Shown here: in pieces, positions 1 through 64,000 of the stretch
How the letters are laid out: the number at the start of each line of letters is the position of its first letter
Numbering within the stretch: the stretch's first letter is position 1
Notes under the pieces: model-generated
What the model was told of the DNA's origin: nothing
What the model saw: the letters and a program-made list of their open reading frames with translations, nothing else
The model's database searches: none
Assembly (NCBI GenBank): GCA_963662275.1
Contig: OY759316.1
Coordinates: 672,001-736,000 of the forward strand
DNA from: Candidatus Cloacimonadales bacterium
GTDB lineage: Bacteria > Cloacimonadota > Cloacimonadia > Cloacimonadales > DAONDQ01
Length of the DNA stretch: 64,000 nt
Direction: 5' to 3'
Made by a program: the position numbers and the translations under genes

Positions 1-119
1 GCATTTTCAATATCCCTTACCGGTTTACTCCTTAATTTTGAAAACTCAAGCAAGTAATTGAATATCTGTAAGTATTTTGCCTTGTTATCATTTCTATCAG
101 CATTATCAAACCGTTTCAT
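1..119 (-). CDS. 5' fragment of a gene running off the window (MKRFDNADRNDNKAKYLQIFNYLLEFSKLRSKPVRDIEN...), possibly the N-terminus of an AAA/SF1 helicase-domain protein
   Basis: Manual translation. ATG at 119 with AGGAG upstream; the frame is open to the window edge. The product call rests only on a weak N-terminal resemblance. Confidence 0.5.
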   Translation of the reverse strand, partial: MKRFDNADRNDNKAKYLQIFNYLLEFSKLRSKPVRDIEN

Positions 120-652
120 AAGGATCTCCTAAATGAAAGGACAACTTTGAACCAGAGGACATATATAATTCTCAATCCTTGAGAACCATTATGACTCCTT
201 TTATATAATTATATATTTATACATAAATGACTAAGCGCAAGGTTTCTAATAATGTTGAATAACTGAAATGAGAGTATATATGTCAACAGAAATTGATATT
301 GCTAATACTCTATGAATCCTTTGTCAAAAATATTATACCAATTAATATTGCTTTCTATTTTGAATTTAAAAGAATCGCGATTTATCTGTAAATTAAAGAG
401 ATATAGCTCTGGAGCAGATTCGGGTCTTTTTCTATTTTACTTTCTATCTTATTTTCATGAAAGCACAAAAAAAACTTTATAATTAGTTTGACAGGAATTG
501 GCAGTCTATTTTAACGTCTGCTTATTATTAAAAGAGCAGAAGGAAGTTGCAGCTTCCCCCTGCTTGATAAAACGAAAATGCGTGTAACATGGTCGTTTTT
601 GTATTTCAAATGGCTAAATCAAATCGTTTTGTCAAGTAGTTTGTTCCGAAGT

Positions 653-2298
653 CTCACATCCCCCCGTTTTTCAAACCAGGTATTTTTAGCTGCTGATTAT
701 CCAGCCATTTTCCTGCAAAAGGATTGAGCCTGTACCTTGTCACGGTGGCAAAACACATCTCTATCAGCATTGACAGACGATAATACACAAAGTCATATAT
801 CTGCTTCCACTGTTTATTTGAGTATTTCATAAGATTTGGGAAGGCATCTAAAAATACGCCAGCATACTTTTTCAGAGAATACAGGTAGCACATAGCTAGC
901 AGAAGCAGCTGGTTCATGTTTTTCAGACGGGTATATGATTTCAGTTGTATCTTTTCCCAACCATATTCCTGCTTGATATGGCGATGGACCTCTTCGATTT
1001 TCCAGCGTATGCGATACATCCGCAAAACCTTCTCCATGATAGCATTTTCCGTCAGATAAGGTTGTGTCGGAAAGTCGCAGATGAAATAGAAATATCCCTG
1101 TCTGCCACTAGCATCGGGACTGAACTGTGCAACAATAAGCCAGGCATCTGTAGTATCAGGGTATTTTACAGGGTAAGGATTCAAACGCAGCTTCACCCGC
1201 GTTAAACCACATTTTATCTGTTGTCCTGATTCTTGCAGATTGAATGTATGATCGAGTTTCACTGTCTTTGCCACTGCCATGAAGTTCTGTTCGCAGCCAT
1301 CCATGATAAGACTTCTTTCACCTGTTGATCTGATGATATAGCTTAGTCCATGTTCATGCAGAAAGCTGAATAGATTTCGGTTGTCAAAGCCACGGTCGAA
1401 AATAGTTACTCCACGGTTACCACTTGCAAGAATAATCCCCACTAGCCGGTCTTCCATGATCTGAGAGACGCTATCCAGTTCCATGTTTCGGGCTATCAGG
1501 TCTGAACTGATGGGTTTTATCTCATAGCCTGTACTGCCTGCCTGATAGGCAATTATATTCAGCAATGCATAGCCCTGCTGATCATGACTGCCGGTGCTGC
1601 CATCACGCACCTTCTGCAATCCCTCCATCTTTTTGGCTTTGGTTTTTACGATATCACTTTCATCAACTATGATGCCTGTCTCATCATCAAAACCCTGGCA
1701 CTGATGCCTAATTATTTCCGCTTGCAGCTTATCTCCTAAGGGCTTCTTATTCAAATGTCGGGTGAAACGTTCGCAGAGCTTTTTAACCGTGATTGGTTCA
1801 TTTAGCTGTTTCGCTATTTGGAGCATAATTACAGATTTACTTTTCAGTATCCCTAAGCAGATATCCTGTATGAACTTATACACAGGTAGAGATTGCGTTT
1901 CTCTAAAATTATTCAGAAATTGTAACAATTTTACTTGCAAGGTTTCTCTGGTTTTGATTTGCTTCTTATTAATCATGGGTGTCTCCTTCTTAGGTTTGGT
2001 TTAGTGCTTGAACAAAAGATCGGAGACACTTTTTTTGTACAGTTTTATTATGGACATTCTATATAGTTATCTTATTTTCTCACATAATTTTATAAGTTTT
2101 ATTAAAATACCTGCTTTTTGCTTTTACCGTGAAAACACAACTCTTCTGTTTACCGTAAATTACAAATTGCACTAGTTTCTGTTTAGGAGTTTTGACCAAC
2201 CAGTGATGTTAAACAGATTTTCAAAGTCGGCAAAACGTTTGACTGTTACTATAAACGCTTCTAAACTAATTGTTAAGAAAATTACGGGGGGATGCCTG
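653..2298 (-). mobile_element. IS4-like insertion sequence (1646 bp)
   Basis: Imperfect terminal inverted repeats: CTCACATCCCCCCGT at 653 and the reverse complement CAGGCATCCCCCCGT ending at 2298. Flanked by a 14-bp direct repeat GTTTGTTCCGAAGT (639-652 and 2299-2312). Encloses a DDE transposase. Confidence 0.9.
654..1976 (-). CDS. DDE transposase (IS4-like, DDE_Tnp_1)
   Basis: Motifs IIVDESD, FDRGFD and YRIRWKIEEVHRHIKQ (YREK-type signature). Confidence 0.9.
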   Translation of the reverse strand: MINKKQIKTRETLQVKLLQFLNNFRETQSLPVYKFIQDICLGILKSKSVIMLQIAKQLNEPITVKKLCERFTRHLNKKPLGDKLQAEIIRHQCQGFDDETGIIVDESDIVKTKAKKMEGLQKVRDGSTGSHDQQGYALLNIIAYQAGSTGYEIKPISSDLIARNMELDSVSQIMEDRLVGIILASGNRGVTIFDRGFDNRNLFSFLHEHGLSYIIRSTGERSLIMDGCEQNFMAVAKTVKLDHTFNLQESGQQIKCGLTRVKLRLNPYPVKYPDTTDAWLIVAQFSPDASGRQGYFYFICDFPTQPYLTENAIMEKVLRMYRIRWKIEEVHRHIKQEYGWEKIQLKSYTRLKNMNQLLLLAMCYLYSLKKYAGVFLDAFPNLMKYSNKQWKQIYDFVYYRLSMLIEMCFATVTRYRLNPFAGKWLDNQQLKIPGLKNGGM

Positions 2299-2438
2299 GT
2301 TTGTTCCGAAGTGTACTTCTGTCCTGCAAAGGATGGTGAAAGAATTATTATTTAGTGTAACCCTTTAGCAAAACGGAATACTTCTATCTTGTAATTGATA
2401 ATTCATCGCTCGAAAGAGCTTAAAAAAGGAGAAAGACC

Positions 2439-2603
2439 ATGGATAAATGGGAATTCTACAAGGATAAAAATGTTGAATGGAGATGGAAATGTACAGCTCC
2501 AAATGGCAAAGAAGTAGGTGCTTCTACTGAAGGTTATAAAAACCGTTCGGATTGTGAAGCAAATGCCAGACGTTTTGGATATCCAGGCAATCTTAAACGC
2601 TAA
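2439..2603 (+). CDS. Small YegP/DUF1508-family protein (54 aa)
   Basis: Manual translation MDKWEFYKDKNVEWRWKCTAPNGKEVGASTEGYKNRSDCEANARRFGYPGNLKR, with AGGAGA RBS. The FY-D---EWRW----NG--V--S-EGY pattern is typical of DUF1508. Too short for the ORF track. Confidence 0.85.
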   Translation: MDKWEFYKDKNVEWRWKCTAPNGKEVGASTEGYKNRSDCEANARRFGYPGNLKR

Positions 2604-2640
2604 CTTAAATGTCAGTTAAATCAACTGACATTACAAACTG

Positions 2641-2670
2641 AAAACCTCTATTGCAAAAAATAGAGGTTTT
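2641..2670 (+). terminator. Probable intrinsic terminator (bidirectional hairpin)
   Basis: AAAACCTCTATT...AATAGAGGTTTT after the DUF1508 gene. Confidence 0.6.
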
Positions 2671-2947
2671 CTATTTTACTAAAATCTTTAATGTAAATTT
2701 GTTCAATTATCGTGTCACCCCTTGCAGGGTTCAAATCGATTGCGTATTTATATGTTTCCCATAGCTCACGCTATGGGCTAGCGGAGTTGCATCCTTCCAG
2801 GATTGGCAGAAGCTTCCAGCTAACAGCGTACAGCTTACAGTTTCAGAGCAGAACTAGCTCATCCGTCACTTCGTGCCACCTTCCCTTTACAAATGGGAAG
2901 GAAAAATACCTTCAGAAGAGAAAGTCTCAAATAAAATTAAGTAAGTT

Positions 2948-3009
2948 TCATCTAGGGATCATCTAGGGATCATCTAGGGATCATCTAGACTTTCTTAGAT
3001 TTTCTTAGG
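2948..3009. repeat. 11-bp tandem repeat (TCATCTAGGGA)n, part of a dispersed element also found at ~37758-37820
   Basis: Three perfect units plus degenerate units; shared flank AATTAAGTA.GTTTCATCTAGG at both loci. Confidence 0.8.
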
Positions 3010-3195
3010 TAGATACTTTCATCGAAGCTTTTTTCTTCATTTATTATCTTCTAAGAGACTTAGTAAACCTTTATTATTGATACTATAGAAGCTACACCTG
3101 CTGCTCTGTTTTTTTTCTGTAAACTTCTGCCAGTAATCTTTCTTGACACCGATTCAACGATATGTAATATTTATTCACCTTGTTTAGGAGGAAAT

Positions 3196-4431
3196 ATGCG
3201 CAGGTTCTGGATAACGATTTTCATACTTACAATCATCAGCTTAGTTTTTTCTACCGAAACGAAACTTACAGTTAAAAGAGAGAATTCAGTTCTTCGGGCA
3301 GCCCAGGGCTCCTATGCTCAAATTATCAAGAAACTCCCGATCGGTACATCTTTGGATTTGCTTGAATCTGATGACCCCTGGCTAAAAGTACAAGCCGGAA
3401 GTTCAGAAGGTTATGTCACGACCTCTATTATTACAGCTAAACCGCAGCGGAATAACGTTTTTGCTCAAATGGCAACGCAGCAGACAGGTACAACTGTATC
3501 CCGATATGGCATGTCTGCCGGTGTGAAGGGATTCGGAGAACGGTTCACAAAGGTTTTCAAAGGTGATCCTTCCTTCCTGGATTTGGCAATGACTTATCAA
3601 TTGGATGCAAGACAATACGAGAAATTTCGTAAAGATACATACAAAAGCGTTAGCATCAGAAAAATAAGAAAGTCGAATCCTTTGCCCGATAGGATAGATG
3701 TTGATTACTATACAGACGCTGAAACCGGATTTGGACTTGGCTTAGCTTCAGCCATTGCTTCGCAGGGCTTGTATAGAAATGAGCAGGTGATGCAATATGT
3801 GAATAATGTCGGAAACTTGGTTGTCGATGCCAGTGATGTTCCCGATGTTCAATTCAGATTCTTTGTCCTGGATATTCCTGCAGCAAATTCCTATGCCTGC
3901 CCGGGAGGAATCATTTTTATTACCAAAGGCATGTTGAAATATATTCGAAGCGAGGCTGAACTCGCTTGTATCCTGGGGCATGAAATCGCTCATGTCTCAC
4001 GCTTACATGGTGTGCAGGAAATTGCCAAGAGAAAGAACCAGATTGGTTCAGAAGAGGCATTTGCAGAACTCGATAAGGAATTACCACCTGAATCGGATCC
4101 TGAATTGGCAAAAACAGAGCAGGAACTGGAAGACGAATCTTTCAATATTTTTGAATATCTCATCCAGGGACGTTTAACGAAATATGAAGAAGAAGCTGAT
4201 AAACTTGGTCTTCTCTTTACCGCCAGGGCAGGTTATGACCCTCATGCGATACTGAACCTGCTTGAGCGGTTGGTTACTAACCCTATTCCCTCAAATAATG
4301 ATCACTATACTACTGAGAATCTACGAAATAGAATCGGTTGGATCACAAAGGATTTGGAGAAACATAATTATCCTGATAATCTCCTTCGTTTTCCGGATAG
4401 ATCAAATCAATATCTTTCTTCGTTGAAGTAG
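3196..4431 (+). CDS. SH3-domain M48 family zinc metallopeptidase, secreted
   Basis: Signal peptide; SH3b-like N-terminus; NSYACPGG, HEIAH and EEEAD motifs. Confidence 0.85.
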   Translation: MRRFWITIFILTIISLVFSTETKLTVKRENSVLRAAQGSYAQIIKKLPIGTSLDLLESDDPWLKVQAGSSEGYVTTSIITAKPQRNNVFAQMATQQTGTTVSRYGMSAGVKGFGERFTKVFKGDPSFLDLAMTYQLDARQYEKFRKDTYKSVSIRKIRKSNPLPDRIDVDYYTDAETGFGLGLASAIASQGLYRNEQVMQYVNNVGNLVVDASDVPDVQFRFFVLDIPAANSYACPGGIIFITKGMLKYIRSEAELACILGHEIAHVSRLHGVQEIAKRKNQIGSEEAFAELDKELPPESDPELAKTEQELEDESFNIFEYLIQGRLTKYEEEADKLGLLFTARAGYDPHAILNLLERLVTNPIPSNNDHYTTENLRNRIGWITKDLEKHNYPDNLLRFPDRSNQYLSSLK

Positions 4432-4555
4432 TGAATAGTGGGGTGGTGTTCCCCCAGAATGCTTATAAATTAGCATTTACTTCATAACAAATTTCTGCTT
4501 CTATTGAAATCGGATTATACTTTTTATTATTAACAACGATAAAATAGGAGATAGC

Positions 4556-4900
4556 ATGAAAATCACACAATGGACATTACTCTGTGTTTTACTCTTCAGC
4601 ATTGTTTCCGCATTTGCAAACCCACCCAGCGCACTATCTGCAAATTTCGACCAGGAAAAAAGCCTGCTGACCTTCACTTTTACGCATGAATCAAAAGATC
4701 CGAACGCTCATTTTATATCTGATGTAAGTATCCGTTTGAATAAGACAGAGATTATTCACCAGACCTTAAGTAAACAAGATAAAGCAAATGGTGGAAGCCT
4801 GATCTATAAGATCATCGACGTACAACCAGGGGACAAGATCGAGATGACTCTAAAATGCAATAAGTTCGGTAAGCAGACATTTTTCCTGGATATCAAATAA
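4556..4900 (+). CDS. Hypothetical secreted protein (H-F-I...C-N motifs, Ig/desulfoferrodoxin-like fold possible)
   Basis: AGGAG RBS, signal peptide, 114 aa. Confidence 0.6.
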   Translation: MKITQWTLLCVLLFSIVSAFANPPSALSANFDQEKSLLTFTFTHESKDPNAHFISDVSIRLNKTEIIHQTLSKQDKANGGSLIYKIIDVQPGDKIEMTLKCNKFGKQTFFLDIK

Positions 4901-5169
4901 AAGCAGGTATAAAGAAGCTTCCAACTACCTGTTCATTCTGCTTCTATTTTCCGGTATTTCTCGTATAAGGATTTGAGCCAAAAGGATTGTCGTCAGAACT
5001 TGATGTATCTATTGGCATTTCAAAACAAACCCATGATGCCTTTGCCTTTGGTTTCAAGTATAATACCTGGAGTCATCAATTTACTTTGTCCGGATTGATA
5101 AAGATATTGACATTCCTACCTTCATTTGAAAAAAAAGATGTTATTGTTTAGTTCAAAATGAGGTTTTGC

Positions 5170-5598
5170 ATGGAAGATATCTCTTACAAAATAAGTGAAG
5201 TTTTCAATGAAGATGTTTTTCAGGAAATTGTAAATATCTGGCATAAGACTGGGGTGGGAAATCCTGCTCGTGGTGACAATTATGAAGTAGTGCAGCGAAC
5301 TATAGAGCAGGGTGGAAAAATACTTACATTATTGGAAAATGATACTATCATAGGTACGGTATGGCTAACTCATGACTTCCGCAGACTTTATCTTCATCAT
5401 ATGGCTATTCATCCTGACTGGCAAGGGAAAAAGCTTGCTCATTTCCTCTTGGAATCATCTTTAGATTATGCTCATAAACTAGGCTACCAGGCAAAACTGG
5501 AAGTCGATCGAAATAATCTACCCGCGAAGCATCTCTATAAAAAATACGGTTTCAAGGAACTGGGTGATTTTCTGGTTCTGATTAAAAGAGATGTTTGA
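5170..5598 (+). CDS. GNAT family N-acetyltransferase
   Basis: Acetyl-CoA motif MAIHPDWQGKKLA and N--A--LY-KYGF; start moved to the ATG after GAGG. Confidence 0.85.
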   Translation: MEDISYKISEVFNEDVFQEIVNIWHKTGVGNPARGDNYEVVQRTIEQGGKILTLLENDTIIGTVWLTHDFRRLYLHHMAIHPDWQGKKLAHFLLESSLDYAHKLGYQAKLEVDRNNLPAKHLYKKYGFKELGDFLVLIKRDV

Positions 5599-5682
5599 AG
5601 AAGGTGACAGGTTTCAGGTGCCAGGTACCAGTTTCAGAGAAGAATAGGAATTCAGTAGGATCGGCATCCTACATAAAATCAT

Positions 5683-5761
5683 GTAGGGATAGACCCATGT
5701 GTCTATCCAAGTGAATAATCATTTATTTTAGAAGAGGATAGACACATGGGTCTATCCCTAC
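5683..5761. repeat. Inverted pair of GTAG-type REP elements (REPIN-like)
   Basis: GTAGGGATAGACCCATGTGTCTATCC (5683-5708) and its exact reverse complement (5736-5761); a third identical copy lies at 62038-62063. Confidence 0.8.
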
Positions 5762-5780
5762 TGAAGCAAGGGGAAAACAA

Positions 5781-6890
5781 ATGCACATTTTTTACTCACC
5801 AGTCAAGGTTTTGTACAGTCCGGATGGGCATATAGAAGGAAAAGAGATGATTACTACCCTCGGGAAGAAAGCGCTTATTGTAACAGGAGCTTCCTCAGCA
5901 GATCGATCAGGAGCATTATCTGATATTATCTCCATCCTGGATGTATTTCAAACTCATTTTGACATTTTTGACCGTGTAACTCCTAATCCTGAATTCTTGA
6001 TGATTGACCAGGGAGCTGAGTTCTGTCGCACCAAAGCATGTGACTTTGTGATAGGTATTGGAGGCGGAAGTGTCATCGACACAGCAAAGGCAATTGCGGG
6101 AGCAGTAGCGAATGATTTGCATGGTGATGATATTTGTGATGTTTCCTTGATCCGAGGTGCCCTTCCTATCGTGGCTGTCCCAACAACCGCAGGATCAGGT
6201 TCTTGTGTTACTCAATTCAGCGTCTTAACAAACAGGTTATCAAGAAAAAAAGCTGGTTTTGGTTCAGATTATTATTTTCCTAGATTTGCCATCCTGGATC
6301 CCATGTATACATTAACTATGTCAAGTACGGTCACAAGGGATACAGCAGTTGATGCCTTAAGCCATCTCCTGGAAGGAATATATTCCAATAAGAGAAATCC
6401 TCTCCTTTATCCACTTATCTATAAAGGAATTGAACTTATCTATAATCATCTCATTCATGCCCTTCGAATGCCCGACGATCTTGAATACAGGGACGCTCTG
6501 ATGAGAGCAGCTTATTATGGAGGATTGGTCATTTCTCAAACCAGCACGACTCTCCAACATTCTATCGGGTACCCTTTAACGACAGCGTATGGTATTTCAC
6601 ATGGTTTGGCTAACGGTATCGTAATGCAAAGTGTGATGGATCTATATTATCCTGTATTACAGCATGAACTCACTGATCTTTTTGATTATCTGCAGATTTC
6701 CCGAAATCAATTTTATGAATGGTTGAAGTTATTGAATTTATCTTTTGATGCTGAAATCGCAGATGACTTCGTTATGGAAAAAATAACGGAAGTCATGAAC
6801 AGTAGAAATATGGCTAATAATCCGCTTTCTGTGAGTACTGAGGATGTTAGGAAAATCTATCATTCTCTCAGTCATACAGATCCTTACTAA
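5781..6890 (+). CDS. Iron-containing alcohol dehydrogenase family protein
   Basis: [28 protein letters not shown] and HGLAN motifs. Confidence 0.9.
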
Positions 6891-7360
6891 TTGTATTCTT
6901 GACCTTATCGATTACATTTTATACCATGATCGTAGGTTATGATTATTGATGTTTCTCTACTGAAGAGATGCAATACTAAATGATTTCTTCGAAAGAGATA
7001 CAATGCGGTTTGGGACGGGAAAATGGACGAAGTGCTTCCCCACTTCCCAATAGGTGTGTTTCTTTTCAGCTTTCCTAATGGGAGTGTAATTCATCCCTTA
7101 GCAGAGAATCAAACTCTCCCGGCTATATTTCGACTCCGCTCAGTAACCGCACCCTCCCTTTATCTGAAGGGAGGAATGAATACCAACTAAAAGCTTCTAT
7201 CAATAGAATAAGCAGAACATGGCAAATAATGCAACAACCACCGAAATTAATTCGACGTTCGAAACTACAAGCTAACAGCTTCTGCCATGTCCTCATTCAT
7301 TAACTTTGACAGAAATCCGCTTCCAAATAACTTGGTATCAAATAGAAATAGAAGGATTTA

Positions 7361-9220
7361 ATGAAATTTAACGAAATGCATCTACCCCCTGCCATTTTAA
7401 AAGCAGCAACCGACTTGAACTACGAAACACCCACACCTGTACAGCAGGAAGCCATTCCCTGGCTACTGGAAAATGATACCGATATGATAGCCCTTTCCCA
7501 AACTGGAACTGGTAAAACTGCTGCCTTTGGATTTCCAATATTAACTAAGACCGACAGCGATAGATTGGTTGTACAAACCCTTATCCTTTGCCCAACTCGC
7601 GAACTTTGTATGCAGATTACAAGAGATTTTGAAAGCTATGCGAAGTATCTGCCGGCTATCCGGATCTGTGCCGTATATGGCGGAGCATCCATCATTACCC
7701 AAAAAGATCAATTGCGTAGAGGTGTTCAAATTGTTGTTGGAACACCCGGACGAGTCTTTGATATGCTTCGTCAGAAAGTTCTGAAACTTGATAACGTGAA
7801 AACACTTATCCTGGATGAAGCTGATGAAATGCTAAATATGGGCTTCAAAGAAGAAATATTCAGTATTATGAGCCATACTCCTGATGAAAAGCAGACTGTT
7901 CTCTTTTCTGCTACTATGCCAAAGGATGTGATAGAATTAGCTAACACATTCATGGATAAGCCATTCCGTATCAGTGTTGGCAGTCAGGATCAAGGCGCAG
8001 ACAATATTGAACATTACTACTATAAAGTACAAGCCAAAGATAAATACAAAGCTCTCAAGCGAATCGTCGATATCAGCCCCAAGATATATGGGATTGTCTT
8101 TTGCCGGACTCGTAATGAGACACAGGAAATAGCCACAAAATTGCAAGCTGACGGTTACAATGCAGATGCACTTCATGGTGACCTATCCCAGGCACAGCGT
8201 GATTTGGTCATGAGTCGTTTTCGCAGCAAATATCTTCAGATATTAGTTGCTACGGATGTAGCTGCAAGAGGATTGGACGTGGATGATCTTACCCATATTA
8301 TCAACTATGAAGCACCGATGGAATCAGATATTTATATCCATCGTTCAGGAAGAACCGGACGTGCTGGGAAAAGCGGTGTTTCTGTCACAATCATCCATAG
8401 CAGGGAAATGAATCAACTGAAAGCGATGGAAAAAAGACTCGGCAGGGAAATCATTCTTGCTCATGTTCCCACCGGTAGAGATATTTGCGAAAAGCAACTC
8501 TATAATCTGATTGAAACGATGGAAAACATACAAGTGGATGATAAGCTAATCGATCCAATGATGGAGAATATCTATGAGAAACTTAGCACCTTAAGTCGTG
8601 AGGAGTTAATCAAGCGTTTCGTTTCAGTAGAATTCAATCGTTTCATAAACTACTATAAAGATGCCACTGATCTTGATCTGGCACCTGAATCTTTTTCTCA
8701 TAAAGACAAACAGAACATAGTTTTCTGTACTTTCAAACTGAATATCGGCTATCGTGAAAACCTTACCAAACGTGAATTGATCAAATTTATCAATCGTATG
8801 AGAATAGCACATGGTATTGAAATTGGCAATATCAGTATCGGTGCAGAGGATACAATTGTAGAGCTTGACTCGCATTATAGCCAACAACTTCTCAAAGAAA
8901 TGAATATCTCTAAGTATTATGGCACTCCTATTAAAGCGAATATTATGGATAAAAAAACAAGCAGCCCTGCAAGACAATACTCTGACAGGAAACCAAGTAA
9001 TCCAGAAAGACAATATTCGGATAAGAGATCTGATAATCCTGAACGAAAATATACTGAAAGAAAATCGGGCAAACCTGATGGACAATATTATGGAAGGAAA
9101 CCTGGCAATTCTGACAGACAATCGTCTGAAAGAAAACCAAATTCCTCTGAAAAACAAAATACAGAAAAGAAACAGAACAATCCTGATAGACCAAGAAAAA
9201 AGCCAGACCGTAATTCCTAA
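7361..9220 (+). CDS. deaD: DEAD-box RNA helicase (DeaD/CsdA-like) with DbpA-type RNA-binding domain and repetitive C-terminal tail
   Basis: Q motif, TGTGKT, PTRELC, DEAD, SAT and HRSGRTGR motifs. Confidence 0.9.
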   Translation: MKFNEMHLPPAILKAATDLNYETPTPVQQEAIPWLLENDTDMIALSQTGTGKTAAFGFPILTKTDSDRLVVQTLILCPTRELCMQITRDFESYAKYLPAIRICAVYGGASIITQKDQLRRGVQIVVGTPGRVFDMLRQKVLKLDNVKTLILDEADEMLNMGFKEEIFSIMSHTPDEKQTVLFSATMPKDVIELANTFMDKPFRISVGSQDQGADNIEHYYYKVQAKDKYKALKRIVDISPKIYGIVFCRTRNETQEIATKLQADGYNADALHGDLSQAQRDLVMSRFRSKYLQILVATDVAARGLDVDDLTHIINYEAPMESDIYIHRSGRTGRAGKSGVSVTIIHSREMNQLKAMEKRLGREIILAHVPTGRDICEKQLYNLIETMENIQVDDKLIDPMMENIYEKLSTLSREELIKRFVSVEFNRFINYYKDATDLDLAPESFSHKDKQNIVFCTFKLNIGYRENLTKRELIKFINRMRIAHGIEIGNISIGAEDTIVELDSHYSQQLLKEMNISKYYGTPIKANIMDKKTSSPARQYSDRKPSNPERQYSDKRSDNPERKYTERKSGKPDGQYYGRKPGNSDRQSSERKPNSSEKQNTEKKQNNPDRPRKKPDRNS

Positions 9221-9223
9221 TTT

Positions 9224-9258
9224 ACTGTAGAGACGCCCAACTTGGGCGTCTCTACAGT
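9224..9258. repeat. GTAG-type REP palindrome
   Basis: ACTGTAGAGACGCCCAA-C-TTGGGCGTCTCTACAGT, a perfect 17-bp stem. Confidence 0.75.
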
Positions 9259-9425
9259 TAATGCAGTATTTCGCCATTTGTAAAGACACCCATATAAACT
9301 CCTATATGAAGATTATCTATTTTATCTTGTTTATTAAACTTATTTTCATACAAACAGATAATTTATAATTTGGCTAAAGTGTGTATTATGCTATCATATT
9401 ATTAGCAAAAAATACTGGAGGTAGT

Positions 9426-12400
9426 ATGAAGCTTATTAGTTTACTCTCTTTTATTTGCATATTGTTCTTAAATGCAAATCTTTTTGCACTTCCTGGACAA
9501 GTAACAAAACCTATCTGGAATATTGAAACAGATGTCGTAAGCTGGACTGCAGTTAGTGGAGCTTTAGATTACTCTGCTCAATTGTATAAAAACGGTTCTG
9601 CTTTCGGTGCAGAAGTAACTGGCATTGCAAGTCTAACTTATGATTTCCATGCAACTCTTCTTGCAGATGGCACACCCTCAAGCAACAACAATAAGTACAC
9701 AGTTAAAGTAAGAGCTCGAGATAATAGCGGTTACGGAGCTTATTCTGTGTTATCGCTGAATAACGTGAAAGGACTCTCAAGTATCATAGTGAAAGGGCTG
9801 AATGGAGATGACAATAATGACGGTTATCCCATTTGGAATACAGGGAACTTGCACACTGCATTTTCCTTCTCTCCGGCAACATTAACTTATACTGCCACTC
9901 TCAGGCATGAATTACGCGGTCTTTTTATTTATTTTCCTAATCATTCAGTTGCCAATACAAATAATCCAGTTGAAATTACCAATACTTTTAATTTGAGTAC
10001 AGTCGTTTTATCAACCCGAACCCTCTCCGATTCTGCTTATACAGACCTGGAAATGGCAAGACATGCCAGTACGGATGAAAAGAATGTTATCACCATCGTC
10101 GTAAATAAAAACAATACAGGTTTCGAAAGAACCTACACTTTGAATTTCCGACGCAGAATGGGTTGCGCTGTTGGATCAATGGCTCAGTTACTGCCTGCTT
10201 CAACGGCAAGTCCATTGTATAGCATCACTGGAAATACGCAATACAGTTCCGCCTTGACAGGTAGTAACGTATCCTTTACTCCTGGAACTGATACCCCCTC
10301 ACTTGTAAATGGTGACACTACTCCCACATACACAGCACTTAACTGGTATGTCCAGGCAGAAACAGGAACTGCATATTTCGATACCAATGGTCTTTTGCAT
10401 CCTTTGAGCAATGGAACATTTAAAGTGAGAGCCAAAACTACAGACGGAACCAATCTGAATAGAGTTTCAAAATACAGCTACAATATTACTGGTATGTCTG
10501 GTTGGCCTGCACATTTAGGCAAATTGGTTATTTGCGATGCTAATATATTGACTGATACGTTGACTATCAACCCCGCATTCAAAGCTGACCTGCCAAATAG
10601 TACCATTTTTAGTGTTACTGTAGCAGCAGGGACTAGCAGTATTTGTGTTTCATCCATGGTACCTACAGATTGTTCTTTCTCCATAAATAACGATTTAGTA
10701 GCAAATAACAGTGATGTCGTGATTAAGCTAAAAAAAGGCATCAATACTTTAAATCTCAGAGTAATCAAAAATTCAGGAACGGCAAGATATTATACGCTGG
10801 TAGTAACAAGAGAAGCTAATGCCAGGCTTCAATATGGAATACAGACAGTGTCTAATAGCTATCCCTATCTTTCTGCTCCGAATGGAACACAATTTGGCTT
10901 GGATACAGCAACGCACAAGGATAGAATGACTGTTGAAGCCTGGGTAAAATGGTCAGTTACTCCCCCAAGTGATGCGATATATCAATGGGCAAATATCGTT
11001 ACAATTGACAGAGCATACCAAAGTGATATAGGTCAGTTCTGGCTACAGCATGATGTAACGAATACTAAATTTGAATTTGCTCTAAGAACTACAACAGGTA
11101 GGAATTTTGTTCAGTCACGTACACAACCACTGAAAGATACATGGTATCATATTGCTGGTGTTTACACAGGCAGTTACATCAAACTTTTTGTGAATGGTGT
11201 TGAAGAAGCGAGTGCATCTCGTACTGGGGATATCAATCCTATCACTAACGTTGCTCCGAATCCTGATCGTCTTTGGATTGGACGCAGTCCGAGCACTGGA
11301 ACAAATAACCCGGGAACTCGTATTTTTGTAGGCAATATCCGTGGTGTTGCTCTTTGGATGGGGCAGTATAAAGATACCGGACAGATTGCTGATGACTACA
11401 TGGATGGAGTTACGAATGAAACAAATGTTCCTGATGAAGCTCCTTTACCGAATTTTTTCTGGCTGTTGAATGAAACATCAGGATCCAGTGGAACTTCTGT
11501 TTTGCCGACTTTTGGGGCAGTTAATCTGACAATGCAGAGTTTAACAAATGCAGCATTCACAAATGGTGGATCACTGAACGATAATAATGGTTCTATCTTT
11601 TTGTATAGACCAATAAGAATGGATTTGCGCAATGTCGATACATCCCAGTCTGCTATTTTAGTTGATGCCGGTGGCTATGACAGCAATGCTAAGTATATCC
11701 TTCCAAGCTCTTTAACGAGTCCCACTTATTATAAAGTCTGGAATCATATTACGGGAACATATCAACAACCTACTTCTATTGATGCCAGTAATGGTGTGCC
11801 ATTTTATCATAATCCATCGACAACAGCAGGCAGATTCTGGATACCCATAATTCCGGGTGGGAACTCGACTGTTGATGCAACTTTTGTTGATGCATTAACA
11901 GCAAATTATGCAGCTTATCACACACAAATACCCTGCAGTACTCCTACAGCAATGATAGCGGGAAATACATTCGATATTACAGGTTACATCATAGGTAATA
12001 CTCGATATCCTACTACAAATAAATATGTGGTATTGGGGTATAATCAGACAGTTGATGGTAATCTGATTTCTGCAACTTCAACAGATATTGCTACAAATAG
12101 AGCTCAATTCAAATTGGCATCTGATCAAGTAATAAAGCGGATTGAAATTCGTACTTTGGACGACATTCCAATTAAGAATATCATGAATAGTTCCGGATGG
12201 TCTACCAACATTACGTTGGACGATCAAACACTGCCCGTGGAACTTACATCCTTTACAGCAGTAATCACAGCACAGAATTATGTTACGTTGGATTGGACAA
12301 CACAATCAGAAACAGGAGTTCTAGGCTATCGAGTTTATCGTAATACAAGTGGAAATTTCGATAGCGCAACTATGGTAAGTCCTCTCATTGAAGCCACCAA

Positions 12401-12848
12401 TACGTCACAGACAACCACTTATAGCTTTACTGATAATGAAATCACCGAAGATGGAACTTATTATTATTGGCTTCAGAACCAAGATATCGATGGTGAATTT
12501 GCTGTACATGGTCCCATATCCGTTATAGTACAGATCTCTACTCCTCCAGATATTCAACCAGTGATTCCTATCTTGACAAAACTGAATAATCCGTATCCAA
12601 ACCCATTCAATCCTGATATTACCATTGCTTATGACTTGGCAAAAGCAGAACATGTCCAAATTATGGTTTTCAACATGAAAGGACAAAAGATTTGTACTTT
12701 GCTGGATACCGATAAAGACGCAGGGCAAGCGAGAATAACCTGGAACGGGAAAAATGACAATGGAAATAGCTTAGCTTCAGGTATTTATTATGTACATATG
12801 ACGGCTGGAAAATATCAGGCTACTCAGAAAGTAGTATTGCTGAAATAG
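9426..12848 (+). CDS. Secreted multi-domain protein: cadherin-like beta-sandwiches, LamG/ConA-like domain, C-terminal FlgD/T9SS-type sorting domain
   Basis: GGAGG RBS before ATG 9426; signal peptide; MTVEAWV...WYHIAGVY...LFVNG (LamG); TLPVELTSF and PNPFNP...LASGIYY C-terminus. Confidence 0.8.
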   Translation: MKLISLLSFICILFLNANLFALPGQVTKPIWNIETDVVSWTAVSGALDYSAQLYKNGSAFGAEVTGIASLTYDFHATLLADGTPSSNNNKYTVKVRARDNSGYGAYSVLSLNNVKGLSSIIVKGLNGDDNNDGYPIWNTGNLHTAFSFSPATLTYTATLRHELRGLFIYFPNHSVANTNNPVEITNTFNLSTVVLSTRTLSDSAYTDLEMARHASTDEKNVITIVVNKNNTGFERTYTLNFRRRMGCAVGSMAQLLPASTASPLYSITGNTQYSSALTGSNVSFTPGTDTPSLVNGDTTPTYTALNWYVQAETGTAYFDTNGLLHPLSNGTFKVRAKTTDGTNLNRVSKYSYNITGMSGWPAHLGKLVICDANILTDTLTINPAFKADLPNSTIFSVTVAAGTSSICVSSMVPTDCSFSINNDLVANNSDVVIKLKKGINTLNLRVIKNSGTARYYTLVVTREANARLQYGIQTVSNSYPYLSAPNGTQFGLDTATHKDRMTVEAWVKWSVTPPSDAIYQWANIVTIDRAYQSDIGQFWLQHDVTNTKFEFALRTTTGRNFVQSRTQPLKDTWYHIAGVYTGSYIKLFVNGVEEASASRTGDINPITNVAPNPDRLWIGRSPSTGTNNPGTRIFVGNIRGVALWMGQYKDTGQIADDYMDGVTNETNVPDEAPLPNFFWLLNETSGSSGTSVLPTFGAVNLTMQSLTNAAFTNGGSLNDNNGSIFLYRPIRMDLRNVDTSQSAILVDAGGYDSNAKYILPSSLTSPTYYKVWNHITGTYQQPTSIDASNGVPFYHNPSTTAGRFWIPIIPGGNSTVDATFVDALTANYAAYHTQIPCSTPTAMIAGNTFDITGYIIGNTRYPTTNKYVVLGYNQTVDGNLISATSTDIATNRAQFKLASDQVIKRIEIRTLDDIPIKNIMNSSGWSTNITLDDQTLPVELTSFTAVITAQNYVTLDWTTQSETGVLGYRVYRNTSGNFDSATMVSPLIEATNTSQTTTYSFTDNEITEDGTYYYWLQNQDIDGEFAVHGPISVIVQISTPPDIQPVIPILTKLNNPYPNPFNPDITIAYDLAKAEHVQIMVFNMKGQKICTLLDTDKDAGQARITWNGKNDNGNSLASGIYYVHMTAGKYQATQKVVLLK

Positions 12849-12863
12849 ATAATCAATTCTCAT

Positions 12864-12899
12864 AAGATGCTATCTGATTCCAGATAGCATCTTTTTTTT
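12864..12899 (+). terminator. Intrinsic terminator
   Basis: AAGATGCTATCTG-loop-CAGATAGCATCTT followed by a T run. Confidence 0.8.
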
Positions 12900-12908
12900 G
12901 TATTTGAT

Positions 12909-12933
12909 AAAAAAAAGACCGCTTTCGCGGTCT
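12909..12933 (-). terminator. Intrinsic terminator of the tRNA
   Basis: On the minus strand AGACCGCGAAAGCGGTC followed by a T run. Confidence 0.7.
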
Positions 12934-12942
12934 CATAAACAA

Positions 12943-13018
12943 TGGTGGAGCATAGCAGGATCGAACTGCTGACCTCTTGACTGCCAGTCAAGCGCTCTCC
13001 CAGCTGAGCTAATGCCCC
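12943..13018 (-). tRNA. tRNA-Ala (GGC)
   Basis: GGGGCATTAGCTCAGCTGGGAGAGCGCTTGACTGGCAGTCAAGAGGTCAGCAGTTCGATCCTGCTATGCTCCACCA; 76 nt, encoded CCA, G3:U70. Confidence 0.97.
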
Positions 13019-13076
13019 ACAGATAGGGGTAAATTCGAAGGGAGAGGTGAAGATGTCAAGGAGATTTTCGACACGT

Positions 13077-16000
13077 TTATTTTCGAGAACTAATTTCTTG
13101 TAAAGTTTCCTCTATCAGCTTGTCTGTCAACTCCATGAAACCCTTAGCAGAACAAGAAGTAAAGAGTTCCATAGCTTTGTGTAACTTGGGTATAGCATCG
13201 GAGAATTTGTCTTGTACAAAATCCAGTAAGGCATAGTTGTAGTAGAAGCGTCCCAAACCATCAATATCACCTGTTTCTTCCAATAATGGTACTTGTTTCA
13301 GATAATAGGATTCCGCAAGGGCATAGTCTTCCTCTGATTTCGCCACATTTGCCAGGTTTCCATAAGTATGGGCAATGGCTTCATTGTCCTTCAGCTTTTG
13401 CTGCAGTTCAAGGTTCATAAGATAGATTTCCTTTGCCTTGGCATTATTGCCTGTTTGATAATATACATCACCTATGGCGTCATAAGCATAGGAAACACCA
13501 GTTGAATCTCCAATGAGCTGAGACATTTCCAGAGACTGCTGGAAGTAAGTGAGAGCTATATCTTTTTTTTCTAAGTAATAATAGGCTTCCCCAATATTAT
13601 ACAGCGTTGTCTCTTCCTGCTGCCGGTTACCAGTTAGCTTTGTAAAGATCAGGCTTTTTTCATAACAGGCAATCGCTTTATTAAATTTGGCTTCATTCCG
13701 ATAGATTGTTCCCATATCCATAATCACCTTACTATATCCGTTCCTATCCCCTGTTTTCTCTGCCAGACGTAAGGCACGTCTGTAGAAGGACATGCATTTC
13801 TGTCTTTCTCCTTTTCGAAAATGAATGATACCAAAACTGCTGAGTGCCGTTCGTTTAGCTATATTGTCCTTTATTTTTAATCCTGAGCGATATACTGTTT
13901 CGTAGTACTGTATGGCATCCTGGTATCGGGATTGGTTGAGATAGTATTGTCCTATCACTGACCCAAGCCTAACCAAATTATGATGATCCTGTTCTGTAAC
14001 AAATTCCTCGTACATATGAAGTGCCCTTTCTTCGAATTGCTCTGCAAAATTCATGGATTGGAGAGCATCCAGGTAAACAAATTCAAACCAATTAGCATAG
14101 GGCTGGGTAGTGATCTTTACTGTCATCGACTCAACGAATTGCTTGAGTTCTATATAGTTTGCCTGGATATCCAAAATCTTGGCACGCAGGTAAATCCATT
14201 TATCCCTTGTCTGATCTGATAATTCAGTAGTAGAATCAATAGTTTCAAATTGTGTCACAGCTTCGTTCGTATTACCTTTAAAAAGAAGGCATTCTACAAG
14301 GGCTAGGCGTAGTTCAGTCTGTGTTTGGATATCCTGTGTGACTTTGAGTGCCATTTCATAAAAGTAGATACTTTCTCCAAAATTACTCAGACTGAAGTTC
14401 TTTTCTGCAGCCAAACGACAATATTCACAAGTCTTCTCAATCTCTTCAGCTAATTGATTATGACTGGCGAGAAGTTCATAATAGGGATAGAGATCAGCAG
14501 CATATTTTTGTTCATAAAAAGCAGCAATTCTACCATGTAATGAACGTTTCTCGCTCATCAGGATAATGCGGTAAATGGCGTCGCGCATAAGATGATTACT
14601 GAAAGCATATTCCACTTTGGGATCAAAGGATTTCTGATCGATGATACGGTCGGAACTTAAGTGATTCAGGATGGCATATATTTCCTGATGAAGTATTTGC
14701 TGGTTAATAATGATATAATCATCGAGAGTAAAAGCCTTCCCGATAATTGATGCGATTTTTAGAACTTCCTGAGCTTCCTGATCCAAAGATTCAAACTGAT
14801 TCACAAACAAATTCTCTATGGTCTGTGGAATCAATCCCTGCCGTTCAAGGGAAAGAAGTGCATCTTCTGTCAATAAATCCTGTTTGTAGTTGAAATGTTG
14901 CTTAATCACTTTACACATTTCTACAACAAATAACGGATTACCCTGTGTGATTTTGAATAGATGAGCAATAGCATCCTGGCTCACATTGGGAAGATTCGCC
15001 TGGATCATGGCTCCCACACCACGCTGGCTCAAGTTCTTTAGTTCAAGAAGAAAATGACGATAATTGTTTAGAAATTCAAGATTTTCATTGAAACGGGTCG
15101 TAACTGTAACGCAGCAATTGTCTGCCAGAATGAGTGGTATCAGCTTCAGCAAAATAGCTTTCGAACTGCCATCAATCCAATGCATATTATCAATTAAAAG
15201 AAGATCGACACCTTTCAGTGTTTCAGCAAGGAGTTGTGCCATATTGGCGAAGAGAAGCTGAGTTTCCTTTAGGAGACTTTCATCAGGATTATCATGAACC
15301 TGTTTGGAAGCAGAGAGATATCTCTGTAGCAGATGAAAGTCAATAGCAAGTCCTTTTACCTTACAATAGCTTTCCAACTGGGAATATTCCTTTGCCAGGT
15401 TCGTTAGAAATAACCGTCTTTGTAAAATCTTGAAAAACAACTGCATTTGACCGTTTTGATCAAATTCATCAAGAACAATCAATTCAATGCATTTTCCTGC
15501 TTCATTGAAATGGTCCATGATTCGATATGAGAGGAAAGATTTTCCGGCACCAGGATCACCTGAAAGAGCAGCTATTTCCAGTTTTTTTTGTTCAAAACCA
15601 TGGAGAATAGTGTCTACTTCCTTTTCATAAGCAACCAGTCTTTGTTCTTTAAATTGATGGTTAAACGCCACCCAGTTCTCTGGTAATTCTCGTAGAAGTT
15701 TGTAAATCCGGATGGGAATTTTAATCCCTTTCACTGTCGATGTTTTTAGAAATAGCGTTTCGAAACGGGAGACTATTTTCGGTAGGATTTCTTCTGAAAA
15801 AGCGATTTCACCATATTCGACAGTAGACATTAGGCGCACAGCAGTATTGACAGCATCACCAATTATTCCGTATTCATAACGCAGATCACTCCCTAAAATA
15901 CCTGCGTAGATATTACTATAAGTAATACCTATCCTAAGCTGAATGGCATCATTATGGATTTGAAGAATACGATAACTGCAAATAAAAGCACGTTCGATAT

Positions 16001-16898
16001 CATCGAAATGAATTAGTGGAATACCAAAATTTAATATAATCAGATATCCTTTATCAGTGAAATCGATCTTATTGATCGTACCATCCAACTCATAGACACA
16101 ACGCTGTAGTTCACGATAGAACATATGATATGCATCTACGGGAATAGTACTATCATCATTTTTCGGTTTCAGCCCGATAAAGATTACAGCAGCATTTCTT
16201 AACTCAGCTTGAGATGACTGAGCTTTCAGTTTTGTTTGCACAGATTTAGGAAGAAAATATTCTCCAATATGTAAATTGACATGCGATACCTCTTGTTCAG
16301 CGATAACAATTGGAGTCATATCAGAAGAGTGTGATTTGAAATTCTCTGGAAACAATATTTGTCCGGCAATTGCCTTCTCACCCAGGAGAAACGATTCTTG
16401 CAAAGAATCTCCTGTAAAGTAATAATCAAGATGGAAAGCAGGATCACCAACAATGCAGGCATTAATTGCACCATAGGATACCCCACCATGAAAAGAAATT
16501 GTAAAGCCATAATTCTGTTGGAAAGTAGGATTTATTCTGTCTAAGGCAATAAGCATATCTTTTACGCAAGAATCAATTTGCGAAAGTACAGCATCACGTT
16601 TTCCACAAAATATTGCTACAATCGAATCACCACCAAATTTAATGACATCTCCTCCGAACATAGTGATACAATTTACCATTTCATTAAAATAGGTATGCAG
16701 AACTTCGGTGATGATCTCAACTCCATAATGCCCTTTTGAACTGACCTTTTCTGTAATCTTAGTAAAAGAACTTACATCAGTGAAAATAATACCCATTTCT
16801 TCTGTACGTACAATGGGATATTGAGATGAACGTGATAATTGAATACCTTTGACCATATCCACGATGTAATTCGGAAGCAAAGAAACTTGGTGCGGCAT
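13077..16898 (-). CDS. Class III nucleotide cyclase (tandem cyclase domains) with P-loop/STAND NTPase and TPR repeats (soluble adenylyl cyclase-like architecture)
   Basis: FTDVSSFT and KFGGDS (domain 1); GDAVNTAVRL (domain 2); GDPGAGKS Walker A; IDNMHWID; GNPLFV; C-terminal TPRs. Confidence 0.85.
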   Translation of the reverse strand: MPHQVSLLPNYIVDMVKGIQLSRSSQYPIVRTEEMGIIFTDVSSFTKITEKVSSKGHYGVEIITEVLHTYFNEMVNCITMFGGDVIKFGGDSIVAIFCGKRDAVLSQIDSCVKDMLIALDRINPTFQQNYGFTISFHGGVSYGAINACIVGDPAFHLDYYFTGDSLQESFLLGEKAIAGQILFPENFKSHSSDMTPIVIAEQEVSHVNLHIGEYFLPKSVQTKLKAQSSQAELRNAAVIFIGLKPKNDDSTIPVDAYHMFYRELQRCVYELDGTINKIDFTDKGYLIILNFGIPLIHFDDIERAFICSYRILQIHNDAIQLRIGITYSNIYAGILGSDLRYEYGIIGDAVNTAVRLMSTVEYGEIAFSEEILPKIVSRFETLFLKTSTVKGIKIPIRIYKLLRELPENWVAFNHQFKEQRLVAYEKEVDTILHGFEQKKLEIAALSGDPGAGKSFLSYRIMDHFNEAGKCIELIVLDEFDQNGQMQLFFKILQRRLFLTNLAKEYSQLESYCKVKGLAIDFHLLQRYLSASKQVHDNPDESLLKETQLLFANMAQLLAETLKGVDLLLIDNMHWIDGSSKAILLKLIPLILADNCCVTVTTRFNENLEFLNNYRHFLLELKNLSQRGVGAMIQANLPNVSQDAIAHLFKITQGNPLFVVEMCKVIKQHFNYKQDLLTEDALLSLERQGLIPQTIENLFVNQFESLDQEAQEVLKIASIIGKAFTLDDYIIINQQILHQEIYAILNHLSSDRIIDQKSFDPKVEYAFSNHLMRDAIYRIILMSEKRSLHGRIAAFYEQKYAADLYPYYELLASHNQLAEEIEKTCEYCRLAAEKNFSLSNFGESIYFYEMALKVTQDIQTQTELRLALVECLLFKGNTNEAVTQFETIDSTTELSDQTRDKWIYLRAKILDIQANYIELKQFVESMTVKITTQPYANWFEFVYLDALQSMNFAEQFEERALHMYEEFVTEQDHHNLVRLGSVIGQYYLNQSRYQDAIQYYETVYRSGLKIKDNIAKRTALSSFGIIHFRKGERQKCMSFYRRALRLAEKTGDRNGYSKVIMDMGTIYRNEAKFNKAIACYEKSLIFTKLTGNRQQEETTLYNIGEAYYYLEKKDIALTYFQQSLEMSQLIGDSTGVSYAYDAIGDVYYQTGNNAKAKEIYLMNLELQQKLKDNEAIAHTYGNLANVAKSEEDYALAESYYLKQVPLLEETGDIDGLGRFYYNYALLDFVQDKFSDAIPKLHKAMELFTSCSAKGFMELTDKLIEETLQEISSRK

Positions 16899-16918
16899 GA
16901 TTTTTCCTTATAAGCAAG

Positions 16919-16947
16919 ATAAAGGGCGACCTGAGTCGCCCTTTTAT
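16919..16947 (-). terminator. Hairpin, possible terminator or processing site, between the giant protein gene and the cyclase gene
   Basis: AAAGGGCGAC-CTGA-GTCGCCCTTT. Confidence 0.6.
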
Positions 16948-16955
16948 CGGTTATT

Positions 16956-19900
16956 TTACTTTCGTTCTAAAGGTTTTGTTAACGATTGCTCTTCTTTTTG
17001 CCAAGACTTTCTACGGTGTGAATTTACAAATTGTTGCATCTGGATTCGTGTACCAACAAAGCCTATGACAAAGTAATATTGTTGAGCATCCTGGTCCAGA
17101 GCGTTTAAATGTGTATAATGAGTTAAACCTTCCGTTGATGCCAGGAACTCAAATGGTACATTAGGATCATTTGCATGATAAATCAGATAGAAATTAACAG
17201 TTACATCATTACCTTGCAAATCATGTGTAACCGGACTCCAACTCAGTTCCAGGCTATTATTCTGCCTGATGACATGCATGTTCTGCGGAGCTGAAAGCGC
17301 TGCATTCTGAATAACAATATAGTTGACCTGGACAATGGAATCAACTAAAGTACTCGTCTGAACACGCAATTTAATAGTATAGAATCCCTGTACAGCAAAA
17401 GTATGAGAAGGATTCATTTCATAGGAGTCCCAACTTCCGTTATTATCAAAATCCCAGGCATAAGCGGAAAGCGCAGGATCATGTCCTAGGCAGACACTGG
17501 TGAATTGAATCACTTCTCCAATAGTTTCAAAGCGCTTATCTGCTATGAAGCCTGCTTTATGCAAATAAGGTATAGCTCCCTGGTCTGCTAATGTTCCATC
17601 TTCATCTTTTTTCTCATGGAGACCGCCAGCATCAATACAGGGGCTATCCAATGTCAGATTGAAATCATCTGCGAGAGGATTCCTGAAAAGAGGATTGGTG
17701 TTTATGTTACCAATTCCCTCGTATAAACCACCAGAAAAGCTGATATCATTGTAATCAGCAGCCAACCGTGAGCCTGTTTTCTCAACAGGTTGTGGATTAG
17801 GTACATCATTCCAGCAGATATTTTGTACAAAACGTAACTCTGAACCGACCAGTTTGAGTGCGTGGCTATATTGGTTTATAGTATTATTGCGGATGGTCAG
17901 ACTGTCAGCAGCATTAATTGAGATAGCCCAATTGGCTGTTCCCGGATTACTTGAATAAAAACTACTATTCAAATAAAGCTGGTTATGATCCACTATAGGA
18001 AGTGCAGCCGAACCAATGATCTCGATGCCCATCGTGCAATTCTTGATCGTATTTCCTGTGATACGCATGCGATTGCTATCAGGAATCTTGATACCGGTAC
18101 CGTAGTTCTCGAACCAACAATTTTTGACCAATCCCTGGCGGGAATCCAGCAATATCAGACCAATTCCGGTATTTCTATTACTATTACTACTGTTACGAAT
18201 ACGCAGATTGCTGAGTGTTGGAGCTGCTGTTGCTGCTCGACTGGTGTTAGCGAATTGTATACCAACAGCATAACCATCTATGGAATCATTCACGATAAAC
18301 ACTTTATCCATATTATCCAAATACATCCCAAATGTTCCCACAAGTCTGCTGTTGGAACTGTTTCGGATTCTAAGATTTGATAACGACTGTGTCCCCGTAC
18401 CTGCCCTATCTAATTGGCGAAGGTAGCGAATTCCGATAACATATCCGTCAATGTCACAGAGGTTAACTTTTGCATCTACTGATCCCTGGAACAACATACC
18501 AATCGTATCTGTTCGATTAGAATTACTGCTGTTCCGAATTCGCAGATTACTTAATGTGGGTGTGCTTGTTGCTGCCCGATTTGTCTCTTCGATCACAACT
18601 CCGTTATTGAATCCGGTAATGGAATCATTATCAACAATCACTTCTGGTAGCCCACTCAAGTATATTCCGGTTTTGCCGGTACTTCTTGAATTACTGCTGT
18701 TCCGAATTCGAAGGTTAGATAAGGATGGTGTCGTTCTTTGTATGGGAGCGGAACCAGAATAATAGATTCCGAACATCACTTCTTCAATTACTGAATTTGT
18801 TATCTGGGCTATAATGTTACCTGTTAATACAATTCCGTAGTTATCTGTTCGGTTGGAATTACTGCTATTTCGAATACGAAGATTGGACATTGAAGGTGTT
18901 GCCGTCCCACGTGCCTGATTCACAATTTCAATGCCTTTCAGGCAGTTGCCAATACTGTCATTCTCAATGATTACATTTGCCATGTTTTCCAGATAAATAC
19001 CCGTATTATTGGTACGATTCGAATTACTGCTATTACGAATTCGCAGATTGGAAAGGGAAGGAGTTGTTCTCCCCCCAGCCTGGTTTCCGCGTTGGTACTT
19101 AATACCGTAATCGTAATTTTCAATCACCAAGCTATCCAATTTAGCATCAATATCACCATTTAATAGTACGCCTATCGCATCTGTCCGACCTGAATTGCTG
19201 CTATTACGAATCCGTAAATTGGATAATGAAGGCGTAGTGGTTGCACGTGTCCCAAGATTTTCAATCACAATACCTTGGTTATAGTTATTAATTATCAGAT
19301 TAGTCAGATGGGGTGAACCACCACCAGTCACAAGGATGGCTGCACCAGTGGGAGTAGTGAGAGTGGAGTCGATTTCAATAGTACAACTGTCGACTTCAAT
19401 ATCAGAACCTTCAATCAGAATAGGTTGCAGAGCATTAAAAATAAAGCAGTCATTCAATTGGCTTTCATCAGAACCTGTTCCGAAAACAAGTCCTCCCCAA
19501 CTACCACCCTCGAGTGTACCAAATGAAACACTATCAGCCGAAAGGTTTCCATTTACAACAAAGGTGGAATCTGCCAGGAAGTTGACAACAACACCTGATT
19601 GGATTGTTAAAGAATCTGTAGAAGATATATCCAATCCACCCATAATATAGAATGGTGAACCTGTTGTTTCCCAGTCACCAGATACAATATCCGTGTTGGA
19701 AATACCTGTTCCCTGGGCAATTACATGAACTGCCACGTCTTGAATGACAATTTCACGGTATAGAGTATCTTCAACCGCTACCTGTAAATTCTCCACAAAA
19801 TCACTATCAGAAGTTGTAGATAAATTAACGATCGTACCCTCAACTGAAGAGATCAGATTGACTGTTGGCAAAACACTAACTCTTTGCGTTGACCAGTCTG

Positions 19901-22900
19901 TTCCGCTGATATAGGGACGAACATTAAAACTGTAAGATGCATTTTTATTGAAATATATCGTTGAAGGAAGGCTGAGCGTCAGGACATCATTGACATTCGT
20001 AACTGTGACTTCCACAACGAAAGTAGCATAACTGCTGGTTCCATAATTATCCCTTGCGATGAATCTGATATTTTCTGTTCCCCACCAGTTGGCTTCAGGA
20101 TGCAATGTCACACTTCCTTCTTCAATATCCACGAGAATATTTTCAGCACCGGATATTGAGAATGATAGTGGATCCCCATCAGGGTCATTGAAGATTTCAT
20201 ATAGATGGAGACTATAATCTTCTGTATCCTCAGCAAAAGTTATATTTGTAGGAGGAGAAGTAATAATTATTGGAGGATCATTTACAGGAAGGACATGCAG
20301 CAAAAAGGATTGTGACACAGTACTGCGAACTCCATCATCTGCCGTTACCCTGATGGAATCTGTGCCATTCCAGTTGGGAGCAGGAGTGATTGTATATAGA
20401 CTATCATGACCTTGAATATCATAATTATCACTCACCGAGAAATTATAGGTTAACACTTGTCCATTAGGGTCAGTGAATGCTCCTGCCAAATTCAGTATAT
20501 AGGGAGTATCTTCGTTAATAGTCAAATCAGCAATCTGATGACTAATAACTGGAGGAGTGTTTGTAGCATGAATATATTCGTTTTTGGTTGTCGTTGTCTG
20601 GTACGAGAGAGTATCAGTACCGGATACGGATGAGTATCTAACTGTAAGACCAACATCATAAGTTCCAATTCCCTGGTAAACATGAACAGGATTCTGTAAT
20701 TTAGATGTGTTACCATCACCGAATGTCCAATCCCAGGAATTAATATTTGCCCCTGGTTCATCTACATATGACTGATCTGTAAAACTGACAGTCAAAGGAG
20801 CTCCACCGGTTGTTTGGGATGCAGTGAATTCTGCTTTGAATGACTGCCGGTTCAAATGTAAGGTTACAGGGATAGTTCTGATTGGGTTAAAACTATCATT
20901 CGTCGTTAAAGTGATAACTCCATTATATACTCCAGGCGTATTATAGGTGTTGAAATAGTAACAACAATTAGTACTAGAGCCAGCCCCCACTTTAATGTCG
21001 GCTGTCCCAAGATAATAGATACCCAAGTTGCACGTCAAAAAGGTAGTATTGCTTGATTCAACATGTATTGCAAGAGAATCAGCCCCAGTATTCGTAATAA
21101 CAAAAGAACCTACGATGGAAGTGGGGCTATTAGCTGCTTCTGCAGTATAATCAATACTATCAATTGATACAATAGCGACTGGTATATCCAAAAGCTGAAT
21201 TTGAAGATTATAATCACCAAAATCATTTGGCAGACCGGTTCTTGATTCTCTCTTTATCTGTCGTGCAGGTCTATCAATCTTTAAGTAGTAATAGCCGGAA
21301 CGACCCAAAACAGATGTGCGAATCAGTGGTTGAAGATCTCCTGCTGAGTTATCATCAGTTGCTATCAAATCTGCTGAGTTCACTTCAGTTTGTACCATTG
21401 GATATGGACCGTATAGGGAAGCTTGCAAATCAATCGGAATATATTCAGCACATTCAGTTTTAATTTCCAGCATATAAGAAGATAGTTCCGATCCAACATA
21501 GAACATATAATAATCTACATCGTAACCGGGAAACATGTTTGCATGGCGGCTTAAAGCTGGTATTTCCACGTTGGTTGCATATCCGGCAGTCTCATTATAA
21601 TCGCAAGACTGGGGAGTAAATAGAACTGTCTCTGTAGGTACTGATTCTGTTGTCCCATATAAAGCTTTCACCCAATAACTGGCTGGTTCATGTACACGAT
21701 CTCGATAATGGAGTGAATCCATTTCCATAATCATTTCTGGAGTTTGTGTTCCAAATTGACGATAGAGACGATATGCATCCGGTACAGAGGAATAAGGTGC
21801 GTTCCAGGAGATGTTCACATAACCTATTGCCGTAAAATCATCTGCGCATTGTAAGTAGCTGGGGGGTTGAATGGGAACAAAGAAAGTATATGTAGCCTGC
21901 TCAATTGTACTGCTTGTCCAATCGGCTTTATAAGCGATCGCCTTGATAGTTTGGTTAGAACTCACAAAGATAGGAACGGAATATAAATTCCCATTGGAAG
22001 GACTCGGATCAGAACCATCAGTTGTGTACATTACTGTTGCATCAGAAGGTATGGGTGAATTGATTGCCACATACTGTTCTGTCGAATAAGAGCCTTCTGG
22101 TGGACTAAACACGGGTGTGTTAAAAGCAACCTGACCAGTGATGATATAACCAGCCGAAGCAATATCACTATTAGACCATCCTAGTTTAGTGGCTATTGCT
22201 TTGATAATCATGTTTGTGTTTAATGGAATATAGATTGGAATTACATAAAGTGGAGAATCGGAATTCGGATCTGTACCATCAATGGTATAATGTATCTCTG
22301 CCCCAGATGTTGTAAAACTCATTGATACAGTCTGCGCATTCGTATAAATTCCTGGAGGAGGCATAAACTGGGGAGAAGATACAACGAAATTATAAGTAGC
22401 CGTCGTGACAGCAGACGAATTCCAGTCTGTTTTGTATGCAATAGCATTGATTGTTTGGTTTCCATCAACAGGAATAACCCCTGTGTATAATATTCCATTT
22501 GTTTCTGTAGGAGTTGTCCCATCTATTGTGTAACGAATATATGCATCCGTTGTAGCGGAATAGATCGTTACAGACTGTGGTTCATTATATGTGCCTGGCA
22601 TAGGTGAAAATTCAGGTGCTGCCACTTGTTGAGGGATAGGTCCGGGTGTGAATGTATGTGTTCCCAAATCGGTAAAAGTATCGATAGGATAAACAATCCA
22701 CTGGGAATTATCCGCATTTGTTCCGGCAGAAGCTGCCCAATCTGTGGTTGGACTAATAACTGTTGGTTTTCTTACTATTGTGTGATTTAGCATAGCTCCA
22801 ATAGTACCAGCGACATCCCATCCGGCCACTCCTGGATCAGTTCCCTGCAAACCAATTGTATCAATCAGGAAACCATTCTTGAAAAGACCAACTGCATCAT

Positions 22901-25679
22901 TACCATTAAAATAAGTAATCGTGCTGGTCGTATCTGCTTGTGCTAAAATAGTGGCATTCGCAGTGACGTTCGCAATCACAAACGTTTCATTATGTGCCAG
23001 GGTACGAGTGGATATCAGGCTAGTACTCCATGCTCCACCGTTAGCAGCGAGTTTGATTGTGTATTGACTCAAATTGACAGGTGCTCCTGTTCCATTGAAA
23101 ATTTCAACAGCTTTGTTATTGCTGCTTCCTTCAATATATTCTGAAAAGAACAGATCGGAAGCCACGGTGCTACTGCCGGATAATGTTGTGAATTGCCATG
23201 TTGAATTATCTATGGCATCTCCCAGGCTATTATATGGAACCACCTTCCAGTAGTAAACCTGGGAATTATTCAATGGAGAGGTAAGTGTGTATGATGTGTA
23301 ATTTCCATTGTCAAATCCATTAATCAGGTTCGAAGGCGGATAATCAGTTCCCAGGTAGAACTTATACCCATTTTGAGTATCAGATGCATTCCAATTAAAA
23401 GTGGTCGTTAAACTCACATCCAAAGCATTATTCAGCGGACTCACATAACTAACCGCCGAGGGTGGAGAAGAGATAACAAATCCAGTAACATATAAGCTTG
23501 CTTGTGAAGCTCCTGTACTGTTATGAGTTATGTACCCATAACATGAATCAGCCATAACACCAGAAAGACGCACATACACAAGTCCGTCATATGCTGAATC
23601 TAAAGATAATAAAGTACTATATGTACCATCTGCTGTAGTACAAATTTCGTAACCATGGGGAGCCATTACCTCTATTGATGTTGAAAGATCGATACCCGTG
23701 ACATGGTAGCTTTGCGGACTGGATGGTGCTCCAATAGTTGATGTAAAACTTGTTAACGAACCAGTGACATCAATGAACGGATTAAGAACTCCCGGGGTGA
23801 AGGTATGAGAACCTAAATTCGATATATAATCAATGGGATATACAACCCATTGCGAATTATTGGCAGTTGTTCCCGCAGAGACAGTCCAATTGGTTGTCGG
23901 TCTGGAAATACTGGCTTTCCTAATGAGTGTATGATTGAGAGTAGCATCTGGAGTTCCGGCTACAGTCCAGCCTGAACCAGCACCTGGATCAATACCCTGT
24001 ACACCTATTGCATCAATTAACAAACCATTCTTGAACAATCCAATGGCATCATTTCCATTGAAATAAGTGATTACACTAATCGTATCCGCCTGTGCTAAAA
24101 TAGCAGCAGTTGCTCCAGCATCTGCAATGATAAAAACATCATTGTTAGGCAGTATACGGTGAGTTGTAATATCGGGTGACCATGCTCCGCCATTCGAGGC
24201 AAGCCTGAAAGAATATTGACTTAGATCAACAGAAGCACCAGTACCATTAAAAATCTCAATTGCTCTGTTATTACTGGTACCTTCAATATATTCAGAAATA
24301 AAGAGATCTGAAGCTATAGTTGCTGGATCCGGCATGGTAGTAAAATCCCAAATCGGACAGAATTGCGCTGATTCAACTGACTGGTTGGGAATTAATTGCC
24401 AGTAATACTTTGTATTGTATGATAAGGTAGGCAAATAATCGTAGGAGAGAGATGAACCGTTAAGATAAGCATCGTTCACAATATTGGTTGGGGGGTTGTC
24501 TGTACCGACATACAGATAATAACTCATTAAATATGTTGGCTCCCCAACTTGCCAGTTTAAAGTTGTATTGATACTGACTCCGGTGGCATGGTTCTCAGGA
24601 GTCGCCCCTGGTGTTGAGAATGACCAAATAGGGCAATCAGTAGCATCTCCGTATGAATTGTAAGGTACAATTTGCCAGTAATATGTCATCCCAACGGCTA
24701 TTGGCTGCATCGTATTGTAGGATGTAGTACTACCGAGATCATATGCATAATGAAGATTCGTGGGTGGATAATCTGTGCCGTAATTAAGCTTGTATCCAGT
24801 TGCCATAAGAGATATATCCCAATTTAGCGAAGTGGATAAACCCACATCGGATTGTAAATCCATTGGGCTTGTGGGTGTCGTTGCTGAAGGAGGAAAGCCT
24901 ATAGGTGGAGAATCTTCTGTAATAAACTCCCAAACTGGGCAATCCACGGCATCCCCGGATGTATTGTAGGGAATGACTTGCCAATAGCATGTTTCGTGAT
25001 AACCCAATGTTGGAATATATAAGATCGTATTCGACATACCATCAACCAACGAGAATGACGTTGGAGGATAAGATGTTCCATAGTATACCTTATACCCCGT
25101 TGGGTCAGTATAATCAGGACTTGATGTATAAGTCCAACTCAATGAGCTTGATGATATCGGAACACCGGTTGCAAAATTAGGAGGATTGGGAGAATTTGCC
25201 ATATAAGGTTTCGGATTCACAGACGTGCCAAGGGGAGGAACTTCTTGGGCTGGTTCAAGAATATTGATAGTTGTAGTTCCTGCGGGAATCACATAATCCC
25301 ATTGTGTTGTTTGTTCCGGAAATTCATCAGTCTTGGTGACAGTAATTCTTAATGTCTGTCCTTCTGCCCAGGGAGTGGTAAAAGTGCTTAGCTGAACAAA
25401 TACTGCAACATAATCGTCAGGAGCATCACCTAATTTAGTGAGACGTATGTTATTATACGAATCTGTATTGGTATCAAGCCCTTCTCCTGTTGTTTCCAGG
25501 ATATCAGCTTGTATCCTGTAATTTGAATAGGATGTGTTACCGGAATTTGTAACAAGTGTACGAATATCTATTCCATTTTGAGCAACTACTTTCTGGTAAT
25601 ATGTTCTCGGATTACCGGTGGCATAACTTGAGACTACAAGAAGAAGTAAGAATAATGACAAAACTAATATTTTTTTCAT
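16956..25679 (-). CDS. Giant (~2,900 aa) secreted modular surface protein: Fn3-like repeats, 2 lamin-tail domains, 3 chitobiase/Fn3-associated repeats, PKD domains, cadherin/tandem-95 repeats, parallel beta-helix
   Basis: Signal peptide; SDLF.SEYIEG.SNN.A.EIFNG x2 (LTD); F.P..G.Y...Q.V...YT.DG..P x3; WTFGDG (PKD); VLPVNDPP; DFNLTLDSPCIDAG. Start may be 25688. Confidence 0.8.
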   Translation of the reverse strand: MKKILVLSLFLLLLVVSSYATGNPRTYYQKVVAQNGIDIRTLVTNSGNTSYSNYRIQADILETTGEGLDTNTDSYNNIRLTKLGDAPDDYVAVFVQLSTFTTPWAEGQTLRITVTKTDEFPEQTTQWDYVIPAGTTTINILEPAQEVPPLGTSVNPKPYMANSPNPPNFATGVPISSSSLSWTYTSSPDYTDPTGYKVYYGTSYPPTSFSLVDGMSNTILYIPTLGYHETCYWQVIPYNTSGDAVDCPVWEFITEDSPPIGFPPSATTPTSPMDLQSDVGLSTSLNWDISLMATGYKLNYGTDYPPTNLHYAYDLGSTTSYNTMQPIAVGMTYYWQIVPYNSYGDATDCPIWSFSTPGATPENHATGVSINTTLNWQVGEPTYLMSYYLYVGTDNPPTNIVNDAYLNGSSLSYDYLPTLSYNTKYYWQLIPNQSVESAQFCPIWDFTTMPDPATIASDLFISEYIEGTSNNRAIEIFNGTGASVDLSQYSFRLASNGGAWSPDITTHRILPNNDVFIIADAGATAAILAQADTISVITYFNGNDAIGLFKNGLLIDAIGVQGIDPGAGSGWTVAGTPDATLNHTLIRKASISRPTTNWTVSAGTTANNSQWVVYPIDYISNLGSHTFTPGVLNPFIDVTGSLTSFTSTIGAPSSPQSYHVTGIDLSTSIEVMAPHGYEICTTADGTYSTLLSLDSAYDGLVYVRLSGVMADSCYGYITHNSTGASQASLYVTGFVISSPPSAVSYVSPLNNALDVSLTTTFNWNASDTQNGYKFYLGTDYPPSNLINGFDNGNYTSYTLTSPLNNSQVYYWKVVPYNSLGDAIDNSTWQFTTLSGSSTVASDLFFSEYIEGSSNNKAVEIFNGTGAPVNLSQYTIKLAANGGAWSTSLISTRTLAHNETFVIANVTANATILAQADTTSTITYFNGNDAVGLFKNGFLIDTIGLQGTDPGVAGWDVAGTIGAMLNHTIVRKPTVISPTTDWAASAGTNADNSQWIVYPIDTFTDLGTHTFTPGPIPQQVAAPEFSPMPGTYNEPQSVTIYSATTDAYIRYTIDGTTPTETNGILYTGVIPVDGNQTINAIAYKTDWNSSAVTTATYNFVVSSPQFMPPPGIYTNAQTVSMSFTTSGAEIHYTIDGTDPNSDSPLYVIPIYIPLNTNMIIKAIATKLGWSNSDIASAGYIITGQVAFNTPVFSPPEGSYSTEQYVAINSPIPSDATVMYTTDGSDPSPSNGNLYSVPIFVSSNQTIKAIAYKADWTSSTIEQATYTFFVPIQPPSYLQCADDFTAIGYVNISWNAPYSSVPDAYRLYRQFGTQTPEMIMEMDSLHYRDRVHEPASYWVKALYGTTESVPTETVLFTPQSCDYNETAGYATNVEIPALSRHANMFPGYDVDYYMFYVGSELSSYMLEIKTECAEYIPIDLQASLYGPYPMVQTEVNSADLIATDDNSAGDLQPLIRTSVLGRSGYYYLKIDRPARQIKRESRTGLPNDFGDYNLQIQLLDIPVAIVSIDSIDYTAEAANSPTSIVGSFVITNTGADSLAIHVESSNTTFLTCNLGIYYLGTADIKVGAGSSTNCCYYFNTYNTPGVYNGVITLTTNDSFNPIRTIPVTLHLNRQSFKAEFTASQTTGGAPLTVSFTDQSYVDEPGANINSWDWTFGDGNTSKLQNPVHVYQGIGTYDVGLTVRYSSVSGTDTLSYQTTTTKNEYIHATNTPPVISHQIADLTINEDTPYILNLAGAFTDPNGQVLTYNFSVSDNYDIQGHDSLYTITPAPNWNGTDSIRVTADDGVRSTVSQSFLLHVLPVNDPPIIITSPPTNITFAEDTEDYSLHLYEIFNDPDGDPLSFSISGAENILVDIEEGSVTLHPEANWWGTENIRFIARDNYGTSSYATFVVEVTVTNVNDVLTLSLPSTIYFNKNASYSFNVRPYISGTDWSTQRVSVLPTVNLISSVEGTIVNLSTTSDSDFVENLQVAVEDTLYREIVIQDVAVHVIAQGTGISNTDIVSGDWETTGSPFYIMGGLDISSTDSLTIQSGVVVNFLADSTFVVNGNLSADSVSFGTLEGGSWGGLVFGTGSDESQLNDCFIFNALQPILIEGSDIEVDSCTIEIDSTLTTPTGAAILVTGGGSPHLTNLIINNYNQGIVIENLGTRATTTPSLSNLRIRNSSNSGRTDAIGVLLNGDIDAKLDSLVIENYDYGIKYQRGNQAGGRTTPSLSNLRIRNSSNSNRTNNTGIYLENMANVIIENDSIGNCLKGIEIVNQARGTATPSMSNLRIRNSSNSNRTDNYGIVLTGNIIAQITNSVIEEVMFGIYYSGSAPIQRTTPSLSNLRIRNSSNSRSTGKTGIYLSGLPEVIVDNDSITGFNNGVVIEETNRAATSTPTLSNLRIRNSSNSNRTDTIGMLFQGSVDAKVNLCDIDGYVIGIRYLRQLDRAGTGTQSLSNLRIRNSSNSRLVGTFGMYLDNMDKVFIVNDSIDGYAVGIQFANTSRAATAAPTLSNLRIRNSSNSNRNTGIGLILLDSRQGLVKNCWFENYGTGIKIPDSNRMRITGNTIKNCTMGIEIIGSAALPIVDHNQLYLNSSFYSSNPGTANWAISINAADSLTIRNNTINQYSHALKLVGSELRFVQNICWNDVPNPQPVEKTGSRLAADYNDISFSGGLYEGIGNINTNPLFRNPLADDFNLTLDSPCIDAGGLHEKKDEDGTLADQGAIPYLHKAGFIADKRFETIGEVIQFTSVCLGHDPALSAYAWDFDNNGSWDSYEMNPSHTFAVQGFYTIKLRVQTSTLVDSIVQVNYIVIQNAALSAPQNMHVIRQNNSLELSWSPVTHDLQGNDVTVNFYLIYHANDPNVPFEFLASTEGLTHYTHLNALDQDAQQYYFVIGFVGTRIQMQQFVNSHRRKSWQKEEQSLTKPLERK

Positions 25680-25693
25680 AATGATCATCTCCC

Positions 25694-26719
25694 TTATTTC
25701 GAAGCTTTGGAAGATTTCGTAGCATTTGAAGAACTTCTAGTAACTGGCCATGTATTACTAATAGTGGCATTGACAAACAAAGGCATTCCAACTGTTACGC
25801 TAAAATCTCCGTCATAAAAACCACCAAGATTGGTCGCGGTTACCCAGTTTTGCATTGAAGGATCCCACTTGCTTACTTGATCAACATTTCCTATTGAAGC
25901 AGCCACTTGACTTGCCAAAGATAGTCCAGTGAGATTCAATGGAATCATCACCGTGTTCAAACCTTCAAGTAAGGAGTAGGAAATTGGAGTTAATGGAATA
26001 TCGCCAGTGCTATAAAAATCGAATGACGCAAGTGCATTAATCATTAATGGCATACCGGGAGATAAAGTAAATTCATTATCCCACATATCCCCTAAATAAA
26101 CAGAAGCAATCCAACTTGCAGATGGAGAATCCCAATAAGCTATCATATCAACCAAACCTGGGTAAGCAGCAGAAATACTACTTACCGATGTAAGACCACT
26201 ATCCATTGGCAAGGCAATAAAATTGAGACCTGGTGTAATTACATATTGCATGGAGTAGTACAATGGCGGAATGTTCTGCGTAGGACTTGTGATAGTGATT
26301 TGAGCTGTTCCGGTTGGAATCACATAATCCCATGATGTGGATTGATTAGGTATAATATTTGTCATTGTGACAGTAATTCTCAAAGTCTGACCGGCATGCC
26401 AAGCGGTCGTAAAAGTTCCAAGCTGGCAGAATACTGCTGCATAATAAGGAGTTGTTGTACCATTGCCTGCCTTATATAAACGAAGAGAAGAAGTGGCTGT
26501 TCCTGTGGCAGTACTCAGTACTTCACCGGTTGTTTCCACAATATCTGCCGTAACTGTGTAATTAGAAGCTGTAGAGCTAGTAACAGTTGATGAAACCAAT
26601 GTCAGGATGTCAACCGTGGGGCTAACGACCTTCTGATAATATGCTCTTGGAGTACCTGCTGCTTGCAGTACAGCAATAAGAAGTAAACAAAAAAATAACA
26701 AAAGCAATGACCTTTTCAT
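25694..26719 (-). CDS. Secreted hypothetical protein sharing its N-terminal domain with the giant protein
   Basis: GGAGG RBS; signal peptide; PRAYYQKVV...WDYVIP domain; two C-terminal GLN...WD...GMPL repeats. Confidence 0.75.
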   Translation of the reverse strand: MKRSLLLLFFCLLLIAVLQAAGTPRAYYQKVVSPTVDILTLVSSTVTSSTASNYTVTADIVETTGEVLSTATGTATSSLRLYKAGNGTTTPYYAAVFCQLGTFTTAWHAGQTLRITVTMTNIIPNQSTSWDYVIPTGTAQITITSPTQNIPPLYYSMQYVITPGLNFIALPMDSGLTSVSSISAAYPGLVDMIAYWDSPSASWIASVYLGDMWDNEFTLSPGMPLMINALASFDFYSTGDIPLTPISYSLLEGLNTVMIPLNLTGLSLASQVAASIGNVDQVSKWDPSMQNWVTATNLGGFYDGDFSVTVGMPLFVNATISNTWPVTRSSSNATKSSKASK

Positions 26720-27181
26720 TAAAAACCTCCCTCGAGACTATGTATTTTTGATTGTAAAATCTAATAAAACACCGAAGAAAAGAATGACAAATGATGAGTG
26801 ATGAGTCAAGAACAATTTCAATTTTATAGCTAGAAACATAAGATTTTTTTTACTTTCTTCTTTATAGTACCTTCGCTTAACACATGTCTTATTGAATATT
26901 TGCCGATTATATCTGCATTGTAGCGAGTTTTGTACAATAATATATTAATTAGATTTATATCATCTTTTTTTTGTTCTGAAATAAACAATCGAACCCATCT
27001 GCCTTATCACTTACTTCTTTCATCTCAGCTCTTGCATACTTCATTTTACATAATAAATGCAACACTCATGAAGTATTCATACAGTATCTATAAAGCATCC
27101 TTTGGAAGAAAATGGAATTTGTATTGATTTTAATTTGAACTTGCTTATTTTGAGAATTTTATAATTTACCTAATTGTGCTT

Positions 27182-28315
27182 TCAAAGTTCAACAAGTATC
27201 CGTAATTTAATGAAAAGCTTAAACAATGGATCGGTAAATGAATAAACTGCTCCATTTTTTTGTAGGATTTCAGATTCTAATAGTTTGTTAATAGCTCTTT
27301 GGGTAGTAGAAGTAGCACTCAAATGGTATTTATTTTGAAAATCAAGAGTAAAGGGATTGGTGTTTTCCTGTGATATGGCACATATTACTTTCTGCTGATA
27401 ATTACTTAGTCCTTCCCATATTTGATAGAAATAATCCTGCAAGTTATCCAAAATGTTCTGACAGGCTACATCTAATATCTCAGTGCTTGGTAAGATATCA
27501 CTACCCTGCACTAATAGCCAAACCTCTGATGCTAGGAATTGTACATAATTTGGGATATTGTCCACTCGAAGGATAATTTCCTCTGCATTGGATTTAGATA
27601 ATGAAACCTCAGTTGATCGAAAACGTTCAATCAGGAAATCACACATGAACTCAGGATTGATCTTATGTAACTGCATAATTTTACCAAAGCGATAAAAAGA
27701 GCTTTCTGGTTTATTAAATAAATTCAACAACAAATGGTGCTTACTGCCGGAAAAGATATAAGAAGTGTTTTTATGAAACTGAATGACTGATCGAAGTAAA
27801 TTATCAAATCTATCTCCATTTAATTTGGTAATTTCCTGAAATTCATCAAACACAACAAGCCATTTGCTTTTTTTATCCAGTATCTCAGTCAGATTCAACG
27901 TATCTTCCAAAGTCTGTGATATATCAGAGCCTGGCATCACATTAATGGACAAAACCGGATTCCCAGTTAAATCAAATGAAATACTTGGTACTATACCACG
28001 AATCAGAGAGCTGATCTTCTTCAATAAAGATGGTATAGGCTTTTTATATTCTTTGAAAATAGCCTTTGTACATAGTTCAATAAAGTCCAATTTGGAGGAA
28101 ACACGGTAAAAATCGATATATATTGTATGATATCCTTGTTTTTTCAATTCCTGCGATGCTTTGAATAGAATAGATGTTTTTCCATACCTTCGAGGTGAAT
28201 ACAGGACAAAATTATTCTGATTGAGGACGTTATCCCTAATTTCAACAAGCTCTTGCTTCCTGTCAGTAAAATACGGTTCTTGGACAACTTTGCCATATTG
28301 AAATGGATTCTGCAT
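27182..28315 (-). CDS. AAA family (archaeal-type) ATP-binding protein with probable C-terminal winged helix
   Basis: NPF.YG, FTDRKQE, SPRRYGKTS Walker A, VVFDEFQ Walker B, DPLFKLF. Confidence 0.85.
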   Translation of the reverse strand: MQNPFQYGKVVQEPYFTDRKQELVEIRDNVLNQNNFVLYSPRRYGKTSILFKASQELKKQGYHTIYIDFYRVSSKLDFIELCTKAIFKEYKKPIPSLLKKISSLIRGIVPSISFDLTGNPVLSINVMPGSDISQTLEDTLNLTEILDKKSKWLVVFDEFQEITKLNGDRFDNLLRSVIQFHKNTSYIFSGSKHHLLLNLFNKPESSFYRFGKIMQLHKINPEFMCDFLIERFRSTEVSLSKSNAEEIILRVDNIPNYVQFLASEVWLLVQGSDILPSTEILDVACQNILDNLQDYFYQIWEGLSNYQQKVICAISQENTNPFTLDFQNKYHLSATSTTQRAINKLLESEILQKNGAVYSFTDPLFKLFIKLRILVEL

Positions 28316-28568
28316 CTCTTACCCCTTATTAAATTAACATAGTACAAAATATAATAAGGAATAGGAAACTGACAAGTTATTTTACGCATAAATAGATAAT
28401 TATTTTTACGCTTATATGCGTAACGCATGTTTGCGTAATTACCTAATACCTAATACCTGGAATCTTCTTCAATATTGCATCGCAAAGAATGCGACCTATC
28501 CACCGATGAGGAATCAGCGCTCCAGTTCTTCTCTGCAATTCTTGTCTGCAATTTTTAATTTTTAACTT

Positions 28569-29330
28569 TTAATTTTTAATTCTGCCCAGCAGCCTGAGCA
28601 GTCCGTCGAGAATTGTATAAGGATGTGGAGGACAGCCTGGTACAAAGAGATCAACAGGCAGTAAATCACTAACTCCACTATTTGTTTGCTCTAAATCTGA
28701 ATAGATACCACCTGAAATAGCACAAGCTCCTACCACAATCACTATCTTGGGAGAAGCAACAGCATCATACGTTTTCATGAGGGCTTGTTCCATATTCCTG
28801 GTAACCGGACCAGTGATCAGTAGACCATCTGCATGTCGCGGAGAAGCGACGAATTGAATGCCAAAACGTCCTAAATCAAAGACGAGAGTATTGAGAACAT
28901 TAGTATCAGCTTCGCAGGCATTGCACCCGCCTGCACTTACCTGGCGTAATTTCATCGAACGTCCAAATAGCCTTCTCGTATGCTCTTCCAGAGCTTTCGC
29001 AATGGGATACTCTTCACCTGAAAGAAGCAATGAGTTCCTATCATTTACAGCAAGCTGATATTCTTTGTTAAAATCAATACAGGATGCAGGACAGCCTTCA
29101 ACACATTTATGGCAAAATATACATTTACCCAAATCGATTGTCAGTTTTTGCTCTATTTTTGACAGAGCTTGTGTCGGACAGATATCGATGCATACCTGGC
29201 AATTCTTTTGACACTTACTGGGATCAAAGACTGGTCTGCCACTGAACTTCTCAGGCAATACGGGTTCTTTCCCAGGGAAGGAAGAAGTACGGTAGCCTTG
29301 TTTGAGGCGGGTTTTTAAGATATTATACAT
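28569..29330 (-). CDS. hyfI: Ehr/Hyf small subunit: 2x[4Fe-4S] ferredoxin fused to a NuoB/HyfI-like domain
   Basis: CQKNCQVCIDICP, CIFCHKCVEGCP, GGCNACE, GACAISGG and VPGCPPHP. Confidence 0.85.
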   Translation of the reverse strand: MYNILKTRLKQGYRTSSFPGKEPVLPEKFSGRPVFDPSKCQKNCQVCIDICPTQALSKIEQKLTIDLGKCIFCHKCVEGCPASCIDFNKEYQLAVNDRNSLLLSGEEYPIAKALEEHTRRLFGRSMKLRQVSAGGCNACEADTNVLNTLVFDLGRFGIQFVASPRHADGLLITGPVTRNMEQALMKTYDAVASPKIVIVVGACAISGGIYSDLEQTNSGVSDLLPVDLFVPGCPPHPYTILDGLLRLLGRIKN

Positions 29331-29407
29331 ATGAACAGCTCCGTTGGGATTCCCATCAGGAAATCCACCTACTAGTCATGGATGTATTTAGAATATTCTT
29401 CAACGGA

Positions 29408-29511
29408 GAAGAAATAGCAAGAACGGCGTCTTGCTTTACCGGACGAAGAATAGCAAGAACGGCGTCTTGCTTTACCGGACGAAGAATAGCAAGAACGGCG
29501 TCTTGCTTTAC
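29408..29511. repeat. Three tandem 36-bp hairpin-containing repeats inside the Ehr operon
   Basis: GAAGAATAGCAAGAACGGCGTCTTGCTTTACCGGAC x~3, no unique spacers. Confidence 0.9.
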
Positions 29512-29519
29512 AACAATAA

Positions 29520-31034
29520 TCATAAGTCATGTCCGCAATAGGATAAATTAAAGCTTTTATTACAGAGAGGAAAGTCTGATATTTGCTGATTACGAAGGGA
29601 TAAAGCCAATCCAAACCAGTTATGGAATGAAGGATCGGTTACCTTGTAGTGTTTCAGATTACCAATGGAATCCGTCAAAGCAACATGGCAAATCTCTCCT
29701 CGCCAGCCTTCCACCATGGAGACTGAGATCATATTCGGCTTCGAAGAACCAATGATATTCATAATTGGTTCTGCTATTAATGCATCCAGGGCATGTTGAA
29801 TGAAAAGGATGGAATATTGTATTTCAAACCAGCGCATACTTGCCCTGGCATATACATCTCCACTTTGCATCGTGACTGTTGGAGATTCCAAAGACATATA
29901 GGCACCCCAGGGAAATTCAGTGCGAATATCGCAATTCACGTTACTAGCTCGAGCTGCTACCCCAACAAGACCAATATTGACAGCATCTTCCGTTGAAACC
30001 GTTCCTGTTCCTTCAAAACGAGCCATGACTGTCGGCGTATCCCATAACAGGTTGATCGCATCTTTGACATCATCATAAATTATATTCAACCGAGTCTTTA
30101 GCTCATTGATAATTTCTAAAGACATATCATACCGTACACCACCAGGTTGAATCAGATTTCTTCCAAACCGGTTTCCACACAGCATGGCAGTCAGGTTCAG
30201 AAAATCTCCACGCAAGCGTCCGCAATATGATGCAGTTGGTAGAAAGCCCACATCGTTAGCTAATGCTCCCAGATCACCTGTATGGTTAGCCAATCTTTCC
30301 AATTCAAGAGCTATCGCCCTGATCAAGTTTGCCCGATGTGTAGGCATTGATCCGCTTAAAGCCTCCATATTCATGGAATAAGCAGTCGAATGACCTATTG
30401 TTGTATCTCCTGCCAATGTTTCCATGAAATGAATAGAACGCAGATTCGGAGTTGCCAGTAATGCCTGTTCAATTCCCCTATGCTGATAACCAAGTTCGAT
30501 TTCCAGGTGTTTGACTATCTCGCCATAACACTGGAAGCGGAAGTGTCCCGGTTCAATGATTCCGGCATGCACGGGACCCACAGCTACTTCATGGATTTCT
30601 TCACCTTCCACCTTGAAATAATCAGTAACACCTGGTTCAATATTATCCATTTCACTTCGATTCCAGGCATCATGTCCTTTTCTGTATGATTGATGAAAAC
30701 GGATAGGTTTAAGCCAGGGATGTCCTTCAGGAAGAACCCCCCATTGTTCGGCTATTTCCCTTTCAAACCAATGTACTTGGGGAAGGTCTTTCGTGAGAGA
30801 CGGATATGAATCTTTGACTCTAGTGCGGTATATCTCCAGATTACCTAAAGGAAAATTAGCCAGAACTGAGATCAGTACTATTTCATCCCTTTCAGGCATA
30901 CCGAAGAATGATGATACTCGTGATCCTTTGTTTACAACTTCAATCATAATCTGACGAAAATCATGCATTGATAATTCTGGAACTTCAGAATAGGGAATTG
31001 CCTGCCCATTATACAAATGAGGATGATTCTTCAA
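29520..31034 (-). CDS. hyfG: Ehr large subunit (HyfG/HycE-like NuoC-D fusion) without Ni-binding CxxC motifs
   Basis: WFEREIAE, VGPVHAGIIEPGHFRF and GYQHRGIE. The L1 position reads ETLAGDTTIGH and the L2 position reads KSFNLSYCGHDL. Confidence 0.85.
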   Translation of the reverse strand: MKNHPHLYNGQAIPYSEVPELSMHDFRQIMIEVVNKGSRVSSFFGMPERDEIVLISVLANFPLGNLEIYRTRVKDSYPSLTKDLPQVHWFEREIAEQWGVLPEGHPWLKPIRFHQSYRKGHDAWNRSEMDNIEPGVTDYFKVEGEEIHEVAVGPVHAGIIEPGHFRFQCYGEIVKHLEIELGYQHRGIEQALLATPNLRSIHFMETLAGDTTIGHSTAYSMNMEALSGSMPTHRANLIRAIALELERLANHTGDLGALANDVGFLPTASYCGRLRGDFLNLTAMLCGNRFGRNLIQPGGVRYDMSLEIINELKTRLNIIYDDVKDAINLLWDTPTVMARFEGTGTVSTEDAVNIGLVGVAARASNVNCDIRTEFPWGAYMSLESPTVTMQSGDVYARASMRWFEIQYSILFIQHALDALIAEPIMNIIGSSKPNMISVSMVEGWRGEICHVALTDSIGNLKHYKVTDPSFHNWFGLALSLRNQQISDFPLCNKSFNLSYCGHDL

Positions 31035-32497
31035 TTCATGCCTCCTTCAAAGAGAAGTGCTGCTTTGCGAATCATTTCATCCAACCAGCTAGGAACCCAA
31101 AGACCCATATTTAATGCCAGGATTGCAAGTAAAATCACGGGAACGATCATCACCCAAGTTTCCCGTCTTCTTCTCATGGATGCTTTTCCAAATACCATTG
31201 GCAATATCACATTCGTCATGCCGATAAATGCTAATATAAGAAAAACACTGAAAAGAATGCTGACAAGCCAGAGATGCTGACCAATACCCGCTCTCAATAT
31301 GGTGAATTCACTGATGAAAATACCAAAAGGTGGTGAACCTACAATTGCCAAATAGCCTACAAGCCAAAGAATAGCAGTGACTGGCATGACTTTGCTCAAT
31401 CCTTTCACATTAGCTGCTATCTTTGTATGAAACTTGGAATGAATATTACCGGCTGTCATAAAAAGTATTACTTTTACAATCGAGTGATTGATCATCTGCA
31501 GCAGTGCTCCGAACACACCCAATCCACCAATTCCTATACCCAAGGTCAATATCCCCATATGTTCAACACTGGAGTATGCCAACATACGTTTATAATCAGT
31601 CTGTCCAAGTAAAAAGACACTTGCCGTCCCGATTGAAACCAAACCAAATAACAAGAGAAGGCTTTGTCCAAAAGAAGCAATCCCGGCAGCATAGAATACT
31701 TGTTGAATGCGTAGTATCCCCAGGAATGCACAGTTCAACAGTGTTCCTGATAATAGTGCAGATATAGGTGAAGGTGCTTCGCTATGTGCATCAGGAAGCC
31801 AGGTATGCATTGGAGCTAAACCCATCTTTGTTCCGTAGCCTACAAGCATGAAAATCAATGCAAGTTCCAGCCATTTATGATTGAGAACTGATGCATTCTG
31901 CAGCAATGACAATAGTGTTATATCCTTTACTCCGGGAGGTAGCGATAAACCGATAAAGAAAATTCCTATCAAGGCTATAGCAATTCCGACGGAGCAAAGA
32001 ATCAGATATTTCCAGGCAGCTTCCAGGGAGCGTCTGTTCTGATGATAATAGATCAAGGGAGCGCTTGCCAGTGTGGTGGCTTCAATTGCCATCCACTGCA
32101 AGCCTAGATGCCTGCTTAGGATAGCCAAGCTCATGGATGCCAGGAAAAGCAGCATACTGCCGGTAAATACAGATTCAGGAGCATTATTCAGTAAACCTCC
32201 TGCTTCAGAATCAGGTCTTTGATCTGCTGGTTCTCTTGAAACATAGCCCAGTCCGTAAACGGATACAATCATAAACAGGAAACTGGTTAATGAAAGAAAC
32301 AAAGCACTGAGCGAATCCATGCCAATCCATTGTTCAGCCAGCAAATATTCAGTAAAATAAGCAGCTTTAATAGTAAGAACAAAATGAGCCACTGCTGTGA
32401 TCACCCACAATGATCGTCTAACACGGTCATTCTTGATAAAATATGCCAGGATACCAGTCAATACAGGGATGAGGATGATACATAAAAGCAGCATCAT
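31031..32497 (-). CDS. hyfF: HyfF-like proton-translocating membrane subunit
   Basis: EATTLASA, SLEAAWKY and GTKMGLAPMHTWLPDAHSEAP. Confidence 0.85.
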   Translation of the reverse strand: MMLLLCIILIPVLTGILAYFIKNDRVRRSLWVITAVAHFVLTIKAAYFTEYLLAEQWIGMDSLSALFLSLTSFLFMIVSVYGLGYVSREPADQRPDSEAGGLLNNAPESVFTGSMLLFLASMSLAILSRHLGLQWMAIEATTLASAPLIYYHQNRRSLEAAWKYLILCSVGIAIALIGIFFIGLSLPPGVKDITLLSLLQNASVLNHKWLELALIFMLVGYGTKMGLAPMHTWLPDAHSEAPSPISALLSGTLLNCAFLGILRIQQVFYAAGIASFGQSLLLLFGLVSIGTASVFLLGQTDYKRMLAYSSVEHMGILTLGIGIGGLGVFGALLQMINHSIVKVILFMTAGNIHSKFHTKIAANVKGLSKVMPVTAILWLVGYLAIVGSPPFGIFISEFTILRAGIGQHLWLVSILFSVFLILAFIGMTNVILPMVFGKASMRRRRETWVMIVPVILLAILALNMGLWVPSWLDEMIRKAALLFEGGMN

Positions 32498-33162
32498 GAT
32501 TCCCCTTCCTCATTTAGCTCCAGTACTGCAGGTACTTCAGATAATTCCGTGAAACGATCAACATCTGTATGCTGGAATTCACGATCAAGATGAAACAGCA
32601 TGTTACCCATCAGGAATACACCCACAAATACATCGAGTAGAATACCCAGTTCAACAATTAAGGGAAATTCAAGACTGATACTCACACCAAGTGCATACAC
32701 TCCGTTTTCTAATAAAAGATAGGCAAGTGTTTGCATAATGGCTTTGCGCCTGGAAATCATTAAAAACAAACCTACTAATATCAGGAATAATGCTGTTGCC
32801 GTCATCACAATGGATATATGTGACGGCAACTGCATTTGAATCGAAAGCCAAGCTGATAATCCTAATAAAACAACACCGATAAGAATGGAACCACTGAAAG
32901 AAACAATCGGGTGTTCTTCCCTCATAATACCAGTCTGTTTTAGAACAGTCTGCATCAGTAATGGAAGAATGATACCCTTAAATAGAATACCGCTTAACGC
33001 TAAAATCAATATAGCAACTGAGATATGCCCAACACTTCTCACCAGTGGCAGTAATCCCAGGAATATTCCTTGTATAGCTACTACTCTGATAGCTGTCCTG
33101 GGACGACTGGAACCTAGGATAAATAGACAGGATAGAATCAGGATAATCGATATCGTATTCAT
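32494..33162 (-). CDS. hyfE: HyfE-like membrane subunit
   Basis: Hydrophobic; LLENG and VELGILLDV motifs; operon position. Confidence 0.8.
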   Translation of the reverse strand: MNTISIILILSCLFILGSSRPRTAIRVVAIQGIFLGLLPLVRSVGHISVAILILALSGILFKGIILPLLMQTVLKQTGIMREEHPIVSFSGSILIGVVLLGLSAWLSIQMQLPSHISIVMTATALFLILVGLFLMISRRKAIMQTLAYLLLENGVYALGVSISLEFPLIVELGILLDVFVGVFLMGNMLFHLDREFQHTDVDRFTELSEVPAVLELNEEGES

Positions 33163-34082
33163 TGATAATACCCCAAAAGTTTGATCATCAGTGCAATCAA
33201 ACCTAAAGCAGCAGAGCTGATAAGCATGATGGGTATTTGCAGTAATTTAAAACGAGCCATGACTGATTCAACAATACCTATGATGACATTCACAAAAAAC
33301 ATGCCGATGATAAACACAGCAACTTGCTGCCAGAGAGCTTCAAACCTCAACGGCACTACCAAATTCACGAGTAGTCCGCTAAATATCCACAACTTGAGGG
33401 AAGAGGCATATTCAATATAGGCTAGATCCGGTCCGCTTGCATCAAGGATCATGACTTCATGAATCATAGTCAGTTCAAGATGAGTATTCGGATCATCGAC
33501 TGGAATACGTGAATTCTCAGTTAATAGAATAAAAAACCAGGCAAAGGAAACCATCACAAGTAATGCTGCGGAAGTCTGCCAATCAGTGATGGAAATACCA
33601 GAGGATATATCTGATAAACCAAGGCTGCCTGTATGAAGAATTAGCACAAGGAAGCCTAAAAATAAAGCCGGTTCAGCCAATGCAGCAAATTGTACTTCTC
33701 TGCTGGCTCCCATACCCTCAAATGCAGAACCGGTATCCAATGCCAGTAGAACAGTTGCAAACCTAGCCAAGCCAAGCAAGTAGATCAGCAGGATAAAATC
33801 TCCTGAAAAAGTAACAGGAGCAGACATTCCACCCCAGGGAAGTATCAGGGTTGCAAGAATTAGACATGTTAAAATTACTGAAGGAGCTAAGCGTGTTACT
33901 AAAGTCGTTGTTCTGCTATACACGCTTCCCTTCTGCAAGAGTTTAAATATGTCAAAATATAATTGAAAGACACTTGGTCCTTTCCTTCCTGCAAATATAG
34001 ACTTCACACGATTAATCACACCGAAAAGAAGCGGAGATAATATCCAGGCACATGCAGGAAAAATGAAAGATGAATAGTTCAT
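33159..34082 (-). CDS. hyfC: HyfC/HycD (NuoH-like) membrane subunit
   Basis: GRKGPSVFQ, GASRE and RIPVDDPNTHLELTMIHE; true start at MNYSS overlaps the hyfB stop (ATGA). Confidence 0.85.
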   Translation of the reverse strand: MNYSSFIFPACAWILSPLLFGVINRVKSIFAGRKGPSVFQLYFDIFKLLQKGSVYSRTTTLVTRLAPSVILTCLILATLILPWGGMSAPVTFSGDFILLIYLLGLARFATVLLALDTGSAFEGMGASREVQFAALAEPALFLGFLVLILHTGSLGLSDISSGISITDWQTSAALLVMVSFAWFFILLTENSRIPVDDPNTHLELTMIHEVMILDASGPDLAYIEYASSLKLWIFSGLLVNLVVPLRFEALWQQVAVFIIGMFFVNVIIGIVESVMARFKLLQIPIMLISSAALGLIALMIKLLGYYQ

Positions 34083-36064
34083 TGTGCAAATCCAACTTTC
34101 CAGATGAGAAGAATGATCAAAGTCAATGCAAGGTATAAAAGGTATCCGTGCAAATTGCCATGCTGTAACTTCCGAAAAGGAGAAATCCATTTAGCGACTA
34201 GCTTGAATAATGGTTCAAAAAGCTGTTTCTTCATCACATCAGGTGTATCAGTATGGAACGTGGATTTCGCAGGGAAATATCCTTCTATCTCCTTCCCTTC
34301 TTTCTTCGTACTTAAAACTATCTTGAATAAGCTTGCCAGGGGTTGTGCGTATGAGGAAGCAGTGTATTGCATGCGGGATGTAGGTTTAGCATATCCGCAA
34401 TCCCAAGTTCCTGTAATCCCAATTTGTTTGGCACGAGGCAAAGCCTTTCTGAATAAATATATTAAACCAGCTAGTAAAAAAACAGCTATAAAAAAGATAC
34501 TGATCTTGGTTAAAATGGTTATCATACCTAAAGTAGGATTCACAAAACCATAGACACTGCTGCTTGCCAGTGTTTGTACAGGTGGTAAGATCCAATTGAT
34601 GGTAAGAGGAGCAAAAAGACCGATTAATATACATGAAATGGCAAGAATTGCCATAGGATATTTCATCATCCCATCCACTTCATGTACATGTTCAGAATAT
34701 TCAATTCTTTGCTCTCCTAAGAAAATGATGCCAAATGCCTTGGTAAAGCAAGCAACAGCTAGACCACCAATTAATGCTAATCCAACTAGAACACATGCTG
34801 CCAGGATGATAGGACCCGGTAAGGCAGACTGGATACCGCTGATGCCTGCCAGGTAAATATAAAACTCACTGATAAAACCATTCAGGGGAGGCAATCCGGC
34901 AATGGCAGCAGAACCTATGAGGAAAGTTGTTCCTGTCCAACGCATACGTTTAATTAAACCACCCAATTGCTCAATGTCTCTTGTTCCGGTACTATGAGCT
35001 ACAGCTCCGGCACCGAAGAATAATAGGCTTTTAAAGATAGCATGATTCAGCACATGCAGCAATCCACCACCAAAGCCGAAAAGGATGAGGGCAGGAATAT
35101 TCCAGGATACTCCTAAAACACCTACACCAAGACCAATGGTGATGATACCGATGTTTTCCACACTGTGATAAGCGAGTAAACGTTTGATATCATGTTGTGC
35201 TAAGGCAAAAACAACTCCAAAAACACCGGATGTGATTCCGATCAGTACTAAAGCCCATCCCCAAAAGGCTGAAGGCGTTCCCAATAAAACCAGTACTCGT
35301 AAAATACCGTATATGCCTGTTTTAATCATCACACCGGACATTAAAGCTGAAATATGGCTCGGTGCAGCAGGATGCGCTTCCGGGAGCCAAATATGCAAAG
35401 GGATGAAACCAGCTTTCACACCAAATCCGAAGAGAGCTAAAAGAAATAAAATACCGCCTTGCCAGGCGATTGGATGCACAAGCGACATTTGATCGAACTG
35501 CATGGAACCGGCACTGCTTCCCAGCCAGGCAAAAAATATCAGCAAGGCTGCAGTTCCAATATGTGTAGCTACGAGATATGTCCAACCCGCTTCCCTCACT
35601 TTCGCATTTTCATGATCAAACATCACCAGGAAGAAGGAACTGACAGCCATTAGTTCCCAAACAATTAGAAACATCAGCCCATTCCTGGATACCATGAGCA
35701 GAAGCATACTAATAACCAGGATGCAATAGAAAAACCAGTGAGAAGATAATCTTCGCTTTTCTTGGGCTAGATATGATTTACCATACAGGATGGCTAATGG
35801 AGAAATGAGTAGGATGGGAATACAGAAAAATGCTGATAAAGCATCCATCCCAAAAGAAAGGGTTCCCCCAAACAGAGACCAATTGAAGTCGAGGGGTATT
35901 TGAGTATTACCACGTAAAGTATTAAAAACGGGCACAAATATGATTGCACTACCTAACCAAACACCAATAATAGAAGTTAGGGAATTGCTACGATTGTCTT
36001 CTAAAATAAGTGAAAATACCCCGCCGCAAAAGATAATGAAACACCCAGCTATAAATAAGAGCAT
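34079..36064 (-). CDS. hyfB: HyfB/HycC-like antiporter-type membrane subunit
   Basis: WELMAVSS, HIWLPEAHPAAP, LLAYHSVENIG and WDCGY. Confidence 0.85.
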   Translation of the reverse strand: MLLFIAGCFIIFCGGVFSLILEDNRSNSLTSIIGVWLGSAIIFVPVFNTLRGNTQIPLDFNWSLFGGTLSFGMDALSAFFCIPILLISPLAILYGKSYLAQEKRRLSSHWFFYCILVISMLLLMVSRNGLMFLIVWELMAVSSFFLVMFDHENAKVREAGWTYLVATHIGTAALLIFFAWLGSSAGSMQFDQMSLVHPIAWQGGILFLLALFGFGVKAGFIPLHIWLPEAHPAAPSHISALMSGVMIKTGIYGILRVLVLLGTPSAFWGWALVLIGITSGVFGVVFALAQHDIKRLLAYHSVENIGIITIGLGVGVLGVSWNIPALILFGFGGGLLHVLNHAIFKSLLFFGAGAVAHSTGTRDIEQLGGLIKRMRWTGTTFLIGSAAIAGLPPLNGFISEFYIYLAGISGIQSALPGPIILAACVLVGLALIGGLAVACFTKAFGIIFLGEQRIEYSEHVHEVDGMMKYPMAILAISCILIGLFAPLTINWILPPVQTLASSSVYGFVNPTLGMITILTKISIFFIAVFLLAGLIYLFRKALPRAKQIGITGTWDCGYAKPTSRMQYTASSYAQPLASLFKIVLSTKKEGKEIEGYFPAKSTFHTDTPDVMKKQLFEPLFKLVAKWISPFRKLQHGNLHGYLLYLALTLIILLIWKVGFAQ

Positions 36065-36065
36065 C

Positions 36066-36776
36066 TCAGCCTTTCAATTGTCCTTCACATAAACGTTCTT
36101 CAGCTTCCTGGAAGACTTGAAGAATAGTATCTTCTGAGGCTACAGAAATAATTGTCTCCTTGCAGTGTTGATCATGTAATAAACAAGCAAGTTTTGCCAA
36201 TATACGCAGATGTGTGCTGACATTTGGAGAGATGATGGAAAATAGTATATGCACAGGTTTTCCATCTAAAGCGCTATAATCAATCGGATTTTCCAGGAAT
36301 GCTAATGAGATTAAAGGCTGATTAACGTAACCTACCAGAGTACCGCTGGCATGGGGAATAGCAATGCCATTTCCGATTCCGGTGGAGTAAAGGTCTTCCC
36401 GTGCAAGGAACATTTGAAGTATGGGTTTCATTTCGGGAGAGGCAAGCCCTTTAACCAATTTCAAGGCATTATGCAGTACTTCACTTTTTGTGACTCCACC
36501 AACCTGGTAAAAGATTCCACCATGCTGCAGCATATTACTAACTGAAATATCAATATCTTTCTGGGGAAATTCAAAGCTGACTTTCCTGGTAAGTGCCAGT
36601 AGATTATCCACATCAACCAATTCTAAGTATATCTCATTCCCAAGTTTATGTGTATTGAGACGACCGCTGTCAATCCATTGGTAAACTTTCTTTTGTGAAA
36701 CACCTAGTCTGTCTGCTGCTTCTTTCACTGAAATCACGTGTCTACCTCCGTAGCTGATTAATTTGTTGATTGTCAT
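36066..36776 (-). CDS. Excisionase-type HTH fused to a PTS EIIA (Ntr/Fru-type) domain
   Basis: SVKEAADRLGVSQKKVYQWI (HTH_17); REDLYSTGIGNGIAIPHA with the phospho-His retained. Confidence 0.85.
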   Translation of the reverse strand: MTINKLISYGGRHVISVKEAADRLGVSQKKVYQWIDSGRLNTHKLGNEIYLELVDVDNLLALTRKVSFEFPQKDIDISVSNMLQHGGIFYQVGGVTKSEVLHNALKLVKGLASPEMKPILQMFLAREDLYSTGIGNGIAIPHASGTLVGYVNQPLISLAFLENPIDYSALDGKPVHILFSIISPNVSTHLRILAKLACLLHDQHCKETIISVASEDTILQVFQEAEERLCEGQLKG

Positions 36777-36842
36777 TTTTAGAATGATTATTTAAAATGT
36801 CAAAGAAAAGAGGTAATTATTCGTAATTAATGCAAAAAGAGG

Positions 36843-36972
36843 TTAGGTGCTAGGTGTTAGGTGCTAGGTGCTAGGTGTTAGGTGCTAGGTACTAGGTGTT
36901 AGGTTTTAGGTACTAGGTGTTAGGTGTTAGGTACTAGGTGTTAGGTGTTAGGTACTAGGTGTTAGGTGCTAG
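36843..36972. repeat. Heptamer tandem repeat TAGGT(GT/GC/AC/TT), ~18 units
   Basis: Directly visible. Confidence 0.95.
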
Positions 36973-37244
36973 TGGTTAGAGGATAGAGCTTTTTTATACA
37001 CCCCCTTTAAAATCAGGAGAACGCTAAAGAGAAATAAGCGGAACATGACTGAACTATCAACGAGAAAAGTCTCGATTATGCCTCGGTTATTATATAGGTG
37101 GCTTTCTTGTGACAAGAAAGAGTTAAGAGTGGGGAAAGAGGATGGGGATAAGTTAAAACTGTTAAAACAATTATGGATATATCGATAAAACACTTCAAAG
37201 GAAAATAAATACGTATTGAAAGAATATGAAGTTCGGAGAACGGA

Positions 37245-37284
37245 ATTCTGCTAGCCCAGGAAGGACTTCCTGGGCTAGCAGAAT
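37245..37284. repeat. Perfect palindrome (19-bp arms)
   Basis: ATTCTGCTAGCCCAGGAAG-GA-CTTCCTGGGCTAGCAGAAT. Confidence 0.85.
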
Positions 37285-37366
37285 GACATCCTACGGATTG
37301 AATTTAGGCAGAGTAGGGGCGCATGGCAATACGCCCTTCATTACTTATTCGGGTGTTAAATGAGGA

Positions 37367-37560
37367 TTTGGAGTTCAATTGCCCTTAATCGATTACCAAT
37401 GAATACCTGACTAAAAGGGAAAATGGACTGTATATGAAAGTTAAGAGTTTGGAGTTCAAATGCCCTAAACAAATTATTATTGAATACCTGATTAAAAGGG
37501 CATTCGGACTTCAAACTCGACCTTTCATCGTTGGTAGCGAAAACCTGTTTCTGAGAAGTT
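37367..37560 (+). repeat. MITE-like dispersed repeat, copy A
   Basis: TTGGAGTTCAAATGCCCT...AAAAGGGC..GGACTTCA...GCGAAAACCTGT; homologous to 38381-38620 (inverted) and 61337-61464. Confidence 0.8.
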
Positions 37561-38093
37561 CAAAGCCGATCTTTCATGTAAAGTTCGAATTTCAATTTAT
37601 CTGGATAATTTCCAAAGTCTCGAAGGAAATCTGAACTCTAAACCAGCAGAAGCCAGGGGAGTCCGAAACGCACGGGGTGAGGTGTTCAGGTCTGCTCTTT
37701 AAAACTTAATTAGCTTTAACCAATCGATAAAAAGTCTGCTATACAATTAAGTATGTTTCATCTAGGACTCATCTAGGCATTATCTAGGGATCATCTAGAC
37801 TTTGTTAGATTTTCCTAGGAAGATGCTGTATTCATATTCTTTTTCAACTTTTTTTGTATTGGAAGAGGAATCCTTGTGGCACACTCTTTGTACCTAAATG
37901 AGATACCAAACAGGTACTAGCCAGGAACTAGTCAGGTAGTAACCAGGTTCTAAAGTATTTTAGTTTTTGACTAGCTTCTGATTAGTAGGTTATTAGTTTT
38001 ACTTGTATTTGTCTTTCAAGGGCGGTTTGAAGAAGCCGGAAAGGGTAGAAGTGACATGAGACCAGAAGCTAGGAACTACGTGCAGATGGATAT

Positions 38094-38351
38094 TCACATT
38101 CTCTTTGCATATGCCTTCCAAGCCGGATGCTTGATCATTTCTGCTTTTGCAGTTTTCTCCGCGATCCCATATTCAAGTTTCATTGTTGTTATCATGTATT
38201 GTGTCATTCCTTTGAGTACATCATCGTAGCTTGTCAAATTACCCACTTGATCAGTACATTGAGTACAATATGGATTCAGCGGATTTTCTCCACCATACTG
38301 TTCAGTTGTTTCCATAGGCATTCCACAGCTTTTGCACGTTTGTGTGACCAT
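38094..38351 (-). CDS. Zinc-ribbon domain protein (Zn_ribbon_2 type)
   Basis: CKSCGMP...YCTQC...PAWK; GAGGAG RBS. Confidence 0.85.
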   Translation of the reverse strand: MVTQTCKSCGMPMETTEQYGGENPLNPYCTQCTDQVGNLTSYDDVLKGMTQYMITTMKLEYGIAEKTAKAEMIKHPAWKAYAKRM

Positions 38352-38380
38352 TAATTCTCCTCGTAATACTGTCAGTTTTT

Positions 38381-38620
38381 AAACTTCCCGGAAGACAGGT
38401 TTTCGCTGCCGATGATGAAAGGTCGATTATGAAGTCCACTTGCCCTTTTAATCATATGCTCATTTAAAATTAGCTAGGGCAAATGAACTCCAAAATCTTA
38501 GCTTTCATGCAAAATCCATTTGTCCTTTTAGTTAAGTATTCAATGATAATTTGTTAAGGGCATTTGAACTCCAAACTCTTGGCAATTATATGAACTCCAA
38601 AGCCATTGTTTTCATACAAA
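38381..38620 (-). repeat. MITE-like dispersed repeat, copy B (inverted relative to copy A)
   Basis: Reverse complement matches copy A unit by unit. Confidence 0.8.
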
Positions 38621-38755
38621 TTCATTAATAAGATAACGTAATAAAAACAGAAAACAATAAGCAATTTGCTGATGAAGATCAGATCGGAAATGACAACTCA
38701 CTTTTCGCTGGAATGACAGATCTCTTTCACTTTGTGTATAGTTTTTTTTAATATC

Positions 38756-39697
38756 CTAATCAAAATTCAGAGTTTTTTCGATGGAAACAGTATCTCCATG
38801 ATTCTGTCTTCGTCCCTGGTGCACAATGAGTTCTGCAAGAAGTCCGAGAGAGAAAAGCTGCAAACCGGCAAGAATGAGTAAAACACCCAGGAAGAGTAAA
38901 GGTCTGTTGGTTAGAGGCATACTAAAAAACAACTTGGCAATACTTAAATAGAGGGTAATGAGAAAACCAAGCAAGGTAAGTACAGTACCCAAGCCACCAA
39001 AAAAATATAAGGGGCTGCGAATGTACTGGGTGACAAGTTTCACAGTAAGCAGGTCAAAGAAACCTCTCAGGTAACGTTCAATTCCATATTTTGAAACACC
39101 ATGTTCACGGGAGCGGTGCTGTACAGGAATTTCCCCAACTTTGTAGCCTTTTGCATAAGCTAAAGCTGGAATATATCTATGCATTTCACCATAGACATCG
39201 ATGTTTTTGATTACTTCGCGTTTGTATGCTTTAAAACCACAATTATAATCATGCAGTTTCAATTTGAATGTATTTTGGGTTACTGAGTTGAATAACTTAG
39301 AAGGAATTCGCTTATGAAGAGGGTCGAGTCTCTTTTTCTTCCAGCCGGATACCATATCGTAGCCTTCTTCAATCTTTTTCAGAAAATTTGGTATTTCAAT
39401 AGGATTATCCTGTAAATCTGCATCCATTGTGAATACAATATCACCACTTGCTAATCGAAAACCGGTATTCAATCCGGCAGCCTTACCAAAGTTCTTTCGG
39501 AATTTGATGACTTTGACTTTCGGGTCATTAGAAGCTATTTTGCTTAAAACATCGAAACTTCCATCATTACTGCCATCATCAATAAAAATGATTTCATAAT
39601 CATGACCATTCAGGTTCTGTAGAATTTCTTTGTACAGAATTTCGATTGTGTCTTTTTCATTGAACAATGGAATTACAAAGGATAACAGCATAATCAT
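38756..39697 (-). CDS. Glycosyltransferase family 2 (polyprenol-phosphate glycosyltransferase, ArnC/DPM1-like) with 2 C-terminal TM helices
   Basis: SFVIPLFNE, IDDGSND, NFGKAAGL, MDADLQD and GEMHRYIP. Confidence 0.9.
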   Translation of the reverse strand: MIMLLSFVIPLFNEKDTIEILYKEILQNLNGHDYEIIFIDDGSNDGSFDVLSKIASNDPKVKVIKFRKNFGKAAGLNTGFRLASGDIVFTMDADLQDNPIEIPNFLKKIEEGYDMVSGWKKKRLDPLHKRIPSKLFNSVTQNTFKLKLHDYNCGFKAYKREVIKNIDVYGEMHRYIPALAYAKGYKVGEIPVQHRSREHGVSKYGIERYLRGFFDLLTVKLVTQYIRSPLYFFGGLGTVLTLLGFLITLYLSIAKLFFSMPLTNRPLLFLGVLLILAGLQLFSLGLLAELIVHQGRRQNHGDTVSIEKTLNFD

Positions 39698-39738
39698 TCC
39701 TCTTTCTAATTTCTTATACATTGAACTGGGAGTTACCC

Positions 39739-39808
39739 AACCGCCTGAAGTCGGCGCTACTAAACTGCCTGAAGACGGAGCTACTAAACCGCCTGAAGAC
39801 GGAGCTAC
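39739..39808 (-). repeat. Three tandem 24-bp REP-like units
   Basis: AACCGCCTGAAGACGGAGCTACTA-type unit; the minus strand starts with GTAG. Confidence 0.8.
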
Positions 39809-39811
39809 CTT

Positions 39812-40408
39812 TTAAATAAATATAGAAACCAGTGACATCACGATTCCTGCGATTAATGGAATCCTGATATTATCGTCAACCGGAATATTCGAGATTTCGG
39901 ATAAAGTAGTTGCCAGGGCACCAGCTAAAGCGATGAAAGGAGGCAAGAAAAAAAGACCAAAGATAAAGGTACTGGTAAAACAAGCTATTCCTCCTTCAAG
40001 ACTCTTCTTCGTTCCGGCGATCTTTCTTTTACCAAATGGCATCCCGATAATGGCTGCAAAAGTATCTCCAATCGAGAGAAAAGCCATGGAACAAAAACAT
40101 ATTGTCGGACTTAAAAAAGCAACACAAAGAACTGAAGATACCATCATATAGGTAGCACCGGTAAAATCTTTCCGTTCGTGTGAACGAAGCAGCAAACCGA
40201 ATAATTTATGAAAAATCCTTTTCACGGTCGGTCTTTCCAACCTAATCAGCTCGATGATAATAGCAAGAATGCAGAGAACGAGTACAATCCTAAACATCAA
40301 GGTTCGATTATTATGCAGAATATACCTGTAGGTGAGTGGTATCACCATAGAACTCAGGTGTATCGATTTTCGAAGAGTTTCCTTGATGGCTTGAGGGTTA
40401 ATTACCAT
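39812..40408 (-). CDS. CTP-dependent diacylglycerol/polyprenol kinase family (DGK1/SEC59/VTE5)
   Basis: RKSIH, GDTFAAIIG..FG, KKSLEG and DDNIRIP motifs. Confidence 0.85.
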   Translation of the reverse strand: MVINPQAIKETLRKSIHLSSMVIPLTYRYILHNNRTLMFRIVLVLCILAIIIELIRLERPTVKRIFHKLFGLLLRSHERKDFTGATYMMVSSVLCVAFLSPTICFCSMAFLSIGDTFAAIIGMPFGKRKIAGTKKSLEGGIACFTSTFIFGLFFLPPFIALAGALATTLSEISNIPVDDNIRIPLIAGIVMSLVSIFI

Positions 40409-40490
40409 GAGCCGTCCTCTTTAATGAATCATCTTCGCAGCTCCGGGTTTAGCCGGTTGATATATGGATAAAAACATGAACCATTCCTTA

Positions 40491-41684
40491 TCAATGAATC
40501 ATATCAGTTAAATACGATTTCGCAATTTTCGCAAACAGTAAAGGATGATTCTTCAGTATTGAGAAGAATAATGCCTTTAAGGAGAGACTTTGTATCGGTA
40601 TTTTAGCAATTTCATGAAACAATTCATTCATTCTCTTATCAGTCGCAGAGTAAAGTTTATTTTTTAGAATATAGGCGATTTCCTGTTTCTTTCTAAATTG
40701 TGCATCCCATGCCGATTGATAAGAAGAAAGGAATTTACGGCTGTAATCTTTTTGTTTGATTGCTTTTGCACCAATCTCTCCAGCCATCTTTCCTGCATGC
40801 ATGGCATATTCAATACCTCCGCCTGTGAGCGGATTTGTCTGCCGGGCAGCATCTCCTACAAGCATCACCTGATCATGATAGATCTTTGATAGTGAGACAG
40901 CAATCGGTACTCCTCCTGCAATAAATGAAGAAGCACTACTGCCGGGGAAATGTGTTCCTATGAATGAATCCAGATATTCTTTTGCCGTTTTATCTGTTTT
41001 ACGGGCTGCAACCAAACCCAGTCCAACGTTTGCTTGTGATTTGGATTTGGGAAAAACCCAGGCATAACCTCCAGGGGCAATTTCGTTCCCGAAATACACC
41101 GCACAGCGGTTATGAGGAATATCCAGATTTTCCAATCGATATTGGACACAGGAATCAATATCCATTAATGCCAGGTTAGTATTCAAGCCAAACCAGCGCC
41201 CGACTCTAGATTCAACACCATCAGCACCTATCACAATATAGCATTTCACGATATGAATTTCATCAAAAATCCTATAGGTCACTTCTATCTTAGAATCATT
41301 ACTATACATTGAATTGATTACGTCTGCTTTAGTCAGCAGTTCTGCACCAGCAGTGATCGCCAATTGAGCGATATAATTATCAAAACGTGTCCGATCCAGG
41401 ACAAAACCCACTTCCGGGCTGATCATTTCGACCATGGTATTATCCGGTGAATATATATTGACTCCTGATATGGCGCAGCATTTCATTTCATCAGGGATAT
41501 CCAGAATGTCAGACAGATTAGATTGAAATACACCTTCTGCACATCTTACAGGAATTCCAATCGTACGATCTCTTTCCAATACCAGTACCCTCACTCCGTT
41601 TTGAGCTGCATACAATGCAGTAGTTAAACCGGCAGGTCCACCGCCAATAATTACGATATCGTAGAAATCAGAACGTTCTTTCAT
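40491..41684 (-). CDS. Geranylgeranyl reductase family flavoprotein (archaeal DGGGPL-reductase-like)
   Basis: GGGPAG, PVRCAEG, GADGVES, PGGYAWVFPK (YxWxFP) and VGDAARQTNPLTGGGI. Confidence 0.85.
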   Translation of the reverse strand: MKERSDFYDIVIIGGGPAGLTTALYAAQNGVRVLVLERDRTIGIPVRCAEGVFQSNLSDILDIPDEMKCCAISGVNIYSPDNTMVEMISPEVGFVLDRTRFDNYIAQLAITAGAELLTKADVINSMYSNDSKIEVTYRIFDEIHIVKCYIVIGADGVESRVGRWFGLNTNLALMDIDSCVQYRLENLDIPHNRCAVYFGNEIAPGGYAWVFPKSKSQANVGLGLVAARKTDKTAKEYLDSFIGTHFPGSSASSFIAGGVPIAVSLSKIYHDQVMLVGDAARQTNPLTGGGIEYAMHAGKMAGEIGAKAIKQKDYSRKFLSSYQSAWDAQFRKKQEIAYILKNKLYSATDKRMNELFHEIAKIPIQSLSLKALFFSILKNHPLLFAKIAKSYLTDMIH

Positions 41685-41750
41685 TGGTTTCTAACTCCCT
41701 AACCCCTTCTTGACAAGAGAGCGGGGAAAAGATTCAGTAAGATCGGAATC

Positions 41751-41942
41751 TTACTCCACATTATTCAGAGATTCGGCTTTTTGCTCTACAGCACCAATTG
41801 GACAGGTCTTAACACAGTTCAAACAATTGGTACATTTTGCGGGATTGAAATCTACAAGATTCTCACGAAGAATAAGGGCATCTGCCGGGCATACACTGAT
41901 GCATGCACCGCATAGATCACAAATTGTAGGGTTTATTATCAT
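41751..41942 (-). CDS. 2x[4Fe-4S] ferredoxin
   Basis: CDLCGACISVCP and CTNCLNCVKTCP. Confidence 0.9.
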   Translation of the reverse strand: MIINPTICDLCGACISVCPADALILRENLVDFNPAKCTNCLNCVKTCPIGAVEQKAESLNNVE

Positions 41943-43500
41943 CTTTCAAAGCTAAGCGATAGTCAATAATTCTAAGTGTATGATGCGATTTCCATTGTAC
42001 CAGGAGATCATAATGAAGACCATCAGTAATGGGTTTTGTTTCATATTCAAGAGTAAAACAAAGCAGGTTATTTGGAACTAATACATTCCTTAATAGTAGT
42101 ATTGGTTCGGTATTTCCCATTCCATAAGGTTGTAACAGATTTAGTTTATCCCACAATTCATCGGTGAAATCCTCTAACATGATAGGACAGGAAATTTGAA
42201 TACTTTGACCTTCTAATATTTGATGTTCATTTAAGTGAAGAAATTCCGTAAATTTCTCAATAAATAAGTAGATTTCTTCTGGTTTCATCGTAAATCCAGC
42301 AGCTTTCACATGTCCACCATACTGGATGAGATGCTCTTCACAATAGCGGAATGCATCCACCATATTGAAACCTTCTGAACATCTGCCTTCACAGACGATC
42401 ACATCCTGTTTATTCTTTAAGAATATGGCGGGAACATGAAGCTTATTTGTGACTTGACTGGCAGCCATTCCAAGTAAGGAATATGGAATTTTATCCGTAT
42501 TATCATAATAAATAAAACCAGGACCATCATGATCTTCAATGAGGGAAACAACAAAGTTCTGAATATTCCGTACCTGGCTTTCATGTTCAGTTCTAATCGC
42601 ATCCAGATTCCTAAAATAATCATTCTTTTCCGCTCCGGAAGCTAAGAGAAATTGCATGATCAGATGATTTCCACCTTCCTGCCGTCCATTCGAGAAGAGT
42701 TTCGCAATATTATTCAGAAAATTCATTTTTTCACAATATGTATATAGGTCATTCGTGAAATTCAAAAGAAAATCAAAGCTGTCATCATGCATTTGATAAA
42801 TGTTGTCTAAGGCATAACGGACTAGAATGCGATTCACTCCATCAATCGGTACTTTATCTGCCACCGAACCAATGGCAGTCCATATATAATAACAGCGAGG
42901 GACATCAATCTTCAACATCTTTGCTAAATAACGGATGATCAATAATGTGAGACCAACACCTGCCGGCATTTTATAAGGATATTTATCGTCTGTCCTTTTA
43001 GGATTCACAACCGCATACGCTTTAGGTAATTGATCATTGTAGGTCAGGTGATGATCTGTGATTATCACATCACATCCCATTTGATTTAACTTCTCCACAC
43101 CGTCGAAAGCCACTATACCATTATCAACGGTTACTACCAGCGTATATTTCCCTTGTTCTACAAATTGCAGGAAACTCTCTTGTATGCCATGAGATTCTGT
43201 CATTCGATTGGGAACAAAATAATGATGATTTTGAAATCCGCATTTATCAAGAAAATCATAGAGAATATAGGTGCTGGTTAATCCATCGGCATCATCATGA
43301 CCGAAGATTACGATCTTTTCCTTACGATATAAGCCATTGATGATACGTTGTGCAGCCATATCAATATCTGAAAGGAAAGCCTCATCGGGAAGTTGCTCCA
43401 AACCTGCCCGTAATTGTTGGACAGTTAGATTCTTTTGGATCAGAATCTGATCGAATATAGGGAGTTTAGACTTTTCGGGAAGAACCCATTTCAGGTTCAT
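41917..43500 (-). CDS. recJ: RecJ-like DHH/DHHA1 phosphoesterase
   Basis: GHDDADG, TVDNGI, TDHH, GGHVKAAG and QPYGMGN. Confidence 0.75.
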   Translation of the reverse strand: MNLKWVLPEKSKLPIFDQILIQKNLTVQQLRAGLEQLPDEAFLSDIDMAAQRIINGLYRKEKIVIFGHDDADGLTSTYILYDFLDKCGFQNHHYFVPNRMTESHGIQESFLQFVEQGKYTLVVTVDNGIVAFDGVEKLNQMGCDVIITDHHLTYNDQLPKAYAVVNPKRTDDKYPYKMPAGVGLTLLIIRYLAKMLKIDVPRCYYIWTAIGSVADKVPIDGVNRILVRYALDNIYQMHDDSFDFLLNFTNDLYTYCEKMNFLNNIAKLFSNGRQEGGNHLIMQFLLASGAEKNDYFRNLDAIRTEHESQVRNIQNFVVSLIEDHDGPGFIYYDNTDKIPYSLLGMAASQVTNKLHVPAIFLKNKQDVIVCEGRCSEGFNMVDAFRYCEEHLIQYGGHVKAAGFTMKPEEIYLFIEKFTEFLHLNEHQILEGQSIQISCPIMLEDFTDELWDKLNLLQPYGMGNTEPILLLRNVLVPNNLLCFTLEYETKPITDGLHYDLLVQWKSHHTLRIIDYRLALKDDNKPYNL

Positions 43501-44720
43501 TATCGAATTTCCTCAACTTTAGGGATTTCACGGGGAGCAGTTCGTCTTTGTTCCTGTTTGAAAATATCAAAACCTGTAATCCCAAAAAGAAACATTAGAG
43601 AACTTTCTTGAACGGCGTTCTTATTTGAATCTCCACGCATCAAGTATTGAAATCCAAGATCAATGCGATTTTCCGGATTCTTCAAAGGTAAGGAGAAACC
43701 AATGGATGCACCTTTTTCATCAATACTGGCATTATTTTTTTGGAAAGGAAGCTTTCTCCATGAAATGCCTCCCCGCAAGGGAAGCCTGCGAAAGAATTTA
43801 TCTGCGTTTTGATTTGCATCATAAGCAATACCAATACCAACTTTCCAGCTATCTTCAGTATTCTCAGGATTATCAACTGCTTTCCACATATCATAATGGA
43901 CATCGTATGAAGTACGTAATACATCGGAATGATTGAATGTCATTCCCAATCCAAAACGATTGGGCAGGTTATAATGAGATGTTCCTTGATTCTCTGTTGA
44001 GGATAGAGTTTTGTATATTATTTCACCTTTCAGTTTTGAAGCTGAAGTATAGGTAAAAGCTGTTGAAAAACGATCCGTTTTCTTCATGATACCAATGGAA
44101 ATACCTCCATTAGAATAAGATTTTGTCATGCTATAGTATGTATTAAAAGGACTACTCCCTGAATCTTGGGAAATCGCACGATTCTCATGTCCGAGGTAAT
44201 AATTGATGGCTACACCAAAATCAACTAATTTGAAAGGATAGGAATACATAAGATCAACGCGATATAAATAAGAATCAACAGAATTATATTCAGTGAAGTG
44301 AATAGAAGATAAAGTATCGGTACTTTGATCCTTCACTACTCCTGAAGAAAGAGATTGGAATTGAAATCCTAACTTATGACTTGCAATTGGAATAGCCATA
44401 TTAAAATAAGGAAAATCCAGAGAATTATCTGTATATTTGGGATGAGATTTATCTTCATACCAAGTATCACCTGTCATGATTCCTGTCGAAAAAACAGCAT
44501 TTTTAATTCTTGAAATAAGTGCAGGATTCCCAAAACCGGTATTTAATCTATAAGAATCAGCCATTCCAGTATCACCCATACTGAAGCCATAGATATCATT
44601 GCCATAATACTGGTTGGGCAATCCCTGGAAGGAAAAGATTGAGTTCCCTGCCCATACGGGAACTATACTAATAAGTAATATAAATATGATTCCTACAAAT
44701 CTCTGTGTGGAAAGAGTCAT
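43500..44720 (-). CDS. Outer-membrane beta-barrel protein (FadL/PorV-like)
   Basis: Signal peptide; SMGDTGMA...NPALI N-terminal motif; amphipathic strands. Confidence 0.65.
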   Translation of the reverse strand: MTLSTQRFVGIIFILLISIVPVWAGNSIFSFQGLPNQYYGNDIYGFSMGDTGMADSYRLNTGFGNPALISRIKNAVFSTGIMTGDTWYEDKSHPKYTDNSLDFPYFNMAIPIASHKLGFQFQSLSSGVVKDQSTDTLSSIHFTEYNSVDSYLYRVDLMYSYPFKLVDFGVAINYYLGHENRAISQDSGSSPFNTYYSMTKSYSNGGISIGIMKKTDRFSTAFTYTSASKLKGEIIYKTLSSTENQGTSHYNLPNRFGLGMTFNHSDVLRTSYDVHYDMWKAVDNPENTEDSWKVGIGIAYDANQNADKFFRRLPLRGGISWRKLPFQKNNASIDEKGASIGFSLPLKNPENRIDLGFQYLMRGDSNKNAVQESSLMFLFGITGFDIFKQEQRRTAPREIPKVEEIR

Positions 44721-44807
44721 TCAATTCTCCTATAATCCTTTTCATATTATCAAAAATTAAGGAGGTTTGTCTATTGTCAATTTATCTTTATGGAGGCAGA
44801 AGGGAAT

Positions 44808-44942
44808 AGGTACTTGGTGCTAGGTGATAGGGAGCAGGGAGCAGTGGGTGAGTAGAAGGTTCATTGAGTGATTTCTCGCAGCTCTAAATCCCTCGATGAA
44901 CCGGTCTGGGCGAACACCTAACACCTAGTACCTAGCACCTAA
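44808..44942. repeat. Composite intergenic repeat (inverted TAGGTG/CACCTA heptamers around a central hairpin element)
   Basis: Resembles 48415-48876 and 61490-61550. Confidence 0.65.
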
Positions 44943-44947
44943 TCGCC

Positions 44948-46165
44948 CTACTCATACCTTAGAGCATTGATAATCTTCAGATTTGCTGCCTTCCTGGCTG
45001 GATACCATCCAAAGAAAATACCGACGGCTGTGGAAAAACAGAAAGCAAGAACAACTGACCAGATGCTTATACTCACAGGCCAGCCCTGTGTTTTGGAAAT
45101 AATTTGAGTTACACCGGAACCTAGAGCGATGCCTAGAAATCCACCTAAGAAACTGATCATGACTGATTCGACTAGAAATTGAAGCAGAATGTCTCTTTTC
45201 TTTGCTCCCACTGCTAAACGAATACCAATTTCCTTCGTTCTTTCCGTGACAGAAACAAACATGATATTCATGATCCCGATACCGCCCACTAGCAAGGAAA
45301 TACCAGCAATGCTGGCAAGTAATATGGTCATTGTCTTGGAAGTAGAATCGGCAGTTTGGGCAATATCAGTTTGCGAACGTATTTCAAAATTATCTTCATC
45401 ACCTTCATTGAGTTTATGACGAGTACGAAGTATTTGTCGCACTTCCTCCTGTACAAAAGGGATATCAGCTTGACTGGTGCAGGATATCTGAATCGACATA
45501 GGACGCCATTCGCCTAACAATCGTTTTTGAACTGTAGAAAATGGTGCCAGTATAGTATCATCCTGATCCTGTCCCATGGCATTTTGTCCTTTGGATGCAA
45601 TAACACCAATCACTCGGCAAGGGATGCTCCGAATTCTGATAACCTTGTTGATTGGATCATCATCAGCAAAGAGATTTGTTGCAACTGTTTGACCTATGAC
45701 ACATACTTTCGTAGAACCTCGCATATCATTATCAGTAAATGATATTCCGCTTGAAAGCTGCATATCACGAATTGTCAAATAAGATGGATAAACACCCATA
45801 ACAGATGTCCGCCAATTCTGGTTACCATAAATAACCTGGGCACCTGTCCTGACGACAGGAGAAATTTCATTGATGCGGATAGCCTGTTGCTGTATTGCGA
45901 TTGCATCTTCTTCACTCAAACTTAAAGCACTCCCTGCTTCCCCACGAGCACCGGACATTTGCCGGAATGATGGAAAAACCATCAGAACATTAGTACCCAT
46001 ACTGGCAATTTGAGCTTGGACAGAATTTCTGGCTCCTTGTCCTATGGCAAGAACAGAGATAACAGCAGCAACACCAATAATGACACCCAGCATCGTTAAA
46101 AAAGTACGTGTTCTATTTCTTTGTAATGAAAGCAAAGAAATGCGGAATGTTCCGTATAATGTCAT
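44948..46165 (-). CDS. macB: MacB-type ABC transporter permease
   Basis: LTMLGVIIGVAAV, GGIGIMNIM.VSVTERTKEIGIR and ALRYE. Confidence 0.9.
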   Translation of the reverse strand: MTLYGTFRISLLSLQRNRTRTFLTMLGVIIGVAAVISVLAIGQGARNSVQAQIASMGTNVLMVFPSFRQMSGARGEAGSALSLSEEDAIAIQQQAIRINEISPVVRTGAQVIYGNQNWRTSVMGVYPSYLTIRDMQLSSGISFTDNDMRGSTKVCVIGQTVATNLFADDDPINKVIRIRSIPCRVIGVIASKGQNAMGQDQDDTILAPFSTVQKRLLGEWRPMSIQISCTSQADIPFVQEEVRQILRTRHKLNEGDEDNFEIRSQTDIAQTADSTSKTMTILLASIAGISLLVGGIGIMNIMFVSVTERTKEIGIRLAVGAKKRDILLQFLVESVMISFLGGFLGIALGSGVTQIISKTQGWPVSISIWSVVLAFCFSTAVGIFFGWYPARKAANLKIINALRYE

Positions 46166-46905
46166 TCTGTATCCTCTAAAGGAGGGATTTTCTCCAATTC
46201 TATCGCAGCATCCTTAATTTGCGTAACCTGAAAATCTTTACTGATCTTCCCATCCCTGAAAATTACATTGCGTTGAGCAAATTGGGCAATATCTGCTTCA
46301 TGAGTAATCAGTAGAATTGTTTTCCCTTGCTTATTCAATTTTTGTAATATAGACATGATTTCATAGCTTGTATGAGTATCAAGATTACCGGTTGGTTCAT
46401 CAGCTAAAATCAGAATCGGATCATTCACTAAAGCACGGGCTATAGCAACTCGCTGCTGCTGTCCGCCGGATAATTGGTTAGGTAAATTATGAGAACGATC
46501 CTTCAATCCAACTCTTTCCAAAGCATCCTCAGCAATCTTTCGCATCTCTGCATGAGAGCGTTTCTTCCCATATAGAAGAGGTAGCATGACATTATCAATT
46601 GCTGAAGTCCTGGGTAGAAGATAGAATGATTGGAATACATACCCGATTCGCTCATTACGTATGATGGCTAATTCTTCCATCGAAAAGCCAGCAATCTCTT
46701 GACCATTCAGGAAATACTCACCTTTCGTAGCTGTATCCAAGCAGCCTACAATATTCATGAGTGTTGTTTTCCCAGAACCGGAAGCACCCATGATTGCCAC
46801 AAATTCTCCCTCTTTAATTGAGAAATCTACGCCACGTAACGCATGTACTGCCATGCCTTCAGCATCATAAATTTTTATCAGATGCTTGACTTCAAGGAGA
46901 TTCAT
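46162..46905 (-). CDS. MacB/LolD-type ABC transporter ATP-binding protein
   Basis: [23 protein letters not shown] and ADEPTGNLD; likely start MNLLEV. Confidence 0.9.
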
Positions 46906-46906
46906 A

Positions 46907-48337
46907 TTAATGACCTCTTGGTCCACCGCCACCAAAACCAGGAGCCTGGTTTTGACCGCCATTGGCTGAATTGTTCTTGGATTTGGAAGGTTGAATCCCA
47001 ATAACTACCTGGTCTCCAGCTTTCAATTTTCCTTGTATTTCTGTAAAAGTACCATCAGATATGCCTGTCATGACTCTACGAACTTGTAGAGAATCATTCA
47101 CTAAGATATATACTTTCCCTGGTTCCATCCCTTTAATAGGATTTTGTCTTCTGTTATTTTTTCCTCCGAATCCATGACCACGACCCATCCCGGCAAATCT
47201 TTCACCTAGCTTTTGTCCAGAACCGGATAGACTATCTCTCTGTCCTTTTCCTTTCCCTGATATTCTATCACCCTGTCTTCCTCCGGCTGGCATGCGTTGA
47301 CCTTCTGCTAAATTCGTTTTTGCAGGTTGTGTAACATGAGTTGAATTCATATTCATTGTCGTTGAGTGTATTCCCTGACCACTAGATGAATCTCTTGCTC
47401 CACCTTTGTTTCTTCCGAAACTGCCGGCAGGCTTAAAACGCAAAGCAGCAACAGGAGCTTTCAATATTTTATCTTTAGAATCTATCAGAATTGTCAGATT
47501 CGCTGTCATACCGGGTAGTAAAGATTGATCTTCATTCACAACCGTCACAACAACATTGTAAGTGACGACATTATTTGCTGTAGAAGGCTGCATACGAACC
47601 TGTTTCACTTTTCCATCATACTCACGGTCAGGATAAGCATCTACATTGAACGTGACAGTTTGATCTGTTTTCACTTTTCCAATATCTGCTTCATCCACAC
47701 TGGCAATCACTTCCATTTGAGTCAAATCCTTGGCAATACTGAATAGAGTTGGAGTACTGAAGCTTGCTGCAACTGTCTGACCAACATCTACAGCGCGAGC
47801 AATTACAATACCGCTGATTGGTGCCGTAATCGTTGCATTTTCAAGATTTGTTTTTGCACGAGTCAATTGAGATAGCGATGTTTTGACATTCTCTTGCGCT
47901 AATTCATAGGAGATTGTTGCATTATCGACTTCTGATTGGGAAACCATTTTCTGTTTCGCTAAAGTTAGAATTGGATCCATTTGCAGTTTAGCTAATTGCA
48001 TGGAAAGCTTGGCTTTTTGGACATTCGCAGTTGCTTCCGTCACAGCAGTCTGTAATGAAGTAGGATCAATTTGAGCGATTATTTCACCTTTTTGTACATG
48101 AGAATTAAAATCTACATTAATCGTTTCTATCGTCCCGGATACTTGAGTACCCACATTCACCATTTCAACAGCTCCAAGTGTACCAGTTGCTGTTACAGTT
48201 TCACGGATTTCACCTTCAGTTATTTCTGAAGTACGATATTGTATCTTTTCCTTTTTGAAGATCAGTTTCTTTCCAAAAGTGAAGAATGCAATGACAATGA
48301 TCAATAATACGATAATCCAGATATATCGTTTCTTCAT
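46907..48337 (-). CDS. macA: MacA-type periplasmic adaptor (membrane fusion protein)
   Basis: VGTQVSG, ITAPISGIV and VDEADIG. Confidence 0.88.
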   Translation of the reverse strand: MKKRYIWIIVLLIIVIAFFTFGKKLIFKKEKIQYRTSEITEGEIRETVTATGTLGAVEMVNVGTQVSGTIETINVDFNSHVQKGEIIAQIDPTSLQTAVTEATANVQKAKLSMQLAKLQMDPILTLAKQKMVSQSEVDNATISYELAQENVKTSLSQLTRAKTNLENATITAPISGIVIARAVDVGQTVAASFSTPTLFSIAKDLTQMEVIASVDEADIGKVKTDQTVTFNVDAYPDREYDGKVKQVRMQPSTANNVVTYNVVVTVVNEDQSLLPGMTANLTILIDSKDKILKAPVAALRFKPAGSFGRNKGGARDSSSGQGIHSTTMNMNSTHVTQPAKTNLAEGQRMPAGGRQGDRISGKGKGQRDSLSGSGQKLGERFAGMGRGHGFGGKNNRRQNPIKGMEPGKVYILVNDSLQVRRVMTGISDGTFTEIQGKLKAGDQVVIGIQPSKSKNNSANGGQNQAPGFGGGGPRGH

Positions 48338-48740
48338 GGGAACTCCTTATCGAAATAGCTTATATCAAAGTATAACAACGATAGTTTGGTTTTCCAGCTA
48401 CATTTTTTCAGAAGGTGTCAGATATCAGGTGTCAGGTGCTAGGTTTTAGGTGTTAGGAAATAGTCCAGAGTGAGTTCACTGATTTGTCATCCTGCGGGGA
48501 TCTATCTGGTTCGTATCAGGGAGAAGGCATCATTTACCGAGTTTCGTTGCATACATCGGTCATTTCGATACAATTTCTCCTTCATCGACTCACCCTCTAA
48601 TCCCTCTCTTGTTCCAAAAGAGGGAAGTCTTTGTTCACTCAAAGAACCTTACTCTCTATTACCCAACACCTAGCACCTTCTTCCTGTGCATCTCGATACA
48701 ATTACTCGCAAGCTCGTAATCACTCGATGAACAGTCCGGG

Positions 48741-48876
48741 CTAACACCTAGCACCTAACACCTAGCACCTAACACCTAGCACCTAACACCTAAAACCTAA
48801 CACCTAGCACCTAACACCTAGCACCTAACACCTAGCACCTAACACCTAGCACCTAACACCTAAAACCTAACACCTA
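48741..48876. repeat. Heptamer tandem repeat (A/G)CACCTA, ~19 units
   Basis: Directly visible; reverse complement of the 36843 array type. Confidence 0.95.
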
Positions 48877-48892
48877 TTTTATACCTTCTGCC

Positions 48893-49651
48893 CTACTTTG
48901 CTGGTATGTTGAAGAACTTCAGGGCGTTTCTTGTTGTAATTTCAGCGATTTCCTTTGGCGTTTGCAAACGGATATCTGCTATCTTCTCGACAACCAGTAA
49001 TAGATTTAAGGGGCTGTTTCTTTTCCCCCGTAAGGGTAAAGGAGAAAGATAAGGACAATCTGTTTCAACAAAAAAAGAATCCTCAGGTATCATCCTGATA
49101 ACATCATGCAAGTTCGAATTGTTATATGTTATATTGCCTGTAAAGGATAGTTTCCATCCTTCCTTGATGAGTTTTTCTGCAAACACAATATCCCCTGAAA
49201 AACAATGGAATACTACTTTTTTTGCCTGGAGTTTCTTGAGTATCTCGTAACATTCTTCATGGGCATCCCGATCATGAATAACGAGAGGCAGATTGTATTC
49301 CTGGGAAAGAATAATCTGATCTTCAAAGACTTCTTTTTGAGTTTTCTTTGGTGATATATTCCTGAATAGATCCAATCCTATTTCTCCAATTGCCACAACT
49401 TTCGGATGACGAGCTAATTGTTTTATAACATCCGGTTGATAATCAGAAGCCTCATGGGGATGATAACCAACTGTGGCATAAACAAAATCATATTTTTCTG
49501 CAAGACGAACTGCGTCTTCAGACGTTTCTTTATTATAACCGATATCGATAATATTAATAATATCTTCCTGACGGCATTGACGAATCAATTGATCTCTATC
49601 CTGATCAAAATCTGGTAAATCCAAATGGGCATGTGTTTCTACGATTTTCAT
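48893..49651 (-). CDS. tatD: TatD family hydrolase/DNase
   Basis: ETHAHL, GYHPHE, GEIGLD, IHDRDA, FHCFSG and ETDCPYL. Confidence 0.92.
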   Translation of the reverse strand: MKIVETHAHLDLPDFDQDRDQLIRQCRQEDIINIIDIGYNKETSEDAVRLAEKYDFVYATVGYHPHEASDYQPDVIKQLARHPKVVAIGEIGLDLFRNISPKKTQKEVFEDQIILSQEYNLPLVIHDRDAHEECYEILKKLQAKKVVFHCFSGDIVFAEKLIKEGWKLSFTGNITYNNSNLHDVIRMIPEDSFFVETDCPYLSPLPLRGKRNSPLNLLLVVEKIADIRLQTPKEIAEITTRNALKFFNIPAK

Positions 49652-49909
49652 TGTTCTTAACTCCGTTAAAATAAGGCATTGAGTTGCGAACCTGCATCAA
49701 ACCTGATACTATGTCTTTTTTTCTTTTCCAAATGAAGCAGATTCCTTATGAGAACCATAACCTTGATTATCCCAAATTTTGGCAAAGAAAATTTCAGGTT
49801 TTTAAGATACATCAAAATAATCTGGACAAAATATAGGTCAGTCAAAGGAATGGCTTGCTATATCGAAACGTATTCATTTACGTTGAACAAATATCAAGAG
49901 GGTGCGCAC

Positions 49910-51397
49910 ATGAGTGAAACCAATATGCAAGAAGATTACAAGAGACTATTGGAAGAGTCGTTTACAAAGACAGCCGAATGGAGCAAAGGTGACGTTGTGG
50001 AAGGTAAAATTGTAACGATCTCCGATAACCATTTATTCATCAGCCTGGACGGCAAATATGATGCCTACGCTGATAAAACAGACTATACTGACGACAAGGG
50101 CAAGCTCCCTTATGAAGTTGGTACTGTTTTAAAGGGCTTCATCATTGATATCAATGATACTGGTATCGTGATTGCTCCAAGCCTTAACAAATCCCATGTG
50201 GATAAAAAAGCGGTGAAAGACGCTTTCGAACAGGAAATACCTGTGAAGGGCAAAGTATTTGGTCAGGTCAAAGGTGGCTTTAGCGTTGATATACTCGGTG
50301 CACGTGCATTCTGTCCAGTTTCTCAGATTGACCTTCGCCCCAATGACAATCCCGGACAATATCTGAATAGAAGTTACGACTTCAAAATAGTCGAATATTC
50401 GGAAAATGGCAGAAACATCATTGTTTCCCGTAAACCTTTATTAGAACAGGCAAACGCTGAAAAAAGAGATAAAGTTATGGGTTCCATCGTTGTTGATGCA
50501 AATCTGAAAGGGATTGTGACAAGAATGACTCATTTCGGCGCTTTTGTTGATTTGGGTGGAATTGAAGGACTTCTTCACGTCTCTGAGATTTCCTGGTCAC
50601 ATGTTGGAAAACCTGAAGAAGTATTAAAAATTGGTGAAGAAATTGAAGTAAAAGTTTTAAAAATTGATGGCGATAAGATATCCCTTTCCCGTAGACAATT
50701 GATGGAAAACCCATCTGATGCAGCTTTCCTAAACTATAAGGAAGGCGACCTCATAAACTGTCGTGTGATGCGTTTACAAAATTTTGGTGTTTTTGTGGAA
50801 TTAATACCGGGTGTTGAAGGACTGATTCCGCTCTCCGAAATGACTCGCGGAAGAAGAATCAATCATCCCCGTGATATCGTCAAGGAAGGTGATTTTGTGG
50901 AAGCCCAAATCTTGAGACTGGACCCGATTGAAAAGAAGATTTCTCTTTCTATGAAAGCTCTCCAGCAGGATCCTTGGGATAATATTGATGAAATTGCTAA
51001 AATTGGTGAAGAAGTTCAGGGAATTGTTGAAAACACTACCGATTTTGGTATTTTTGTCTCTATCCAGGATGGTGTTACAGGATTACTTCCTCGTTCACGT
51101 GTTCCCAGGGATGCACAGTATCATAATGGTGAGGCAATTACTTTAAGAGTATCTTCCGTTGATAAGGAACAAAAGCGCATTTCCTTGGAAACACTCGATT
51201 TCGTACCTGAAGAAAGGGCACCTAGACAGCAGGGGCAACAACAATCCAGTACGCAGTTCAATCCACAGGATCGCGATCGCAAAGGCGGTGGTGATAGAAA
51301 ACAACGTGGACGCGGTAGTAGTAATGATAGCGAATGGAAAAAATATGCCAACGAAAAGAATAGCGTTCCAGAGGATAACCCTTTCAGTAAATTATAA
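49910..51397 (+). CDS. rpsA: Ribosomal protein S1-like protein (about five S1 domains plus a disordered tail)
   Basis: Repeated FG.FV....GV.GL motifs; start at MSETN after GAGG. Confidence 0.8.
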   Translation: MSETNMQEDYKRLLEESFTKTAEWSKGDVVEGKIVTISDNHLFISLDGKYDAYADKTDYTDDKGKLPYEVGTVLKGFIIDINDTGIVIAPSLNKSHVDKKAVKDAFEQEIPVKGKVFGQVKGGFSVDILGARAFCPVSQIDLRPNDNPGQYLNRSYDFKIVEYSENGRNIIVSRKPLLEQANAEKRDKVMGSIVVDANLKGIVTRMTHFGAFVDLGGIEGLLHVSEISWSHVGKPEEVLKIGEEIEVKVLKIDGDKISLSRRQLMENPSDAAFLNYKEGDLINCRVMRLQNFGVFVELIPGVEGLIPLSEMTRGRRINHPRDIVKEGDFVEAQILRLDPIEKKISLSMKALQQDPWDNIDEIAKIGEEVQGIVENTTDFGIFVSIQDGVTGLLPRSRVPRDAQYHNGEAITLRVSSVDKEQKRISLETLDFVPEERAPRQQGQQQSSTQFNPQDRDRKGGGDRKQRGRGSSNDSEWKKYANEKNSVPEDNPFSKL

Positions 51398-51420
51398 GTA
51401 ATTATAAAATCAATGATTAT

Positions 51421-51448
51421 AACCCCATCTCCTAGATGGGGTTCTTTT
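51421..51448 (+). terminator. Intrinsic terminator of the S1 gene; insertion target of the intron
   Basis: AACCCCATCT-CCT-AGATGGGGTT-CTTTT. Confidence 0.85.
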
Positions 51449-53560
51449 GTTTGCCCAGAATGTTTTCTGCGCCGATGGACTGGAAGAAGTCCTGACACCT
51501 AATCAGCGGGAAGTCAACTCGAGGTCAAGGGCGTTGCCGGCAACGGCAGGGTCTGAAGTAAGACGCAGAGGGAATATGGAACATAGCGCAAGTGAACTGA
51601 TGTTGGTTTGTAGAGTGGGTAACCTTTCAAAAAGTGGGAAAGCCCGAAAGCTGGATATCTCTACAGATTATGACAGATGGCTTCATATTCAGGCAGGAGA
51701 ACTTAACTGGGGAAGCCTGTTATTGTCTACTTAAGGTAGTCGTTTCGATCAAGTTGAAAGATAAGTGAGAAGCCAAGCGATAGCAGGTGGCAGATGATTC
51801 CGTAGTAGTGACAAACCTTTTGCCTATGAAAGCTGGTGACAGTCTGGAGGATAAAACAAAAGGGACAGCATTCACGGTAATGCTGAGGGCTGTATCTCAA
51901 AAGGATACAGTTCATGCGAAGGGATGAAGATAATCCAAAGGGATGATTTGAAATGTGGAAAGTAATCGATGAAAAGTGAGAAACGAAGGAAGAAGCTGAA
52001 ATGCTTCGAGGCTCGGTTTGACAGTGGTGACGAACTTCCTTTCAACCCCGACCGCACGAGACTGATTAGTCAGGCAAAGCTCAAAAGCAGCAGTTCTGTC
52101 ATATTGCTATATGCTAAAGAAGGCAGGACACCCTGATGAAGAGACATTCATCCTCGATGAACACCGCAAAACGAATCACAATGAGACAGGAAATGTCATG
52201 AGAAAATACTACAGTTTAATCGACAAAGTGTACTCACTGTCCAACCTGTATGCTTCCTTCACTTCGGTGAAACAGAATAAAGGTGCATCAGGCATTGATG
52301 GGCAGAGTCTAGAAAACTTTGACGAACAACTGGTAGTGAACATCAACCAACTTCACGATGAACTAATGGCAGGCACTTATGAGCCTTCACCGGTAAGACG
52401 TGTAGAGATACCCAAACCCAATGGCAAAATGAGACCGCTAGGCATTCCAACGGTAAGAGACAGAGTAGTGCAGCAGGCAATCCTGAATATCATACAACCG
52501 ATATTTGAGCCTGACTTCCATCCGTCCAGTTATGGCTACAGACCGCATCGGTCTTGCCAACATGCCGTAGCGAAAGCTCAGCGTTTTCTTACAGCGTACA
52601 ATTTGGGTTATGCTGTGGATATGGACTTATCCAAGTGTTTTGACACCTTAGACCACGAACTGATATTGAGCCGTCTGAACAGGAAAATCAGTGATGGTAC
52701 ATTGCTGAGATTAATCAGCCGTTTTCTCAAATCAGGAGTAATGGTCGATGGGGATTTCAAAGCTACTGAGATAGGCAGTCCGCAAGGTGGAGTAATCTCA
52801 CCCTTATTGATGAATATCTATCTGGATGAGTTTGACCAGAGGATGAAACAGCGGAATATCAGGATAGTACGTTATGCTGATGACATCCTGATATTTGCTC
52901 CGACCAGGAAAAAGGCAGAGCAATATCAAAAGATAGCGACAGCGATACTTGAAGAACTTCGCTTGCAAGTCAATCTGGAAAAGACTCATATCAGCAGTGT
53001 CGAAACAGGAATCAGCTATCTGGGATTTTTCATCAAAGGAAGCCGTGTCTGCATCGACAAGGAGCGTTTGAAACGTTTCAAGGATAAGATACGTAAGCTT
53101 ACTCCCCGCAACAGTGGCATCCCAATATCCATGACGATAGGAAGCCTGAATCCTGTACTAAGGGGATGGGGTAACTATTTCAAAGTTGCGAGTTGTAAAA
53201 GCATCTTTGCGAGCCTGATGGAATGGATACGAAGGAGGCTTCGAATGAAGAAGATGCGTGAATGGAAGAGCTGGAAAGCATTCCATAAAGCAATGCGCAG
53301 ACAAGGCTTCAAGGGAGAATGCCCAAAACTATCTATGACCAGATGGCGTAACGCTCAGAGCTTCCACTTATGCTTTGCCTTGCCGAACAAGTGGTTTGAA
53401 GAAATGAAGTTGTTTGATTTGACATCACTTCAGACAAGTGTTTTATTTAATTACTACGAGTAATTACAAGGATTATCAGGAGCCGTGTACGAGACCCGTA
53501 CGCACGGTTCTGTGAGAGGGATGATGCTGGAATTAATTAGCCAGCATCACCCTACTCGAT
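51449..53560 (+). mobile_element. Group II intron, class C-like, copy 1 (2112 nt)
   Basis: 5' end GTTTGCCCAGAATG, defined by comparison with copy 2; short domain V GAGCCGTGTACGAGACCCGTACGCACGGTTC (53480-53510); domain VI ending CCTACTCGAT; inserted 5 nt after a terminator stem. Confidence 0.9.
52198..53463 (+). CDS. ltrA: Group II intron reverse transcriptase/maturase (no endonuclease domain)
   Basis: NKGASGIDG, RPLGIPTVRDRVVQ, SYGYRP, PQGGVISP, YADD and LRGWGNYF; in-frame upstream ATG at 52111 is possible. Confidence 0.93.
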   Translation: MRKYYSLIDKVYSLSNLYASFTSVKQNKGASGIDGQSLENFDEQLVVNINQLHDELMAGTYEPSPVRRVEIPKPNGKMRPLGIPTVRDRVVQQAILNIIQPIFEPDFHPSSYGYRPHRSCQHAVAKAQRFLTAYNLGYAVDMDLSKCFDTLDHELILSRLNRKISDGTLLRLISRFLKSGVMVDGDFKATEIGSPQGGVISPLLMNIYLDEFDQRMKQRNIRIVRYADDILIFAPTRKKAEQYQKIATAILEELRLQVNLEKTHISSVETGISYLGFFIKGSRVCIDKERLKRFKDKIRKLTPRNSGIPISMTIGSLNPVLRGWGNYFKVASCKSIFASLMEWIRRRLRMKKMREWKSWKAFHKAMRRQGFKGECPKLSMTRWRNAQSFHLCFALPNKWFEEMKLFDLTSLQTSVLFNYYE

Positions 53561-53693
53561 TTGTTTACAACTGAAATCAATGTATGATGGAGATATCAAA
53601 TTTCAGAAATATAAATTGACATATTGATTCATTCTTTGATTTGACCACAATATCTATTCTCTTTTGATTCAAAGAATAGAAATCGAGGCTTAT

Positions 53694-54593
53694 ATGCATT
53701 TAACAAGTTTTATAAAAAAAGAGCTGATCTTTTTGGATCGTTCTTTTGAGAACGTTACCGAATTGATACAACAAATTGTTCCAACCATGACACAAAATCT
53801 TCATCTAAACAAATCTTCAGATGAATTGGTTGAATTATTTCTAGCTCGTGAAGCTCAAGATTCAACAGCATACCCAATTGGTATCGGTATACCACATATA
53901 CGAGTCGATAATCTGGCTAATCCCATTATCGCTATTGTTGTTCCCATGAATCATGTTCTGGTGAATAAGATACCTCTCAAGATGTTCATTTTGATCATCA
54001 CTGATAAAATAGCTTCTAAATTGTATTTGAACATTGTGAAAGCCATCCTGACTATTGCTAAAAACACAAAATTTTTCGATGATTTATGTCTGATGACAGA
54101 ATCCGGTTCATTTTTCGATCGATTACATAATGAAGAAATTCGTGTATTAAATGAAATTACAGTTGCTGATATTATGAGTTCACAATTCACAACTATACAA
54201 GAAACAGCCAATATCAAAGAATTAGGGAATTTGCTGGAATCAACCCAATCAGACTATTTTCCAGTATTGAATTCAAATAATCAAGTCACTGGTGAAGTGA
54301 CCCTTTTTGATTATTTGAAAGTAGGAATTCCTAAGTATACTCTTTTACTGGAGAATGTTAAGTTTCCACAGACAATCGAACCTCTTGAAGATATCTTCCG
54401 GAAAGAAGATACCCTCACGATCAAGGAAATAATGACTCCAATCATCTATAAAGTAACAACCGCGTCTTCGATCTCGGAAGCAGTTTTTCAAATGGCGAAA
54501 CGACAAAGCAGATATCTACCAATTTTTCAGGACAATCATTTAGTTGGTATCGTTAGTATTAACGATATCTTCAAAAAAGTAATACGAGGTTAA
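53694..54593 (+). CDS. PTS EIIA domain fused to a CBS pair
   Basis: RE...STAYPIGIGIPHIR; TVADIMS and GIVSINDI CBS motifs. Confidence 0.85.
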   Translation: MHLTSFIKKELIFLDRSFENVTELIQQIVPTMTQNLHLNKSSDELVELFLAREAQDSTAYPIGIGIPHIRVDNLANPIIAIVVPMNHVLVNKIPLKMFILIITDKIASKLYLNIVKAILTIAKNTKFFDDLCLMTESGSFFDRLHNEEIRVLNEITVADIMSSQFTTIQETANIKELGNLLESTQSDYFPVLNSNNQVTGEVTLFDYLKVGIPKYTLLLENVKFPQTIEPLEDIFRKEDTLTIKEIMTPIIYKVTTASSISEAVFQMAKRQSRYLPIFQDNHLVGIVSINDIFKKVIRG

Positions 54594-54595
54594 TC

Positions 54596-55915
54596 ATGTC
54601 ACCACAAATGTTCCTTTCAATAGCTATATTCCTAATAGCATATATTTTTATTTCTACGGAGGTTGTAAATAAGATCATTTCTGCTTTAGCCGGTGCACTA
54701 CTGATGATCGCACTAGGTATTATGAGCGAGAAAATGGCTTTTGGTACTTACGTAGATTGGGATGTGTTATTCCTCCTGATTGGAATGATGCTTATCATCG
54801 GTATTGTTAGACAATCGGGCATATTCCAATATATCGCCATCAAAACAGCAAAGCTGGCAAAGGGCGATCCCGTTCGCATTATGTTGTTCATGTTTGTAGT
54901 CACAGCCGTGATTTCTGCATTTTTACCGAATGTGACGACTATCATGATCGTTGCTCCTGTCACTCTATTAATCGCTACCGAATTAGGAATTACGCCTGTT
55001 CCTCTGATCATTACTCAAGCAATTGCCTCAAATATTGGCGGTACTGCCACTCTTATTGGTGATCCGCCTAACGTTATGATTGGAAGTGCTACCGGTTTGA
55101 ATTTCCTCTCCTTTATTGTCAATCTTGCTCCCGTCATTGTGCTCATCATGACTGCATCCATGTTTGTAGTATATCTGATGTTTGCAAAAAAACTGAAAGT
55201 AACAGAAGCTTCTAAGCTAAAAATCATGGCTTTCAATGAACAGAATGCAATCCAGGATTATCCTCTTTTAATCAAATCTTCTGTCATATTAGGTTTATTA
55301 ATTGCCAGTTTCTTTGCCCAGGGCATTCTTCATCTTGAAGCTGCTACGCTTGCTATGCTTGCTGCTACGTTGCTTCTTATCGTAAGTAAGACAAATGATG
55401 TGGAGAAAATGCTGATGGAAGACATTGAATGGGGCACTATTTTCTTTTTCATCGGTTTATTTATCATTGTCGGTGGGCTTGTTGAATCTGGGGTAATAGG
55501 TAAATTGTCTGTTCTCTTAATGCAATCGACTCACGGTAATTTGACTATAACAGCTATTGCTGTCATCTGGATATCGGGCTTTCTTTCAGCAATAGTGGAT
55601 AATATTCCCTATGTTGCTACCATGATTCCGTTGATTAAAGATGTCGCAGTTCAGATGGGACTTGCCCATCCGGGTATGACTCCTGAGCAAATTGCTAAGA
55701 TGGTGGAACCTCTTTGGTGGTCATTATCATTAGGCGCATGCTTAGGCGGTAATGGAACACTGGTTGGCGCTTCTGCGAATGTCGTCGGCGCAGGTATCTG
55801 TACGAAAGCCGGTTACAAAGTTACATTCTGGGAATTCACAAAATACGGAGCTATATTAACAGTAATATCCTTAATCATCAGCACAGCTTATATTTATCTT
55901 CGTTATCTGATGTAA
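54596..55915 (+). CDS. ArsB/NhaD (IT superfamily) ion transporter
   Basis: SAFLPNVTT, ASNIGGTATLIGDPPN, DNIPY and GGNGTLVGASAN. Confidence 0.9.
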   Translation: MSPQMFLSIAIFLIAYIFISTEVVNKIISALAGALLMIALGIMSEKMAFGTYVDWDVLFLLIGMMLIIGIVRQSGIFQYIAIKTAKLAKGDPVRIMLFMFVVTAVISAFLPNVTTIMIVAPVTLLIATELGITPVPLIITQAIASNIGGTATLIGDPPNVMIGSATGLNFLSFIVNLAPVIVLIMTASMFVVYLMFAKKLKVTEASKLKIMAFNEQNAIQDYPLLIKSSVILGLLIASFFAQGILHLEAATLAMLAATLLLIVSKTNDVEKMLMEDIEWGTIFFFIGLFIIVGGLVESGVIGKLSVLLMQSTHGNLTITAIAVIWISGFLSAIVDNIPYVATMIPLIKDVAVQMGLAHPGMTPEQIAKMVEPLWWSLSLGACLGGNGTLVGASANVVGAGICTKAGYKVTFWEFTKYGAILTVISLIISTAYIYLRYLM

Positions 55916-56068
55916 TTTATACGCTATCACTTTCATATAAACCGGCTTCCCATAAGAAGCCATTTTTTCTTTTTTGAAGCATATAGAATAGAAGTAAATG
56001 AAAAATATCTTGCATGAAAGAAGCTGAAGCACATATTGTAATTTATCAATCTATGAATGGAGATAAAA

Positions 56069-57376
56069 ATGTCTTTTGATATGATCGTTGCTTTAGTAAT
56101 TTTTGTAGTTACATTCATCATCATATCAACAGAAATTATTCATAAACTGATTGCCACTATGCTTGCCAGTATGATTCTGATCTTATTTGGAGTCATGACT
56201 CAAGAGAAAGCCTTTAGTTATATTGATTGGAATGTGCTTTTCCTCCTGGCAGGAATGATGATCATTGTCGGCATCATGAAACATACGGGGGTATTCCAAT
56301 ACATTGCGATCAAAACTGCTAAAGTCGCCAAGGGAAATCCCATACTGATACTATTACTACTTTTTTCTATTACAGCTTTTGTTTCTGCTCTCTTAGATAA
56401 TGTAACTACTATTCTGGTTGTTATTCCAGTAGCTCTTTTAATATCATCAGAACTTCAGATATCACCTATCCCCTTCATAGTGACTCAAGCAATCGCTTCC
56501 AATATCGGAGGTACTGCTACACTAATAGGTGATCCGCCCAACATCATGATTGGCAGCGCTGCCAACCTGAATTTCATGGATTTTATAGTCCATGTTGCCC
56601 CTGTGATTATTATCATCATGATCTTCAGTGTTCTCTTGGCATATTTTCTTTTCCGTAAACAATTCCATGTCCCTGAACACCTGAAACAGCGAATCATGCA
56701 ATTTAATGAACATGATGCAATCACAGATCATAAACTCCTTAAGCAATCTTTGTTCATTTTTGGTTTATTCCTGGCAGCTCTTTTCACCCAGAGTTTACAT
56801 CATATGGAAGCAGCCACTTTGGCTATCTTCTGCGCTGCTGTTTTAATTATTATTGGTAAGAAGCATGTGGATATACTACTAACAGATGAAATTGAATGGG
56901 GAACCATCCTGTTCTTTATGGGTCTTTTTATGGTAGTCGGCAGTTTGGTGGAGACAGGTCTCATTGCTCGAGCAACAGTGTACTTGATGAAAGCAACTGG
57001 TGGTGATATAAAGATTACAGCCATATCCACGATTTGGCTTTCCGGTTTTGCCTCCGGTGTTATTGATAATATTCCTTTTGTCGCAACCATGATTCCCATC
57101 ATCAAAGGAATGGGGATAGAATATGGGCAAATCCATCTCCTGAGCCAACTGCAAATTGCTGAAGTCATCAAACCCCTTTGGTGGTCACTTTCTCTTGGTG
57201 CCTGTCTTGGTGGTAACATGACATTGATCGGTGCTTCCGCCAATGTCGTTTCCGTAGGCTTAGCAAAAAAGGCCGGACATAAAATCTCTTTCTGGCAATT
57301 TACCAAATACGGCATCATCTTCACACTCACGTCCCTAGTCATTTCCACTATTTATATCGTTGTCAGATATTTTTAG
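56069..57376 (+). CDS. ArsB/NhaD (IT superfamily) ion transporter, tandem paralog
   Basis: SALLDNVTT, ASNIGGTATLIGDPPN, DNIPF and GGNMTLIGASAN; start may be 56057. Confidence 0.9.
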   Translation: MSFDMIVALVIFVVTFIIISTEIIHKLIATMLASMILILFGVMTQEKAFSYIDWNVLFLLAGMMIIVGIMKHTGVFQYIAIKTAKVAKGNPILILLLLFSITAFVSALLDNVTTILVVIPVALLISSELQISPIPFIVTQAIASNIGGTATLIGDPPNIMIGSAANLNFMDFIVHVAPVIIIIMIFSVLLAYFLFRKQFHVPEHLKQRIMQFNEHDAITDHKLLKQSLFIFGLFLAALFTQSLHHMEAATLAIFCAAVLIIIGKKHVDILLTDEIEWGTILFFMGLFMVVGSLVETGLIARATVYLMKATGGDIKITAISTIWLSGFASGVIDNIPFVATMIPIIKGMGIEYGQIHLLSQLQIAEVIKPLWWSLSLGACLGGNMTLIGASANVVSVGLAKKAGHKISFWQFTKYGIIFTLTSLVISTIYIVVRYF

Positions 57377-57379
57377 CTG

Positions 57380-57772
57380 AAGCGTACAGGGTACAGCGTA
57401 CAGCGTACAGGGAATAGGGAATAGTTCAGAGCAGAAGTGAGATGTAGCTTCGGGTTAAATCGATTGCAGCTTTGCTATTCCCTTCTGTTTCTCAGCCCTG
57501 TCCGCTGTCCGCTGTATGCTTCCCCTATTCGCTATTCGCTATTTGCTATTCCCTTCTGTTTCTCTGCCCTGTCCGTTGTCCGTTGTCCGTTGTCCGCTGT
57601 ATGCTTCGGCTATTCGCTATTTGCTATTCCCTTCTGTTTCTCAGCCCTGTCCGCTGTCCGCTGTATGCTGTACGCTGTATGCTTCGGCTATTCGCACTTC
57701 GAACTTCGTACTTCGAGATGGGAAGTTAGTTCTGCTCTTCTCTGAAACCTGACACCTAACACCTAACACCTG
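57380..57772. repeat. Mosaic of heptamer repeats (CTGTCCG/CTGTATG, GCTATTC, ACTTCG., CACCTAA) with longer repeated blocks
   Basis: Directly visible; TTTGCTATTCCCTTCTGTTTCTC occurs 3 times. Confidence 0.85.
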
Positions 57773-57828
57773 CCACCCTCTGCAATATGCCCATTCCTAT
57801 CCAACTGCTTCGCTTTAGTACTTTCCTC

Positions 57829-57857
57829 TTGACATTAATTCGATATCGAACTAATAT
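57829..57857 (+). promoter_or_regulatory. Sigma70 promoter with a palindromic operator
   Basis: TTGACA-17bp-TAATAT; ATTAATTCGATATCGAACTAAT palindrome spanning the spacer between the boxes. Confidence 0.75.
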
Positions 57858-57863
57858 GACTTC

Positions 57864-58304
57864 ATGATAAATAAACAAAGCCTGATTGGTAAAATTTCGC
57901 TCCTGCGTGAGCAATTCAATGTTTCCATAGAGAAGCACTTGCAACAATACGGTGCTCCAGACCTGCAGCCATGTCATGGCAGTATCCTGAGTGCTCTTTA
58001 TCGAAATAACGGCAAACTTCAGATGAAAGATATACCTCCTCTCATCCATCGTACTAAGTCAACCGTTAATAGCTTAGTGGAGAATTTAGAGAAAAAAGGC
58101 TATATATGCAAAGTACCTTGTCCTTTGGATGGACGTTGCAGTTTTGTAGAGCTGACAGAAAAGGGACGCTCGTTCCAGGAAAATTTCTGGATAATCTCAG
58201 AACAGGTAAATGCTCAAATATGGCAGGGTTTCAGCGAGGAAGAGAGTTCTATTTTCATGCTGTGGCTGACAAGAATCATGAACAATATGGAAAAGAAAAA
58301 TTAA
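57864..58304 (+). CDS. MarR family transcriptional regulator
   Basis: KSTVNSLVENLEKKGYI...DGRCSFVELTEKG. Confidence 0.9.
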   Translation: MINKQSLIGKISLLREQFNVSIEKHLQQYGAPDLQPCHGSILSALYRNNGKLQMKDIPPLIHRTKSTVNSLVENLEKKGYICKVPCPLDGRCSFVELTEKGRSFQENFWIISEQVNAQIWQGFSEEESSIFMLWLTRIMNNMEKKN

Positions 58305-58358
58305 CTACCCCTACGATTGATATCCAAAATATGATAAGAAATTTGACATATGCAAAAG

Positions 58359-58372
58359 GTTCGATAACGAAC
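58359..58372 (+). promoter_or_regulatory. Second putative MarR operator
   Basis: GTTCGATAACGAAC downstream of TTGACA (58343), before the flavodoxin gene. Confidence 0.6.
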
Positions 58373-58388
58373 TATAAAAGGAGAAAGA

Positions 58389-58937
58389 ATGATGAAAGTA
58401 ATCGCAATTTCAGGAAGCCCCCGCAAGAATGGCAATAGTGAACGGATGATGAACAAGATATTACAGGGAGCTAAAGACAAAGGACATGACACACAATTCT
58501 TCAGAGTGGAAGATATGAACATTCACGGCTGTCGTGGCTGTAATGCCTGCTTTCAACTTGGGCACTGTGCTCATACCGATGACATGCAAAAGATCTACAG
58601 TGCTTTGCAGGAAGCTGATCATGTCATTCTGGGCACTCCTGTTTACATGGAACAGATGACTTCACAGCTCAAAACCATAACGGACAGATTCTTAGCTTTC
58701 ATGAACATGGATTTCACACCCAGATTAACCAAACATCCAAAGCTTACTCTTGTAGTCAGCCAGGGACAGGCAGATGACACATATCTGGAATATTTCCGCA
58801 AGACCATCAAAACCTATTCTATCTTTGGATTTGAACCTGCAGAGATTTTAGTGAGCGGTGGAAATCGAATGCCCGATGACGTGGAAGGCAAGAAAGAAAT
58901 CATGGATAAAGCTTACGCCATAGGTTCTAGGTGTTAG
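58389..58937 (+). CDS. Flavodoxin family / iron-sulfur flavoprotein (Isf-like)
   Basis: GSPRKNGNS, CRGCNAC...C, DDMQ and GTPVY. Confidence 0.88.
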   Translation: MMKVIAISGSPRKNGNSERMMNKILQGAKDKGHDTQFFRVEDMNIHGCRGCNACFQLGHCAHTDDMQKIYSALQEADHVILGTPVYMEQMTSQLKTITDRFLAFMNMDFTPRLTKHPKLTLVVSQGQADDTYLEYFRKTIKTYSIFGFEPAEILVSGGNRMPDDVEGKKEIMDKAYAIGSRC

Positions 58938-58953
58938 GTGTCAGTGAGTACAG

Positions 58954-59390
58954 GCATCCTGTCTAATTTCCCTCCCTTTGGATAAAGAGAGGAATGGATA
59001 ACCTGCATCCTGTCTGATCTCCCTCCCTTTGGATAAAGGGAGGGATTAAGGAGAGTTTGATTCTGCTACTATGAAAGTTACATGAAAGCTAAGATTCGAA
59101 GTTCCTAATCAGCTTTTCAAACTCTCCGACACTGAAGTGCCACCTCTCTTTATCCAAAGAGAGGAATGGATAACCTGCATCCAGTCTGATTTCCCTTCCT
59201 TTGGATAAAGAGAGGAATGGATAACCTGCATCCTCTGATCTCCCTCCCTTTGGATAAAGGGAGGGATTAAGGGAGAGTTTGATTCTGCTACTATGAAAGT
59301 TACATGAAAGCCAAGATTCGAAGTTCCTAATCAGCTATTCAAACTCTCCGACCTGAAGGTCACCTCCCTTTATCTAAAGGGAGGAATGGT
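58954..59390. repeat. Tandem duplication (~223-bp period) of a BIME-like REP cluster
   Basis: CTCCCTTTGGATAAAGGGAG hairpins in both orientations; whole block repeated twice; related sequence at ~7108-7180. Confidence 0.85.
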
Positions 59391-59612
59391 CACTGAAACC
59401 TGATACCTGACACCTAATACCTGATGTATCTCCAGAGATTTCCAAAACAACAAAACTCTTGACAAGTACTATATAGTTGTGTATGAATAAAATATATAGT
59501 GGAGATTGAGGATTATCACTTAGCACTTCGTTCTCTTTCAGAATTGAATCTTGATTTAGTCTATGGTAAAATTATAAATAATATATCCGAACTATAATTT
59601 AAGGAGGATACA

Positions 59613-60584
59613 ATGAAAGTTATTTTTTTAGTCCTGTGCTTCTTTTCTTTAGTTGCTTTGTTGAGTGCTACGGTTTGGCATGTAAATAATATACCACGGA
59701 TAATAGTAGATTTTATAAGCTTAACCGATGCCGTGAGCTGTATTGATGTTTTAAATGGGGACACTCTCTACGTATATGGTTCTCCAACCTCGTATGGGAC
59801 GATAACGATCAGCAAAGTTCTCACGATCATAGGTCCCGGCTATTTCCTCAATGAAAATGAAGGCTTACAGCAAAATATAAGTTCAGCTTATATTGATGTA
59901 ATTACTCTTAACACCGGAGCTATGGGTTCTGTAATATCCGGAATAAAAATTGGAACTCTTTCTGTTAACTGTAACGATGCAATTATCCAGCGTAATTATA
60001 TAAACACGATAAATATCACCTATACTGCCAATTGCATTATTATGCAAAATTACATTGAACAGGGTTCAAATGCAGTTAATATGAGTTCAGCCGTAAACTA
60101 TATTTTAGCTAATAATTATATAGGCTGGACGCCAGGCTACCGGGCAATGCAAATATATTATGCATCCAGTGGTTTGATTTACAACAATATTATCAATGGA
60201 ACATGTTCTATCAGAAATGCAGAAATGTATAACAACATCTTTATAGGAATTGGAAACCAGGGATGGTATAATTGGGATTATGTCAGTTCTTGCAGCATCC
60301 ATCATAACATCTTCGGCAGTGTACAATACTTCGACTGGACTGGTCGAATTACGGGAGAAGATAACCAAATTAATGTTTCAGCGCAAGTATTTCTAAACAC
60401 AGGAACCAGCGACGGAAGATTTCAATTATGCGAAGGTTCTCCAGCGATCAGTGCAGGAATGAACAATGTAGATTGTGGTATATATGGAAGACTTGCTCCT
60501 TATAAGCTATCAGGAATTCCAACAATCCCGACAATATATGAATTTGACGCACCTGTCACAGGATTTCAATCCCTGTGCACTTAG
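59613..60584 (+). CDS. Secreted parallel beta-helix protein
   Basis: Signal peptide; GDTLYV.GS; IIGPGY; Asn-ladder repeats; GSPAISAG...DCGIYG...PY.LSGIP. Confidence 0.75.
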   Translation: MKVIFLVLCFFSLVALLSATVWHVNNIPRIIVDFISLTDAVSCIDVLNGDTLYVYGSPTSYGTITISKVLTIIGPGYFLNENEGLQQNISSAYIDVITLNTGAMGSVISGIKIGTLSVNCNDAIIQRNYINTINITYTANCIIMQNYIEQGSNAVNMSSAVNYILANNYIGWTPGYRAMQIYYASSGLIYNNIINGTCSIRNAEMYNNIFIGIGNQGWYNWDYVSSCSIHHNIFGSVQYFDWTGRITGEDNQINVSAQVFLNTGTSDGRFQLCEGSPAISAGMNNVDCGIYGRLAPYKLSGIPTIPTIYEFDAPVTGFQSLCT

Positions 60585-60610
60585 GTACTCGCTCAAATAA
60601 TTAGGTTATC

Positions 60611-61468
60611 ATGCTTAAGTACATTCTGATCATACTTGTATTCAACCTGACGCTGTCCATCTTTGCACAGATCGTTAGGGTAGAATATTTCTTTGATGAC
60701 GATCCAGGTTTTGGTAATGCAACCGCTATAGCTTTTACGGGAACAACAGATATCAGTCTTAGCCCCGATATTTCAACTAATGCATTATCGATTGGATTGC
60801 ATTATTTGTATATCAGGTCTGAGGATTCCTCAGGCAAGTGGAGTTTATGTTCTTATAGACCCTATTTTAAAACAGACGCGAGTTTAAACAAGGTGGTCAA
60901 ATTCATATGGCATTTCACAGGTAGCGACGCTAACCCTGATGAAATTTTCAGTCATGTAATTACAACTCCGGCAAATGATTTAAGTATCGATATAGCGCCA
61001 TCGGTAAGTGCTTTAACTGAAGGTAATGAATATCAGATGCATTTTCAAGCTGTAAATAGCTTGGGACAGGCAAGTCAGGAATATGTATACTTTTTCACCA
61101 AAAACACTACTCCCAAGAACCTTACAATTGAAATAGACGGATCTTTGCTGACACTTTCCTGGGATATAATACCTGATGCTGATGAATACAAAGTTGAAAT
61201 TTTCCACAAACCAGGTACTTTGGAATCAAGTCATAATGTTTCGGAGAATATTTTCGCTTGGACCGTAAATGAGCCAGTACAATTGTTTGATGTCAAAGCA
61301 ATCAAAAACGATAGAGTCGCACGAAATAATCTTTACATGAAAGCTAAGAGTTTGGAGTTCAATTTCCCAAGCAAAACTATCAATATCCACCTGGGTAAAA
61401 GGGAAATTGGACTTCAAACCGTTTTTTTATTGTCGGTAGCGAAAACCTGTTTTCAGGGATGTTCATGA
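60611..61468 (+). CDS. Secreted hypothetical protein (EYFFD.DPG.G domain plus Fn3-like C-terminal domain); 3' end runs into a repeat
   Basis: Signal peptide; VEYFFDDDPGFG; GLHYLYIRS; PKNLTI....LSWD. Confidence 0.7.
   Translation: MLKYILIILVFNLTLSIFAQIVRVEYFFDDDPGFGNATAIAFTGTTDISLSPDISTNALSIGLHYLYIRSEDSSGKWSLCSYRPYFKTDASLNKVVKFIWHFTGSDANPDEIFSHVITTPANDLSIDIAPSVSALTEGNEYQMHFQAVNSLGQASQEYVYFFTKNTTPKNLTIEIDGSLLTLSWDIIPDADEYKVEIFHKPGTLESSHNVSENIFAWTVNEPVQLFDVKAIKNDRVARNNLYMKAKSLEFNFPSKTINIHLGKREIGLQTVFLLSVAKTCFQGCS
61337..61464 (+). repeat. MITE-like dispersed repeat, copy C (within the 3' end of a CDS)
   Basis: ATGAAAGCTAAGAGTTTGGAGTTCAA...GGTAGCGAAAACCTGTTT matches 37434-37550. Confidence 0.8.
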
Positions 61469-61683
61469 TACGACCTTGAACGAGAGACGGTTCATTGAGT
61501 GATTTCTCGGTCATTGAGCGTAGTCGAAATGTGAGAAATCGTATCGGAATGAGCTAATGTGATGCCAAGATTTCTTGTCTACTTTTTCCACTTTATTCTA
61601 AAGAATCTAACTATATATCCACTATCAATTCTGAACTCAAGGACGACTCAATACCACTTGATTGATACCAAGTTCAATCCACG

Positions 61684-61795
61684 TTCATACTAAGTTTATA
61701 CTAAGTTCATACCAATCTCTCGAAACAGGAATGAAACAGGATTGAAACAGGTATGAAACAGGATTGAAACTGGTATGAACTTGGTATAAATTAAG
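61684..61795. repeat. 11-bp tandem repeats (TGAAACAGG.A) with inverted flanking arms
   Basis: GAAACAGGAAT/GAAACAGGATT/GAAACAGGTAT units; AAGTTCATACCA pairs with TGGTATGAACTT. Confidence 0.8.
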
Positions 61796-62378
61796 TGGAA
61801 TCTTTTGGCAAAGTAGTTGGAACGCTGTTTTCAAACGGCTATGCATTTTCAAATGGCGAGATCGTAACATAATTTGGTAAATTGTTGTATTCGATAATGG
61901 TATTATCGAATTCTGCTTTTCATCGGGGATTACCAATAACCTCATACAACAAAATGCCATTTTATGTTGCTATACGATCATTTCCCATAGCTCACGCTAT
62001 GGGTTATTATCTGCCATCTCTACGAATTGGAAGGGAAGGATAGACACATGGGTCTATCCCTACTTCCATATTCCCTGACGTTTACACGTTAGCTATCGAA
62101 TTTCATCTCTCCGAGATTCATATACAGCATAAGGTATTCACAAATCATATTTATATTCTTTGATATATAAATATATAATTTGAGATGGAAAATGGAAGAT
62201 TTGCACAGCAGACGGAACGCCTCACCCCGTGAGGAGGCAAAACGCACCCTGTGCGTTTATGTTAATTTTCCCGGCGATACTTCAACTTCGCACAGTAACC
62301 GGACCTTCCCGTTTGTTAAAAAAGGAAGTCGATGGCAGAATTAGACCCCCCTACCCCCCTTCTCAAGGGGGGATTTTG

Positions 62379-64000
62379 GTTTGCCCAGAATGTTTTCTGC
62401 GCCGATGGACTGGAAGAAGTCCTGACACCTAATCAGCGGGAAGTCAACTCGAGGTCAAGGGCGTTGCCGGCAACGGCAGGGTCTGAAGTAAGACGCAGAG
62501 GGAATATGGAACATAGCGCAAGTGAACTGATGTTGGTTTGTAGAGTGGGTAACCTTTCTAAAAGTGGGAAAGCCCGAAAGCTGGATAACTCTACAGATTA
62601 TGACAGATGGCTTCATATTCAGGCAGGAAAACTTAACTGGGGAAGCCTGTTATTGTCTACTTAAGGTAGTAGCTTCGATCAAGTTGAAAGACAAGTGAGA
62701 AGCCAAGCGGTAGCAGGTGGCAGATGATTCCGTAGTAGTGATTAACCTTTTGCCTATGAAAGCTGGTGACAGTCTGGAGGATAAAACAAAAGGGACAGCA
62801 TTCACGGTAATGCTGAGTTCTGTATCTCAAAAGGCTACAGTTCATGCGAAGGGATGAAGATAATCCGAAGGCATGATTTGAAATGTGGAAAGTAATCGAT
62901 GAAAAGTGAGAAACGAAGGAAGAAGCTGAAATGCTTCGAGGCTCGGTTTGACAGTGGTGACGAACTTCCTTTCAAACCCGACCGCACGAGACTGAGTAAT
63001 CAGGGAAAGCTGACAAGCCGTAGTTTTGTCATATTGCTATATGCTAAAGAAGGCAGGACAACCTGATGAAGAGACAATCATCATCGATGAACACCTCAAG
63101 ACGAATCACAATGAGACAGGAAATGTCATGAGAAAATACTACAGCTTAATCGACAAGGTGTACTCCCTGCCCAACCTATATGCTTCCTTCACTTCGGTAA
63201 AACGAAATAAAGGTGCATCAGGCATTGATGGGCAGAGTATAGAAAACTTTGACGAACAACTGGCAGTGAACATCAACCAACTTCACGACGAACTAATGGC
63301 AGGTACTTACGAGCCATCACCTGTAAGGCGGTTAGAGATACCCAAACCCAATGGCAAAATGAGACCGCTAGGCATTCCAACGGTAAGAGACAGGGTAGTG
63401 CAGCAGGCAATCCTGAATATCATACAACCGATATTTGAGCCTGACTTCCATCCGTCCAGTTATGGCTACAGACCGCATCGGTCTTGCCAACATGCCGTAG
63501 CGAAAGCTCAGCGTTTTCTTACAGCGTACAATTTGGGTTATGCTGTGAATATGGACTTATCCAAATGTTTTGACACCTTAGACCACGAACTGATATTGAG
63601 CAGTCTGAACAGGAAAATCAGTGATGGAACACTCCTGAGGTTAATCCGCAGTTTTCTCAAATCAGGAGTAATGGTCGATGGGGATTTCAAAGCAACTGAG
63701 ATAGGCAGTCCACAAGGTGGGGTAATCTCACCCTTATTGATGAATATCTATCTGGATGAGTTTGACCAGAGGATGAAACAGCGGAACATCAGGATAGTAC
63801 GTTATGCTGATGACATCCTGATATTTGCTCCGACCAGGAAAAAGGCAGAGCAATATCAAAGGATAGCGACAGCGATACTTGAAGAACTTCGCTTGCAAGT
63901 CAATCTGGAAAAGACTCATATCAGCAGTGTCGAAACAGGAATCAGCTATCTGGGATTTTTCATCAAAGGAAGCCGTGTCTGCATCGACAAGGAGCGTTTG
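62379..64000 (+). mobile_element. Group II intron, class C-like, copy 2 (truncated by the window end)
   Basis: Colinear with copy 1 at a constant offset of 10,930 bp, with scattered substitutions; inserted 6 nt after the hairpin CCCCCCTT-CTC-AAGGGGGG. Confidence 0.9.
63128..64000 (+). CDS. ltrA: Group II intron RT/maturase, partial (runs off the window)
   Basis: Near-identical to 52198-53070, including YADD; missing from the ORF track because it has no stop codon in the window. Confidence 0.9.
   Translation, partial: MRKYYSLIDKVYSLPNLYASFTSVKRNKGASGIDGQSIENFDEQLAVNINQLHDELMAGTYEPSPVRRLEIPKPNGKMRPLGIPTVRDRVVQQAILNIIQPIFEPDFHPSSYGYRPHRSCQHAVAKAQRFLTAYNLGYAVNMDLSKCFDTLDHELILSSLNRKISDGTLLRLIRSFLKSGVMVDGDFKATEIGSPQGGVISPLLMNIYLDEFDQRMKQRNIRIVRYADDILIFAPTRKKAEQYQRIATAILEELRLQVNLEKTHISSVETGISYLGFFIKGSRVCIDKERL

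Follow-up and report, generated by a model that had tools for sequence, protein, structure and literature searches.

A geranylgeranyl reductase–ferredoxin unit of archaeal type in a Cloacimonadota genome without GGGPS and DGGGPS

Six genes that follow one another on the minus strand of the window (the whole 64,000-nucleotide stretch of Candidatus Cloacimonadales DNA that was analysed) place an archaeal-type geranylgeranyl reductase (GGR) and a small ferredoxin beside a putative prenol kinase and a glycosyltransferase. The locus raises the question of whether these genes form a single arm, for saturation, phosphorylation and glycosylation, of an archaeal-like ether-lipid pathway in a bacterium, as an earlier reading made from the sequence alone had suggested, or whether they are separate units that share a chromosomal site. 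Villanueva et al. 2021 (PMC7852524) showed activity in E. coli for GGGPS and DGGGPS from Cloacimonetes, and the loss of both in later-diverging Cloacimonadota has been noted (preprint 10.1101/2021.10.08.463351). Neither the GGRs of the phylum nor the later disappearance of GGGPS are new to the literature; the ferredoxin pairing, the gene fusions and the orphaned GGR treated below are not described in the parts of these two sources available here. The best explanation, to which a probability of roughly 0.6 is assigned, is that three units make up the run, in which a ferredoxin-GGR unit has been orphaned and a kinase-glycosyltransferase pair is separate from it. The sequence-only reading holds up in part, in that the archaeal type of the GGR, the ferredoxin and the co-occurrence across the phylum stand, while the ether lipid and the single arm do not.

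A conserved gene order that holds three units

The six co-directional genes are real, and they are three units set in a conserved backbone, not one pathway cluster: a FadL-like barrel with a RecJ-type gene, the ferredoxin with GGR, and the kinase-like gene (Kin) with the glycosyltransferase (GT2). The conserved backbone has the gene order TatD-barrel-RecJ-(ferredoxin-GGR)-Kin-GT2. Among loci retrieved from related genomes within the taxonomic order, ferredoxin, GGR and GT2 are neighbours in 20/20, and Kin sits between GGR and GT2 in 18, so that the order exceeds what chance would give. The outer-membrane barrel (43500..44720) belongs to the FadL/TodX family (PF03349, 35.9 bits, cut-off 29.7) and is BamG-like, although its score of 141 with the BamG model NF053685 is under the cut-off of 250; it lies upstream of RecJ in GGR-bearing and GGR-less loci alike. 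The RecJ-type exonuclease (41917..43500) has DHH, DHHA1 and RecJ_OB domains and scores 306 with TIGR00644 (cut-off 396.9); its gene shares 1 nt with that of the barrel and 26 nt with that of the ferredoxin, and it adjoins Kin in 10/10 GGR-less loci. Both are backbone neighbours whose function is unrelated to the lipid module.

Kin (39812..40408) is a multi-pass membrane protein of 198 aa which taken alone has a single match, to CTP_transf_1 (PF01148) at E 0.026, passes no family threshold, and finds nothing among the NCBIfam models. Its family speaks more clearly: 15 of the 22 aligned members match PF01148 at E 0.01 or below, a profile built from the family aligns with CdsA of T. maritima (4q2g; E 0.02) across the GD..A..G..GK..KSLEG motif, and close homologues are named SEC59/DGK1/VTE5, dolichol kinase or phytol kinase in their sources. 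The organism names that accompany close homologues are consistent with Cloacimonadota as the taxon. Kin, a member of the CTP_transf_1 superfamily of the SEC59/DGK1/VTE5 kind, probably phosphorylates polyprenol or another prenol with CTP; it scores under every equivalog cut-off, and a kinase rather than a cytidylyltransferase chemistry is a prediction. A canonical CdsA is encoded elsewhere in the genome, adjoining UppS.

GT2 (38756..39721) is a glycosyltransferase of ArnC/GtrB/DPM1 kind (PF00535, 126 bits, E 2e-36) with two hydrophobic C-terminal stretches, and it is probably a polyprenyl-phosphate sugar synthase. Its best named models are ArnC (184.6, cut-off 529) and PgfS (165.4, cut-off 500), yet it stays under every equivalog cut-off. 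It is the best-conserved gene of the run (57-83% identity in relatives); alignments with relatives begin near residue 11, and translation may actually start at Met9 or Met11.

The distribution of this pair across the phylum contradicts the proposal that it is an arm of the GGR pathway. Kin is present in 184 of 201 Cloacimonadota genomes, including 87 of the 88 genomes of family f3, a family that lacks GGR in 86 of 88; Kin-GT2 occupies the same chromosomal site without ferredoxin-GGR in 10/10 GGR-less loci; and family f12 keeps GGR without Kin (0/7 in genus g19). Among 50 GGR loci outside the phylum, Kin lies beside GGR in none and a GT2-like gene in one. Kin and GT2 would accordingly be regarded as a separate, near-universal Cloacimonadota pair, probably prenol kinase plus polyprenyl-phosphate sugar synthase.

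The reductase and its ferredoxin

The GGR (40491..41684, minus strand like the rest of the run; 397 aa) is an FAD-dependent geranylgeranyl (prenyl) reductase whose archaeal type, claimed earlier, is borne out by family models, structure and phylogeny. It matches PF22578 with 91 bits and exceeds the cut-off of TIGR02032 (228 against 158.8); the best equivalog is the Thermoplasmatales DGGGPL reductase NF041160 (262 bits, under its cut-off of 780), the halophile equivalog model giving 115 bits only, and the best solved match is that of Thermoplasma (PDB 3oz2, E 6.3e-67, residues 6-384). The motifs quoted earlier are found as RCAEG at residues 47-51, with Cys48 within it (window 41543-41532), and YAWVFP at residues 207-212 (window 41066-41049). 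GxGxxG, PVRCAEG, PGxYxWxFPK, VGDxA and GGG show no or almost no variation across an alignment of 14 GGR sequences that takes in all lineages without GGGPS. In an 86-row tree, the Cloacimonadota GGRs form a clade with those of Ignavibacteriota, one Cytophagia and one Aggregatilineales (support 96), and this clade sits among the GGRs of Thermoplasmatota and Methanobacteriota, a long way from the Chlorobiaceae and betaproteobacterial rows. The T. acidophilum digeranylgeranylglycerophospholipid reductase (3OZ2) has its GxGxxG, Cys47, PxxYxWxFP and GGG motifs in common with the window GGR, and the T. acidophilum GGR locus includes a 4Fe-4S protein (PMC10821996); unlike Thermoplasma, the host here is a bacterium without a DGGGP substrate pathway.

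These results leave next to no probability for a reductase of MenJ, BchP/ChlP or FixC type, whose role would lie in electron transfer or in reducing the tails of quinones or chlorophyll. Such a reading can appeal to the common FAD-dependent fold and to weak matches with the models concerned, but the scores are far under the cut-offs (BchP/ChlP 152 against 343, MenJ 85 against 700, FixC 50 against 610), the BchP-like rows lie far from the Cloacimonadota clade in the tree, which is without named MenJ or FixC rows, and the genome, having no UbiA-family prenyltransferase, has no MenA, UbiA or chlorophyll synthase.

The gene upstream of GGR encodes a 2x[4Fe-4S] ferredoxin of 63 aa (41751..41942; PF13237, E 2.9e-14) with two CxxCxxCxxxCP motifs. 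The claim that it is a dedicated partner is well supported by conserved pairing and by natural fusion: ferredoxin and GGR are joined in continuous reading frames of 467 and 469 aa in two Cloacimonadota genomes (G001 and G008), and among outgroup loci whose identity is 33% or higher a ferredoxin gene immediately precedes GGR in 18 of 24, against 0 of 26 more distant ones. A Poribacteria locus has the order DGGGPS-ferredoxin-GGR-GGGPS, and ferredoxins immediately precede GGR relatives in archaea and bacteria alike, the two genes forming a unit common to both domains. The GGR of Methanosarcina acetivorans depends on a small ferredoxin of its own, the product of a neighbouring gene (Isobe 2014 and Ogawa 2014, via PMC10821996), and the same pairing is kept in Cloacimonadota, where it is seen at the level of genes. 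From family membership, conserved pairing, the fusions and this precedent, we infer that the window ferredoxin is the dedicated electron donor of GGR, passing electrons to the FAD with which GGR would saturate C=C bonds of geranylgeranyl-type chains.

Ether-lipid genes in the window genome and in the phylum

The sequence-only reading implied that genes for ether-lipid synthesis should be found elsewhere in the genome, and there the result is negative. The window genome is a single contig, 99.97% complete, and contains zero matches to PF01884, PF01864 and PF01040, and hence no GGGPS, UbiA/DGGGPS or CarS; tblastn with GGGPS and DGGGPS sequences from four relatives likewise gives no match in it. 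Relatives carry an operon with the order IPPS-DGGGPS-GGGPS-CpsB-like, whereas in the window genome IPPS (C1:3163942-3164823) abuts the CpsB-like gene (3163057-3163827), with DGGGPS and GGGPS missing from between them. Compared with the gene set described for Ca. Cloacimonetes in PMC7852524 (GGGPS, DGGGPS, polyprenyl synthase and GGR), which comes from the same phylum and corresponds to the same operon in relatives, the window genome has lost DGGGPS and GGGPS and keeps the polyprenyl synthase and ferredoxin-GGR.

Across the 201 Cloacimonadota genomes sampled, GGR is found in 100, strong GGGPS matches in 93 and UbiA in 107, and GGR co-occurs with both synthases, in support of the earlier reading. 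GGR and GGGPS occur together in 88 genomes and are both absent from 96; 12 genomes, including that of the window, have GGR only. In each of the five genomes with GGGPS alone, the GT2 orthologue is truncated at a contig end, sits near one or is missing, which indicates that the cluster region is unassembled there. This co-occurrence suggests that in most Cloacimonadota ferredoxin-GGR serves the ether-lipid genes of the IPPS-DGGGPS-GGGPS operon elsewhere on the chromosome, although the phyletic association is confounded by descent. For the window genome itself it is very improbable that the run provides an arm of such a pathway: an archaeal-type GGR with its own ferredoxin, the synthases of most of the phylum and their activity in E. 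coli (PMC7852524) speak for it, but they are outweighed by a complete genome devoid of the required families and by the absence of GGGPS and DGGGPS from the syntenic site.

The reductase after the loss of GGGPS

In a proxy species tree built by a quick search from three linked genes, families f1, f3 and f12, all without GGGPS, form one side of a branch (support 99), and genus g34, which has GGR, falls among f3 members that lack it. Since all placed genomes of the order without GGGPS fall in one clade, the loss of GGGPS was probably a single event. Measured against neighbouring genes, GGR evolves in this clade at roughly 2-3 times the pace seen in GGGPS-bearing genera: the median dN(GGR)/dN(GT2) is 0.71-1.09 in five GGGPS-bearing groups and 1.95, 2.83 and 3.12 in the three GGGPS-less ones, which, given a probably single loss, are related groups, and the ratio relative to RecJ is 0.37-0.75 in GGGPS-bearing and 1.30 and 2.05 in GGGPS-less groups. 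GGR has been lost repeatedly within the clade (most of f3; genus g12 of f12) and never in evaluable GGGPS-bearing genomes, a pattern which links the chief benefit of GGR to the ether-lipid genes.

That the unit is a functionless relic, deprived of any substrate of consequence by the deletion and awaiting loss, is improbable. These repeated losses, the loss of the ferredoxin in g34, the accelerated evolution, and an identity of 61% between the window genome and G001, against a median of 73% for 55 ORF pairs that include some spurious overlapping frames, all speak for a relic. GGR is nevertheless intact, without frameshift or stop, in 12/12 GGGPS-less genomes that bear it, its catalytic and FAD motifs are conserved, it has persisted in three families since a single ancestral loss, and such estimates of dN/dS as can be made are far under 1 (0.06-0.14 in g19, a rough figure with dS >1 and largely saturated). 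Intact frames and low dN/dS point to a function that GGR still performs rather than to simple decay.

A function in which ferredoxin-GGR saturates a dolichol-like polyprenyl phosphate, Kin phosphorylates and GT2 loads a sugar would explain why GGR survives, and is the leading alternative, though an unlikely one. Its model is the archaeon Haloferax volcanii, where a single GGR saturates both membrane ether lipids and the polyprenyl-phosphate glycan carrier, its deletion having abolished saturation of diether lipids and dolichol phosphate (Naparstek 2012, via PMC10821996); Haloferax is an archaeon with dolichol, whereas a saturated carrier in Cloacimonadota would be a prediction from genes. The window genome retains UppS, a GGPPS-like IPPS and one GT-C (PMT_2) gene that could use such a donor, and ferredoxin, GGR, Kin and GT2 follow one another in the same direction in 18 of the 20 loci from the order. 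Spacing could also reflect a functional link, GGR and GT2 being 8-9 nt apart in f12 and GGR overlapping Kin by 4 nt in f11, but it is a weak signal, because the unrelated RecJ and ferredoxin genes overlap in the window, and adjacency is equally common to the unrelated barrel and RecJ genes. The carrier reading is further opposed by the near-universal Kin of f3 at the same site without GGR, by GGR without Kin in f12, by the outgroup loci and by the restriction of GGR loss to lineages that had already lost GGGPS.

The composite of three units accounts for these observations as follows. The clade of the window genome has lost DGGGPS and GGGPS from between the IPPS and CpsB-like genes, and this loss would have orphaned ferredoxin-GGR, with which Kin and GT2 would simply share the backbone. 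The orphaned GGR most likely still reduces a remaining prenyl substrate, which may be GGPP from the GGPPS-like synthase that the genome keeps or else a polyprenyl-phosphate tail, in a role that appears to be dispensable.

The reductase and its ferredoxin partner

Positions 38756-44720 of the window are filled by six co-directional open reading frames on the minus strand, as the sequence-only reading had described, and their families can be assigned by model scores: a FadL/TodX-family outer-membrane barrel of 406 aa (above the cut-off of PF03349, and at 141.2 bits below the cut-off of 250 of the BamG model NF053685), a RecJ-type DHH exonuclease of 527 aa, a 2x[4Fe-4S] ferredoxin of 63 aa (Fd), a geranylgeranyl reductase of 397 aa (GGR), a membrane protein of 198 aa (Kin) and a glycosyltransferase of 321 aa (GT2). 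The ferredoxin gene ends 66 nt before the start of GGR. Because the RecJ and ferredoxin genes overlap by 26 nt and the barrel and RecJ genes by 1 nt, gene overlap is no marker of function here, and a promoter and terminator scan of window 36500-49000 is uninformative on operon limits, since its counts (48 and 9) are near those of shuffled sequence (36.9 and 8.9). No Rfam match was found in window 36000-45500.

The surroundings of the run have features of their own. A MacA/MacB-type tripartite ABC efflux set (44948-48337) lies directly upstream of the barrel gene, and downstream of the region, 33159-36064 encodes hydrogenase-4/Mrp-type membrane subunits (HyfB-like, 598 bits). The 2-kb gap downstream of GT2 holds neither a large ORF nor an Rfam match; imperfect inverted repeats of about 180 nt within it (37367-37548 and 38395-38623; 80-82% complementary, some 850-1000 nt apart) flank a small minus-strand ORF of 85 aa with a CxxC...CxxC pattern (38094-38351). 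A tandem heptamer, (TAGGTGY)n with about 23 units, occupies 36829-36990, just upstream of a minus-strand gene for a protein with HTH and PTS-EIIA domains (36066-36776).

The reductase passes the cut-offs of TIGR02032 (228.3 against 158.8) and PF22578 (91.2 against 27), and its top solved relative is the Thermoplasma enzyme 3OZ2 (E 6.3e-67 over residues 6-384). The family motifs listed in a review (PMC10821996), namely the GxGxxG FAD motif, the catalytic Cys47 and PxxYxWxFP, have their counterparts in GGGPAG at residues 14-19, Cys48 within RCAEG at 47-51 and PGGYAWVFP at 204-212; the CAEG and YAWVFP motifs noticed from the sequence are accordingly real, the latter at 207-212, and in an alignment of 14 sequences, lineages devoid of the ether-lipid synthase GGGPS among them, none of the catalytic and FAD motifs varies. 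At the level of equivalogs none of the DGGGPL reductase models NF041160, NF041080 and NF041385 is passed (262, 156 and 115 bits against cut-offs of 780, 580 and 700), the top model being that of the Thermoplasmatales DGGGPL reductase at 262 bits; far lower scores, likewise below the cut-offs, are obtained for BchP/ChlP (TIGR02023, 152 against 343.3), MenJ (NF045655, 85 against 700) and FixC (NF007542, 50 against 610). In a quick IQ-TREE phylogeny of 86 rows, from which matches covering fewer than 300 query residues and a Poribacteria sequence with an in-frame stop were left out, the Cloacimonadota reductases form a clade with Ignavibacteriota, one Cytophagia row and one Aggregatilineales row (support 96), which sits amid Thermoplasmatota and Methanobacteriota rows and far from those of Chlorobiaceae and betaproteobacteria. 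The phylogeny proposed in the sequence-only reading is thereby provided in part, among archaeal rows and away from the Chlorobiaceae, in a tree that holds no named MenJ or FixC rows. That Cloacimonetes GGRs are close to those of Euryarchaeota has already been published (Villanueva et al., PMC7852524).

A second GGR-family paralogue lies at C1:1286132-1287412 of the same genome (locus L063:8133-9413); it is 30% identical, scores 45 bits against GGR_cat, and has an IS91-type transposase and an integrase about 6 kb upstream. It was set aside, since it stands between genes for an MprF-like lysyl-phosphatidylglycerol synthase of 850 aa and for a FAD-dependent protein (PF21688), with no isoprenoid genes beside it.

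The pairing of the reductase with a ferredoxin is conserved well beyond this genome. The two are joined in one ORF in G001, a genome of the same genus (467 aa; L015:4240-5643), and in G008 of family f8 (469 aa; L020:4486-5895), and long open frames in two further genomes, G018 and G139, suggest additional fusions. Outside the phylum, species-representative genomes yielded 79 loci, of which the first 50 were surveyed: of the 24 at 33% identity or more, 18 have a ferredoxin gene immediately upstream of the reductase, and of the 26 more distant ones none has; the paired loci include Thermoplasmatota, Methanobacteriota, Ignavibacteria, Cytophagia, Anaerolineae and Poribacteria. At L102, on the Candidatus Poribacteria chromosome OZ242351.1, the order is a co-directional DGGGPS-Fd-GGR-GGGPS cluster; the translated GGR stretch contains the in-frame stop for which it was left out of the tree. 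The Methanosarcina reductase needs a ferredoxin encoded at the same locus, according to the same review (PMC10821996), and the pair studied here resembles that system, as judged from the genes alone, in having a small 2x[4Fe-4S] ferredoxin beside the reductase, in the conservation of the pairing and in the fusions. Fd and GGR together make up a reductase module of archaeal type, and its natural fusions are ready-made constructs for electron-donor tests.

Loss of the ether-lipid synthases

The genome under study (G000) is a single 4.38-Mb contig rated 99.97% complete, and the genes that would supply an archaeal-type lipid substrate are absent from it. Searches with the profiles for GGGPS (PF01884) and for the UbiA family, to which DGGGPS belongs (PF01040), returned no match in this genome, the same profiles matching 7 and all 14, respectively, of 14 named genomes used as controls; the CarS profile (PF01864) also returned none, and tblastn with the GGGPS and DGGGPS proteins of four relatives found no match. 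CarS was likewise undetected in published Cloacimonetes MAGs (PMC7852524).

The prenyl enzymes that remain are two short-chain trans-prenyl synthases and one UppS, with squalene/phytoene synthase absent. By a chain-length rule one of the trans-prenyl synthases may be GGPPS-like and the other FPPS-like. In two relatives (G016 and G007) the gene order is trans-prenyl synthase, DGGGPS, GGGPS, CpsB-like gene, and in a third (G002) two contigs are involved, one with DGGGPS after the prenyl synthase and the other with GGGPS before the CpsB-like gene; in G000 the orthologous prenyl synthase (C1:3163942-3164823) adjoins the CpsB-like gene (3163057-3163827) at a distance of about 115 nt, with no synthase between. 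This prenyl synthase is kept in 185 of a sample of 201 Cloacimonadota genomes, including 79 of the 88 of family f3, and because it is so widely kept its retention is no evidence for a GGR substrate.

The relatives' loci compared with this site (L070, L071 and L074) have a GGPPS-like prenyl synthase on one side of DGGGPS and GGGPS and a CpsB/CapC-like gene on the other. The prenyl synthase of this site has 96% identity in G000 and G001, where the median for the two genomes is much lower, at 73%. Another UbiA-family gene, absent from G000, occurs scattered among GGGPS-less genomes, at C13:8877-9527 in G001 and in 12 of the 88 f3 genomes (frames some 330 aa long, at E about 1e-26).

The Fd-GGR pair is thus orphaned in G000. 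The proposal that the run could be an arm of an archaeal-like ether-lipid pathway, whose authors had named a genome without ether-lipid genes as telling against it, stands as regards the archaeal type of the reductase and fails for this genome as regards the pathway, given that GGGPS, UbiA-family and CarS genes are all missing.

Two separable gene pairs and their histories

Gene order was compared at loci of relatives, as the sequence-only reading had proposed, and it is conserved within the taxonomic order, where Fd, GGR and GT2 are adjacent at all 20 loci (20 relatives), Kin lies between GGR and GT2 at 18 of the 20, being absent in two f12 genomes, and RecJ lies upstream at 17 of the 19 loci long enough to show it. 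The run is nevertheless not a single unit. At ten GGR-less loci (eight of f3 and two of genus g12 of f12) the backbone is TatD (in eight), barrel, RecJ, Kin and GT2, with the middle pair absent; genus g34 of f3 has RecJ-GGR-Kin-GT2 without the ferredoxin, and g19 and g38 of f12 have RecJ-Fd-GGR-GT2 without Kin. In the other orders of the class six loci were compared, and in each of them Fd and GGR run in the same direction and close together, at most about 640 nt apart. One of the six has Kin next to the pair, two have Kin-GT2 at a distance of 3.5-3.8 kb, and the remaining three show neither gene within the stretch retrieved, which in two cases stops at a contig edge. Among the first 50 of the 79 outgroup loci Kin was found beside GGR in none, and a GT2-like neighbour in one. 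These patterns indicate that Fd-GGR and Kin-GT2 are separable pairs set in one conserved backbone.

The second pair is separate from the first and nearly universal in the phylum, Kin occurring in 184 of the 201 genomes. Kin alone is below the threshold of PF01148 (CTP_transf_1; 14.8 bits, E 0.026, cut-off 24 bits) and has no NCBIfam match even at E 10, but of 22 aligned relatives 15 reach E<=0.01 against PF01148 (9.2e-8 at best), and a profile built from the family aligns with T. maritima CdsA (E 0.02) along the GD..A..G..GK..KSLEG motif, so that by its sequence relationships Kin probably belongs to the CTP_transf_1 superfamily. Its close homologues, all from Candidatus Cloacimonadota, are named SEC59/DGK1/VTE5, dolichol kinase, phytol kinase or phosphatidate cytidylyltransferase in their sources, with which the atlas clusters agree. 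A canonical CdsA is encoded elsewhere in G000, adjoining UppS, and the names in the sources, together with the GDxxAxxxGxxxGKxK...KSxEG motif of Kin in a protein without the CdsA-type C-terminal motif, point tentatively to a kinase rather than a cytidylyltransferase. GT2 has a PF00535 domain at residues 14-174 followed by two long hydrophobic stretches recognized by eye at about 237-265 and 273-300, a layout of the ArnC/GtrB/DPM1 kind with a catalytic domain and then C-terminal membrane helices, and it scores below the equivalog cut-offs of ArnC (184.6 against 529) and PgfS (165.4 against 500). From family resemblance Kin is likely to be a prenol kinase and GT2 a polyprenyl-phosphate sugar synthase. 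The idea that Kin is the missing CarS of Cloacimonadota was rejected, because Kin is present in 87 of the 88 f3 genomes without GGGPS (86 of the 88 also without GGR) and PF01864 finds nothing in G000.

The distribution of the reductase follows that of the synthases. GGR, counted at E<=1e-60, occurs in 100 of the 201 genomes, GGGPS has strong matches in 93 and a borderline one in G097, and UbiA-family genes occur in 107, the DGGGPS-type gene usually standing beside GGGPS. GGR and GGGPS are both present in 88 genomes and both absent in 96, with GGR alone in 12 and GGGPS alone in 5. In all five of the latter the cluster region is unassembled: the GT2 ortholog begins at base 1 of its contig in G025 and lies about 370 nt from a contig end in G142, the only GT2 in G029 and in G174 is a paralogue of 42-45% identity, and G181, 75% complete, has none. 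There is hence no evaluable GGGPS-bearing genome without GGR, and we infer from this phyletic pattern that the main value of GGR in Cloacimonadota is tied to GGGPS and DGGGPS.

The 12 genomes with GGR alone are G000 and G001 (family f1), eight of f12 (g19 and g38) and two of f3 (g34). A proxy species tree, built by a quick search from the barrel, RecJ and GT2 proteins of 38 genomes, separates f1, f3 and f12, all devoid of GGGPS, from the rest by a branch of support 99, and nests the GGR-bearing g34 among GGR-less f3 lineages. The simplest history on this tree of three linked genes would be a single loss of DGGGPS and GGGPS, after which GGR disappeared independently several times. A preprint on 46 genomes (10.1101/2021.10.08.463351), which reports a GGGP synthase in 24% of them and a DGGGP synthase in 30%, also suggests a loss in later-diverging lineages.

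The rate of change of GGR was taken relative to its own neighbours, within genera or families, as dN ratios, since dS is saturated (>1 or not computable) for most pairs and absolute dN/dS is therefore unreliable. In the GGGPS-bearing groups g33, g43, g20, f7 and f6 the median dN(GGR)/dN(GT2) is 0.71-1.09 and dN(GGR)/dN(RecJ) 0.37-0.75; the corresponding values in the GGGPS-less groups, which are three related groups whose within-group pairs are non-independent, are 1.95 and 1.30 in g19 (medians, 21 pairs), 2.83 and 2.05 in g34 (one pair), and 3.12 in f1 (one pair; RecJ is partial in G001 and gives no ratio). The stems of the GGGPS-less lineages in the GGR tree are long (0.98, 0.98 and 0.34), and the reductases of G000 and G001 have 61% identity, the median for 55 ORF pairs (with some spurious overlapping frames among them) being 73%. 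No broken GGR was seen in the GGGPS-less lineages, and in g19 the dN/dS of GGR is 0.06-0.14 where computable, with dS largely saturated. Faster change combined with intact motifs indicates that the constraint on the reductase is weaker, yet that it is not free of constraint.

Retention of the orphaned reductase

The orphaned reductase probably still reduces some prenyl chain. It could have outlasted the ether-lipid synthases through a second job, the saturation of a polyprenyl-phosphate carrier, so that Fd-GGR together with Kin and GT2 would make a dolichol-like, partly saturated sugar carrier, an alternative that the sequence-only reading had also raised. The adjacency of Fd-GGR to Kin and GT2 speaks for such a role, as does the Haloferax GGR, which is described as saturating both ether lipids and dolichol phosphate (PMC10821996), but Kin-GT2 is independent of GGR, and we consider this explanation unlikely.

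In the texts reached by a full-text search of the literature, neither the pairing with a ferredoxin nor the fusions nor the orphaned reductase is described for Cloacimonadota. The module is an ordinary case of a known system, instructive in one respect, the survival of the reductase after its pathway was gone. Debates on the 'lipid divide' draw on bacterial copies of archaeal lipid genes, and an archaeal-type GGR in a bacterial genome is by itself no evidence of ether-lipid synthesis, as the reductase can outlive the synthases. The clade without GGGPS and DGGGPS, with its mosaic of GGR retention and loss, provides a natural experiment on a reductase deprived of its main substrate pathway.
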